Positions 1 to 64,000 of a stretch of 64,000 nucleotides of DNA are shown here, in pieces. The DNA is from Saccostrea echinata (taxonomy: Eukaryota). Where the stretch lies: positions 1,612,001-1,676,000 of the forward strand of contig NW_026889765.1 in assembly GCF_033153115.1 (NCBI RefSeq). The letters are read 5' to 3'. The first letter of the stretch is position 1. Each line of letters begins with the position of its first letter. The notes under the pieces are model-generated. The model saw nothing but the letters and a program-made list of their open reading frames with translations, made no database searches and was not told where the DNA came from. A program made the translations under genes and the position numbers.

Positions 1-702
1 ATCCAGCATCTGAAGCAAGTCCAGTAGTGTGCATCTTCAGATGTATCATCCATGCAAGTTTGGTCAATATAGGGCTTATAGTAATACTTGGAAATGAGAC
101 CTGCTCCAAAAACTTTAACCTGCTCCAAGAACTTTAACCTGCTAAAAAAACATTAACCTGGTCATTCTTCAGCAGGAATTGCAGCATCTGAAACCTTGAC
201 TGGTACAATGAAACATACTAGAAGCATCCTCCATGCATATCTGATTAAGGAGGCTGGGGGGTCAACAAATTAACCACAAATTAACCACCAGATTTAACTT
301 AATTTTTTAGATATGATATCTTAAGCTGTCAACTATCATTTGGCAAAGAAAAATTTCAAAAATTTTAGTTTTAAAATTTGATCATTTTCTATATCTTCAT
401 ATGGAGCTCTTCTTCTAAAGGAGATCAATATAGTCTAAAAATGGCCACAACCCCCCAGCCTCTTTAAATAAGGACATAGAAGTACTTGAAAAGAAATCTG
501 CTCCAAAAACTTTAACCTGGGACACCGAGGCTGACACCGAGGGTATTACATAAGCTCCCCCAACTTCATTGAGGTGAGCTAAAAATGGGTCAATGAGGTC
601 AATGAAACTCGAACTTGATCTGTAAGTCATCAATAACAAAGGACATATGAAAAATCAGCTCATTTTCTACACACATAGGAAAAGAAAAATCTAGAAAACA
701 GT

Positions 703-771
703 ATCCTCACAACGTCAGGGTCTCGGAGTCAAGACATTGTGTTGACTCACGACCCCTTACGTTGTGAGGAT
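703..771. mobile_element. 69-bp foldback mini-insertion
   Basis: ATCCTCACAACGT..GGG..GAGTCAA/TTGACTC..CCCC..ACGTTGTGAGGAT, flanked by near-duplicated AGAAAA(A)CAGT. Confidence 0.65.
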
Positions 772-1036
772 GAGAAAAACAGTGAATTATTTAAAATTTT
801 CAAAGTCTAAGGCCATAACTTTCATTAAAATGGGCCAATATAAAAACTCAAACATGATCTGTAAGTCATCAATATCAAGAGGCCTTCCAAGAATCAGTTC
901 ATTTTCTACAAGCATAGGAAAAATAACTATGACAGAATGATTGACTGAAAGGGGTACCACTATGGCCAGGCCATTTCATGGCAGGGGCATAAAAAAATTA
1001 CATGTTTTTTTTCTGCCATATATGCAACCATTAATT

Positions 1037-1842
1037 CAAGTGGCCCATGGGCCACAATGCTCACTTGAGTCACTATGGTCCTTCTGTTCTTCATCAGCAG
1101 AATAGTCCCTACATTGTTCTTGTGAAATTAAGATCACATATTGCAGCCCTATCCTACTCCCCAGGGGTCATCATGATTTGAACTTTGATCCCCTGTTGTG
1201 GCCCCTCTCTACCCCTGAGGGGTAATGATTTAAACAGATTTGAATCAACACTACTTGAGGGTGTTTCCATATAAGCATGGCTCTGCTGTTCTTGAGAAGA
1301 TTTTTAAAGATTTTCCCTATATATATATACCAATGTAAAACTCATGATTTGAACAAACTTGAATCAATATCACCTGAGGATTGCTTCCATATAAATATGA
1401 CTAATCATGGATTTGCTGCTCTTCAGAAGAGGACTTTTAAAGATTTTTCCAATGTATTCCCAAGTAAAACTTTGATCACTCATAGTAGCCCAACCCTACC
1501 CCCTGGAGTCATGTTTTGTCCAAAATTGAATCTACTCTATGTCAGGAAGCTTTCACATTTTTCATCTTTTTTGGCCCATTGGTTCTTGGGGAAAAGATTT
1601 TTAAATGACCCCACTTTTCTTTTACTTCTCTTAATCATCTCCCCTTGTAAGAGGATGTGGCCCTTCATTTGAATAAACTTGAATCTCCTTTACCCAAAGA
1701 TATTCTGTTCCAAACTTGGTTGAAATTGGCCCACTGGTTCTGGAGAAGATGAAAATGTGAAAAGTTTACATCACTTAAAACGAAAGACAACAAATTTTAT
1801 TCAGAAAACCTCACTTGAGCTTTTGGCTCGGGTGAGCTTATA
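1037..1842 (+). mobile_element. Helentron-type non-autonomous element carrying Cg170-like satellite monomers
   Basis: Start CAAGTGGCCCATGGGCCACAATGCTCAC, monomer core TCATGATTTGAACAAACTTGAATC, end hairpin CTCACTTGAGC..GGCTCGGGTGAGCT. Confidence 0.8.
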
Positions 1843-2722
1843 AGTTAGAAAAACAAAGGATTTTACTGTTTAAATGACCCCATCTATTTTTGCCTTTTCT
1901 TGATTATCTTCCCTTGGAGCCCCCCCTTTTTTTTAAACTTGAATTTACTTTACCCAAGTATGCTTTGTGGCAAGTTTGGATGAAATTAGCAAGTGTTTCT
2001 AGAGAAGAAGAGGAAAATGTGAAAAGTTTACAGCAACAACAACAGAAATGAAAATGACAATGGACAAATTTTGATCAAAAAAGTTCATATGGACCTTTAA
2101 GTCTTTTGAACAATTATCCAAATTAACTTCCCTTGAGTGCACTCTTTTCCATTAAGTTTGATCTTATCCAGATCTTGCAAGATTTTGAAGGAAAACAAAT
2201 AATGTTATCTCATGATGCTCAATGCTCATCTTTAGGTTCCATGCCACTTTGTTTTCTTAACATTCCATTACATCATGCTTTATTTTTCCAAAGAAATCCC
2301 CAGTTTTGAGATCTACCTTCTGTCTGTTGTTAACTTAATGTCCCCAGCCCGTAGGATTGATGTCTCCTCTGGGCTCCTGCTATTTACAAAAGCACATCTT
2401 TTCCTAAACTTTAATCATAGACTGTTCAAAACTGTTTCTCAGATTTTTTTTTTGCCAACAGACTAACAGACAAACATATGAAAACATTTTTAAACTGTTC
2501 TAATTTTACATGGTTTTTTTTTATCTATCATACTAGTAACTTAGTAAGAATAAGTACCAAGTGAACAAAACACTATACATTTGATATTACACATGAATAA
2601 CAAAGATGAATGAATATTATAGTAGTTTTATTTAAGCCATTAAACAAGTCTGCATTAACATGATGCCTCATACAAAGATCTCTGAAATAAAATTAAGTTT
2701 TTCTTGAATTCCTTTAACACTT

Positions 2723-10264
<7,542 letters not shown>

Positions 10265-10705
10265 TTTGGCAGAGGTCCCCAGTGTACATCCAAATTCTGA
10301 TCCCGATGGTATTTTTAAAAATATATATATTCTGAACTCTGAACTTGTTTTAAAAATCGAAATTATTTTTTTTTTAATGCTGTCTTATTTCAAAATTTGA
10401 GCTATCGACAACATAAATTAATAATGTAATTTCTAATAAGATTTTATTTATTGATCGGAATCGTAATACACTCAATTCAGTTGTCAACACCAAAGACAGA
10501 ATTAGTAGAAACTTAAGAAAGTCTCTTTTGTAATAAAGAGCTTGTTGTTGAGCTTATAACAGGTTTGATTACCTCATATTATGCTGGGGTTTTGTTTTTC
10601 CATGTCTTGTGTATAAGAGAATTGCAAATTAATGTCATATTTAATCTGTAGGCAACATTTTGTATCATTCTCAGCAGCTGCATGAAATGTTTTGTAGACG
10701 TTAAC
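10265..10705. promoter_or_regulatory. Putative bidirectional promoter / 5' UTR region between NDUFS8 and UBE3B
   Basis: Divergent start codons are ~440 bp apart. The UBE3B ATG exon has an acceptor (tttgtag, ending 10697), implying a short non-coding first exon inside this interval. No specific motif is claimed. Confidence 0.6.
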
Positions 10706-13700
10706 ATGTTCAGTAAAGTAGATATAACCAAAAAGAACCAGTTTTTGGAACAGACTAAAGCATTACGAGAAGAAAGAGCTAATGACAAACTAAAGAATGA
10801 TGCAGCCATTGTCATTCAAGTATGTTTAAACATCTTTTTTCTATTGTGGATGAGTGACCGGTGTAGATTAAGTTTATTTTCTGAATTGAGTTAATTTTTT
10901 CTTTTGACATTTAAGTGTTGAAAACTATGGAGCAAATTTACCATAATATTTATTATTTATCAAACTTTGATGAAATAGAATTGAGATCATGTAGATAAAT
11001 ATGTAGGTATTATAATTGAATGTTTGATATTTGTAGGCTACTGTCCGAGGATTTGTTACGAGGTGCAAATTACACAGAGAAATATGGTAAAATGTTTTCC
11101 AAGTTATTGAATGCAGCAGTTTTAAACTGAAATTATTTTAGTCTGTTAAAGGCATTAAGCAGTTTGAATTTCTCTTTTTTTTTAACCTTCTGCAGCAAAG
11201 AGCTAGAAGATGTGCTAGAAATTCCACCAGATCCAGGAGCAGTTTATAAGCCAAAGCTCAAACCAGGTTCTTTAAAAGAGATAAAATGTCAAAACCATGT
11301 TGCACATCTACATGATATTGCACATTTTTATTTTTTACTATTGCTTAGATGTAGGAATACCAGTTTTAATGATATTAATTTGTAAATCACAGCATTTTAG
11401 TTCATGGGAACCTTGGGGTCAAAACCAAACTTTTAAAAAAAGTCTTATTTCACATCTACAAGACATGAACAATCATATGCAAGTTTAGGTGATCTGAATA
11501 AATAAAAATGTAGGTTGTGTGATGACAAGAAGTGTGACATATTGATGAGAGGATGGGGTAAAACATTACATGAATTCTATATGGAAAGAGAGGGTATGGT
11601 AAAGGGCACATGAAATAAAGTGGTACATGTCTGGCCAGATTGATTTTATTGAAACACTGTAGTAATGACTGAGTATGATAAATTAAAAATAATGTGAAAA
11701 ACCTACATGATTGGCTTCAAAATGAAGAGTAAGTAAACTTAAGCACATGAACAGAAGACCCTTCCATTTATATATTCAGATATGTTTTACCAAAACTAGC
11801 TATGAATATAAGAAAATTTTGTTAATTTGTGACAATATATGTAGTCCTTACATCAAAACAATATGACTTTAAATGTTTAGATTTTTAATGATGAACAAGT
11901 GATATGGTTTTTATTCTCTTTACAGCACTTGAAGTATACAGGACAATACAAAAGTTTTTCTTTGTTTTTGACAAAGACAGAGATGCTGGGGTAATAAAGT
12001 CTGCATATTATAAAGCAAAAATTATGTCGATTACATAATGACAATACAAACACAGAGGGTGCTATTGCAATATGTGTAGAGTACTATACTACTGTAAAAA
12101 TGACTTTTAATCATCATGTAGAACTATACAAATGTATTTCTATATGATGGTTAAAGGGGCCATTTTGTACATTTGTATTTGTAGATGTACATGTAATAAT
12201 ATATAATTGTAATTTTCTTTATTACAGCAATTTGATTACCTCTGCAGATACCTACTGTCATCAATGGATACAAGTGCAGACAATATGAAGGTAAAGCCAA
12301 TTTTGAAAGATTCCATTAAAATATGCTACTTTTACTCATAAAATAATCAAATAAAGATGTCAATATTGGTCACTATGAGACTATGCAAGAGTTTTATTAT
12401 TGTTATTTAGATTCATGCTAATGAGTGCTTGTATATAAGACTAAGTTTAAAGAAAATTTGATTTCTCTTAAAAAGTCAATATTTAAATCTTTGTCCTTGT
12501 ATAGAGAGCAATATAACAACTATTTACAAGATCATTTCAGAGTCTTAAAACTTCCTTGGATCATGAAAATTATTGCACAAAAAGATTTCATTTTCAAGCT
12601 TTATTCAAATAAATCATAATTTCAAGTGGACATCCTTAATTACAAAGTTGATAACATTTTTTGCCATGGGCTGTGCACACCTTCTGCAATCTATTAAGAT
12701 GATTTTTTCCCTTAAATTTATAATGAGTCTACTCCTGTAACAGTCATATAGTGTAACAAGTCCTACTCCTGTTGTCAGTTGTATAGTACAAGTCCTACTC
12801 CTGTAACAGTCATTTGGTATAACAAGTCCTATTCCTTTAGTCAATTTTATAGTATAACAAATCTTACTCCTGTAGTCAGTTGTATAGTATTACAAGTCCT
12901 ACTCCTATGGCCATTTGTATAGTATAACAAGTCCTACTCCTGTGGTCAGGTGAATAGTATAACAAGTCCTACTCCTGCAGTCAATTGTATTGTATAACAA
13001 TTCCTACCCCTGTAGTCATACTCCTGTAACAGTGTTAATTATAACAAGTCATCTTTTTACTTTAGCAAGATGTACTCCTTTATAAGAAGTCATACCCTTG
13101 TAGCTTGTTGTTTAGTTTAACAAATCATACTCATGAAACACTTGTTAAGAATATTAAGTCCAACTTTTATATACAGTTGTGACCAAGAAATTAACAAAAT
13201 ACACTTTGTAATCATCAAATTTCTTTATTCACAGATGTGCTATGTTTATTTAGTATTGAACAAAGATGTTGTGTTACCCTGGATAGCACAGATCAAAGAA
13301 GTTTTGTGGAAGTGCTGCTCTTTTCTCAAGTCTTTAAAGGTATGTTACTTAGTACCAACATGTAATGTAGTCACTCTTATGTACATATCAAAGTGAATTT
13401 AGTTTTTAGAGGTTGTAGCTGAAATAAGTGACTTTTATAGTTTGAGGGTAAACTAAGCAGTCATAATTTAGGTTATAGTCATAGAATGAAATTATATTCA
13501 ACAAATACTGCTGTACCCTAATAGGTATTTCTTCACACAGAAATGAGATACTGACACTTGTTTATTAATCCCCTACCGGTGAAACCAGAGGGGACTTCGT
13601 CAGTTTGTCCATTTGTCTAGCTGTTAGTTTGTTTGTCAGTCTGTCCCACTTGGTTTTTCCTCACTTTTTTTTCTAAATGCTTGCAGATATTGAGCTGATT

Positions 13701-16700
13701 TTTGAGCTTGATAAGTTACAGATGCATTTTGCACCGCTTCAGTGATTTTTTGATCGAATTACAGCATTTTCAATTCTTAATAGGAAGCAGATTACACTTA
13801 CCAGTAGGGGACCGGTATTGCTAATGCATTACTAGCAGAATTCTTATTTGTGGGCTGAGAATCACTCTGATATGAAGTCAATATGTATTGGACTATACTG
13901 TGTTTATTTGTAGGCTGAGAATCATTCTGATATGAAGTCAATTATGTATTGGACTATACTGTGTTTATTTGTAGGCTGAGAATCACTCTGATATGAAGTC
14001 AATCTGTATCTGACTATACTGTGTTTATTTGTAGGCTGAGAATCACTCTGATATGAAGTCAATATGTATTGGACTATACTGTGTTTATTTGTAGGCTGAG
14101 AATCACTCTGATATGAAGTCAATCTGTATATGACTATACTGTGTTTATTTGAAGGCTGAGAATCATTCTGATATGAAGTCAATCTGTCTCTGACTGTGCT
14201 GCGTTTATTTGTAGGCTGAGAATCACTCTGATATGAAGTCAATCTGTATCTGACTGTGCTGTGTTCATTTGAAGGCTGAGAATCATTCTGATATGAAGTC
14301 AATATGTATTGGACTATACTGTGTTCATTTGTAGGCTGAGAATCATTCTGATATGAAGTCAATATGTATTGGACTATACTGTGTTCATTTGTAGGCTGAA
14401 AATCACTCTGATATGAAGTCAAGTTGTATCTGACCGTGCTGTGTTCATTTGTAGGCTGAGAATCACTCTGGTATGAAGTCAGTCTGTATCTGGCTGTACT
14501 GTGTTTATTTGTAGGCTGAGAATCACTCTGATATGAAGTCAATCTGTCTCTGACTGTGCTGCGTTTATTTGTAGGCTGAGAATCATTCTGATATGAAGTC
14601 AATCTGTATATGACTATACTGTGTTTATTTGTAGGCTGAGAATCACTCTGATGTGAAGTCAATCTGTATTGGACTATACTGTGTTCATTTGTAGGCTGAG
14701 AATCACTCTGATATGAAGTCAATCTGTATCTGACTGTGATGTGTTTATTTGTAGGCTGAGAATCACTCTGATATGAAGTCAGTCTGTATTTGACTGTGCT
14801 GTGTTTATTTGTAGGCTGAGAATCACTCTGATATGAAGTCAATCTGTATCTGACTATACTGTTTATTTGTAGGCTGAGAATCATTCTGATATGAAGTCAA
14901 TCTGTATCTGACTATACTGTTTATTTGTAGGCTGAGAATCATTCTGATATGAAGTCAATCTGTATCTGAATGTGCTGTGTTTATTTGTAGACTGAGAATC
15001 ACTCTGATATGAAGTCAATCTGTATCTGACTGTGCTGTGTTTATTTGTAGGCTGAGAATCACTCTGATATGAAGTCAATCTGTATCTGACTATACTGTTT
15101 ATTTGTAGGCTGATAATCATTCTAATATGAAGTCAGTCTGTATATGACTATACTGTGTTTATTTGTAGGCTGAGAATCACTCTGATATGAAGTCAATCTG
15201 TATCTGACTGTGCTGTGTTTATTTGTAGGCTGAGAATCACTCTGATATGAAGTCAGTCTGTATCTGACTATGCTGTGTTCATTTGTAGGCCGAGTATCAC
15301 TCTGATATGAAGTCAATCTGTATCTGACTGTGCTGTGTTCATTTGTAGGCCGAGTATCACTCTGATATGAAGTCAATCTGTATCTGACTGTGCTGTGTTC
15401 ATTTGTAGGCCGAGTATCACTCTGATATGAAGTCAATCTGTATCTGACTGTGCTGTGTTTATTTGCAGGCTGAGAATCACTCTGATATGAAGTCAGTCTG
15501 TATTTGACTGTGCTGTGTTTATTTGTAGGCTGAGAATCACTCTGAAATGAAGTCAATCTGTATCTGACTATACTGTTTATTTGTAGGCTGAGAATCATTC
15601 TGATATGAAGTCAATCTGTATCTGACTGTGCTGTGTTTATATGTAGGCTGAGAATCACTCTGATATGAAGTCAATCTGTATCTGACTGTGCTGTGTTTAT
15701 TTGTAGGCTGAGAATCACTCTGATATGAAGTCAATCTGTATCTGACTATACTGTTTATTTGTAGGCTGAGAATCATTCTGATATGAAGTCAATCTGTATT
15801 TGACTATACTGTGTTTATTTGTAGGCTGAGAATCATTCTGATATGAAGTCAGTCTGTATATGACTATACTGTGTTTATTTGTAGGCTGAGAATCATTCTG
15901 ATATGAAGTCAATCTGTATTTGACTATACTGTGTTCATTTGTAGGCTGAGAATCACTCTGATATGAAGTCAATCTGTATCTGACTGTGCTGTGTTTATTA
16001 GAAGGCCGAGAATCACTTTGATATGAAGTCAATCTGTATCTGACTATACTGGTAATTTGTAGGCTGAGAATCATTCTGATATGAAGTCAATTTGTATTTG
16101 ACTATACTGTTTATTTGTAGCCTGAGAATCATTCTGATATGAATAGAGTCAATCTGTATCTGACTGTACTGATTACATTCACGAGTGCAGGAGGGTGGAA
16201 GATTCTCAAGGGAAAACTGGGTAATGATAAAACAAATAGTGACTCATATATATAGAAATGAATTGGTTGTAAAGTGAATGAGGTCTAAATTTAACTGAAT
16301 GGTAGATTTATAATTTTACCAAAAAATTCTTTGTTGCATTTAAAAATTTCTTTAGCCTTGTTGAAAAATTTGTTTTGGCAAATGATTTATTTATTGCAAG
16401 GAAACATTTAAATTGGTGGAAACTACATCCTCAAATTTCAATGAACACATGGTAGTTTTAAAGTAGATTTTAACTTCATTGACCTTTGTAATGTGCACCA
16501 TCTCCTGATTTTCCATCTTTTATTCTCAGGAGAGACACTAACACCAGGCATGAATCAGCTATGTAACAATATAATGGGCCATCTTAATACAAAGGGATTG
16601 TATCCAGTGTTAAAGGTACCTTAAGTTTATAGAATGGAAGAATTTAGTGAATCAGCCTATTAATTATTTTTAGCTGATGCAGATTTAATTTTTACTTAAC

Positions 16701-19700
16701 ATACTGTTTTTCCCAGCACAAGGATTAAAATTTGTTTAGGCTTTAAGCTAACCCTTGTTTTTCAATACATCTGTTTGAAGGTTTTACAGATCACAATCTT
16801 TCCTAGTAATACAGTGGTTCCCGTTTTATCGAATAGTCAAGTTGTCAGCCTAGTTTTATCCGAATAGCCGAATATTAGAATAGCCGATTGCTCCATACCG
16901 AGTCCAAAGACAGATGTATAGAGCTACATGTATTGATAATACATCGTAGCAAATTTCAAACTTGCACTTTCGTTTTCTTTTGACATGTTTACTTAAAGAC
17001 TTTACTAAGAATAATTTATTTCACTTACTTATGAATTTAATATGAAAATTTTTTTCAAATAAATTGACGCATAGAATATATTCTTTGATAGTTATTGCCA
17101 TCGTTCTTCAGCACATGTTTACATTCCTTCTTCGATGGTCGCCATCTTGGAAACGGAAGTAGACTAAATGCTTGACTAATAACCGTAAACTATTTTTCCC
17201 TGGATAGATTGTAAATTAAAAATAAAAATATTAAATATATGTAATTGTTTCGTTTTGATTTGTTTCTTTAATACGGTTACGTATTTTATACTGTATGTAA
17301 GTTTACCAGTCTCGTACCTGTCTGCTGAAGAGAGATTTTGAGAGCCATGTGGAGAAAGATGGTATGAATTTTGAGACGTATATTTATAGAACGGACCATT
17401 TGTGATTTTTACCATAAATTTTGCACTGAAAAGTGAATAAATATTAAGCCAATTGACCAAGTTAAACGATTGAATAGGCTTATTTCATTATCCAAGCAAA
17501 TTGTCATACACAAGCTAATCAGTTCAATGATTAAAATTTCACGCCGAAAAAATTGCAAATAATTGTCATAATTAACAAGTGCATCATTGAACCCAAGCCG
17601 ATCACACAACTGTAATCAAAACATATCTATTTACTATGCTCACTATTGACACAGGTAAGGTGCCTGTGTGCGTCCAGGCGTAACTAATCCCCTCATTGTC
17701 GTACTCAAGCCAGTCAAGGTAATTGGTGTAAAACCGTGTAAACAAAGGCTTCACATACGAAGTTGGAGGTGTGAACAAGGTGCTGATTATCAATAAACAC
17801 TATGATAGTCCAAATTTTTGTATCGGATAAAACGAAAATCCAATATTTTCTCATCAGAATATCAGGTGAAATTATTAATAAATATATAAGAAATGGTTTT
17901 GTGCTCTGATATTATATTGAAATAGCCGAATTATTCATTAAACCGCTATCCGATAAAATGGAAGCCACTGTAACTACATATATGTAGCCTAGATTGGAAT
18001 AAATTCAAACATTTGTTTGCTGTAGACTTCAGTGTGTGGATTCACATTTTAATTACATGTAAATATTAATGTGACTATTTTTGTTCTCTATTTTTAGGGA
18101 CTTTTAGCACAAGGATTATCAAGGACCAAGATTTTGTTTAATTCTTCTACTCTTTCTGCTATTGTCAACCTGTCTCTGAGGTAAGTCAGAAACAAAAAAT
18201 CTGTTACTTTTTTTTAATAGTGGTGGCTTTAGAAGTGCAGATTAACAATGAAGAAAACATTTTACTGAAAAATTGATGACTTCTTTCCAAAATGTGAAGA
18301 CTTAATAAGATAAGTATTAGAGATAATGGAGAGGGTAAGGTATGTTTACTGAAACAAAGTTTTTTCCAGAATTCATGGAAATTTTCTATTGAAATCTCAA
18401 TTAAAGAAGCCAAAAGTACATAATTTTTCATGAATCATGAGTGTGTTGATATATATAACTTTTAACACTTTCAGGCCTCTGATTGCCTCGAACTTCTCAG
18501 AGAATCTGATGACTGTATTTGTCCTTCACATCATGTCAGTACCAGCTCTTCTTCATCATGTGGCTGTCAGCTCAGGGGAGGTAATTCATATAATATCTGT
18601 TCTTATACTTAGTTATTTCCCTTGGTTCCTTATGTTTTTTTTATGGACATTTTGACTATTTTTATAATTGAAGAAAAATAATCTTAAAGTTCTATAACCT
18701 GTAATAAAACAATGCTTAGATTTGTGCATTTAATGGTTAGGAATTTTTAGTCTTTTGCATTAGTAGGTAACTTTTGTTATAAACAGAGATATATTTACAT
18801 CGTTCGGTAATACTCCACATATTCAGGGTTTGAATATTGTTGGACTTGAATATTTGTTCTTACATGTATTCCTTTCATGTGGAAAGAAGGGAAAAAAAGA
18901 TGTCTCAACACTAAGTCACCTATATTACATTCAGGTTTATTTAACATATTTACATGTAGTACATGTATGCTGTAGAAAAAATACTTCTAGTTCCTGTAGG
19001 AGGTTTAAAGTGATTAAAAATTAGTGACAGTCAGTTGTAGAGGAATATTAACATACATAAACATGATTATGACAAGAAACTCATATATGTCACAAAATAT
19101 TCTACAGGATCATGACCACTTCTGAAACCACGGAAACTTACAATGGTAGGCAATGTGTAAGAATTGTAAATTTTGAATTCTACTTTTCAGTGCCTAAATG
19201 TTCTCATTACTCACCGTATCTTCAAACGAGCCCTGGATTTGCTGACCAATGAACAGAGCACGAGGATAATCTTTAATTCATTGGAAGGAAGCTATGCATT
19301 GTGTCTACTAGGTATTGTTGTCATATTAAAAAAAATATACTGAAACGCAAAAGAAACACAACAAGCAGTAATCTACAAATATTTGAATTTTTTATCTAAT
19401 GATTTTCGAAAATGAGTACAGTAAGGTAAAACTCGATTTAAAAACATCAGAGATTTGATAAAAATTTTGAATGGTTATCTTTTAACTTTAGAAAGTAACA
19501 CATGACTGTTAAAACACCCCCCACCCCGGCCATTCAATTACAGCGTGCAAGACTGCCATGCACAACAGTTGCAGCTTGATTGAAACAATAGGTTTATCAA
19601 TCTCGAGATCTGAGCGAAAGAAATATTCTTTGCCATTTTTAAATGTCTGTTTTTCAGATGATGAGGTCGAATTTTCTCTAGCCAAGCACAGTGTAGTAAC

Positions 19701-22700
19701 CCTTGGACTTCTGGTCCAAGGACTATCATTCATGCTAATGATACATAAGAGCCTGTTGAGGAGTGATGTGGTGCATATTTGCATCTACAACTCGCCATCA
19801 CCTTTATTTTGAGATTTTCCAGCTAGAGCAATGGAAATGCGTACATAAGTCATTTTCAGGAAGTCTTGGCATCGCTTACGGAAAAGAAAGGAGAATTTAT
19901 TTCTCGGAACATTGCTGCATTACTTATGATGAACAGATACAAATCCTTAAAACCCCATATTATTGCCAAATGTTTTATTAAACATGCAATTTTTGATTTC
20001 TATTAAGTGCACTCAAACTTAACTTCCGGTAATGGTATGAAAATCATTCAGCCGTTAAATTACTGATATTTACAATGCTGAAGATGTCCTTACTTTTTAG
20101 ATACAAAATTATATCCTATATGTAATATTTCCCCCGAAAATAGGATGTTGCATTTCTTTTGCGTTTCAGTATAGTTAAATGAAATTTCCTTGTCTTATGA
20201 TAAAATAGGAAAGTTATTAATTTTGATGGTTATTATACATGTAAATGAATTTGATAGATACAGTCAAACCTGTGATAGGTAAGATATTGAGGGGAAATTT
20301 TATATAGTTTATAGACAAGTATGACAAGCGATCACTTAGACAGGTATGTATAACCATGCTCCAGGGTAATCATAAGATATGAATGGAAGGAGCAGATTAG
20401 AAAAAGGAAAATTATTGTTAAGATTTTAAGTGTCACTTGACAGACATTTTATACAGGGGGTTACTAAGGCAGGTCTGACTGTAAATGGCCATTAGGCATA
20501 CAATTTTTCCTTTCATCTTACTAGTTTACCATAAATACTGGAAAAGTCATGATAGCAATAAAAAAACATTTTTTGCTGAAGGCTTGGCTTTGATGATAAA
20601 TACTTTTGTTTTAACTTTTAGCAAACTTGGTTGGTTTAGGAATGGCTGAATTAGAGGTATGTTAGAACTTTTAGCATTCATTGTACATGTATATTTTATG
20701 CACTTGACACTATTGTCTTCATATTCTGATTTAAATTTCTTGAACAAACTCACCATAGCATTTGATTTTTTTTTTCAGGGACTGGTTGAAAATACTCAGA
20801 ATTTTATGGTGAGTTTTGCCAATAATTCTATGTGAATTGATAAATGTGAACTCTGCATACAGATATTGTATTCTAAGATATTTTTTTCTACTCTTAGTCA
20901 GTGGTCATTCGGCTACTGGACAGCTGCAAGAAGTATGTCCTCAACAAGAAATCCAATCTGACCAGTTGGCATCTTATCCTTGGCTGGTTCTCACAGAAAT
21001 CTGATGAAAGGTACCTTAATGAATTTAAGCAAATTGTGCTGTTTAATTTTTTGAGATTTGGTCATTTTATTTTATTAATGTTCATATAAATATTTGTATT
21101 TTTAAAATTTTTGGAATTCCCCTCAAATATTTTAGTACATGAATTATTTACTGTGATTTTGATTGAATAGCAAATTTCACAAAAAAATGTACAGCAGATC
21201 TTACCCTTGTATAGTTTTTAAGACAATTGATGAAACATTGTTTTGATTAATTTGTGTGTCTACTGAAAATGCTTGTATCTGTACCATTAAATAACTTTAC
21301 AGCTTGAATGCAGCAATGCCACATGTAAAGGAGCAGATCAAATTGCTGTGGTCAGAGAAAATGATAAGAATTCTGTTTTCTGACCTTCTGGCATATGTAG
21401 AGGCAGAGAAAGAACAGGCTGTAGCAAAGAAGGAACCCTCTCCCTCAAAAAGTAAGGAACCCTCTTTCTCAAAAAGAAAAGGACTCTCTTACTTAAAAAG
21501 TAAGGGACCCACTCCTCAAAAAATAAGGGACCCTCTCCATCAAAAAGTAAGGAACCCTATCCCTCATAAAGTATGGGACCCTCTCCATCAAAAAGTAAGG
21601 GACCCTCTCACTCATAAAGAAAGGGACCCTCTCCCTCAAAAAGTAAGGGACCCTCTATCTCAAAAAGTAAGGGACCCTCACCCTTATAAAGTAAGGGACC
21701 CTCTCCCTCAAAAAGTAAGGGACCCTCTCCATATAAAGGTAAGGAACCCTCTCCATCAAAAGGTAAGGAACCCTCTCCCATATAAACTAAGGGACCCTTT
21801 CCATCAAAAAGTTGGGAACCCTCTCCTTCATAAAGTAAGGGACCCTCTCCCATATAATGTAAAGAACCCTCTCCCTCAAAAAGTAAGGGACCCTTTCCCT
21901 TATAAAGTAAGGAACCCTCTCCCTGAAAAAGTAAGGGACCCTCTCCCTTAAAAAGTAAGGGACCCTCTCCCTCATAAAGTAAGGGGCCCTCTCCATCATA
22001 AAGTAAGGGATATTCTCAATTATAAAGTTAGGGACCCTCTCTATCAAAAAGTAAGGGACCCTCTCCATCAAAAGGTAAGAAACCCTCTCCCTCATAAAGT
22101 AAGGGACCATCTCCCTTATAAAGTAAAGGACCCTCTCCCTCAAAAAGTAAGGAACCCTCTCCATCAAAAGTAATGAACCCTCTCCCTTATAAAATAAGGA
22201 ACCTCTCCATCAAAAAGTAAGGAACCCCCTCCCTTATAAAGTAAGGGACCCTCTCCATCAAAAAGTAAGGGACTCTTTCCATCATAAAGTAAGGAACCCT
22301 CTCCATCAAAAAGTAAGGAACCCTCTCCCTCATAGAGTAAGGGACCCTCTCCCTTATAAAGTAAGGAACCTTTTCCATCAAAAAGAAAGGAACCCTCTCC
22401 CTTATAAAGTAAGGAACCATCTCCATCAAAAAGTAAGGAACCCTCTCCCTCATAAAGTAAGGGGCCCTCTCCCTCATAAAGTAAGGGACCCTCTTACTCA
22501 AAAAGTAAGGAGCCCTCTCCATCAAAAAGTAAGGAACCCTCTCCATCAAAAAGTAAGGAACCCTCCTCCCTTATAAAAAAGGGACCCTCTCCCTTATAAA
22601 CTAAGGAACCCTCTTCATCAAAAAGTAAGGAACCCTCTCCATCAAAACGTAAGGGACCCTCTCCATCAAAAAGTAAGGAACCCTCTCCATCAAAAAGTAA

Positions 22701-25700
22701 GGAACCCTCTCCCTCATAAAGTAAGGGACCATCTCCCCTATAAAGTAAGGGACCCTCTCCCTCAAAAGTAAGGGACCCTCTCCATCAAAAAGTAAGGAAC
22801 CCTCTCCATCAAAAAGTAAGGAACCCTCTCCCTTATAAAGTAAGGAACTCTCTCCATCAAAAAGTAAGGAACCCTCTCCCTCATAAAGTAAGGGACCATC
22901 TCCCTTATAAAGTAAGGAACCCTCTCCATCAAAAAGTAAGGAATCCTCTCCATCAAAAAAGGGACTCTCTCCCTTATAAACTAAGAGACCCTCTCCCTCA
23001 TAAAGTAAGGGACCCTCTCCATCAAAAAAGGGACCATCTCCCTTATAAAGTAAGGAACTCTCTCCATCAAAAAGTAAGGAACCCTCTCCCTCATAAAGTA
23101 AGGAACCCTCTCCATCAAAAAGTAAGGAACCCTCTCCATCAAAAAAGGGACTCTCTCCCTTATAAACTAAGGGACCCTCTCCCTCATAAAGTAAGGAACT
23201 CTCTCCATCAAAAAAGGGACCATCTCCCTTATAAAGTAAGGGACCCGCTCCCTCATAAAGTAAGGAACCCATCATCAAAAAAGGGACCATCTTCCTTATA
23301 AAGTAAGGGACCCTCTTCCTCATAAAGTAAGGGACCCTCTATATCAAAAAAGTAAGGGACTTCATTCATACTATATTCTTATCATTTTGAACCCAGTGAC
23401 AGCACTGCATGAGGATTTTTCATGGAAGTCTTGAGAGTTCCTTAAATAGAATTTTTAAGACAGCTATTAGTTTGTTATGTGGGATGTGTACAATGTAGAC
23501 ATCAATAGTCGTTGATTATCCTCCCATTGAATTTAAAGTGCAATGATTGAATGTCTCATTATTGCTCCATGTGTGTCTAGCAAAGGGACTGTGGTTATTT
23601 CACTTAATATGGGATTCATGCCTGAATGTTACATAAATTCAAGCACTACCCAAAGCCATAGTTAGAAACATAAGAATGCATTATGTAGTATTTTTATTCA
23701 GTTTTTTATAATTTACAAGACAGCGCTCAAAGAGAAATGCTTGAAATATTTTTCACTGTAAGATTTAGAAGAAAACATTTGAACAAAAGGAATATTTTAA
23801 AGCATGCTAGTAAATACTATAGGTTTATGACTATTTTACAGACATATTAAAGAAAGCCATAGAAAAGGCCTCCTCTAAATCAACAGCTACCAAGATAAAG
23901 CTGGAGAGTCCGCTGGCCAAGACGACGTGTTACACGTGTGCCCTGTATCAGATAATGATGAACACACTCACTCAGCTTAGAATGGACATCCTCTCAGGTC
24001 TGTCTTGGGAGTTTTATCAATAAGTAATCAAACTTAACCAAACTAAAAGAGGTGTAAGGAAGAATAATGGAAAATATTTATTCTCTTTGTAACATTTTAA
24101 GAGATGAGCTCCGATTTGAGATACAAGTATAAATAACAATAATTGTAGAGAAATTTTATTGTAAATGAAATCAAGTTAATATCTGTTCTTTTGTCTTGTT
24201 TTTTAGTTTGAACAATATCCCATAAATATGTTCAATGATTGGTTAATTCTCAACAGGTATAAGTTATAATCAGGTGCTGCTACCAGCTTTGTGGAAGTTC
24301 CTCTGTGACCTTGGCCCAAACTGTGGCCTTAAGGTGTTTATTGACCTTTTGACCCAGACCCCCAACAGTGTCATACACCCAGTGTTCAGCCTGTTGACTG
24401 TATTCTGTGAGGCTGCTACTCATTATATCATGTAAGTGCTATCATTATATCACGTAAAACTGCTATCATTATATCATGTAAATGCTATCAATATATCATG
24501 TAAATGCTATCATAATACCATGTAAGTGCTATCATTATATCATGTTAGTGTTATCATTGTATCATGTAAGTGCTATCATTACTCGTAAATTTTATTTCTG
24601 GTGTTTACAAATATGATTTTTCATTAGGTACATATACATGTAATGCTTACATGCTTTGTACATGTACTGTAAACCAAGCTTTATATGCCAAAACTTTTAT
24701 TTGTGATTCGTTGTTCTGAAATTCATCCCTGATGACTCATTGTTGTGACTGAGACAATTTTCTACATATATACACAATTAAAATAAAGGTTGGCATTGAG
24801 AAATAGAAAAATATTTCTCACACAGGAATAGGAGTTGGTTTACAGTATATTACAAGGAAAGTGATATATTGTGTTTGAGTTCATTATTTTCATTTTTGTC
24901 TTTTGTATGCTTGGAATCTATATTCTTGAAAAGTGTTCAACTGTTAGGAAATATCTACCAACCAAAATAAATTAAAATATCACATATATTTTTGAATTGT
25001 CTATATCTCTCTTAAACAATGTAGAACACTGGACGATATGGAGATGTATGAACAACAGAAGATGTTTACACTGGATGACTACATCAGAATGAGCAAGTTT
25101 CTCAATTTATTTGTGTACAGAGTCACCTGGCACAATCTCATAGGTAAAGATTTGTTTTAATTAAGCTAATAACAGAAAACAATGAAGTTTATTTATATTA
25201 TATAGAATAAGTATCATAATTTTCAAAAGGAAACCTTGCAGCCGTAGATAAATTATTCTATCCTGGTTTTGATTAATATTATTAGCTATCTTCGTACCCT
25301 GTATTTGTTTGATGTAAATGTATGAGTACAGTATATAAATGGTGTCTGTTTTGGAAGGTAACAGTTAAAATTGACACCCCAAAGAAAACCATTGTCAACC
25401 AACGTGTCAGTGGAGGTTGACAATGGTTTTCCAAGGGTGGCAATTTCAACTGTTACCCTCCTAAACAGGCACCATTTATTTTATTATACTGAATGTCTTA
25501 TTGACTTAGGATGTCAGCAAAAAAAATTCATCGATCGTCTTTATGTTCACGTTTAGAAAGCTTTCGAACTTCCCGCTTCTATTTTTCTCAAAAAAAAGAT
25601 TTGAAAAAGATGTACCGACCTCTTTATTGTTTGTTTGATACTCAAAGAGTCCTTTATCATCTAAAGTTTCATAAATTCTGCACTCGCAAGCATGTTTCGT

Positions 25701-28700
25701 CTGTCCTTTGTTGTTTTCAAGTTAGCTACATCAAATGCAAGCTTTCATTGACGTCAAGTTTATTTGACTTTTTCAAATGCACAACAGATGTTTTGAGAAT
25801 TCTACGGTGAACCGTACGTGCATGAAATGCACGCATGTAACATTTTCATTGTGTTACCCATTGTCAAGTCTGTTGCTAATGCTGAGGGTAACATTACGGA
25901 TCATTAACTGCATCTAAACCAATCAGATTTTAGTATTTAACATGAAAGTATAATAATAGTTAATGTTTCACTCTGATCAGATTTAAGGAGTGTAGAGAGT
26001 GGAGAGTCTGACGTTTATAATGCTACGCACAACCTCTTGCTTCTGTTGTATGAGAGGGACTGTAGACGGCCATACGCTGAAAAGGATCATTGGCTCAACA
26101 GGTCAGTTCACAGGAAATAAAAAGCACAAAATAAATGTTACCCAAAATTTTCCCAATGAATTTCATGCAGGAAAAAAACACTTACGTGAATCTGACATGA
26201 AAGTTTTTTTTTAATTTGTTTCAAACTTTATGCGAGTTTTTAGCAAAAAATCTATTCATTTGAAATTTCACTGCTGCACAATTAGTTGTGTGTAGCAGTA
26301 AAGCATTTTTGAAAAAAAAAAGTTAGCCCTTTCAATCAATATTACCAAACTCTTTAGATTTTCTTCAGTGCTCTAAGTCTGATTAGTGGAGAAAGTGCAA
26401 TCTGGAGTTATTCTTATATGTAATGTTGTTTTTATTTGGTTGCAGAGACATCAAACCTAGTGCATTCCTTAAAGATTCTGACAGAGACAGAGCTATGGAG
26501 GTGCTGGTGAAGAAAACTCCTTTTATCATTCCATTTGCAGAGGTAATGCAATGAGGAGGTCTAAAAATTCTTGATACATTCAACAATTGTCTTGATGAAT
26601 CTTTAGTTTTGCTTACTCAGGTCATTTTTATTTTGTTTTTAGATGATATTTAAACAGATGAATTTTGCTACCTTATGAATTGCTATGTATTGGCATATGC
26701 TCTATTTGTATTGCCCTAATTTCAAATTGAGATTCATAAGAGAATTTGCTGGTGTTATTATATGAATATGTTTAAAGTTACAAAGAACGGTATTTCCCAG
26801 AGTATGTTTTAAATTAGCTGAGCACCATCTTTAATTTTTTGAGAAATTTTGAAAGCTTAACCCATTTCTGATTACTTGTAGAGAGTGAAGGCCTTCAGAC
26901 ATAGAGTACGGCTGGAAAAGGAGAGTCTGGGATTGACAGAATCAGCGGCCATTTCTCCTCAGTCCACACTCATCACCGTCCACAGAAATAGGGTTGTGGA
27001 GGTCAGTACTGGGTCTTGTGAAGGATTTATACAAACATAGTAGACAAGTGAACCACAGCAAATAATTTACCAAACACAGAAATTAGAGACTGTTGTAGTT
27101 ACATCGTGATATTGTACATTTCCCATGTAGCACCACAGGAGTCTGAAGTTTTTATTGTTAAAAAATAGTGGGGAAAAAAAATTCACCCTCTACTAGAAGG
27201 GTGGAATATTTTTTTTCTGGTATTTTTTTATGACACGCCATGAATATGGCCGGGGCATATAGTGTTTGTCATCTCCGTCCTTCCATCCTTCCATCTGTCC
27301 TTCCGTCGCACTTTGCGTTTAGCTCAGTTCAAAGCTCAGTTTAAAAGAAACTCTCCAAGATATTTTTATCACACTTCATATGCTGGTAGTCTATTTCTAA
27401 TACAAAACAAAGTATGGTATTTCAAATGTCTTTATCTAATAACATTCCAGCATATGCATAGTTCAAGAGTTCTTTATCTTACAACATTATTGCAAATATG
27501 AACAACAAATAAGACAACTAAAAATTATTTACATTACAAATTCAAATACACAATACTGGACAAAACTGGCTCAGTCACCCATGAAGAACTTGCTGGACTG
27601 AAGAATCCACATGGTAGAATCTTCCCGATGTGTGAGACATCGCCACAACGAAAATTGTTGAACCCAGCAAGACAGAGTTGGAAGATCCACATGGTAGAAA
27701 TTCCCCAGTACGAGTGTACTGCTGCAATAAAAATTTGTAAACTCTGCTCTAGAATTTTAACAACAAGGAAGTTTTAGCTGATTATAAATTTGTAATGGGG
27801 AAATTATGACAATAATAAGGCCAAAACTCAGGAACGAAAATATGAGTGACTGAGTGCCCCGTAAGTGTTTATAATTGTTCGCTATGGTAATACATACATG
27901 TTAATTATGAGATAAATTGAAAATGAGAACAAGATTTTTTAACTGTGAAAAAAGAAAAATATTACAAATAACATGTCTATAGATTGCGACATAGTAAGCC
28001 GTTTTATACAAGAAGAATATAACAACATGATAGCGACACAAGAAATACAAAGCAAGGTATAAACGATACAAAAATTGAATGAGAGCATAAAAATTAATCT
28101 GTAATCAGGAAACATTAAGTTTAAAAATATTGAGAATTACACACTATGTACACATTCACAATGGTGCCCGAGTCATCAGACTGTTAAACAATGCTTTTAG
28201 AATCTCTCGCAAAAGTCAACTGGTGATGAGCATGGACTGTTGCGTGTGTTTAATGGCTGAGTCTGGTGTTTTGATATATCTCGTATATGAATTGGAGGTC
28301 CATCTTCCTAGTGATTTGATAAGGTGGTCTTCGATGCGCGCTTTTGCTGCAGATGTAGCAGCACCAATTTGGAAAGAATGACCAGTGATGTAGCTGTCGC
28401 AGTGGTTTGAACGCTTCAGTAGATCCCTTAACATAGTCAAAAAATTACACCGACTGAGGGCAGATCCATTTTCCATGATGAACAGGGGGAGGTGCATTTT
28501 GGGATCAAAAATGGCATTTCTTGTAGATAAGTAGTTCTTTAGTTGTTCAAATGGACATAATACGGAATTATTTTTGAACAACTTGATCCCTAATCCTTTT
28601 CGGAAAGGATCAGTCTTGGATTGTTTAAGGAAGAGAACGACGTGGTCATTGTAGAATTGTACGTCGCTTATGCACAGATTAAAGTGAGGGTCGAAAGCTG

Positions 28701-31700
28701 CTTTGCATGTAAATTCTGCACATCTGAGGAAACCGAAAAAAGCCACTACACACACTGTTGTCATCAATGTATCCGTGTATTTTGAGTTCACACCTTTTTG
28801 AAGCACGCTGCACATGTCTTGTAACACATTGTAAGTAATAGGTTTCGGCTTGGATGGTAGGATTGACTTTGTCTTTTTATACCGCTAAGTAGCATGTGCA
28901 ATCTAGGTAGATTACCTGCCAAATCGGTGAAGGGGTTAGGTATACCTAGCAGGATGAGATGGTGTCGAATCCCGCAGAGGTAAAGTTTGATTGTTTGGTA
29001 AGACAGGTTCATGGAATCGTAACAGTAGGTGACAAATTCCATTAAAGTAGATTCTGACACACTTTGACACGTGTTGTTCATACGGCTAAATTTTAAGAAG
29101 GCTTGATATCCGGAGTTGTACGTAGCTCTAGTTGAAATGGATATGGAGTCTTCCATCAATGCTTCTATTCTGTGAGAGGTTTCCAAAGGACGTCCTGCAG
29201 GGGTGGGCAAGGATGAGGGTGTCTGTCTGCTTGAGGAGCTAGGCTTCTGAACTTGTTTATCTGAAATCGAGAGAAAGCATCTGCGATTACATTAGTTTTA
29301 CCTGGAAGGAATTCAGAATAAATGCAGAAATTGTATTTAGCTGAACACCAGGTTAACTGTCTCATTAGTTTCATAATAGAAAGAACTTTAGATCGCCCCT
29401 TTTGTATAATATTCACAGTAGCTAAGTTGTCACAATAAAAAAGTATTCTTTTGGTAGACCAACGAAGTCCCCAGAGAATGGAAGCTACAACGATAGGGTA
29501 CAGTTCATGGAGTGCCATGGATATGTCCTTGTCTTGTTCACTTGGTAAATCATCTGGCCATTTGTCACTGAACCAGTGACCTTTGAAATATCCCCCGAAT
29601 CCAAGGGTAGATGATGCGTCTGTATACAAATGCATACTATTAGCTGGAGTTCTTTCGATATCATAGAAAAATGATATGCCATTCCACTGATCTAAGAACA
29701 ATTTCCACATTTTGATGTCTTCTCTGCACTCTGAGGTCAGATGAATGTAATGGTGAAGCTCGCGCACAGAAGATGCTAGGCTCAACAAATAAGAAACAAA
29801 TGATCTTCCTGGTACGATTACGCGAGAAGCAAAGTTCAGATGTCCCAAAAGTTGCAACAATTCACGTTTTGTACAGCTTTTCTTCACGCTGAAAGTTTCC
29901 AACATTTCTCGTATTCTAAGAACTTTATCTGGAGGAAGTCATGCTTGCATTTTAGAAGAATCGAGAATTATTCCAAGGTATTCCATAACAGTATCTGGGC
30001 CCATGGTCTTGTGTAGAGCAATTGGAACGTTCAGCTTCTTAAAGATCATTGTCAGGAGGGCCATAGTCCGCTCCGCATCAAAATCTGGTCTATCTATGGT
30101 TAGGAAGTCATCCAGCAAATGCGTATAGATTCGATTTTGTAATTGTTTTGTGCTATCCAGCAAATTGCTTGGGAAAACTGATCGAAGATCTTTGGACTAG
30201 ATCTACATCCAAAGGATAAACGAGTGTAGTAATAGTATAAATTTCTCCACTTCACACAATATAAATGGTACTGAGAAGGTAGTATGGGAATAAGTTTAAA
30301 GGCATCTGAAATATCAGTCTTGCACATCAGAGAGCCTTGACCATTTTGCACAATAATTTTGATGGCATCATCAATACTCACATAAGAAAGAGAGCATTGA
30401 TTTTTATCAATGAGTTCATTTATACTTGGGTGAGTTTCATTGTTGTGAGGTGCAGAAAGATCCACGATTAGCCTTTTCTTTTTAGAATACTTATGTTCGG
30501 CGATTCCGAGAGGAGACACTCTGTAGTTTTCAAAAGGAGGTTCCTCATAAGGTCCTGAAAGAAAACCTTTTTCAATTTCCTTTGACAGCAACTCATCAAC
30601 AGTATCCATGTTCTGTAAAGCTGACCTCAAGTTTTTGCATTCTCATGTTTTCAAGTCTGTTTTCTGCACTTTAGTGTCAAACCCATTAGTAAAACCATCT
30701 AGAATGTAAGCAACAAAGTTAGGATTTTCAAGATTTTCAAGTTCTAGTTTCAACTGTTGAATGTTAATTGTTGAGCATGGAGATCCTGGAACAGATAGTC
30801 ATTTGGGATTGGTAGTAGAGGAAGATGTATTCTTAGTTTTGGTGAATTTTGAATTGCAAGTGAGCGATGAATGATCCTTTTTCTTGCATTGGCTACAAAT
30901 ATGAAGGAAAGGACAGTTGTTTCTTCCGCATTTCCTAGTAGAATTGAAATTGTTACAGATTTCCTGTCCATCGTGTAACAGCCTCTTTCTGCCATGCTTA
31001 TCTGTATTACTGTTTGAGGATTGATGAGAAGTCGTTGCTGAATTGCTCTGTGATTGAGGACAAAACCTAGTGTCATGAGAAACTTCTGAGCAGATAGAGC
31101 AGGATCTGGATTTAGATGCTACGAGTTGAATGAGATCTCTGTCTCTCACAGACCAGTCGACTTTAATCTTGTGAACGGCCAAGGCATTGGCACTTCTCAG
31201 AGAAAATAGCTTGTGGTACTCATAAAATCTTTTTCCGTAAACATTGTATATGTCGATGATATTGGCTTCATACTGATCTAATTCTTCTCTGCGATTAGGA
31301 AATGCCTGACACATGCATCGTTTATATTTTCCGAATGCGGTTAAAAACTCAGCAATAGTAAGGCACCTTTTAAGTCGGATATCTTCCTTCTCTGGTTTCT
31401 CTTTCTCTGAGGTAGTAATTTCGTAATAAGGAAGAAGCAATGTAGCAAGATTAACATCCTTACCGTCGATGATGTTTTTCCGAATGGAATTGGAAATCAA
31501 TTCCATTTGGGGCAATTCCTCCGGGTTCGTGCCTAATTTCCTCATGCTCTGGGTGTTTTCATTTGCCGTTTGGTAGAACTGCTGTAGAACTGCTGTAAAT
31601 TAAATGATGGCGAGCTGTTAGCGTTTGTGTCTTTCGTTGTAATAAGGGTAGTTAAACTCGAAACCATCGTCTGGAGGCTTTGAACTGTGTGCACAAGCGA

Positions 31701-34700
31701 CTCGATAACTGCTGGGGAACTCGAGGTAGCTGAACTTTGGTTTCCGCCGGAAGTAGTTGCACTTGGATAAGTCGTACTTGGAAAGGATGTCGTACTAGCT
31801 ACGGATACTGCAGACGAACTTTGGAGATTCAAAGATTGTCTGGAAAAACCATTTGTGTGGTCGAAATTCTCCGCGGAATTCACATCGATGGCCCTGCTTT
31901 CATTTTGACTGTTTGAAGCGTCAATATCTTTTCCCAACACATTGTCCACGTACAATTTCCGCAACACAGAGATAGGAAAATTGGAAGAGGCGCTTATATT
32001 AGCCTCTAACAGTTTTTCTCGTAGAACAACAGCGGACCAATTTAAATAATTTGTGGTGTCAAGAGAATCACCGGAGGTTCTTTGTCTTTTAGCACTTCTC
32101 CTGGTCGCCATTGTTGTTTTGAGATACGTTGATTTATAATATCGCAATTTCACTAATTAATGAAGTGTTTTTCCCAGAATTACATCGTCAAAAACACAAT
32201 TTAAGTACTCTGAAAGTAAATACACAAACAAACAAATCGGATGATCGATGATTATTAAGTAATCCTATGGATTAATGAAGACAATAATAGCTTGGTACTG
32301 ACACTGTCCGGGACCATCGAAAGATAAGAAATCATGTGACTAGCTATTCTTGACCTATTGACCAATGACTGATGGACACGAAAATCAGCATGTCTATTGC
32401 ATAATATTGGTAAACGTAAACAAAAGCAAAGGGGGGAAGGGCTTAGTTAGGCAAATTGTATGAAATAAACTTTGCTTAAAATTTTAATAAAATAATTTAA
32501 GCTACAAATATTGATGAGAGCTATGCAACTGCATCAAGATTTTTTGACCTTGACCTTTCCTTTGACCTTGACCTCACTTTTCTTAAATTAGTGTTTAGCT
32601 CAGTTTTAAAGAAACCATTCAGGATAATGTTATCAAACTTCATATGCTGATACATACTGATGTAGGCTACTCAACTGCATCAAGATTTTTTGACCTTGAC
32701 CTTTCCTTTGACCTTGGCCTCACTTTTCTTAAATTAGTGTCTAACTTCATTTGCTGAAACATACTGATGTAAGCTATTCAACTGCATCAACATTTTTTAC
32801 CTTGACCTTTCATTTGACCTTGACCATACTTCTCTCAATTTGTGTTTAACTCAGTTTTAAAGAAACCACTCATAATATTTTTATCAAACTTCATATGTTA
32901 ATACGTACTGATGTAAGCTTTTCAACTGCTGCATCAACATTTTTTGACCTTGTCCTTGACCTTTCGTCTTTCCTTTGACCATAACTTCATTCATTTTAAG
33001 TTAATGTTTAGCTCTGTTTTAAATAAACCATTCAAAATATTTTTATCAAACTTAATATGCTGATACGTATTTGTGAGAACTATTCAACTGCATCAAAAAT
33101 GTTTGACTTTGAACTTTCCTGTGACCTTGACCTCACAAAATTTGCATTTTGCTGTGTTTTAAAGAAATCATTTAAGATATATTTATGTAAGCTTATGCAC
33201 TTGTACATAATTTGGTGAGAATTTATCATCTATATCCAACTTTTTAGATTTCAATTTTAAAGAAACTATTCAAGATGTTCTCATCAAATTTCATACACTA
33301 ATACAAATTTTTATGTTGCATTACTAATATACCCTCGACGGGGCATTCATGTCCTCTGGACATATTTCTAATTTTACAATAAAAACCAACTCCTGTGGTA
33401 GCACAGGAAAAACAAAATAATATTTCATTTAGATTTAACACTGGCTTTAGATTATCAAAGCAAATTCTTTTTAACATAACAAATTAGTTAAGTCACAGTC
33501 AATACTATAATATTTTTTCCCCCTGATATTAAGGATGGCTATAGACAATTGGCTCAGATTCCTGCCCAGTCCTTGAAGGGAGTGATCCGTGTTAAGTTTG
33601 TCAATGAACAAGGTCTGGATGAAGCAGGGATTGATCAAGATGGTGTCTTTAAGGAGTTTCTGGAGGAAACTATATCTAAAGTGTTTGATCCTTCACTCAG
33701 TCTCTTTAAGGTATTTTACTAATTATGTTAAGTGTTTAAAAGTACCAGTGTCATTGTGTGTGTATGTTCTTGTTTTGTTTTGTTTTGTTTTTTTTTGCAT
33801 TAAATTGAATTTTTTTTTTTGAAGATTTATATCATTCTATTTTCATTTTAAAATAGGATATTTTCCCATTTGCATCAGGTAAACTTTTGTCACAGACATT
33901 TACTCAATAGAAAACAATTTTAATTGAATACATTTATAAACATATTCTTTTAGGTCACTACAGAACAAAAGTTATTTCCTTCGTCAACCTCTTTTATTCA
34001 AGAAAACCATCTTCACTTGTTTGATTTTGTGGGGAAAATGTTGGCAAAAGCTGTGTATGAGGTGAGAAAGATATTTAAAAGAACATCATAAAACTTTGGA
34101 CTTTCTGTAGATAATTTGACTTTCAATATTACGTATTATTCTTCCTTGTTTATTAGGGTATAGTTGTGGACGTGCCTTTTGCTCCATTTTTCTTGACTCA
34201 GATCCTTCAGCACCACCAGAGCACATTGTACAGTCCTCTAGATGAACTGCCTTCCTTAGATCCAGAGCTAGCAAAGAATCTATCTTATACCAAGGTAATC
34301 ATGTTTGGCTCAAGAGAATATATCTGAATAAAGGTCTAATGGACTTTGTAAACTTTTAACATCCAGATCTACTGGACCACTTTTGATCTTTGGGCTTAAG
34401 GGGATTCTGATTTGTTTGTATGAAATAAGAATAAGTGGAGAGAGAGTCATTAAATTTTTTTCTGCCAACTCACAGAGTAGGAAAAGACAAAACATATGTA
34501 AATAACTTTATCATTTAATATAGACTTATTTTTATTAGTCATAGTTTTGTAGGAATAAGTAGGATATACCGGATAATGGAAATTTTCCTCCCATCAGAAC
34601 ATGTAAGGCTGCACTGTGAAAGCATCCCCATATATATGTAGTGTGTTTGTTTAAGTAAGTCAAGACCCCCTCAGCAGGGATAGGGCCATAAAAAGATCTA

Positions 34701-37700
34701 AATCTACACGGCGATATATATACATGTCTATATATATGTAGGAGAGTTTAAAAAGATTTCCCTCTGCAGAACGGTAGGTTGGTTATGAAGAGTAATATTA
34801 ATAGCAGGCATCCCTGTATACTGCAGAATAAATTTGTTCAAGTCATGATCTTCTGAAGCTAGGATGGACCACTGTTGGGTTTCAGTTTTTTAAAACCTCT
34901 GAAATATAGAGGAAATTATTAATGAAAGAAATCTATTCTACCTATATTCTGCTATAATTAGTCAAGTTGGATGAAACCATTGTCATAGAGTGCAGTTTCA
35001 ATTTTCTCCTGCAAGAAAATGGAACCAAAACAGGGGGTTCAAAGTCTTATAGAAGTATATAAATAATTGTTTGAAAATTGTTCTCCAGAACAGCAAATGC
35101 GGAAGTAGCAAAAGAAAATGCCAGCATTCCCATACATACTCAAGTTTGTTTTAAGTTTTGATGGTTGGGTCACAATATTAAGGATTCATGCTTGTATATA
35201 AATATACAAAAGGAATTGAATGAAAATTCTTCAATATTTTTCTTCTGAAGAACAGCTTAACTGTAATGATCGTATTTGTGTGAATTTATCCTCATTATGG
35301 CTTAAAGGTTTACAATGGCATTCATAGGGCAAACTTGATTGAGAAATTTTCTCTTAATTGGTGATGTTGTGTAGATTCAAACTTGCAAGAGTTCATAACA
35401 CTAGGGTCAAAGGGGGAGGAGTTATGCTTAATTTTATGCCTTCCATGAATATGACTTGGACAAGTAGTGTTTATCATGTCTATCTTCTTCCTCCTGTCCT
35501 TGCATCTGTCCATCAATCACACTGCTTTTATCTCAGTTTCTAAGAAGCAGTTCAAGGTATATTAACTGACACTCTTACACTGAGCTATGGCATAATTTTC
35601 TGACCTTGACCTTCCCTGTGATCTTGACTTTATTATTCCCCATTTTTCAAGATATTTTATCAAAACTCATACACTGATACATAAAATGGGAACTTTCCAA
35701 CTGTGTTCATTATTTTCTGACCTTGACCTTCCCTGTGACCTTTACTTTTTTGTATTTAGCTCAATTTCAAAGTAACTATTAAAGATATTTTTATCAAGAC
35801 TCATACACTGATACATATTGGTGGGAGCTATTGAAGTATGTCATAATTTCTGACCTTGTCATTCCCTATAACCTTGACCTCAGAGTCTCTATTCCTTATT
35901 TTACATTTAACTTATTTTCAAGGAAATGATTCCTGATATTAATGTCAAACTTCACACAAATATAAAAATTGATGAAAGATATTCAACTGTGTCAGAATTT
36001 TCGGACCTTACCTTGTCCTGTGACCTTGACCTCACCATTAATCACCAAAGGCTCAATGAGCTAATGCTATGGTCATTTGTGCGATGTTAGATGTGTGTTA
36101 ACTTTTTTGAATGTGGACCTATACCAAGAACCCCATGACCAATTTTTATCAAATTTGTCACAAAGTATCCTTGGCCCAAGGGCTTTCAGTTATACAAAAA
36201 TAGGGATCTGACCCTTAAACAAGAGGAAATAATGAGGGAAATAAACACAGAAGTAGTGGTTGGTAAAAATAATCTTCTCCTCATGGGGCAAGTTATCACC
36301 AACTTATGTATATGGATGAGTATATGAAGCAGATAAAAAAATATTCAAAGTTGTCATTAAGTATCCTTGGCCCAAGGGCTTTCAGTTATACTAAAAATAG
36401 GGATGTGACCCTTAAACAAGAGGAGATAATGAGGGAAATAAACACAAAAGTAGTGGTTGCTAAAAAAATCTTCTCATGGGGCAGGTTACCACCAACTTGT
36501 ATAGATGAATGAGGATATGAAGTAGATTAAAAACTTTCCAAAGCATGACCCTGGGGCAAAGGGCATGATCCCAAGGTCACTTCAAAGTTGACCTAAAGTA
36601 ATAATTTGTTAAAACTTCAACATTTTACCTCACTATAAGGCATAGGATCATCAATTCTTGTCAGTTGATGCATCTTAGGTTGGAATACGTTGACCAAAAA
36701 GTAGGTCACAGTGACCTTCTATCAATTTTATCATCATTCATTGTCAAATTCTTTGCATATCTTGGACATGGTAGCATAAGATCATTGAACTTTGTAATTT
36801 AATGCATTTTGGTTCTCAGGGTCTGATGATGAAAAAGTAGTTCATAGTGACCTACTTTCTGAATTTTATGGCTATTAATTTTCAAAGCATTTTAGCTAAA
36901 TATTTGGATATCAACTAACTAAAAATCATCACACCTTTTCAGTTAATACATCTTAGGGCCTTGGGGTAACTAAAAAGTAAATCACTGTGACTTACTTTCT
37001 TAATCAGTGCTCAGTTTACATACTTGTGTATATAGCAGGGTCTAAACTCCAGGTTCAATTCTCTCCTGACTACACCCTATTTCACCTATAATCCTTATAA
37101 TCGTTTTCTAGCAGAAAATGCTCCCAAAGAGCACTTAAATTAAAAACATTTTTATTCTCAATGTTCTCAATATGACAAGCAAAAATAGAGATATTTTGAT
37201 AAAAAAAACAAATATACTCGGAAAAAAATCACATTTGGAGAACTATTTAATATATTTAACAATGTGGCACTCTCCCTTTCCATCATCCCCTTGTCCCACC
37301 CACAGTTTTCCCTCTCTGTCCAGACATACTCCCCTGGGGCTCTGTAAGCCATATTTGTCACTAAGAAGATTCATCAGAAATTTGCCATCTTTATCCAGAA
37401 GCAACACAGAATTGTTCCCAAAGTCAGAGAGAATAATGTTCATCAAAGAATCACAGCAAACACTTCTAGGGAAAAAGAATTGTTTAGTCTCCTCCAGACC
37501 TTTGAATTTCCACTGGAGTGTTCCTTTAGTGTCTATGGCAGTGACATAGTGAGTTTGGAGGTGGTCGTCTAGGACAATGTAGTTTTCATCACCATTTTGA
37601 GCTACTCGATTGGGAGCATTGAGAAGATGGTTGGCAATATCTCTGCTATTTTGGTACTTGTCCCCAAAGTAAATTCTTAGACTACCAGTCAATCCTGAGA

Positions 37701-40700
37701 TGCAGACGACAAGTTCTTGTCTGTTGTTCAGGCACATGCCCTTTGGGTTTGATGGAGAAGTTTTTATGAATGTTTGTGGCTTTCCTTTGTTCTCAATTTT
37801 CCAAATGCAATGGTTGAACCTGTCTGATGCAAGAAGGCAGTCTTTTTTTAAGAGAAGGAAACACTCAGGTTTGAACTGCAGGTTCAGGTTCTCCATCTCC
37901 ACTGCTGTGCCTTTTTCCTGTTTATATGAATATTTGGTAAGCAGTTTTTCATCATGGAAGCTTACCCATACTTCATTGGCTGAACAGGCTTGGATATTTG
38001 ATACTGGAAGTTTGCAGGAAAAACTGCTGTGCATACTGACTTGCAGAATACTGCCAACCATACGTTTTAGAGTTCTTTCTGATATTTCAGCAGGAAAAAA
38101 TCTGGAAGGTATTGGCATGGACAGTGTTGGAGGTGTAGCAAGAGAGTCCCTCAGATGAGGGAGTGTGTCAAGAAATTCCTTGATTTCCAATATTCCTTTT
38201 TCTGACATTCCCTCACTCTTTCTGATTTCATCTTCAATTTCCCACTTTCGTGTAACTATTTCTTGCAATTCACTGTTTATTTGATTGCTGTGAGCTGCAA
38301 GGGTTGTTTGGACGGATTCTATCATGTCATCGCACAAATTATCAACCATTGTTTTCAGCATTTCTCTCTGTCCATTAATTGTCATCTTCACAGCAACTAT
38401 TTCTGATTCATAACTGCCCCTTTGTGCTTTAGCCTGGTCTTCCAAAGCCTGATAAACTGGACAGATATTCTCTCTCCAATGTTTGGTATACTTGATTACT
38501 TCTTTTATTTTCTCATCTTTGGCCTGATTGATACTTGAATACTTGTGTCCGTTATGGGAATCAATCAAGCAATCTCTACAGATTGGAATGTCACACATCT
38601 TACAGTGGACAGCATAGAATTTGAAATGTTCAGGGCACTTTGACTCGGCCATGGGGAGGACCATATGATCATCTTTGACTTGCTGTGGATGGTTCTTCCA
38701 GCATTCTGCACACAGTTTTTCTGCACAGTCTACACAGTATGCTGGCAGACTCCTGTTTACACAACAGATACCACACTTCAGAAGATCCTGTGGGGTGCCC
38801 ATTTCTGCAATAAAATGGAGTAAATTTCATGACTTATTCCTCAAATTCATACGAATGATACCTTTGTTTTGCAATAAGCAATGAAGGTACATGTACCAAG
38901 TACTGTGGTAGCATGTCTGTGTATCTACATGATACTTGTTTCTGGTAGGAAATACAAGTACAGTTTGATTTATGACTATATATGTACATCACTGTAGCAG
39001 GTGGACTTCACCCACAAGATGTCAAAACATAATATTAAAAAATTGTTTAGTGTGTTCTGATATCAAATACAGGTTAACAACTTTACAGATATTTTGTATG
39101 AGTTAAGAATGAACATGAACATTAAGTGTATCTATATTTACATAAAAATAATTATAATATTATTTAATTGTAAGTTAGAAAATACCATCAACACATCACC
39201 TATTTGACACTGTCTGAAAGATTAACGGATCCTACTGAAATTATATTACTATTTTCTCTTGCATTTTTTGCTTAACAACAGAAAATTAGTTTAAGCTAAA
39301 ATTTTCTGAGCAGTGTGTAAAACTTCTCCAAAAAAAGCAACACAAGAAAAATAATTAATATAAAGAAGTACTTACTGATCTATAAAGAAGGATAAAATTT
39401 GGGGTCCTCCTTTAATCTGTGGTATTTGTATGTAATGTATATTTACACTATATCCTACACTTATTCTTTATCAGACCTTTGATAATAAGAAGCGAATCAG
39501 TTTTGAACATGGAGGTGTTAAGTTTGTAACCCCCTTCCCTGTTTTGTACAACTGATATGGATTTTCCAGAATTACATTTTAGATATCCACCTCCATCTGG
39601 TCATAGTCTAAAATTAGCTGCATGATCATATGACCTCAAATTTTTCAAGTGGTACAGGATTACTAAGTGTAGGTTTTCCTATCAAGCTAGTTTCTAAAAA
39701 CTTATTAATGTGAATCAGCTGGATAAAGCTTGTTATGGGTGACATATAGGACACCTCCTCCCTAAACACAGTAATTATAAAGATGCTGATCCCAATTAAT
39801 GAATAGAAATTGGTCGAATTTGTACAGCATAAAATATTTAATGCTTGTGTTTGGTAACATATTAAGTCATTTCATCGATCAGTCACTGATTTGGACCAGA
39901 CAATAGTTACAAAGATCTTGACCTTCAAGATATTGCAATGACACACTGCTCATGAAGCAAGAATAAATTCTTTTTGATGCATTGAGACATTTTCATTTAG
40001 AGATGGTTAGAGACCAGACTAATTCTTTAGGCTGAAGCTTCTGCTTGTCTTCAGTCAAGGTCAAGACATGATTTAAGTGAGAATGAATACTGCATCAAAT
40101 AATTACAGTAAACTTGTTTAGTACTAACACAGATATAGTGAGATCCCTGGCAAAATTCTTAACAATTTCTTGATTTTTATAGTTCCCTAGAGGTTAAAAA
40201 TGACAAAATATACATCTTTTATTACAATTTTTTTTAAGAATGCAAAATCTAAAATAATGAAATGACAATTTTTCATAAGTATTTATATTTTAAATTTAAT
40301 TTATCCAAAAACTTTTAAGTTCACCTAGGTAAGTTTTTGTTATTTATTGTTCCCTGAAAATATTTGTCAGTCATACTTGAAGGGAAACGTGTACACCTAG
40401 TACAATTTCCCTATAATTACCTATTTTAATGAAATTCCTTATACAGATATAACAAATAACGCATATGATGAAGTAAATCTACAGCTCATCTAGCAAAATT
40501 TTCTGAGGAATATACATCTAGAATTTTTTTTTTCTTCACAGTCATTCTACAAAAACATGACCAATTAAGAATTTTTTATGTCGCTTAAAGATTTACCGTT
40601 GTGATATCTTAACTATAAATTTAAAGGTCGATTTCAACTCTAAGACCTTAACATACACACATGGTTTTGTAAATATTCACCGATATATATGCAGTTAAAG

Positions 40701-43700
40701 TTTTGATATGAACATAATGTAATGTTGAAAAACGCATTCCACTGCAAATCTTAATGTCGCTTCATTTATTTATAAATTTCAAGATGAAATTTTCAGCCGT
40801 AAAATCGTTCCAAATAGATTGCAATGAATGTTAAAAAATGTCTTTTATCCTATATAAAAAGAAATCAAACCACTTCTCGCAAAGAAATGCATAGATCTCC
40901 TTTCATGCGAATTTATAGGCATGTCGCTAAAACTCGATTAACTTCCGTAATGATTTTATTATAAATTTCACGCATAGAATGCAGATTTCAAAAAGAACTG
41001 AAACTTATCTGAAAGTGACCACGGAACCTTATATCATCGATTCTAGTTGCGAGTCAGCTATTTTAGACGATTACACTTTCGACATAACAAAATGAATTAG
41101 ACAAAAACAGTTGTCTCTCTTAAAAATTTAACTTCCATAATGGTAATTCAGGAAAGTTTTTGCATTAAAGGTATAAAAATTTTTATTATTTTGGGAGAGA
41201 AATGCTTTATACTTTTGTTTAATATCCAAAAACAAACTTTGATTTTGACTATTGAAGAGAATTTTAACTTTTATTGCTGGGAATTAACTTCCGTAACGAT
41301 TAACCTCCGTAACGATATTTTTCCCGAAAATTTAATTTAAATTTGGATTCATGCCAGACTTCATGAATCATACTTTAGCATTCTTTACTGATCATCAGAA
41401 ACAAAAAATTGGTCAAATTCAGCTTTATTTTAAAAATAATAAGGCTTATCAAGCAATAACTTCAGTAACATTACATTAAAATCAATGGTATCTTGAAATT
41501 GTTGTAAAAAGTTAACGATACCAGATTTGTGGACAATTCTTTGTTTTCAAGTTCACTGATATGTCCTTTAGAGAAGTATGATGTTCATTTTACTATTTGA
41601 AACAATTATTTTTTTCATGTTTCTTACTCTGAATTGGTTCCATTTATCGTAGAATGACTGTTCAATGTTTTACATGAAATAAATAGCAGGGCTTCACTTT
41701 TCAGATTCATATATATCCTTTTTTTTTTTTTTTGTGGTTGAGTTCAAATTTGTTCACACAAGGGCTCCTTGGACAAGGGTTGCTTCAATTAAGTTTTAAT
41801 ATTAAAATACACATATTGGGGAAATCTTTGAAAGCTTTTCTGATAATAACAGGACCACAATTTGTCAAATTATTATCATGTCTCCCCAAGTAGATTAAAC
41901 TTGTGGCCATAGAAGGGTAAGATAGGGCCACAAAAGATAGAAGGAATAGATTACATATATATATCGGAGGAATCAGAGGTTATTTTTTTTTACTGATAAG
42001 CCTTTTTGGAAGAAAAATATTCACAGAATTTTTAACAAGTATTAAATGGAGTCACAAGTATTGAAAATGCAGAAATTAGATTGTTTATTATTACTTAAAA
42101 GGTCACATTGCAGATATTTTGAATTTCCTAGATTGCCTGGTATGATAGTGTTTTTATGAGTTAAACTTTATATTAAATTTCAGATGAAGGATATACTTTA
42201 AAAATAAGAAGGATTTTAAAATTGAAATTAGCCTTAATAAAGGATTTAGAAATAAATGAATCAAAAATTTAGTAAAATTTGTGTTTCCATGTGTTCATGT
42301 CAACAACATTTAAAAAAAAATCAAATAACAGTAATGCATCTTTTGGGAAAAAATATACTGTAACTTATAGATCATTAATAACTACTCACCTAAAGCACAT
42401 TTCTCGATGAAAACATAAAAAAATTATTGTTAAATGTTTACCTCAACAATAGCTTGTTATCAAAGCACTTCTAGACAGATATATTCCATGGTACATGGAC
42501 TTATAAAACACTTGGCATTTCCCTTTTAATGATATTTTGTAACAATGTAATTCTACCGTATGCATCATGTGATATTTCATATACTTCCTCTTTGTATTAT
42601 TTAATGTTTACACATATAGATATTGATTTAAGCTCATTATAATTATGAATGAGTATTATGATAAATATGAGAAAGTTAAATTATCAGCACTTTAAGTATG
42701 TTAATGGCAATGATAGTGAGTTCAAGTCTGATCTCCTACAGGCAGATGTATTATACTTGATAACAGGGAATTATTGATTGTTTATTTACCCAAATAGGCT
42801 AACCATATGAGGTACCCACTTCAGTGGTAATGTCATGTTTTAATATGATAATCACTAAATAGCACATTGTTTACACTTCATTGTTCTCTCTGAATAAGCA
42901 TTGTGAAGGAGATGTCAATGACCTTGACCTGATCTTTGTTTTTTTAATTAGCATTATGAAGGAGATGTAAGTGACCTTGACCTGACCTTCTCCTGTGATG
43001 AAGACTGTATGGGGAGACTGGAGACACATGAACTTGTTCCAGGAGGGAAAGCCATGCCAGTCACCAATGAAAATAAGTAAGGGTAGTACTTGAGTTTGAA
43101 ATTCTACATTCCTACTGCTCCATTGAAATACAATGTTGAAGGTAGTCAAAGAGGCTTTTTTGCCATGGTTATTTGTTACAAGAATATCTTGTTTTAATTG
43201 TATTTGATAAAAAGAACAAGGGAAGTAAGGCACAAGAAATATCTGTACCTTTGATTTGATAAACAAATTATTTTATGATAAAAAAAAAACTGAAAAAAGG
43301 AATGCGCAAGCAATTACCGGTACTGCAGAGATTGAACCCAAACAGTGAAAATCCTGACAGTCAGTTCTGAAAGTGAGATCAACTCATTAAACAATAAGGC
43401 ACACAACCCATGACAAGCTATTTTATAGAAATAATTTCAGTATTTGTGAGATTGTAGAATTTTTTTTTAGATTTTACAGGAAGTACACACTGATGTAAGC
43501 AGACATTTTAAAGAAAATCTAGCTTAGATTATGTTTAAAGTTTTCTCTGACTATGGGTATTTTCTCCACTTATTTGTTCTTGTTCTTTGTAAAACATTGT
43601 TATGTTCTATATGTCAGGAGAGGCAATAAACAGATTCCAAGAAAAATTAATTATTTTGATTTTATAAATACATGATGGTGTTAAGGGATTGCTTTGTTTT

Positions 43701-45950
43701 GTTCAGGATTCTATATGTTCACCTGATGGCCCATTTCCGGATGTATCGCCAAATTAAGGAGCAAACAGCAGCATTTCGGAGAGGATTTCAGACTGTCATC
43801 AATCCTGATTTGCTTCTGATGTTTTCAGCCCCAGAATTCCAGAAACTAATATCTGGGGACAATGCTGACCTGGATATTCAAGATCTTAGGTACATGATAA
43901 GTGAATTTAACCATGTATACATACTGTTCAATTTATATCTATAGATGCTTATTATATATACTAGTATTTAATGAAGGAATATTAGATTGTTTATTTTCTC
44001 AGTTCTGACTTTATTTCTTTACAGACGTCACACTCGATACTATGGAGGTTATCACAACAGCCATAAAGTCATCAGCTGGCTGTGGGACATTGTCACAAAT
44101 AACTTCACTCCCCAGGAGAGAGGTTTATTTCTCAAGGTAGTTAACAACTTGTAGTCAAAAATTTTTATCAAATCAAACAGCTTTAAAAAGACCTAAAGCA
44201 ATGTTAATGCATACATATTGTGCTTATGAGAAAGAGATCCTGACAGGTCTATCTGTCTGATATAAGAATCTATCATGAGTATCCATTTGGAATAAGGAAA
44301 TCTCACCAGAGGGGTGGATATTTTTGTGTAAGGACCAGGCTTGTCAAGTATCTGAGTTTACGTTCCCTGATGATGGATTATTTCTCTTCCATTTATGGTC
44401 TTCGAATTATTAATGCTTGCTGATTGATGATTGCTTGAAACACAATAGCACACAAGAATGAAATGGTGAGGCATGCACGGTCAGAAAGATTATACCTGAA
44501 AACACTTTACACTAAAGTGTACATTTAAACTGAAAAATTGTCTTTTTTTTTTAGAAATAAGAAAAATCTACAGAGCTTAATTTCTTTCCTAATTGTTTTC
44601 CAAAGTGTAAAGTGTTATGTCAAAGGTGTGAGGTAGGCATATCTCACATGGCTTTCTCACATGGGAGAATCCTATCATACAATTAGGCAATAAAGAAATA
44701 TTTTTCATGTACTTGCATCATACAGCTTTGTTCAAGTAAGATTAGACTGAATGAGATCTACATTTTTTTTTCAGTTTGTGACCAGTTGCTCTAAGCCTCC
44801 ATTACTAGGCTTTGCTCATCTGGAACCCCCTTTCTCTGTCCGCTGTGTAGAAGTCAGCGATGATCAGGTATGTACTGATGATTCCGGTCAAACACTTTTA
44901 TTTTCAGTGATCTTTTGCATTTCTCCAGAGGAATGAACATTGATATTTTTAATTATTAATACAGGTACATGTGATTATGAACTTTTCATTTGTATCATCA
45001 AAAGTGTTTGTGGAATATGCCTTAAACTTTCTCATTCAGATTCAAACAATTGAGAATAGATTATGGTGAATTTAATTTGAATCATGTCTACCTTTAAATC
45101 AAAAATTGAACAGCTATATTAATTCATGTATAGTAACTTTTATGGTAATTTCCAGATTAGCTACAAGTTTGTCATACTGTATATAGAATTATTTTTGCCC
45201 ATATTATTTCGCTCTTTCAAACTTGCAATTATTGTCGCAAACCACGGCCAAAATGTATGATCCTCTCCCATTCTGGCCATGGTTGAATGAGAAGAGAATA
45301 TTTCACAACTTATTAAAATATTGACCAATGCGAGTAAAGAATAGTCGGATAATGAAGTTTGATGCAACCTTTCAATACCCAATCACAGTATACAAAACAT
45401 TTCTTGTATACTGTTGATGTCAATTGTTGGCTGAACATGATGTCACAATATAGAGGCATAAATATTCAAGATAACGGCACATTTTGTGATCAAGCAGCCG
45501 CAGGTATGAGAGAGCTATGTGTGGATTCCGGACTGTGGCTTGAGACGATGACTTGCAATCAACTTTGCTAAGGTTTAAATTCACCCAGTCACAGTTGTGT
45601 AATAAAGATGATGTCCAATTTGAATTTGCCCCATTTTAAATTCATGATCATACACTTGTGACAAGGGCAATAGAGGCAAAAATAAAACAGTGGCTAAAAA
45701 TTTCTCTGTATATTATAGTAATTATCTTTATAGGAAACAATTATAATTTCTTTACCAGGATACAGGAGATACGGTAGGGAGTGTTCTTAAGGGATTTTTC
45801 AACCTCAAGAAGAAAGACCCCATAGGGCGCCTCCCCACCTCCTCAACCTGCTTCAACCTCCTGAAGCTGCCAAACTATCAGAAGAAATCCACTCTCAGAG
45901 ACAAGCTCAGATATGCCATTACTTCTAACACAGGATTCGAGCTTTCTTGA
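10706..45950 (+). CDS. UBE3B: HECT E3 ubiquitin ligase UBE3B (IQ motif + HECT), 29 coding exons, 1068 aa
   Basis: Exons 10706-10819, 11037-11086, 11196-11266, 11926-11990, 12228-12290, 13235-13339, 16121-16220, 16530-16615, 18098-18180, 18475-18580, 19191-19311, 20622-20656, 20779-20808, 20898-21010, 21303-21451, 23842-23997, 24257-24431, 25025-25143, 25981-26101, 26446-26542, 26882-27001, 33534-33710, 33954-34061, 34157-34294, 42952-43076, 43707-43889, 44025-44136, 44775-44867, 45759-45950 (3207 nt, phases consistent). Motifs: IQATVRGF (IQ), [45 protein letters not shown] (catalytic Cys) and terminal NTGFELS*. Confidence 0.95.
12725..13135 (+). repeat. ~36-bp intronic minisatellite (~9-11 degenerate copies)
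   Basis: Unit approximately ATAACAAGTCCTACTCCTGTAGTCAGTTGTATAGT. No similarity to the neighbouring exons. Confidence 0.85.
13843..16170 (+). repeat. 58-60 bp minisatellite, 38 copies plus the genuine exon copy; unit = UBE3B 3' splice site + start of coding exon 7
   Basis: Unit tgtgtttatttgtag|GCTGAGAATCACTCTGATATGAAGTCAATCTGTATCTGACTRTRC, compared with the real junction tttatttgtag|CCTGAGAATCATTCTGATATGAATAGAGTCAATCTGTATCTGACTGTAC at 16121. Confidence 0.97.
16812..17970. mobile_element. Non-autonomous Tc1/mariner-pogo-type element (TA TSD, ~25-bp TIR)
   Basis: TA|CAGTGGTTCCCGTTTTATCGAATAG ... CTATCCGATAAAATGGAAGCCACTG|TA. Confidence 0.85.
19338..20171 (-). mobile_element. Tc1 internal-deletion derivative with a decayed transposase N-terminus
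   Basis: TA|TACTGAAACGCAAAAGAAA ... TTTCTTTTGCGTTTCAGTA|TA. Minus-strand remnants MPRLPEND (ATG ~19872), RSPRVTT and [10 protein letters not shown] resemble the Tc1 GRPRVTT..IRLHHLRNR linker. Confidence 0.82.
20261..20481. mobile_element. Small TA-flanked MITE
   Basis: TA|CAGTCAAACCTG ... CAGGTCTGACTG|TA. Confidence 0.7.
21430..23360 (+). repeat. 24-bp minisatellite, ~80 copies; unit = end of UBE3B coding exon 15 + 5' splice site
   Basis: Unit AAGGRACCCTCTCCMTYAWAAA|GT. The first copy overlaps the exon end (KEPSPSK, donor GT at 21452). Confidence 0.97.
24414..24582 (+). repeat. ~22-bp tandem repeat, ~7-8 copies; unit = end of UBE3B coding exon 17 + 5' splice site
   Basis: The exon end TGCTACTCATTATATCAT|gtaag is repeated as tgctatcattatatcat|gtaa(g). 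Confidence 0.92.
24667..24845. mobile_element. Small TA-flanked MITE
   Basis: TA|CTGTAAACCAA ... TTGGTTTACAG|TA. Confidence 0.7.
25335..25956. mobile_element. Non-autonomous element with a ~145-bp terminal foldback and TTATTATACT/AGTATAATAA inverted repeat (Crypton-like organisation)
   Basis: Long imperfect palindrome 25335-25479 (core GAAAACCATTGTCAACC..GGTTGACAATGGTTTTC) and an IR at 25481-25490/25947-25956 preceded by CCAATCAGAT. The superfamily assignment is inference. Confidence 0.65.
27570..27854 (-). ncRNA. Candidate structured RNA element in the 3' region of the YR retrotransposon (two tandem cloverleaves plus a third domain inside a closing stem)
   Basis: Closing stem 27570-27582/27842-27854. 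Unit 1 (27589-27671) and unit 2 (27673-27746) share an identical 15-mer but have different, self-complementary stems. A third stem pairs 27769-27778 with 27820-27829. Most non-Watson-Crick pairs are G-U on the minus strand. Folded by eye only. Confidence 0.6.
28216..29170 (-). pseudogene. Tyrosine recombinase of the YR retrotransposon (frameshift ~28820; catalytic HxxR Arg changed to Gln)
   Basis: N-terminal SAM-like region [25 protein letters not shown], then [28 protein letters not shown] (normally HSFR) and [12 protein letters not shown]. Confidence 0.9.
29165..30790 (-). pseudogene. Reverse transcriptase + RNase H of the YR retrotransposon (in-frame stop 30643-30645, frameshifts ~30125 and ~29940)
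   Basis: RT motifs [38 protein letters not shown] and MEYLGI. RNase H motifs LYTDAS, ELYPIV, FYCDN and NVIADAFSR. Confidence 0.92.
30799..32111 (-). pseudogene. Gag-like ORF1 of the YR retrotransposon (frameshift near 31550)
   Basis: [10 protein letters not shown]..., a Ser/Thr-rich linker, then a CxxCxxxxHxxxxC knuckle ([14 protein letters not shown]) and CCCH-type fingers ([35 protein letters not shown]). Confidence 0.8.
35500..37000. repeat. Decayed Helentron-type/TGACCTTGA repeat cluster with a ~196-bp direct duplication
   Basis: TGACCTTGACC monomers at 35600-36030. The segment 36164-36340 is duplicated at 36360-36530. Confidence 0.6.
37243..38802 (-). CDS. TRIM-like B-box/B-box/coiled-coil/NHL-repeat protein (no RING), intronless CDS, nested antisense in a UBE3B intron
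   Basis: 519-aa ORF. It has two B-box-type Cys/His clusters ([18 protein letters not shown]; [25 protein letters not shown]), a helical coiled-coil segment and NHL-like repeats ([28 protein letters not shown]; [17 protein letters not shown]). An acceptor ttgcag sits just before the ATG and AATAAA lies at ~37151-37156 (-). Confidence 0.88.
   Translation of the reverse strand: MGTPQDLLKCGICCVNRSLPAYCVDCAEKLCAECWKNHPQQVKDDHMVLPMAESKCPEHFKFYAVHCKMCDIPICRDCLIDSHNGHKYSSINQAKDEKIKEVIKYTKHWRENICPVYQALEDQAKAQRGSYESEIVAVKMTINGQREMLKTMVDNLCDDMIESVQTTLAAHSNQINSELQEIVTRKWEIEDEIRKSEGMSEKGILEIKEFLDTLPHLRDSLATPPTLSMPIPSRFFPAEISERTLKRMVGSILQVSMHSSFSCKLPVSNIQACSANEVWVSFHDEKLLTKYSYKQEKGTAVEMENLNLQFKPECFLLLKKDCLLASDRFNHCIWKIENKGKPQTFIKTSPSNPKGMCLNNRQELVVCISGLTGSLRIYFGDKYQNSRDIANHLLNAPNRVAQNGDENYIVLDDHLQTHYVTAIDTKGTLQWKFKGLEETKQFFFPRSVCCDSLMNIILSDFGNNSVLLLDKDGKFLMNLLSDKYGLQSPRGVCLDREGKLWVGQGDDGKGECHIVKYIK
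42897..42985 (+). repeat. Two-copy 53-bp-period duplication of a UBE3B acceptor + start of coding exon 25
   Basis: ag|CATTGTGAAGGAGATGTCAATGACCTTGACCTGA (42897-42932) versus the real ag|CATTATGAAGGAGATGTAAGTGACCTTGACCTGA (42950-42985): 3 mismatches in 36 nt. Confidence 0.9.
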
Positions 45951-46542
45951 GATCCTGATGAAAAATGACGTTAGTACCAAGCAAAGGATTGACACCGATT
46001 TCTGGAGTGTACTGCACAGGCTACCAATAGATTCACTAGGACTTCATGTTTTCTAGTGACCCTGATTAGCTCATTAGGTGTGGTTTGAGCTTGCCAGAAC
46101 ATTATGAAATGAACAGCAGCACAAAATTGTATCAACAGTTTTTGCACAGTCATGACATCTAAATGCTTTCTATTGCAACTTAATTTACTGTGAAGTGTCA
46201 TGGACTAAACTGGGGAATTCTGTACATAGTTTGGGCTTTAATTCATTTAATTTGTGAAGGAGAATCTTCAGAGAAATTAGAATCTTGATGAGTGACAAAA
46301 GTTGTATGCTACAAAATTTACTACTTACATTACTTACTAGCAAACGTTGAAATTGATGACACAGGAAATTACAGAGGGGCAAATCAATGAACATTTAACC
46401 CCATGAAAATCCATTGTTGTACATTAATCATTCTATGAAATTAAGGTTCACCTCTCTATATTTTGTGTTGTCTGTGATATTATATGACTTTGATCAGCAT
46501 TTAGTGTACAAGACCTTAAGTTAATGAGAATTGTACAGAATA

Positions 46543-46547
<5 letters not shown>

Positions 46548-46614
<67 letters not shown>
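46548..46614. repeat. (TA)n microsatellite in the presumed UBE3B 3' UTR
   Basis: About 33 uninterrupted TA units. Confidence 0.97.
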
Positions 46615-46621
<7 letters not shown>

Positions 46622-49600
46622 ATATATTACTAGAAATACATAGCAGATTCGTTGTGTGGATTAAGCAACTATATTATATGATATGGCCATTAATTATTTT
46701 AACAACTGATTGAAACAAAATATCCGTCCACCTGGAAAAAAAAAGTTTGCAAACAAAGGAAGTATTAAGGGAGATAATGCAAAGAACAAAAGTAGAACTG
46801 GTTTACAGATATGTACTAAAAGATTTCAAAAATGTTTGTCTTGATGTTGAAAATGAAATTGTTATGTAATTGGATGTAGATTATGATGTCAGCACTATTT
46901 TTGTTTTCTTGAAGGACCAATATTTGTTTTGACTGATCATGCTTGTATTTTGTTATATTGGAGATTTATAGATACATAAATGTGCACTGGTATTTAAATA
47001 TGTCCCCCCCCCCCCCCAAGATATCTGACAAAGTGTTTTCAAGATAGACACTTTACTTATTTTTTTTATTACAAATGGGATTCAACTATGAAAAGTATGT
47101 TTAATTTCAATTAAGCATCCCAGTGCATTTCAATATCACAGTATTTTGTTTAAGTATCAAAAGTTTTGTCTTCAAGCTTTTATAACATGTTTCTATGTGA
47201 TCTTTAAAATTTTGTTTTCTGATAAACAACTTATTTATGACTAAAAAAAAGAATTCATTTTCTTGTCATCAATTACATCATGTAACCATGTAACAATCAC
47301 CAAGTCACTTTACCCTTGTTGTCTTTCAGTGGAGAAATAAAACTTGTATGAAACTAGATAAAGACTTGTTTTGCTTACTCAATACATAAAAATTGAATTT
47401 ACCATAGAATTTCAGATCTAAGCCAAGGTCATGCAGACATGACAAACATTTTATCCTCATTTCTTAATACGGAAACTGAAATATATATTTATTTTTTCTG
47501 ATCTTGTTAAAAAAAATATCTTTTGTATTATATACTGGTAGACTTCAAGACCACCTACATGTATAATACACTCTTTTCTATGCATTAATTACTGAAAGAT
47601 GTGAGAGTTACCAGGTAGTTAGAGACATAAAGTTCTACTGTATAGATATTTATTGACTGAGACCTTCCCAGTGTCTTTTTGACCTTATATCCTAAATTTC
47701 CTCATGCTTTGTTCAACTTCCCAAATTCATGTAGAATTCCTACACCCAACTTTAAAATATCTCTCTTGTTTAGTTTTTCTATGTGTGACATGACTTCAAT
47801 AACATTTCTTTTCTTGATCTTTTTTAATATCTTTAAAGGATTCCATACAAGTTACATTTTTTGCCAGATAGTTGTGACTGTTACTTTAATTTCATATATA
47901 CCAAGCATAACTGACCTCTGATCATCTTTATAAATTGATGAAGCGTTTCAATTAATGCATATCTTAAATACATAACATCAAAAAAATTTTCATATTGCAT
48001 TTCACTAAGTCTTGGAACCATTTTCATCATCAATTCAAAATTCTATGAACTTGACCTTTCCTATGGCATTTACTTAATTTTCTGCAGCGCAAGTACATGT
48101 ATAGCATACTACATGTATAGTGTATGTAACATACACGTCGTAAGTTCACATATTTAAACTTTTGACACGATTTGAATTGATGAAGTACTTTATCATCTAC
48201 ATATCTTCTTTTGCGATAACGACTGTGGTGACTCCAGCAAACCAAGTCAAAAAATTCAGATATATTATTTTGTAGATTGAAGAATTTTCATTGCTCAATC
48301 ACATATGTACACAAAATAAATCATTCTAGAAGTGGAAAATATTGTGTCTGTTTTGCATAGAATTTTTATTTGGATTACTCACACAATTCTGTCTTCTATA
48401 TTATTTATTTATAAATGTCTCCAATAAAACGACTCCCTCTCTGAGACTGCTAATACCAGGAATAGTTGATATCACAGTTTTTTAAACATGTTTATGGAAA
48501 TTATAAAATTTTGGTTAACCCATTTAAAGGTTTCAATAAAGCACTGCACTCAAATTACATAATCTTACAATACAACAGAGAAGCAGCAAATTTTTTGATA
48601 GAATAATATATTATCCACCATGCTTGTGGTAAATGGAGCTATTTTCCTTCTCTCCACATAGTGCAAAGTAATGGACATGAATACAGGGATAATTTTTATA
48701 TTCCTAGTCAGGTTTAGTACAAATATATATTCATAATGGCACTTTTTTTAAGACCCTGCGTTGAACCACATTTATTGATTGTCAGGAACATTTTGTGAAG
48801 ATGTGTTTAACCAAGTGTCCATGACACTTGTAATGATTGACAGATGAAATAACTGACCATTTGATTGTCATCATGCCGCGATAAGTCCGATAGAATTGTT
48901 AAAATACCTGCAAGTTAAAAGGACAAGCATTTCACTGTTGTTACTCACCAACCCAGTGTCAAGTGGAATTAGCATGATTATATACGTAACGTAGGGTTTA
49001 ATGATCAAGATTTATTTGTATACCCTGGCATTTATGTTTTATCAATACAATATATATGGTGTCTGAGGGATGTTGGAAGTTTACCATTGTTTCAAAGACT
49101 GGCCATCTATAACCATGCTGCAGTCAAGCTGAATGGAGTTATCCCAGGGTAAAATTTTATACTGATTTCTTGCTTTAATAATTTTCTGCTTTTTTGGACC
49201 AAAAAGATAAAATACACGAAATGAATGTACATGTAAAGATGTAGAAAATTTTAAGTACATGCAGTGTACTTTTAAATATTTTTTTTGCACTTTGGCAATC
49301 ATGCAGCTCATGTAATCAGTAATGCAAACATGTAAATGCATTTGAATATGCTTTAAGCTTTAATCACAATATGGTTAATTCTTAATTTAAAGTTTCTTAT
49401 CCAAAGAACATTTATTTTAAAAAAAAATAATGTAAATGCCTGACATATACAGTTATCTAAAGTTGTACAGTACACCAACATTAATTAATATGTAAATCTT
49501 TTTTTTTCCTCACAACTTAATTTTTTTCTCCAATTTACAGTGCATTTATGTAGAATATATTATGTTCATTGTGTATGAGTCTTCAGGGCTGTAATGGGAA

Positions 49601-50377
49601 AAAAGATTAACCTGTGACAAAGTGTCTTTTTATTGGCCAGACATGTCTGTATTTTACGATTTGTTCTGTAATTTGTCACTTTTTATCACCTGTGGACAAA
49701 ATTTAATGCATGCATTGCATGTACCTGGCAAAAATCAACTGTACTGACCCACACTGTGAAAATTAACACGTTTTTCTGCATAGCAGCGCCATGAACATTA
49801 GCATATAATTGTAATTATCCTGCAGTTCATAAGAAATAACACTTAAAGACCTGGCTCACAGCTGGCCTTTATTTGATCAATAGCATTACCAGTGAAATAT
49901 TGATATTTTTATTTTCTTTTACAACCTTAAGATTTTGTAAACAGATGTTTTTACGGCCAGGTAAAATCTGAAATTAATGTCAGGAGATACGTCAGAATGC
50001 ATGTTTTTAAAAATGAAATTTGAACTGTCTTACTACGAAAATCCATTGTTATGAACTTCATTGTTGCCTGACACTATTGAAACAAAGTACATGTACTATC
50101 GTTGGAGGCTGTGTTTAAATGTCCTGGTTATTCAAACATTGTCCTGGTCAGGAGTCATTTACAGGTACAGATAAACCTAAACTGATGAATGCTTGAAAAT
50201 TTCTATTTCTAGGGGTTTGAAGTGGATCATAGAGAAGGTATAAAATATATGGCCTTACTATCACAGGTCAAGATGGAAAAGACCAACAATCAAGAAATTC
50301 TGAAAATAATCTACAGATCGAGGTAAATATTTTTGATGACACAACAACCACCAGAGTGTTGAATCGGTGAAAGAAAA

Positions 50378-51403
50378 ATGAGATTTACAAATTTCCGATG
50401 GAAATTACTTGGACTGCTCGTTGGTGTTATTTTTGTGTGGAGTTTGTCAAGTTCCAAAGGAAATCAGAATGAATTCTCTGAAGAATTTGAGTTTCCAAGG
50501 TCTGTGTGCAATGATAGTGGGGATAATATATATGTCAATCATTTTTATCTCCATAACAACCCAAAGAACCGAAACCACTCATATTCCTTGAGGGCACAAA
50601 ACCCCTTCAGTATTCAAAACCCTGGATTGTGTTTTGAAGAACACTCATTGGATTTTCTTATTCTAATCAACACAGAACCTAATCACTTTCTTCGGAGAAA
50701 AGTCATTCGTGCTACATGGGGAAATGTGAATTTACCTCAGTATCAAAAATTTGGAAATTTCAAGATTCTCTTCATTGTAGGCCATTCAACCTCTAAAAAA
50801 ATTCAAAAAGCCATTGAAAAAGAGGCAGCACAGTATGGTGATATTTTACAGGGAAGGTTCTCAGAGGCACCGAACAATCTCCCACAAAAAGCTCTGATGG
50901 CCTTGAGATGGACAGCCGAATATTGCCTCAAGGCCAAAATGATCATCCGCATCCAGGACACTGTGCTTCTAAACATGTTCGAAATTTTACGAGAATACAA
51001 ACCCAAATATTCCTGTACCAAAAATTTATTAATGTGTAAATTCATCAAAGAGAGGATAAAATTCATGGATTATGAAAAACTAAAAAGGATGAAACTGACT
51101 CCCACCATTATCCACTGTGTTGGAAAAGCTGTGATAATGACTCGAGATATGCTTATCTCCCTTTACCATGCCGCCCCACATATGACCCCATACTGGTCAG
51201 ATGACATGTATATATATGGAATGTTGCCGGCTCAGATTCGGCAGAAAACTCTCAAACCTTTGCGACTTTATGAAGGAAATTCTGATCAAGCAATAGACTG
51301 CTATGAAACAAATCTACACAACTGTGGATTAGTTGCTATTGATACCCAAACAAGAAGCCATCACAATATTATATGGTCTCATATCAAACATTACTTTGCA
51401 TAA
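50378..51403 (+). CDS. Glycosyltransferase family 31 (beta-1,3-galactosyltransferase-like) type II membrane protein
   Basis: 341-aa ORF with an N-terminal TM helix and GT31 motifs RRKVIRATWG, ILFIVG, IEKEAAQYGDILQ, K-x-LMALRW and DDMYIYG. Confidence 0.88.
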   Translation: MRFTNFRWKLLGLLVGVIFVWSLSSSKGNQNEFSEEFEFPRSVCNDSGDNIYVNHFYLHNNPKNRNHSYSLRAQNPFSIQNPGLCFEEHSLDFLILINTEPNHFLRRKVIRATWGNVNLPQYQKFGNFKILFIVGHSTSKKIQKAIEKEAAQYGDILQGRFSEAPNNLPQKALMALRWTAEYCLKAKMIIRIQDTVLLNMFEILREYKPKYSCTKNLLMCKFIKERIKFMDYEKLKRMKLTPTIIHCVGKAVIMTRDMLISLYHAAPHMTPYWSDDMYIYGMLPAQIRQKTLKPLRLYEGNSDQAIDCYETNLHNCGLVAIDTQTRSHHNIIWSHIKHYFA

Positions 51404-52054
51404 TGTTGGCATTTAATAGTAATGGTGATATTTCGTTTTATTGACTTCCGCATTCTTTTATGGCCCTTTATTACCAGGCTTTTCTCATATTTCTATTCCA
51501 CTCCTTAGATGGCAATCAAACCAGCCTAAATGATAAATTTTTATCACCTCAATTTTGTTATTAAAATAACTAAATCAAGCATTTATATTTCCAATACAGA
51601 GGCATCATTAACTGCTGAATTGGGCAATGAACTTAATTTGCTTTTTTATCTGCGACATAAAACTTGTTCAAACATTTATCAACACCAGTGTACCTGCATT
51701 TTTTTTAAATGTAACATTTGTGTTCCATTTTAACTTTACTGCTGTGCAGTAACTATAATTTGAATAAAAATTAAGACTGAAACTTGTGAACATAATAATT
51801 TACACCAATTTCAAAATTTCTAATGGAGATGAGAGGTTTTAGGAAAATATCACTGAATAAATATATAAATTGAAATATATTAAACTCTGTAAAAGTTATT
51901 TTAAGTGTAATTGTTGTTGGATCTGTAAAATATTATAATACCTATTTCAAAGTTAATCCCTACTCCTGTTATGGGCAAACATTTCTTACCCTATCAGGGT
52001 AGCAGAATTTCTACTCAGGATAACTCTGCTTCTTGGTACAGGTGCAAGAAGACA

Positions 52055-52345
52055 TAGCTCATAAAGGCCAACATGCCTTGCCCTTATCATCATGTATCAG
52101 GTGCTAGTGGACAAAGCTAATGTAAGCAAGCTAAGTGCCCTTAACCTTCATGTATCAGGTGCTAGTGGACAAAGCTCACATAGGCAAGTATTCCTTGCCC
52201 TCAGCCTTCATGTTTAAGTGATAGTGGACAGAGCTCATATAGGCAAGCATTCCTTGCCCTCAGCCTTAATGTGTCAGTTGCTAGTGGAATTGGCACATAT
52301 AAGCAAAAAAATTTTATGTCTCAGGTGCTAATGAGCATGTTTAAC
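52055..52345 (+). repeat. ~56-bp degenerate tandem repeat, ~5 copies
   Basis: Repeated CATGTATCAGGTGCTAGTGGACAAAGCTCA..TAGGCAAG..TTCCTTGCCCT. Confidence 0.8.
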
Positions 52346-52541
52346 ATAGGCAAGTTTCACTAGCCGTCAGCATGCAGTTTATTTATTTCACAGAGTAATT
52401 TCTATTTTTCATCAATCAAAATTTGAGCCTTCTTTTTTGGTACTGATAATAGATACCAATATTTTTTTAATCTGGAACTGGACCAAGAGAGAACTTCATT
52501 CAAATATCTGAGGGTTTCAGATACTGAGGTTAAAATACATA

Positions 52542-54031
52542 AACAAGAGGTCAATGGGCCACATCGCTCACCTGAACACTATGGCTAGGAAAAAACAGAA
52601 ATCGGTTCAGCTTTGAAAAGTTTAAATATATAATTGGTCCACCACCAAACCTAACCACCCCCCTCCCCCAGGCAGCAAGAGGAGGGGGTGTCATGATTTG
52701 AACAGACTTGAATCTTCACTAACCAAGGATGCTTCCATATTTCTTTGACTTATCATGGTTTTATAAGATTTTTAAAGGACTTTTTTCTATGCTGGTAAGT
52801 TTGATCTTCAATTGTGGCAATGCCCTATCCCTGGGATCATGATTGGAACAAACTTGAATCTACACCACCTGAGAATGCTTCTGTATTAATATGAATAATA
52901 ATGGATTAGCTGTTCTTGAGAGGAGGAGTTTTAATGATTTTCTTATACATTCATATATATAACTTTGGTCCCCTGTTATGGCCCCTCCCTTCCCCAGGGT
53001 TCATGATTTGAACAAATTTGAATTTACATTACCTGAGGATGCTTCTATATTAATATGATTAATCATGGCTTTGCTCTTCTTGAGAAGAAGATTTTTAAAG
53101 ATATTTTCTTTATATTCCTATGTATAATTTGATCCCCCGTTGTGGCCTTACCCTATTCCTCAAGATTTGAACAAACTTGAATGTACACTACCTAAGGTAC
53201 TTCCTAATGAATATGACTATTCCTGGCTTTGCAGTTCTTGAGACAAAGATTTTTTTTTATTCCTCTGTAGAACTTTGATTGCTCATTGTGGTCCCACCTT
53301 ACCCCAGGGTTCATGATTTTAACAAATTAGAATCTACATTACCTGAGGATACTTTTATATTAATATGACTAACCAAGACTTTACTATTCTTGAGAAAAAA
53401 ACTTTTAAAGATTTTTCCTATATATTCCTATGTTTAACTTTGATCCCAAGTTGTGGCCTCACCTTACCCCTGGGGTCATGATTTGAACAAACTTGAATCT
53501 ACACTACCTGAGGATGCTTCCTTATAAATATGACTAATTATGGCTTTGCTGTTGTTAAAGGGAACATCTTTAAAGATTTTTTTCTATATATTCCTATGTA
53601 AAACTTTGATCACCCATTGTGGCCATACCCTACCCACAGAGGTCATTATTTGAACAAACTTGAATCAACACTACCTGAAGATGCTTCCATTTACATATGA
53701 TCTATCATGGCTGTGCTGCTCCTTGGACGAAATTTTTAAAGATTTTTCCAATGAATTTCTATGTAAAATTTTTTCTCCCATTGTGGCCCCACCCTACCCC
53801 AAGGGTCATGGTTTAAACAAACTTGAATCTACACTACCTGAGGAAGTTTCATCTTCCCTGGCCAAGTGGTTCTTGAGAGGTAGATTTTTAAAAGATGCCT
53901 ATAATTTTTTCTCTAAGTTGTAATTATCTCCCCTTGAACATAGATATGGCATTTTATTGAACAAACTTGAATCCCCTTTACCCAAGAATACTTTATGGTA
54001 AGTTTGGTTAAAATTGGCATAGCAGTTCTTG

Positions 54032-54062
<31 letters not shown>

Positions 54063-54149
54063 AACAGATGGACAGACAGACAGACACTGGACAAACTGTG
54101 GTCAGAAAAGCTCACTTCACTTGAGCCTTCAGCTCGGGTGAGCTAAAAA
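52542..54149 (+). mobile_element. Helentron-type non-autonomous element with ~8 Cg170-like monomers (third copy), inserted into a MITE
   Basis: AACAAGAGGTCAATGGGCCACATCGCTCACCTG start, tandem ~160-166-bp monomers, a (GACA)n tract and a GCTCGGGTGAGCTAAAAA end. The right flank 54150-54228 is the reverse complement of the MITE family at 57817. Confidence 0.85.
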
Positions 54150-54458
54150 CTGTTCTGACTTCCAATTCAGTAAGACATTTCCACGGTATTCGAGATATTG
54201 ATGTCCAAGATAACACAGTTCGACTGTAATTATCCAGTTGCATGAGCCTTAAAGGCAAGTTTAACCAATTAGATTTAATAAAAAGATTAAACTTAAAATG
54301 CTCTTCATGTTTTTTTAAGGTAATGAATTAATCTCTTCAAATAAGAAAGGAAACAAGTGAAAAATCGTACAAATAACATCCAGTAAGTCAATAACGTATT
54401 CCTATAAAGAGCCAATTTGCTAAACTCAGGCCCCACAATCCAATGCTTTCCACCCATC

Positions 54459-57400
54459 TCACAAATGTTTGTAATTTGATATAACTTGTTCCAAGGTAGC
54501 AAACCCATCCAGAAAATCATCCTCAGTAAGTCCATGTTTTGCATACTGGTGCACATAAGCTCTCGCAGAAAACATGTCCCAGGCTTTACCCACCATAGCG
54601 TCCATCTCTCCCACAGGTGACTTACTGTTCGAGATCAGAGATGCAGATTTCTCATAGTGATTGAAAGCTCTTGGTTGTACGCCTGTCATCAGAGTGGCAT
54701 CTGGTGGAATCCACGGAACATAGAGGGCAGAGTCTGAGAATGGTCCAGTGTCTGCAGATACTGATTCCTTGCCTCTCAGTAACAGAAGATTGGCCAGAGA
54801 AGTGTTGTGTTGAGATCCTCGGGAACTTACTTTGACTTGCCAATCAATACCTGTATAAAAAAATTAATTCAATATTGATGCAGAATTCTTATAAAATCTA
54901 TTATACACTTCATAAGTTTTTACACAATTATGAGTAAAATTGATAAAAATGGAAAAATATGTTTTGTATATGTATACCAGAGTTGTGCCCCTTGTCACAA
55001 TATTTCTTCATTTATATACAATCTTGTGATCAGCATGACTAACCAAAAACAAAACAAAATTTAAAAAAAAAAAAAACTAAACAAAAAAACCCAAAACATC
55101 TAGATATTCAAGGTAATGATGTTGAAACTTGTATAGTTGAATAGTTAAAACCATGATATCACCTCAACATACCCCATGTATGCCAAATTATCGTTCAAAA
55201 TACTGAATCAAATTTCCAATGTACAAGAAGACAAGAATATAGAATTATTCATTTAGTGGCAAGCACATGAATAAACTTTAAGTAAAACTCAAATTTTTAA
55301 AAATAACTTACCCTCTTCCATCGGAGCATCAGAAATCAGCATTTGTCGGAGGTGCTTCAGCAGACCATGCCATTGGTACGTGCTGAACTCCTGGGCCGCT
55401 GCTGACATCTGGGGAATGTTTTTGATGGTCAGGAGTTTATAATCTGGATGTGGCACTAGATGTTCCAACATTTCACCTTTATCAAACAATATACATGTCA
55501 ACAGTGTCACAAGATCATGAAAGCCTAATCTATGTGAGAACCAATCACATGTAATACATAATCTAAGGTACAGTAAAACTTATTTATACAGAATCATCAC
55601 TGCACTGACCACCCAGTTAAGTAAAGTAAAACACTTGAGAAAATTATACAATATTACATTAATATACAGCTCTAATACTATGTAGAATTTTTACTGTGGT
55701 TCACCCTAAATGAAGCTTGGCATTCATGTACTTTAGCTAGTAGGTTCTCATTTTTTAGCAAATGTATCAAATAGGAAGCCAATAATGAATCAATCATTCC
55801 AGAAAATTAATGTTTCATAAAATCAAAGGATAAAGTCATATTCAGTTGTTAAAAACCTTAATTTTTACCTGTCCATAAATTTCTAGCTGTTCTTAAATAA
55901 ATAAAATATTACCTATAGAATTAGAACAAATATCCCCTGTGAATTTGTTAAGTGGACATGGTTGCAGCATAGTGGCTAATTTATGGCAGATGACTTTGTT
56001 AATGTCTTTGAATGAAATCTTCTTAATGTTCAAAAGTTGCTGACATATCTTATGAAGATGGTCATTTTCCATGACAACAATCGCATCCACAGTGTGATAT
56101 AACCGTGACAACGTCAAGAGAGCATTATAATTCTGCACAATGACTTCTCCAGTTTTATATGGCCACACCACTTGGTTCATGATAAATGCATGTGGAAATT
56201 CATCTCTCAAACAACGAGTCACATATGCCCCCACTCCTGATCCTGTGCCTCCTGCAAGACTCATAAGGGACAAGAATCCTCCAAGGTTATCACATTTTTC
56301 TGCTTCACGTCGGACTAATTCCATAACTGTGCTCTGACATGCTGGTCCGTGGATGCAGTAGCCATGGGCCCAGTTGTTGCCTGATCCTCGCTGCTGGCAG
56401 TAATTCTGTTTCTCTGAGTAGCTCCATCTCCCTGAACGTTTGGCATCCTGATATGTTTGAGCTATCACCTTGAAATCATTTACATTGGCATATAAAATAT
56501 TTCTTAGTTAATTTTAAGTTTAGCCTGGAAAAAAGGATAAATTATATTCTTTTCAAACATTTCAATTTCATAAAGTTTTTCTACTTATAAAAGAAAAAAA
56601 TCTATGAAATATATACTTTTATGAATTTTCACTTTGATACAACCTTTGGCTATATACTGAGTATCTTTAGCTATACCTTTGGCTCCATGTCCACCATGAC
56701 AGCTCGAGCTTTTGGAGTTCCCTCCCCTGATTCTCCACAGTAAAAAAATCGGGACAGAACCTCACTTTTGTACTCATCGTTTTTGTCAGGAGCCACCTAA
56801 AAGTGATAATGAAAGTCTACATATATTTTTTTAGAATGCCAAATTATATATTAATTACAATTACTTTTCTGCTCACATAAGAAAGACCATAACAGTGGAT
56901 GTAAAAACGTTTTTAAAAGGGCACAGTTAGTCTAATTATCCCAAATTTGCCAAAGAAGTTTAATCTTTTTAAGTCTGCTCTATCTGTTGGCGATATTAAA
57001 GAAATCTAAGTCCTGGATATGTCAAGTATACAGTCATGCCTCGCTGACCCAGATGCTGTGTTCCCAAGAAAATAGTCCAGATTAATGAAGCTCCTGGATT
57101 ACTGAATGATACCTTTTATATTTAGTAGAAATAAATGTCACAGGTGAGGGAGAAGAATGTGACAGATAAGACAGGGATTCGAACCCAGGCCCCCTGGATC
57201 TCCAGTCAGGTGCTCTACCAAATGAGCTATCTGGCCACTGGCAATCAAACCAGTCTAGCTGCCACATAAATATAAATTCCAATATTCCCACAAATTTTGT
57301 CCAAAAGGTAAAGCATCAAGATTTATCATTATTGTTTACAGATGGAGGCTGCATGTACCGGGGTATATCCAGCAAATCATCACATACAACACATACTACA

Positions 57401-57610
57401 TGTACTAGTTAGAATAATCTGTGTCTCGTGTCAGAACCGTAGGACATTTATCATTTAAACGATAGAACACTCTATCTAAACACATGCTGGCCTCTAATAA
57501 CTGACCTGTGTAGCTAGTGGTTTAGAATGGACATCATCCATAAATGTATGGAACAGCTGACCACCAATTTGGTTTCCGCATTGTCCTAGTTGTACTGTAA
57601 TTATTGACAT
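54459..57610 (-). CDS. TUBD1: Tubulin delta chain, 5 coding exons, ~445 aa
   Basis: Exons 57506-57610, 56677-56796, 55913-56468, 55312-55476, 54459-54850 (1338 nt). Motifs: [47 protein letters not shown] and the delta-type C-terminus [19 protein letters not shown]. Confidence 0.95.
57137..57236 (-). mobile_element. tRNA-derived repeat / pseudo-tRNA head in a TUBD1 intron
   Basis: GGCCAGATAGCTCATTTGGTAGAGC (A box) ... GGGTTCGAATCCC (B box). The acceptor and anticodon stems are imperfect. Confidence 0.7.
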
Positions 57611-57816
57611 TATCATGTATTTCCATCCCCTATTTGTTCATTTGTTCTGCAAAGTGGATCGATCTGGCATACTTTTGGTTCGTTCGATGATCTGTTGAAT
57701 ATTACTTCAGTTTCTATGCCCGTACCCACTTCTCTAAGCTAAGGAATACAAATTACATGTTACTAATTAATTGCAGAGTTCATTTTCTCCAACATGTGAA
57801 ACAACAAATTGATATA

Positions 57817-57990
57817 CAGTTGAACTTCGGTGTCTTGAACACTGATATCTCAAATACCATGGATATGTCGAAGTGATTTGCAAATCCCAACCGCTATTCC
57901 TAAAGTATTTTACCCTGGATATCTTGAATACTCGGATATCTCGAAGTATTTTCTTGGTCCCATCGAGTTCGAGAAAACGAGGTTTCATTG
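57817..57990. mobile_element. Small TA-flanked MITE (Tigger/pogo-like ends)
   Basis: TA|CAGTTGAACTTCG ... CGAGGTTTCATTG|TA. A second family member ends at ~54228. Confidence 0.75.
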
Positions 57991-58423
57991 TACATGATAT
58001 ATAGATGATTTAGTTGAAAGGCATACACAGTTGATTTAATTACCATAATAAAACTTTCAAAATAATACATGTAACTTTAGGCAATCGAAATAAAATGAAA
58101 ATTGAAAGTAAAAGATTGATATGCACTATTACATCCTGAAACAATTCGTTCAAACGTACATTTATGGGAAGCTAACTTAGTGAGTCTCATGAAATATAAA
58201 GTGTCATGATTCCGAGATCAATGTCCGAAATTAACAGTCCCCCGTCCTTAAAACATCGTCAGAGGCTGTTTACCATCGATACGATTTTCAACCTGTCTTT
58301 TCTCCGGATTTAGTTTGGGTTTTATATTTCCCGCATTCGCGATCGCTACTGCGTTTTAAGATTAGACTAGACATGGTCAAGATGATTGCAGGATATTGAC
58401 GCTGACATTATCAAAAAAAAAAA
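57991..58423. promoter_or_regulatory. Putative bidirectional promoter TUBD1/MRPL50
   Basis: Divergent genes whose ATGs are ~810 bp apart. The stretch 58200-58400 is locally CpG-richer. The TUBD1 ATG exon has an upstream acceptor, implying a non-coding exon here. Confidence 0.5.
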
Positions 58424-61400
58424 ATGAGTTTGGCAAGGACGGCACTTTCCACACAACTATTTTCAGTAGTTGGCAAAGCAGCATATGTAAGTATATACAC
58501 TTCCATCAATTTTTTAAAGTCATGGTGTGCTTTAAAATCACTGTCACTCAAGACAAGCTTCTTTTCATTTCGGACTTTTCAAACTAACAGATCTATCTTA
58601 GTCTTGCTACAGATTTTGGGGGTTAGTAATATTCCTATGCCCCCCCCCCCCCAAAAAAAAAAGGGAGAGAGGGGGTATACTGGAATTATCATGTCCGCCC
58701 ATGTATATGTCTGAAGATGCAAGATTAAGCTCAGTGATTTTATGGATAACCTTCAGGGTTATCTCAAAGCGGCATCTGTATCTGTAAGGTATACGTTGTA
58801 GATACCAATATGGTTCCCACGTGGTGCAGTGGTCAGAGCATTCGTTATAGAGTCGTCATGTAAGGAGTTGATCCTTACATTGCAGGTTCGAATCCCACTG
58901 CGGGGCGTGGAGACTGGTCCTTCGGATGAGACTGCATGTCTAAACCATGGTCCTGTGTTGCAGTAGGTGCTGGCATAGGGGCTTGTCTTCCGGATTGTTA
59001 AATATAAAATCAATTTTAAAAATTTTGAATCTTCTTTAGTGTATTTAGAGATTCTGACACTTTCAGTCAAGAAAAACCACGTTTAAAAAAGACGTACCAC
59101 ACCTATATACATAAACTCTACAAGGGACGAAAGCTCATTGACCTCAAAAGAACAGAAGTTTACAAAATCGCAAGGGCAGATAATCAGTGTATAGGGAAAA
59201 CTCAGAGGGTAATTGAAAGCGAATGGTAACACCCAAGGACTTCCAGTTTCCCGGAAAAAATGTTTACCGACAAGAAAAGACAGTGAAAATGATAAATACT
59301 GGCTAAAGTTTGGTTTTCAGGGGCTAAGGCGGCACCCGGAAGACATATTATTTAATGTATAACTAATTTGTTACATAATTTACAGGACACTTGCTATACA
59401 AGCGCGCTATATGTTATACCACGATTATCGCCCTTCCAAAATTACGATGCAACCATGTAAACTTCTGTTCTCCCAGGTCGATTTAGAAAAATGAGCCCCA
59501 AATTGAAGAAATTATATCCGTCTTCTGTTGATTAAACACGTGTTGATAACTGACAAACGCATCAACATTTAGGAAAATCATCACTCTATGGGACAGAACT
59601 ATGGCAACGAAATAAATTAATGCTTTAGAATCCAGAAATAGGCACTGGAGTGGGTTGGGGAATTTTTTCCAAGATGAGAGCTTTTGTCCCTTGTAGAGTT
59701 ATTATAGGTGTGGTACGTCTTTTTTAAACGTGGTTTTTCTTGACTGAAAGTGTCAGAATCTCTATTTTAACAACTTTTAAGTGTATTTAGAGAAGATTCA
59801 AAATTTTTAAAATTTATTTTATATTTAACAATCCGGAAGACAAGCCCCTATGGGTGCTGGCACAAAAAAGATTCCTCACTGCTCAATGGCCCTGAGTGCC
59901 AATTATAGGTATAAATTTGCAGTCCTCCACTGGCAAGTTGTGGCTTCTCCTATGAGTGGAAAATTGTCAAGAGGGACGTTAAACAACAAAAACAAACAAA
60001 CAAACAAAACCAAAATGGTTCTTTTCACAACGAAATATATACAAATCAAACTTATACAAATAACACTTGCATCTGTTGGCATTTCATAGATGCATGTTTT
60101 GATTGTGACCCAAGGAGGGGGAGGGGTATCAATCGCTTTATGACAACTCTATATTTTCCTATCATTAGTCATAGCCTCATGCAGAGATAAGATAAAAAAT
60201 GGGTAATGAATTTAAAGAGCCCCTTATCAGTAAAAGACTAAAACAATTTTAATTTTTGTTTTTTTAGCCAGGATATGTACCAAGTTGTAACAAAAGAATC
60301 TGGTTTAATTTCTTGAGGAGGAGAATTGAAGAGGATGTAGTTCCACGAGACTTTGAACCACAGCCTGTTGTGCAGTTTGATGATTATACAAGGAATAATC
60401 TGAAAAAAAGAACGTAAGATTCATTGAAGAGTTCTTTGGGATTTTAGTTTAACCAAGCACAGTAATTTGAAAATGTTTAATTTAAGTTTATATGTGATGA
60501 AAAACTAATTTTAATATCTTTTATACTTTTATTTATGTTCAGTAGACATAATCTGTCCTTTTAGATTCTTGTGAACCCTTTCAAGGATTTTTTAAATTTA
60601 TATCCTATCAGTATAACTTGAAATTAAACGATGAGGATAATGTATATGAATGTTTTATATAGTATTTCATTCAAGATAAATGTTCTTCCAAATGCAGATC
60701 CATTCAGACCCATCGTGCTTACATGCCTCCAGAGAATGTGGAAAATATAGTGCTTCGTATTGTAAAGGGAGTATATGGAAAGGAGGTGGACATACAACAT
60801 ATAGATTTAGACCAAGACAGGAGAAAGAAATTTATGGTAAGCAGATGATTGTAATAATTCTTACTAAGTTTAATGGGTATCAGCTTTTATATTCCTGCCT
60901 TATAAACATATGATAATTTTGTCAGTCTGTGAATTATTTACAGTGTTTTTTTTTCTTTTAATAACTTAATCACTCTTCCCTACAATATTTCTGTTACCTG
61001 TGGCAAGGAGATTGTGTTTTGATATAGATTTATATTTGTTGGCAGGATTATTATAAGCAAAATTACCAAAGATTGATCTCATAGCTGACATCAATTGATT
61101 AAATTTTTGAAGAGACTAGGCAATTTATCAAATGTATTTTGTATCCTTTTGGGTAGATTGCTCAGCTTCTAAAAAAAAAAATGGAGATAAATTTTGAAAT
61201 GACCATTCAGTAGTTGTACCACATGTGAATATTCTTTGTTTTACATATGTATTATCATGAAATTTGGTCCAAGAATTAAAAAAAAACAAACTAATACACC
61301 ACTGTGTAGCATAAGTTCATCATAAATTCTTTTTATTTCATAGGTTCTTACCAGAATGATGAAGGAATTTGACCACTGTATACCGAACACTGACTTACAT

Positions 61401-61733
61401 GATATGAAAACTATTGAGCAAGCTGTGGAATTCTTCAAAAAAGAAATTAAAGACACTTCATGTTTGGAAGATCTAACAAAAGTAGACTTACCCAAAAACC
61501 TTCACATCAACACAGAATACATTCGTTATGATCGTGACGGAAATTCACTATGGCCTGGGAAAGACGCCTTCCCAGGACAACAGACAAAAGTGTTCAGCTC
61601 CAAATTTTCTAGGAAATACAAAGTTATTGACAAATCTAAAGACAAATATAAGTACAAATTAGATAGGAAAACATTCTTTGAAGAACAAAAAGAAATCAAT
61701 GATTTTATGTACAAATATGCATCAAAAAGATAA
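58424..61733 (+). CDS. MRPL50: Mitochondrial ribosomal protein L50 (mL50)
   Basis: Exons 58424-58486 (MSLARTALSTQLFSVVGKAAY, presequence-like), 60268-60413, 60698-60836, 61344-61733, with consistent phases. Motifs RAYMPPENVE, KF..L....DHCIPNTDLHDMKTIEQAVEFF and LPKNLHI match mL50. Exon 1 is less certain than the rest. Confidence 0.85.
58812..60008 (+). mobile_element. tRNA-derived SINE (bivalve Meta-core type), split by a TIR element
   Basis: A box TGGTGCAGTGG (~58822), B box GGTTCGAATCC (~58885), core CCTGTGTTGCAGTAGGTGCTGGCAC..AAAGATTCCTCACTGCTCAATGGCC and an (AAAC)n tail. Confidence 0.78.
58974..59852. mobile_element. Non-autonomous DNA transposon, ~130-150-bp TIRs, perfect 8-bp TSD (hAT- or P-type)
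   Basis: GGTGCTGG|CATAGGGGCTTGTCTTCCGGATTG ... CAATCCGGAAGACAAGCCCCTATG|GGTGCTGG. Confidence 0.88.
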
Positions 61734-63200
61734 AATTGTTAGAAATTCTCAGTGTTCTTTTTCGGAAAGGGAGGGTGGGGGTTAGGGGGATTAATGCAAA
61801 CAGTTTTTCTTTGCTGAAAGCAACTTGGTTTGTATTTATTCTGGAATTAAAATTTCTCAATAGATGAATCTTACATTCTTCAGTCACTTTTATGATAATT
61901 TCTCAAATATTTATTCTTAAACAGGATGTAGCAAAGCTGTGTACTGATGACTAATCATTGCAAACAAGATTTTCATGTTTCCAGTAAATTGTAACAAATG
62001 TATAGGCTTGTTAACATGGATTTTTGTGAAGAGAAAATTTGATAAAATGACCCTTTTTTGTATTCAATAAAACTACTGCTGATATTTTGCTGTCTCTCAA
62101 TTCTGTTTCACAGCATAACCTGTGTCACTGAGCTGATATAACATCAATATTCATATTTTATATTTTAAACATAAGAGATTGGAATCAGTGATGTTATAAT
62201 TGAGCTGTAATATTGAGATACCAAAGAAATGCTACATTGATATTATCATTGACATTTTCCTTAATTTACAATGTCACAGGAAAGGAGAAAACTGCATTAT
62301 TAGTCAGACACTCCAATCACCGAGCCACCCAGGCCAACAACCCCTGGTCCATACAACCCAAACCACCACATTATCAAACCATGGTCATGGCACCGAACGT
62401 AACAAGAAAGGAGAAAATGTGACAGAGCAGATAAGTCAGGTGCTCCAATCACTGAGCAAACCCCACCCACCCCCACCCCCACAACCTTTAGGCACAGCAC
62501 AAAATGTAACAAGAAAGGAAAAATAAGAAAAAAATGATGGCAGAAATCTTCCCACTGTACAGTATTTCAAGTGTGCACAAATAGCTGACTTCAACAACTT
62601 GTCTATGTACCACATGTGGTAAATGATAGTAAAAAAGAAAAAAAAAAACGCATAAAAACGTGAAACTTAGTTTAATTTTTATAATAAATACATATTTAAA
62701 TGTTGAAACAAGATATATACATAATAACACAAAACAGCTGTGGTTTGTATAGAAAATATGCTTTATTCTGCATTTTAAATTGCAGTTCAATGTACGGTAC
62801 TAAAAATATAGTTTAAAACCAGCAGTCTTGCTTTATCAATTGCATGTAATGCGTTGTTAACACAGCTTAGCATTGGCAGTCTCTGAAGAAAATGAATAGC
62901 ATAAAAACAATACATCAGCATCAATTGTAATTAAACATTTACAATTTCTTATCACAGCAGCGTAATATAACAGAAGGTGATGGAGCATCAAAATAGATGT
63001 CAATACAGCAGATATTATTCATTTCTATACAGTGTATTTAGTTTTGACATGTTATAAATCTCGAACATAAACCACAAAGCACCAAACAGCACTCGGTCTT
63101 TGCTTGGTATGGGTATTATTTTGCTTTGATAAAAATCTCCATTTAAATTTTTTTTTGTTTTAAAATGTCAATTATGCTGTTCGTCCTAGGTCATGTGATC

Positions 63201-64000
63201 CTAACGCGTCGTATCTGATTGGTGAGTTGAAGCAGCAACATTTCCGCCATTGTTTTCCCTCATTTTTATTGTGTGCTCAATCAAAGAAATACACACAAAG
63301 ACCCAGTTGTACATATTCTGAGCAGGAATGGATCCAAATTTTCCAACTTCTCCATGGGGTACATCTATATAAAATAATATAATGATAATAATTGTATGTT
63401 CTATTCTGATATTCAAAGGTTAGTATGTTAACCATATCAAGGTTCTGAGACATTTAAGGAAATACAAAATATTTATTACCATTTGATGATACACAATTTC
63501 CCTTCCATGAAGTAATTTTAAAAATGATGAAATGTATACAGTATAAGTAAAAGGCACCTTTTAAGAAGACTTCTAGTTTCTCTGGTGGTATGAGAGCGTG
63601 GTCACTGGCTGCTGTTGGGTCATACTCTGTTATCTTCTGTAGCAGTTCATTGTTGACATACTACAATTAAATCTTTTACCATAACAAGACATTCAATAGA
63701 ACAGGAAATAATAGAATCATTAATTTCTGCAACTGACTCTTTCAAATCTAAATGTCTAAAAAATAAAAGTCGCTTTTTCCATAAAGAAAGTGATTCGCAA
63801 GATATTGATCAAGGTTAGAAAAACTCTTTGGCAACTAGTGTATTTTTCAGTTCCATCAAGACCAAAAGAAATCAGCATACAATGACTTACATTTCTTAGA
63901 TTGGTCCAATCATCCACTTCTCCACTTTCCACCTGGTCCAAGTGGAAAATGGCCACCACAGCCTTGACAATGTTCTGCACTATCTTGGGAGGCTCATTGT
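63201..64000 (-). CDS. 3' end (last 3 exons) of an unidentified protein ending in a dynein microtubule-binding-domain-like region
   Basis: Exons 63891->64000 (runs off the window), 63558-63660 and 63201-63364 are GT-AG and phase-consistent. Translation: [124 protein letters not shown]. Confidence 0.75.

What the first reader, a model, noticed from the sequence alone, without database searches (positions are those of the whole stretch)
13843..16220. About 38 decoy 3' splice sites, each leading to a stop codon, precede the real exon
SEEN: most 58-60-bp units contain a branch-like YTGAC (derived from exon codons CTG ACT), a T-rich tract and TAG. Every copy lacks the 4 nt TAGA present in the real exon, so splicing to a copy reads [12 protein letters not shown] or stops at the next unit's TAG. 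The 5'-most copy has lost its AG (tttgtGG). Only the last acceptor (16120) lies 100 nt from a donor. INFERENCE: this is a natural test of exon definition, and array length could set the fraction of NMD-targeted UBE3B transcripts.
Basis: partly seen in the sequence, partly recalled or inferred. Interest (0 to 1): 0.7.

Follow-up and report, generated by a model that had tools for sequence, protein, structure and literature searches.

The report
Oyster UBE3B splice-acceptor "mirage" minisatellite
An intron of a rock-oyster ubiquitin-ligase gene ends in 38 tandem copies of its own intron-exon border (6 in a second, likely allelic, copy of the gene), the transcripts assembled from four public runs enter the exon at the genuine last border, and the array is likely a tolerated repeat of a kind already described in lancelets rather than a switch for gene dosage.

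Summary
The array is real. Intron 6 of oyster UBE3B ends in 38 tandem 58-61-nt copies of the intron 6/exon 7 border; 37 keep an AG and all 38 read into a stop. A collinear second copy of the locus in the assembly, likely the other haplotype, has 6 units, and both copies keep a full 1068-aa frame. In 4 of 4 runs laid, assembled contigs join exon 6 to the last acceptor; none of 9 contigs joins it to a copy. These contigs cannot show rare or NMD-degraded forms, and none comes from the window's own allele. This is a 'mirage' minisatellite, described in amphioxus; the scan noted one in this genome's parkin gene and many in other genomes. The stops are expected by chance (84% of shuffles). The claim that only the last acceptor has a donor fails: 8 array GT sites outscore the real donor on a rough matrix. 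No evidence supports an NMD rheostat. Extras: four of the gene's 56 splice junctions are duplicated, and the Ala/Pro variant at the exon's first codon also occurs in repeat units. Verdict: new member of a known kind; low interest.

The parts
10706..45950 (+). UBE3B coding span, 29 exons, 1068 aa
   Evidence: Homology-guided model; 975/1068 identical to Ostrea edulis UBE3B; 1068/1068 identical to P0010, RefSeq XP_061179692.1, Saccostrea echinata
13235..13339 (+). Exon 6, phase-0 donor AAG|GTATGT
   Evidence: its last letters are the loose ends joined to exon 7 in 4 of 4 runs
13340..16120 (+). Intron 6 (2781 nt), holding the array at its 3' end
13820..13853 (+). Likely original intron end: branch-like CTAAT (A at -30) and an acceptor that reads GG instead of AG, in both copies of the locus
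   Evidence: 'original' is inferred, no outgroup DNA was available
13854..16120 (+). Mirage minisatellite: 38 units, each the first ~47 nt of exon 7 (4 nt lost) plus the last ~11-13 nt of the intron; 31 distinct unit sequences
15945..16051 (+). Candidate 107-nt stop-containing pseudo-exon, long allele only (acceptor score 8.6, donor CTG|GTAATT 7.3; 69 nt to the real acceptor). Not seen in RNA.
   Evidence: absent from the second copy; untested prediction
16098..16120 (+). Working acceptor: exon-derived branch-like TTGAC (A at -20) plus the native intron end
   Evidence: branch use is inferred from the motif only
16121..16220 (+). Real exon 7 (100 nt); first codon Pro here, Ala in the second copy
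21426..23360 (+). Second mirage in the gene: 24-nt donor array after exon 15 (81.5 copies; 46.5 in the second copy); first donor at 21452 is used
24414..24581 (+). Third mirage: 22-nt donor array after exon 17 (7.5 copies in both copies of the locus)
42899..42951 (+). Fourth: single 53-nt duplicate of the exon 25 acceptor and exon start, in both copies

Best explanation
This is a variable-length minisatellite made of copies of the intron 6/exon 7 border of oyster UBE3B (a 'mirage'), assembled transcripts enter exon 7 at the last border, and the other 37 acceptors are likely silent because splicing likely pairs the acceptor nearest the exon's donor. Shown: unit anatomy, 38 versus 6 copies, intact frames in both copies, use of the last acceptor in assembled RNA. 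Inferred origin: one duplication of about 62-64 nt across the border (a 3-nt TTA match at the junction fits slippage), loss of 4 nt in an AG run in the founder unit, then expansion and contraction by slippage and unequal exchange. Inferred choice: the upstream intron is long (2.8 kb), so sites are paired across the exon; only the last copy carries the purine-rich 3' half of exon 7 and the authentic donor. Any rare use of a copy gives a premature stop and would be removed by NMD, as a by-product and not as a design.
For: Units are exon start plus intron end. Length differs 38 versus 6 between two copies collinear over the whole window and also 1 Mb away. Both copies keep all 28 introns GT-AG and a 1068-aa frame, with 44 of 48 coding differences silent. 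In 4 of 4 runs (3 samples, 2 studies) a contig joins exon 6 to 16121, and 0 of 9 contigs join exon 6 to a copy. The donor array of exon 15 behaves in mirror image: listed contigs of 4 of 4 runs end at the first donor although 57 of the 65 other GT sites score as well or better. 18 of 37 copies score at least as well as the real acceptor, so site strength does not explain the choice. Exon 7 nt 67-100 are 74% purine against 48% in the array. Stops are expected by chance. Amphioxus mirages have the same anatomy, vary between haplotypes and are reported not to disturb splicing (PMC3087553 section 16; PMC3902484 passage). With large flanking introns, sites closest across the exon are preferred (PMC9225289 abstract and section 9).
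Against: The RNA evidence is assembled contigs at depth 3.9-6.9 in three runs and 32.5 in a more distant organism; rare forms are dropped and NMD was not blocked. All four runs carry G at 16144, so the window's own 38-copy allele was not observed and copy numbers in those animals are unknown. Two array-only contigs exist (depth 3.1 and 2.1); collapsed pre-mRNA explains them but so could some extended exons. Copy 38 would give a 158-nt exon of normal size, and 8 array GT sites outscore the real donor, so simple exon definition by distance is not enough; the enhancer step is untested. For 3' sites, PMC9225289 section 9 reports an overall upstream preference that is only 'significantly reduced' in the long/long class. 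A human intronic VNTR does change splicing with length (ABCA7, PMC5954066 abstract).
Confidence: 0.8

Rival explanations
1. Length-dependent leak: each extra acceptor, and donor-like sites inside the units, diverts a small share of transcripts to NMD, so long alleles make less UBE3B. The likeliest route in the 38-copy allele is a 107-nt poison exon at 15945-16051.
For: All copies lead to stops at least 119 nt before the next junction. The candidate exon's acceptor equals and its donor exceeds the real sites on the matrix, and it is absent from the 6-copy locus. ABCA7 VNTR length tracks exon skipping and expression (PMC5954066 abstract). Array-only contigs occur in 2 of 4 runs.
Against: 0 of 9 contigs show such a junction. 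The matrix rests on 27 sites. The 69-nt gap after the candidate exon is shorter than the gene's shortest intron, 89 nt. Amphioxus mirages and F7 pseudo-sites are reported silent.
Confidence: 0.12
2. The 38-versus-6 difference is not allelic: the two loci are paralogues in a megabase duplication, or the long array is inflated by the assembler.
For: RefSeq lists two proteins. Two other C16 test stretches (8 and 20 Mb) had no full-length partner among the 40 candidates scored each. Introns 7-14 differ by 8-14% between the copies.
Against: Long blocks differ by under 1%. A stretch 1 Mb away matches at 98% over 3 kb in the same order, as expected for a haplotype overlap at a contig end. 31 of 38 units are distinct, which argues against mechanical inflation. 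Tandem units also occur in contigs of two independent studies.
Confidence: 0.05
3. The array is a selected regulatory device (a decoy sponge or NMD rheostat) whose stops and lost first AG are kept by selection.
For: Copy 1 lacks its AG in both loci, and the two acceptors nearest the real one are weakened in the window (scores 2.6 and 6.0 against 8.6).
Against: In the second locus the nearest competitor is intact and outscores the real site (10.0 against 8.6). Stops arise in 84% of shuffles. Copy number differs sixfold. Array ends escape homogenisation in amphioxus mirages too.
Confidence: 0.03

Closest known systems
Amphioxus 'mirage' minisatellites, above all the BflGb6 acceptor mirage; also Adh3, BflGb9, troponin C, PGBD5 (PMC3087553: passages and section 16 read; PMC3902484: one passage; Canestro 2002 not held)
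   Same: Tandem copies of an intron 3' end plus exon 5' part; many but not all keep the AG; copy number differs between haplotypes (6 versus 3 in BflGb6); end copies diverge; several per gene; normal mRNA is made.
   Different: A bivalve, not a lancelet; 38 copies against 3-6 in BflGb6; founder unit carries a 4-nt loss; a coding variant is shared between units and the live exon; somatic instability not tested.
Human F7 intron 7 37-bp VNTR (PMC1557585, abstract only)
   Same: First unit spans the exon border; identical pseudo-sites are functional but silent; the site next to the exon wins. The 24-nt donor array after exon 15 here is the direct counterpart.
   Different: Donor-side array; the finding is acceptor-side, where each unit also needs a branch point. 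F7 was tested with 50 constructs, this locus with none.
ABCA7 intronic VNTR (PMC5954066, abstract only)
   Same: Intronic VNTR with large length differences; precedent for length tracking splicing and expression.
   Different: There the effect is shown (exon 19 skipping); here none is seen. The abstract does not describe that VNTR as copies of a 3' splice site.

Membership tests
Mirage minisatellite (as described in PMC3087553) | Head-to-tail units that span an exon-intron boundary of the host gene | tested here: met
   38 units = exon 7 start + intron 6 end
Mirage minisatellite (as described in PMC3087553) | Many but not all units keep the splice signal | tested here: met
   37 of 38 keep AG; copy 1 reads GG
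Mirage minisatellite (as described in PMC3087553) | Copy number differs between haplotypes | tested here: met
   38 versus 6; that the second locus is the other haplotype is inferred from collinearity
Mirage minisatellite (as described in PMC3087553) | Regular mRNA is spliced at the authentic site | tested here: met
   4 of 4 runs join exon 6 to 16121; dominant form only, window's allele not sampled
Mirage minisatellite (as described in PMC3087553) | No aberrant transcripts from the copies | tested here: inconclusive
   0 of 9 contigs, but low depth, rare forms dropped, no NMD block
Mirage minisatellite (as described in PMC3087553) | Concerted evolution inside the cluster | tested here: inconclusive
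   Adjacent units differ slightly less than all pairs (4.9 against 5.6 edits, no test); local runs of like units at copies 25-27
Mirage minisatellite (as described in PMC3087553) | Somatic length instability (Adh3) | not testable with these tools
   Needs single-molecule typing of one animal
Expression-modulating splice VNTR (ABCA7 type) | Splicing or expression tracks repeat length | not testable with these tools
   No genotyped expression data; only assembled contigs were served
Regulated poison-exon / NMD switch | A stop-containing isoform is seen and rises under NMD block | tested here: inconclusive
   No such isoform in 9 contigs; NMD block not available

The most novel reading that the evidence does not exclude
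The mirage is an active part of the gene. The 38-copy allele has built a 107-nt poison exon from its own units and loses a measurable share of UBE3B mRNA to NMD. Crossovers inside the array also move unit variants into the live exon: the Ala157/Pro157 base occurs both in units and in exons, in crossed pattern between the two loci, and haplotype divergence jumps from 2.5% to 11.6% across the array. Mirages would then be a common source of dosage and coding variation in oyster genes (4 of 56 junctions here).
Probability: 0.12. Interest if true: 0.5.

Novelty: new member of a known kind. Interest (0 to 1): 0.2.

Why it matters
As it stands it is an ordinary member of a described repeat class and mainly shows how tolerant long-intron splicing is of dozens of equal acceptors. 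Its practical value is as a test locus: one animal likely carries a 38-copy and a 6-copy allele with 48 coding differences, so allele-specific RNA reads would measure any cost of extra acceptors directly, and acceptor and donor arrays sit in the same gene. If the long allele leaked to NMD, or if unit variants were shown to enter the coding exon, mirages would move from clutter to a source of heritable dosage and protein variation in oysters.

Tried and rejected
Metagenome scan for the unit motif: 0 matches. Run search: no holder is on record as RNA and all six are contigs, not raw reads; GT-AG joints show that the runs laid hold spliced sequence. Zero cover in intron 7 and at 16030-16050 is no evidence. 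Canestro 2002 is not held. 'Stops are selected': rejected, 84% of shuffles stop. 'Nearest competitors were weakened by selection': rejected, not so in the second locus. 'Divergent block is bounded by both arrays': rejected, the right edge lies near 21,140, about 300 nt before the donor array; only the left edge falls at the acceptor array. 'Mirages are enriched at junctions': suggestive only. 4 of 11 hand-listed duplications span a junction against 1.1 expected (p 0.011); 3 of 10 without the array that was pointed out (p 0.05); TRF-only p 0.075 (two loci inside the insertion were kept though its length was subtracted). A position-based control gave 98 of 2914 (3.4%) against 4 of 56 (7.1%). Isoforms with array-derived insertions in relatives: none among 20 proteins aligned; their insertions lie elsewhere. 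No Pfam match for the two frames tested over the 59-nt array at 52039-52288, so it was not counted as a mirage. Literature: 'mirage(s)' searches gave only two amphioxus papers; oyster and Saccostrea searches listed no such array (15 of 707 listed); one search gave 0 papers; two searches gave the F7, ABCA7 and proximity papers. The library lacks most subscription journals.

Full report
Setting. The window holds a 29-exon gene from 10706 to 45950 whose model translates to 1068 aa. It is 975/1068 identical to Ostrea edulis UBE3B and identical to RefSeq XP_061179692.1 of Saccostrea echinata. The finding is the 3' end of intron 6 (13340-16120) and exon 7 (16121-16220).

Observation. TRF reports one array of period 60, 39.0 copies, 91% matches. 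Splitting it gives 38 copies before the real exon: 30 of 60 nt, 7 of 58 and 1 of 61. Each is about 47 nt of exon 7 start followed by the last 11-13 nt of the intron. 37 of 38 follow an AG; copy 1 follows TGG. A YTGAC with its A at -20 or -22 precedes 25 of the 37. All 38 lack 4 nt relative to the exon, and all 38 reach a stop within 21 codons.

Corrections. The lost 4 nt fit a slip in an AG run of the ancestral ATGAAGAGAGTC: the second locus, 4 of 4 runs and the other oyster proteins have G (Lys) where the window has T. The stops need no explanation: 84% of 5000 shuffled units stop within 66 nt, and an undeleted unit would stop too. The last acceptor is not the only one near a donor. Copy 38 would give a 158-nt exon, within the gene's 30-183-nt range. 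On a matrix trained on the gene's other 27 sites, which is rough, 18 of 37 copies score at least as well as the real acceptor and 8 GT sites in the array outscore the real donor.

Length variation. The assembly holds a second copy of the locus on C54, collinear across the window at 85-99%, in both flanks and 1 Mb away (98% over 3 kb). Two other C16 stretches had no full-length partner among 40 scored candidates each. I read this as a haplotype overlap at a contig end (inference); a megabase duplication is not excluded. The second copy has 6 units, the same GG at copy 1, all 28 introns GT-AG and a full frame with 48 base and 4 amino-acid differences. 31 of the window's 38 units are distinct, which argues against an assembly loop.

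RNA. Six runs were listed, all as assembled contigs and none on record as RNA; five were laid, and GT-AG joints show spliced sequence. On 16030-16640, 4 of 4 runs (3 samples, 2 studies, one a more distant organism) have a contig that carries the end of exon 6 into 16121 with the full exon form. Of the 9 contigs laid, none joins exon 6 to a copy. Two low-depth contigs hold tandem units only (90 nt at depth 3.1; 254 nt at 2.1). If 12-76 copies collapse into them, per-copy depth is about 0.03-0.26, a few percent of the exon at most, which pre-mRNA would explain (my arithmetic; inference). These data show the dominant form only. They cannot bound a leak, NMD was not blocked, and the window's allele was not among them.

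Three more in the same gene. A test of all 56 junctions found 4 duplicated: this one, a 24-nt donor array after exon 15 (81.5 copies, 46.5 in the second locus), a 22-nt donor array after exon 17, and a single 53-nt duplicate of the exon 25 acceptor. Listed contigs of 4 of 4 runs end exon 15 at the first donor, 21451 (table cut, stretch ended at 21470). In both arrays covered by RNA the site next to the exon is used. Enrichment at junctions is suggestive only (p 0.011, or 0.05 without the array that was pointed out; 7.1% against 3.4% in a position control).

Mechanism. Origin (inferred): one duplication across the border, a 4-nt slip in the founder, then turnover by slippage and unequal exchange. 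The first copy keeps what looks like the original intron end, with a branch-like CTAAT at -30, while today's acceptor uses an exon-derived TTGAC at -20 (motif only). Choice (inferred): with a 2.8-kb upstream intron, sites are paired across the exon. PMC9225289 reports that sites closest across the exon are preferred with large flanking introns (abstract), though for 3' sites its section 9 describes an upstream preference that is only reduced in that class. Only the last copy carries the purine-rich 3' half of exon 7 (74% against 48% purine) and the authentic donor; that purine-rich exon sequence acts as an enhancer is recalled knowledge, not tested here. Stray use of a copy places a stop at least 119 nt before the next junction, which meets the usual 50-nt NMD rule (recalled).

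Signs of exchange. All window units start with G or A while its exon starts with C; in the second locus the exon starts with G and 2 of 6 units start with C. This is Pro/Ala at residue 157. Saccostrea cuccullata and Ostrea have Ala, Crassostrea and Magallana Pro, and both bases appear in runs of one sample (X2, X3). Intron divergence between the loci is 2.5% just before the array and 11.6% just after exon 7. A crossover inside the array would explain both; recurrent mutation and chance placing of a block edge are not excluded, since divergence is patchy across the window.

Known kind. PMC3087553 (passages and section 16 read) describes 'mirages' in amphioxus: tandem copies of an intron 3' end plus exon 5' part, many with splice signals, 6 versus 3 units between haplotypes, no interference with splicing. 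PMC3902484 (one passage) adds troponin C and PGBD5. The defining paper could not be read, and I did not open the supplements of PMC3087553, whose unit alignments may bear on the fine comparison. The human F7 VNTR is the tested donor-side counterpart (PMC1557585, abstract); ABCA7 is the precedent for a length effect (PMC5954066, abstract). Four membership features were met, two were inconclusive and one could not be tested. I found no paper on such arrays in oysters, in a library without most subscription journals. I reached the mirage reading; the scan's notes, seen later, hold one in this genome's parkin gene and 33 findings in at least 11 genomes under matching words (8 shown, unchecked).

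Verdict. Real, largely as described, and a new member of a known kind. Silent mirage 0.80; length-dependent leak 0.12; not allelic or inflated 0.05; selected device 0.03. Interest 0.2.

Noticed in passing
window 21426-23360: 24-nt donor mirage after exon 15, 81.5 copies against 46.5 in the second locus; the unit length keeps the frame and the frame runs open to 21951, so use of a later donor could add residues rather than a stop. Contigs use the first donor.
   Followed up: partly
window 24414-24581 and 42899-42951: Two further junction duplications (22-nt donor array after exon 17; 53-nt acceptor duplicate before exon 25), present in both loci; not checked in RNA.
   Followed up: partly
window about 27230-33371, minus strand: About 6.1-kb insertion in intron 21, absent from the second locus, with reverse transcriptase, tyrosine recombinase and CCCH-finger matches, mostly below Pfam cut-offs; looks like a DIRS-type retrotransposon (label recalled).
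   Followed up: partly
window 37243-38826, minus strand: 527-aa open frame with B-box and NHL matches (TRIM-like), nested antisense in intron 24.
   Followed up: no
window 16221 to about 21140: Introns 7-14 differ by 8-14% between the two loci against 1-3% on either side, while the 12 coding differences in exons 8-14 are all silent; an old haplotype block whose left edge is at the array.
   Followed up: partly
G000:C54 33263101-33264551 (L002 about 205-790 in part): About 1.45-kb insertion in intron 6 of the second locus, just after the exon 6 donor, absent from the window.
   Followed up: no
window 7275-7538, minus strand: Exon with a 4Fe-4S motif resembling complex I subunit NDUFS8 (name recalled), in a gene facing away from UBE3B.
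   Followed up: no
window 50363-51403 (+) and 55896-56507 (-): 346-aa galactosyltransferase frame and a tubulin-family exon downstream of UBE3B.
   Followed up: no
window 52039-52288: 59-60-nt tandem array whose units hold CAG-GT; no coding match found next to it.
   Followed up: partly
window 16810-17970 and 19330-20170: Intronic stretches covered by high-depth contigs with many differences and loose ends in all four runs: likely dispersed repeats transcribed elsewhere.
   Followed up: no

Follow-up and report, generated by a model that had tools for sequence, protein, structure and literature searches.

Tyrosine-recombinase retrotransposons are the least understood order of retroelements. 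Their RT primer is not known, the priming of reverse transcription in the DIRS order included (PMC7192593), and the role of their split repeats has only been modelled (PMC7192593, PMC6681497). Within this order, Ngaro-like elements are defined by split direct repeats with the arrangement A1-[ORFs]-B1A2B2 (PMC8547959). They also carry Gag-like, RT/RNase H and recombinase ORFs, and they lack a target-site duplication. In the published accounts consulted, these repeats are described as repeats alone. Literature searches on Ngaro and DIRS repeats found no description of a folded module, of a TTGGGG...CCCCAA helix or of hairpin arrays in repeat B, in agreement with a preliminary description of the DNA studied here, whose author knew of no such RNA module in these elements.

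Folded cis-acting nucleic acids are known from several other systems. In stringent-type LINE/R2 3' UTRs, hepadnavirus epsilon and retron msr-msd, a family-specific folded RNA near the 3' region of the template selects that template for its own RT. Retroviral packaging signals, which are bound by the zinc-knuckle nucleocapsid, and the constitutive transport element are built from multiple hairpins and internal loops with repeated short motifs. The flavivirus 3' UTR contains tandem paralogous multi-helix units of about 80 nt with identical short cores, namely the dumbbells DB1/DB2 and xrRNA1/2. Lastly, the DIRS-1 internal complementary region (ICR) and integron attC sites are non-coding parts of tyrosine-recombinase mobile DNA that undergo intramolecular single-strand pairing.

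This study concerns a module on the minus strand of a 64,000-nt stretch of Saccostrea echinata DNA (hereafter the window), at positions 27570-27854. The module lies in the 3' region of a Ngaro-like element and probably serves as a signal when that element is copied or packaged. What appears to be new, as judged by sequence comparison, is the recurring architecture, the conserved helix with its G-rich arm, the arm in the A2-B2 linker, and the family-specific hairpin sets in or next to repeat B.

The host element and its split direct repeats

The module is carried by a 5.1-kb Ngaro-like tyrosine-recombinase retrotransposon with four genomic copies, of which the window copy spans 32511-27392 on the minus strand; its limits were derived from the three other copies (96-98% identity) and from junction reads. 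The element codes for a Gag-like ORF, in which a zinc-knuckle pattern search detected two CCHC knuckles and one CCCH finger, and for RT, an RNase H-like region and a tyrosine recombinase, and in the window copy the reading frames are broken. Pfam searches of the minus-strand ORFs returned RVT_1 (E 3e-6), Phage_integrase and SAM-like domains. No Pfam match to a methyltransferase domain was obtained in the element, which measures only about 2.4 kb from the RT start to the recombinase stop, and this absence sets it apart from DIRS-like and PAT-like elements. There is no target-site duplication. About 700 relatives of the recombinase were found, oyster, mussel and scallop proteins among them. The nearest are oyster proteins with 63-78% recombinase identity, some of them assigned to Crassostrea angulata (XP_052678597.1 and XP_052720977.1), C. 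gigas and C. virginica (XP_022333550), with 65-78% identity in Crassostrea, and scans of metagenomes, viruses and prokaryote genomes yielded only relatives with a recombinase identity of at most 53%.

The split direct repeats A1-ORFs-B1-A2-linker-B2 are intact in one copy, located on chromosome 25. Repeat A, present as A1 in the window copy (32287-32507, minus strand), recurs on chromosome 25 as A2 (221 bp, 99.5% identical) directly after B1. Repeat B, present in the window as B1 (27392-27824, minus strand), contains both structural units of the module and the 3' arm of its outer helix, and recurs as B2 (433 bp, 99.1% identical) after A2 and a linker. In the accounts of Ngaro-like elements consulted, the repeats alone are described, whereas here A2 and B2 are separated by this 88-bp linker with a conserved C-rich motif. 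Repeat B starts with TGGCC, as it does at the homologous site in the related family L012, and ends with AGAAATA(AA), an end that looks like a polyadenylation signal. The window copy and two other copies stop at B1, which is consistent with recombination between B1 and B2. Judged by its sequence, the host element is of the Ngaro type, with RT/RNase H and a tyrosine recombinase, the A1-[ORFs]-B1A2B2 layout and no methyltransferase; the Pfam domains and the chromosome-25 repeats thus confirm the earlier assignment to the tyrosine-recombinase retrotransposons and refine it. The split direct repeats, visible in another copy, and the position of the module inside repeat B had been overlooked in the preliminary description.

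Folding of the 285-nt region

On the minus strand, which is the sense strand of the element, region 27570-27854 reaches an MFE of -83.0 kcal/mol (z -5.23), and 0 of 200 dinucleotide shuffles folded as well; on the plus strand the values are -77.4 kcal/mol and z -5.34, so that on both strands the energy lies far below that of the controls. All the stems that had been listed in the preliminary description are present in the sequence at their positions. In the MFE fold, 27854-27842 pairs with 27582-27570 as the 13-bp outer stem, and, as had been proposed, this stem encloses both units and a third stem domain (27769-27829, minus strand). This third domain belongs to the global MFE fold; span-limited folding gives another local fold, in which GGGG (27860-27857) pairs with CCCC (27800-27797) and CTCAG with CTGAG (27831-27827), and the same two-hairpin GGGG...CCCC layout occurs in the related families L021, L029, L034 and L022. 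Among 160-nt windows of the element, the lowest free energy belongs to the module (-49 kcal/mol, versus at most -37 kcal/mol), while in sliding z-scores across the element four coding windows also fall below -3 and the module is not distinct by z-score alone.

Several known identities were considered for this fold. Matches to the module occur at five places in the genome, all of them inside copies of the element, and it is thus not an unrelated nested insertion. A nested MITE was ruled out, as the copies lie only inside the element and repeat B starts inside the segment and not at its ends. An ICR was ruled out as well: the module shares no complementary word of at least 9 nt with the 80 nt at either end of the element. 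ARAGORN detected no tRNA gene in 26000-29000, and Rfam returned no family match for the module at E<=10, tRNA and TLS families included. None of the Rfam families considered, such as ribozymes, the transport element, xrRNA, the dumbbell and the enterovirus cloverleaf, scored near its gathering threshold; the best Rfam scores came from bacterial sRNA models (18-20 bits versus thresholds of 44-90), and ten related loci gave zero matches at the gathering threshold. The likeness to tRNA that had been noted for the closing stem of unit 2 therefore does not extend beyond size and shape. A tRNA-derived or tRNA-like nature of the units, as primer mimic or SINE fragment, is extremely improbable, and so is the reading of the 285 nt as a MITE with 13-bp inverted repeats. 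The unit size of 74-83 nt, the four-way junction and the inverted ends of the segment would fit such origins, but they are contradicted by the ARAGORN and Rfam results, by the confinement of the module to element copies, by the start of repeat B inside the segment, and by the occurrence of the 5' arm at the same position in other families.

Two paralogous units with conserved hairpins

In unit 1 (27589-27671, minus strand), a closing stem of 9-11 bp and three arms make up a four-way junction (-29.9 kcal/mol, z -4.17). Unit 2 (27673-27746, minus strand) forms only a three-way junction in the window copy (-21.3 kcal/mol, z -3.7) because its first arm is mutated, whereas in the chromosome-25 copy it forms a perfect four-way junction (-27.2 kcal/mol, z -6.0). 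The claim that both units are four-way junctions thus holds for unit 1 and for unit 2 on chromosome 25, but not for unit 2 of the window.

The 15-nt core TTCTACCATGTGGAT, which forms the hairpin TCTAC-CAT-GTGGA with one U-G pair, lies at 27605-27619 in unit 1 and at 27685-27699 in unit 2 (both on the minus strand). It is identical in the two units, as had been reported, and these are its exactly two occurrences in the window. It is not the only conserved hairpin, as had been implied: the first arm (ACAAYTTTCGTTGT) also differs very little from one unit to the other, reading ACAATTTTCGTTGT in unit 1 (27645-27658, minus strand) and ACAACTTTCGTTGT in its unit-2 counterpart on chromosome 25. Clusters of the 13-nt hairpin core occur nowhere in the genome except in copies of the element; exact matches beyond the element family are chance sites only (16 unrelated single sites versus 8 control matches).

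Between the units, blocks of 14-15 nt are identical or nearly so, while five to six stem pairs are changed on both sides and still paired. When the units are aligned, 93.9% of the cells pair, compared with 27-50% when the partners are slid. The covariation score of this alignment is 0.260 versus 0.151 after shuffling (0/500), with essentially two independent sequences: within the family, covariation can be drawn from the two paralogous units only, the four genomic copies being uninformative at 96-98% identity. Compensating stem changes around fixed cores would imply selection on a folded single strand, and this interpretation, advanced in the preliminary description, is supported by the unit comparison and strengthened by the occurrence of such changes in related families.

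A long-range helix shared by related families

The outer stem, which had been described for this element alone, is part of a helix conserved across the clade. Its 5' arm (CTCAGTCACTCAT, 27842-27854, minus strand) is found immediately before repeat B, with GGGGCA (27860-27855) in front of it, while its 3' arm (ATGGGTGACTGAG, 27570-27582, minus strand) lies inside repeat B. The two arms pair in the MFE fold, and their duplex reaches -28 kcal/mol (z -4.25 by arm shuffling). The motif GGGGCACTCAG of the 5' arm is conserved in other families. In a set of 18 related families, drawn from the S. echinata genome and from metagenome contigs, the helix recurs in most of those tested. Its 5' arm is conserved (TTGGGG.CACTCAG-like, starting TTGGGG(G)C) and the partner typically ends in CCCCAA, while the inner bases are family-specific and co-vary, e.g., CTATTATA/TATAATAG, TTGCTATTT/AAATAGCA and CAGCTTC/GAAGCTG. 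The co-varying arms are 160-680 nt apart, and arm shuffling gave z <= -3 in 10 families, with 0-1 of 40 shuffles as good. When cognate and non-cognate arms were compared in a matrix, the result was noisy, since the conserved portion of the arm can pair across all families. A search for duplexes between the 5' region of the element and repeat B gave nothing above shuffles.

Three families possess a second, different arm in the linker before B2 that is complementary to the same 3' arm. In the element studied here, the chromosome-25 linker carries TCAGTCACC, which can pair over 9 bp with GGTGACTGA of the 3' arm; in L029 the corresponding arm pairs over 7 bp, and in L012 over 14 bp, two of which are G-U pairs. 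The same architecture and the co-varying outer helix were found, in several sources, where the recombinases are only 36-53% identical.

These comparisons bear on whether the module has a function at all. Tandem duplication and palindromes might arise from template switching in reverse transcription and then drift neutrally; tandem repeats are common in retroelement tails, the number of units varies by subfamily (three in L012, four in L021), and one arm is already missing from the window copy. Whichever view is right, however, a dead integrated copy would be expected to lose arms. Neutral drift also fits poorly with five to six two-sided compensating changes beside blocks of 14-15 nt that are identical or nearly so, and with an architecture and a co-varying helix shared at such recombinase divergence, and we regard it as improbable.

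Hairpin arrays in related families

Many related families carry arrays of family-specific hairpins. At least three hairpins with identical loops were found in 20 of 81 loci, against a shuffle mean of about 1.1, and the arrays are thus recurrent but not universal. L029 contains GGCC-ATC-GGCC seven times and L111 contains GGC-TTCC-GCC 13 times. In L022, the array N5-TTAC-N5' has three stem types with a covariation of 0.456 versus 0.206 (0/500), and it lies outside the closed compartment. The hairpin motif differs among families that share one genome.

That such repeats function as double-stranded DNA, with transcription-factor sites arranged like an enhancer or with accessory sites for the recombinase, and that their folds are incidental, is very unlikely. 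Tandem short motifs in a terminal repeat do recall retroviral enhancer repeats; the core of the element studied contains CATGTG, and on the other strand the cores repeated in L012 and L111 have the sequence CCGGAAG/CGGAAGC, similar to an ETS site. A site in double-stranded DNA would nevertheless be expected to show fixed half-sites and a free spacer, and the opposite is seen here, with a constant loop and stems that change but stay complementary; moreover, arms 160-680 nt apart co-vary, and the G-U pairs are strand-specific.

A putative recognition platform in the genomic RNA

Region 27570-27854 may be understood as a folded cis-acting domain that is under selection, located in repeat B, the 3' untranslated tail of the Ngaro-like element. 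The clade-wide long-range helix would close a compartment with two paralogous four-way junctions of about 80 nt, each displaying the same two small hairpins, and the sense-strand genomic RNA would thereby act as a platform, multivalent and specific to the family, that is recognised by proteins of the element itself. Candidate binders are the Gag-like protein, with its two CCHC knuckles and CCCH finger, and/or the RT, and binding would mark the RNA for packaging and for choice as the template of reverse transcription. The fold, the compensating changes, the presence of the architecture in related families and the location in repeat B are observed, whereas RNA as the active form, the identity of the binding protein and the step served are all inferred. 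This reading is the one that we tentatively prefer.

A structured RNA that recruits host factors, acting in export or stability like the constitutive transport element or resisting exonucleases like the flavivirus 3' UTR, is quite unlikely. The module does belong to the 3' tail, with an AATAAA-like end downstream of it, conserved modules occur in tandem duplicate, and L012 has a two-strand internal-loop motif in both orientations that may be compared with the two loops of the transport element. The motifs are nevertheless wholly different among families of one host genome, which is unexpected for a conserved host protein; a protein encoded by the element fits this difference better than a shared host factor does. 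No Rfam family matches either. As in flaviviruses, tandem units with differing yet paired stems are situated in a 3' tail, but no sequence or covariance-model match was found, the module resides in a retrotransposon, and it shows no evident pseudoknot of the kind that stalls exonucleases. The preferred platform for element proteins may also be compared with retroviral packaging signals: both have several hairpins with repeated short motifs, and the element encodes a zinc-knuckle Gag as a putative binder, with the difference that the module lies in the 3' repeat and not in the 5' leader.

The long-range helix, the linker arm and the hairpin sets provide defined targets for mutation, probing and binding work, and they might serve as the basis of a new RNA family with which such elements could be annotated in molluscs and further marine invertebrates.

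Strand preference and a possible role in single-stranded cDNA

The sense strand folds better than its complement; the difference is 5.6 kcal/mol for 27570-27854 and 9.7 kcal/mol for a somewhat longer domain of 313 nt. The advantage is slight. It comes from a G-U pair present in each of four helices (core hairpin, first arm, closing stem and outer stem) that turns into a C-A mismatch on the other strand. Across 15 families, nine favour sense and three strongly favour antisense in strand energy, and G-U and A-C counts in the arrays are balanced.

The active fold could instead be single-stranded cDNA, a rather unlikely reading for which three roles may be envisaged, namely, I) guiding the annealing or template switching between B1 and B2 in the split-repeat model of reverse transcription; II) initiation of the second strand, in the way of the hairpin origins known from single-stranded phages and plasmids; and III) a folded substrate for the tyrosine recombinase, as in integron attC sites. 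DIRS-1 intermediates are linear single-stranded cDNA (PMC7192593), and the Ngaro/PAT model needs annealing of repeat portions (PMC6681497), while the module is inside repeat B, with its 5' arm just outside and its 3' arm inside, and B2 gets an arm of its own from the linker. The three families that fold much better antisense, and the antisense loops GGAA in L111 and GTAA in L022, point in the same direction. Against this, the sense G-U pairs, including those of the invariant hairpin and the outer stem, would turn into C-A in first-strand cDNA, the 14-bp linker arm of L012 needs its two sense-strand G-U pairs, and the module, in contrast to the DIRS-1 ICR, is not complementary to the element termini and favours the sense strand.

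More specifically, the module and the TTGGGG...CCCCAA helix might together form the origin of Ngaro reverse transcription, i.e., a scaffold for RT loading or priming comparable to hepadnavirus epsilon or retron msr, or a folded cDNA site for the recombinase or for second-strand synthesis. This proposal is unlikely; if true, it would answer how elements of the DIRS order start and complete DNA synthesis. Unlike the LINE/R2, epsilon and retron structures, the module lies 180-460 nt from the element end. Flanking inverted repeats that close a structured region are the sole retron feature seen; the G run is located 5' of the arm and not 3', and neither a branching-G context nor msDNA can be inferred. 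Likewise, no bulge-templated primer of the epsilon type is inferable. As for integron attC, boxes and extrahelical bases of that type were not identified in the module, and the AAC...GTT in the first arm is only a weak resemblance.

Results

Fold of the module and comparison of its units

All stems listed in the preliminary description of the module were found on the minus strand (27854-27570), and the fold reached -83.0 kcal/mol versus -59.4 +/- 4.5 kcal/mol for dinucleotide shuffles (z -5.2, 0/200 as good); the plus strand of 27570-27854 gave -77.4 kcal/mol (z -5.3). In the minimum-energy fold, an outer stem of 13 bp (27854-27842 paired with 27582-27570) is followed by a stem domain (27829-27769) and by two neighbouring multi-branch units. 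These had been described as the same four-way junction, which applies to unit 1 (27671-27589, minus strand, 83 nt; -29.9 kcal/mol, z -4.2), whereas unit 2 of the window copy (27746-27673, minus strand; z -3.7) forms a three-way junction only, because its first arm, intact in the other genomic copies, carries several mutations. Unit 2 of the chromosome-25 copy is a perfect four-way junction (-27.2 kcal/mol, z -6.0). When the whole element was scanned with a sliding 160-nt window, the module had the lowest free energy by far (-49 versus at most -37 kcal/mol), and its z of -3.4 in this mis-framed scan was equalled by four coding windows. Scan z values of about -3 to -3.7 were also reached in coding sequence of the recombinase and RT regions, at minus-strand windows 28452-28691, 28852-29011, and 30292-30451.

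The 15-nt core TTCTACCATGTGGAT, with its hairpin TCTAC-CAT-GTGGA containing one U-G pair, is indeed identical in units 1 and 2, and the first arm is near-identical (ACAAT-TTTC-GTTGT and ACAAC-TTTC-GTTGT, respectively). In the second arm, 4 of the 6 pairs differ between the units, with both sides changed and Watson-Crick pairing kept; two pairs at the base of the third arm differ in the same two-sided manner, and the closing stems are unlike in sequence and completely paired in both units. In a MAFFT alignment of eight unit sequences, amounting essentially to two independent ones (the four genomic copies, at 96-98% identity, contribute nothing further to the covariation counts), 93.9% of cells pair versus 27-50% with partners slid, five pairs show two-sided change, and the covariation score is 0.260 versus 0.151 +/- 0.022 after shuffling (0/500).

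Several other identities were considered for the module. Rfam returned nothing relevant for it even at E<=10, and zero hits at the gathering threshold for ten related loci. The proposed likeness of the units to tRNA was not borne out, as ARAGORN detects no tRNA. A nested MITE was rejected because the 285 nt are present only within copies of the host element, and a DIRS-type internal complementary region because the module lacks complementarity to the element ends. No meaningful further site of the 13-nt hairpin core turned up in 923 Mb.

Place of the module in the host element

The host element spans 32511-27392 (minus strand), as delimited by three further copies that lie on other chromosomes. 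It codes for a Gag-like protein (two zinc knuckles of the CCHC type plus one CCCH finger) as well as RT, an RNase H-like region, and a tyrosine recombinase; the window copy has interrupted reading frames. A target-site duplication was not seen at the element. Beyond the usual end, the chromosome-25 copy continues with A2 (221 bp, 99.5%), which matches the element start, an 88-bp linker, and B2, i.e., the last 433 bp again (99.1%). Split direct repeats in the order A1-[ORFs]-B1A2B2 are the defining layout of Ngaro elements (PMC8547959; PMC6681497), and this is the layout of the chromosome-25 copy; copies that end at B1 are the product expected from B1/B2 recombination. Repeat B starts at position 27824 (TGGCC) and hence contains both units together with the 3' arm of the outer helix, whose 5' arm lies just upstream of B; B likewise begins at a homologous TGGCC in the related family L012. 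Repeat B ends in AGAAATAAA, and any full-length transcript would therefore carry the module in its 3' tail. At the B1-A2 joint of the chromosome-25 copy, ...AGAAATAAA is followed by TTGTAGC. Repeat A starts with TTGTAG in the host element (window 32511-32505) and in the related family L029 (downstream ~870), and with TGGAGGC in L012; all three share ATAAA as the end of repeat B (window 27400-27392 for the host element).

The outer helix in related families

A recombinase search detected hundreds of related elements in the S. echinata genome. The nearest other families there have recombinases 43-51% identical, relatives on metagenome contigs reach <=53%, and the proteins of oyster orthologues are 63-78% identical. 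Animal retrotransposon recombinases were also present in metagenome-assembled 'genomes' carrying the labels Sedimenticola and Candidatus Thiodiazotropha (L144-L147 and the related protein P0019), most likely through host-DNA contamination of symbiont bins.

The 3' regions of the related families contain no sequence alignable to the module and nevertheless share its architecture. A TTGGGG(G)C(A)CTCAG-like motif, located 10-700 nt past the recombinase stop, pairs with a 3' arm located 160-680 nt farther downstream, whose usual ending is CCCCAA. The inner bases of this helix are family-specific and co-vary, for example, TCACTCAT/ATGgGTGA in the host element, CTATTATA/TATAATAG in L029, TTGCTATTT/AAATAGCA in L090, CAGCTTC/GAAGCTG in L021, and CAGCTTTGC/GCAAGCTG in L111. 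Against 40 shuffles of the 5' arm in each of 18 families, the helix had z <= -3 in ten (0-1 of 40 shuffles as good), z -1.8 to -2.6 in five, and z -1.95 in one; two gave nothing. In all three families whose linker before B2 could be read, it provides an additional arm, distinct from the 5' arm and likewise complementary to the 3' arm (TCAGTCACC/GGTGACTGA in the host element, GGTAACT/AGTTACC in L029, and in L012 a match of 14 bp that includes two G-U pairs), so that both B copies can be closed off.

The A2-B2 linker also contains a C-rich motif with a purine-rich complement, conserved over four families (CCACCACCATCCCCGCC in the host element, CCACCTTCCTCCCCACCACC in L029, CCACCATCCACCCCGCC in L031, and CCGCCACCACCCCACCAC in L012), at L006:7259-7345 (chromosome-25 copy), downstream of L029 and L031, and at L148:~945-972.

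Hairpin sets, acting strand, and proposed role

The related families carry repeated hairpins of their own. In the L012/L021 family, three or four units are each based on a motif of two strands, TTCCGGCTCTTGT and ACACCGAGTT, which surrounds variable stems and is found in either order; GGCC-ATC-GGCC occurs seven times per B copy in L029, GGC-TTCC-GCC 13 times in L111, and AGTCG-GTACGCT-CGACT repeatedly in L090. L022 shows a period of ~80 nt with three hairpins that share a TTAC loop on different stems (TGTGC/GCACA, AGTAC/GTACT, GGTAC/GTACC; covariation score 0.456 versus 0.206 shuffled, 0/500), and this array lies outside the closed compartment. When only perfect 4-bp stems with the same loop and the same closing pair in at least three copies were counted, arrays were found in 20 of 81 loci versus a shuffle mean of about 1.1, and are thus recurrent, not universal. 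The repeats might instead act in double-stranded DNA, given that the opposite strand (CCGGAA/CGGAAGC) of the cores TTCCGGC and GGCTTCCGCC, repeated in L012, L021, and L111, resembles an ETS-type site. A fixed loop on varying complementary stems is, however, the signature of a single-strand hairpin and not of a double-stranded protein site.

As to which single strand acts, the sense strand is favoured in the host element by 5.6 kcal/mol over 27570-27854 and by 9.7 kcal/mol over a slightly longer domain of 313 nt; the invariant hairpin, first arm, closing stem, and outer stem each contain G-U, which is C-A on the cDNA strand, and the L012 linker arm likewise has its G-U pairs on the sense strand. 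Among 15 families, the sense strand is favoured in only 9 and the antisense strand by >20 kcal/mol in three, and G-U and A-C counts in the hairpin arrays are balanced. A serious alternative is action in single-stranded cDNA, which could be in B-repeat annealing, in second-strand initiation, or as a recombinase substrate, as DIRS-1 intermediates are single-stranded cDNA (PMC7192593). RNA is tentatively taken as the likelier acting form in the host element.

The module is a selected fold in repeat B, within a clade-conserved helix, with repeated family-specific hairpins. Since the motifs differ among families sharing one host genome and their copies number from two to a dozen or more, the hairpins may be a multivalent target of an element-encoded protein, with the zinc-knuckle Gag-like protein as the obvious candidate, and RT next. 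If bound by such a protein, the module would be a packaging and template-selection signal. How reverse transcription is primed in the DIRS order is unsolved (PMC7192593); the module might contribute to this priming.

Insertions and rearrangements in individual copies

The window copy is inserted in a roughly 105-bp tandem repeat (32597-33136, 27333-27388, and ~35686-36035), and its two flanks match each other and further repeat copies upstream. The chromosome-29 copy is rearranged internally in the RT region (L007:3867-4503), where it lacks about 70 bp of the window sequence and contains some 580 bp of different sequence. Lastly, the chromosome-9 copy has a ~1.3-kb insertion in its 3' tail, upstream of the module (L008:5145-6438), which is probably a DNA transposon or MITE, with terminal inverted repeats CAGGGATGGGGTGA.../...TGACCCCATCCCTG and about 8 bp of the element duplicated at its two sides.
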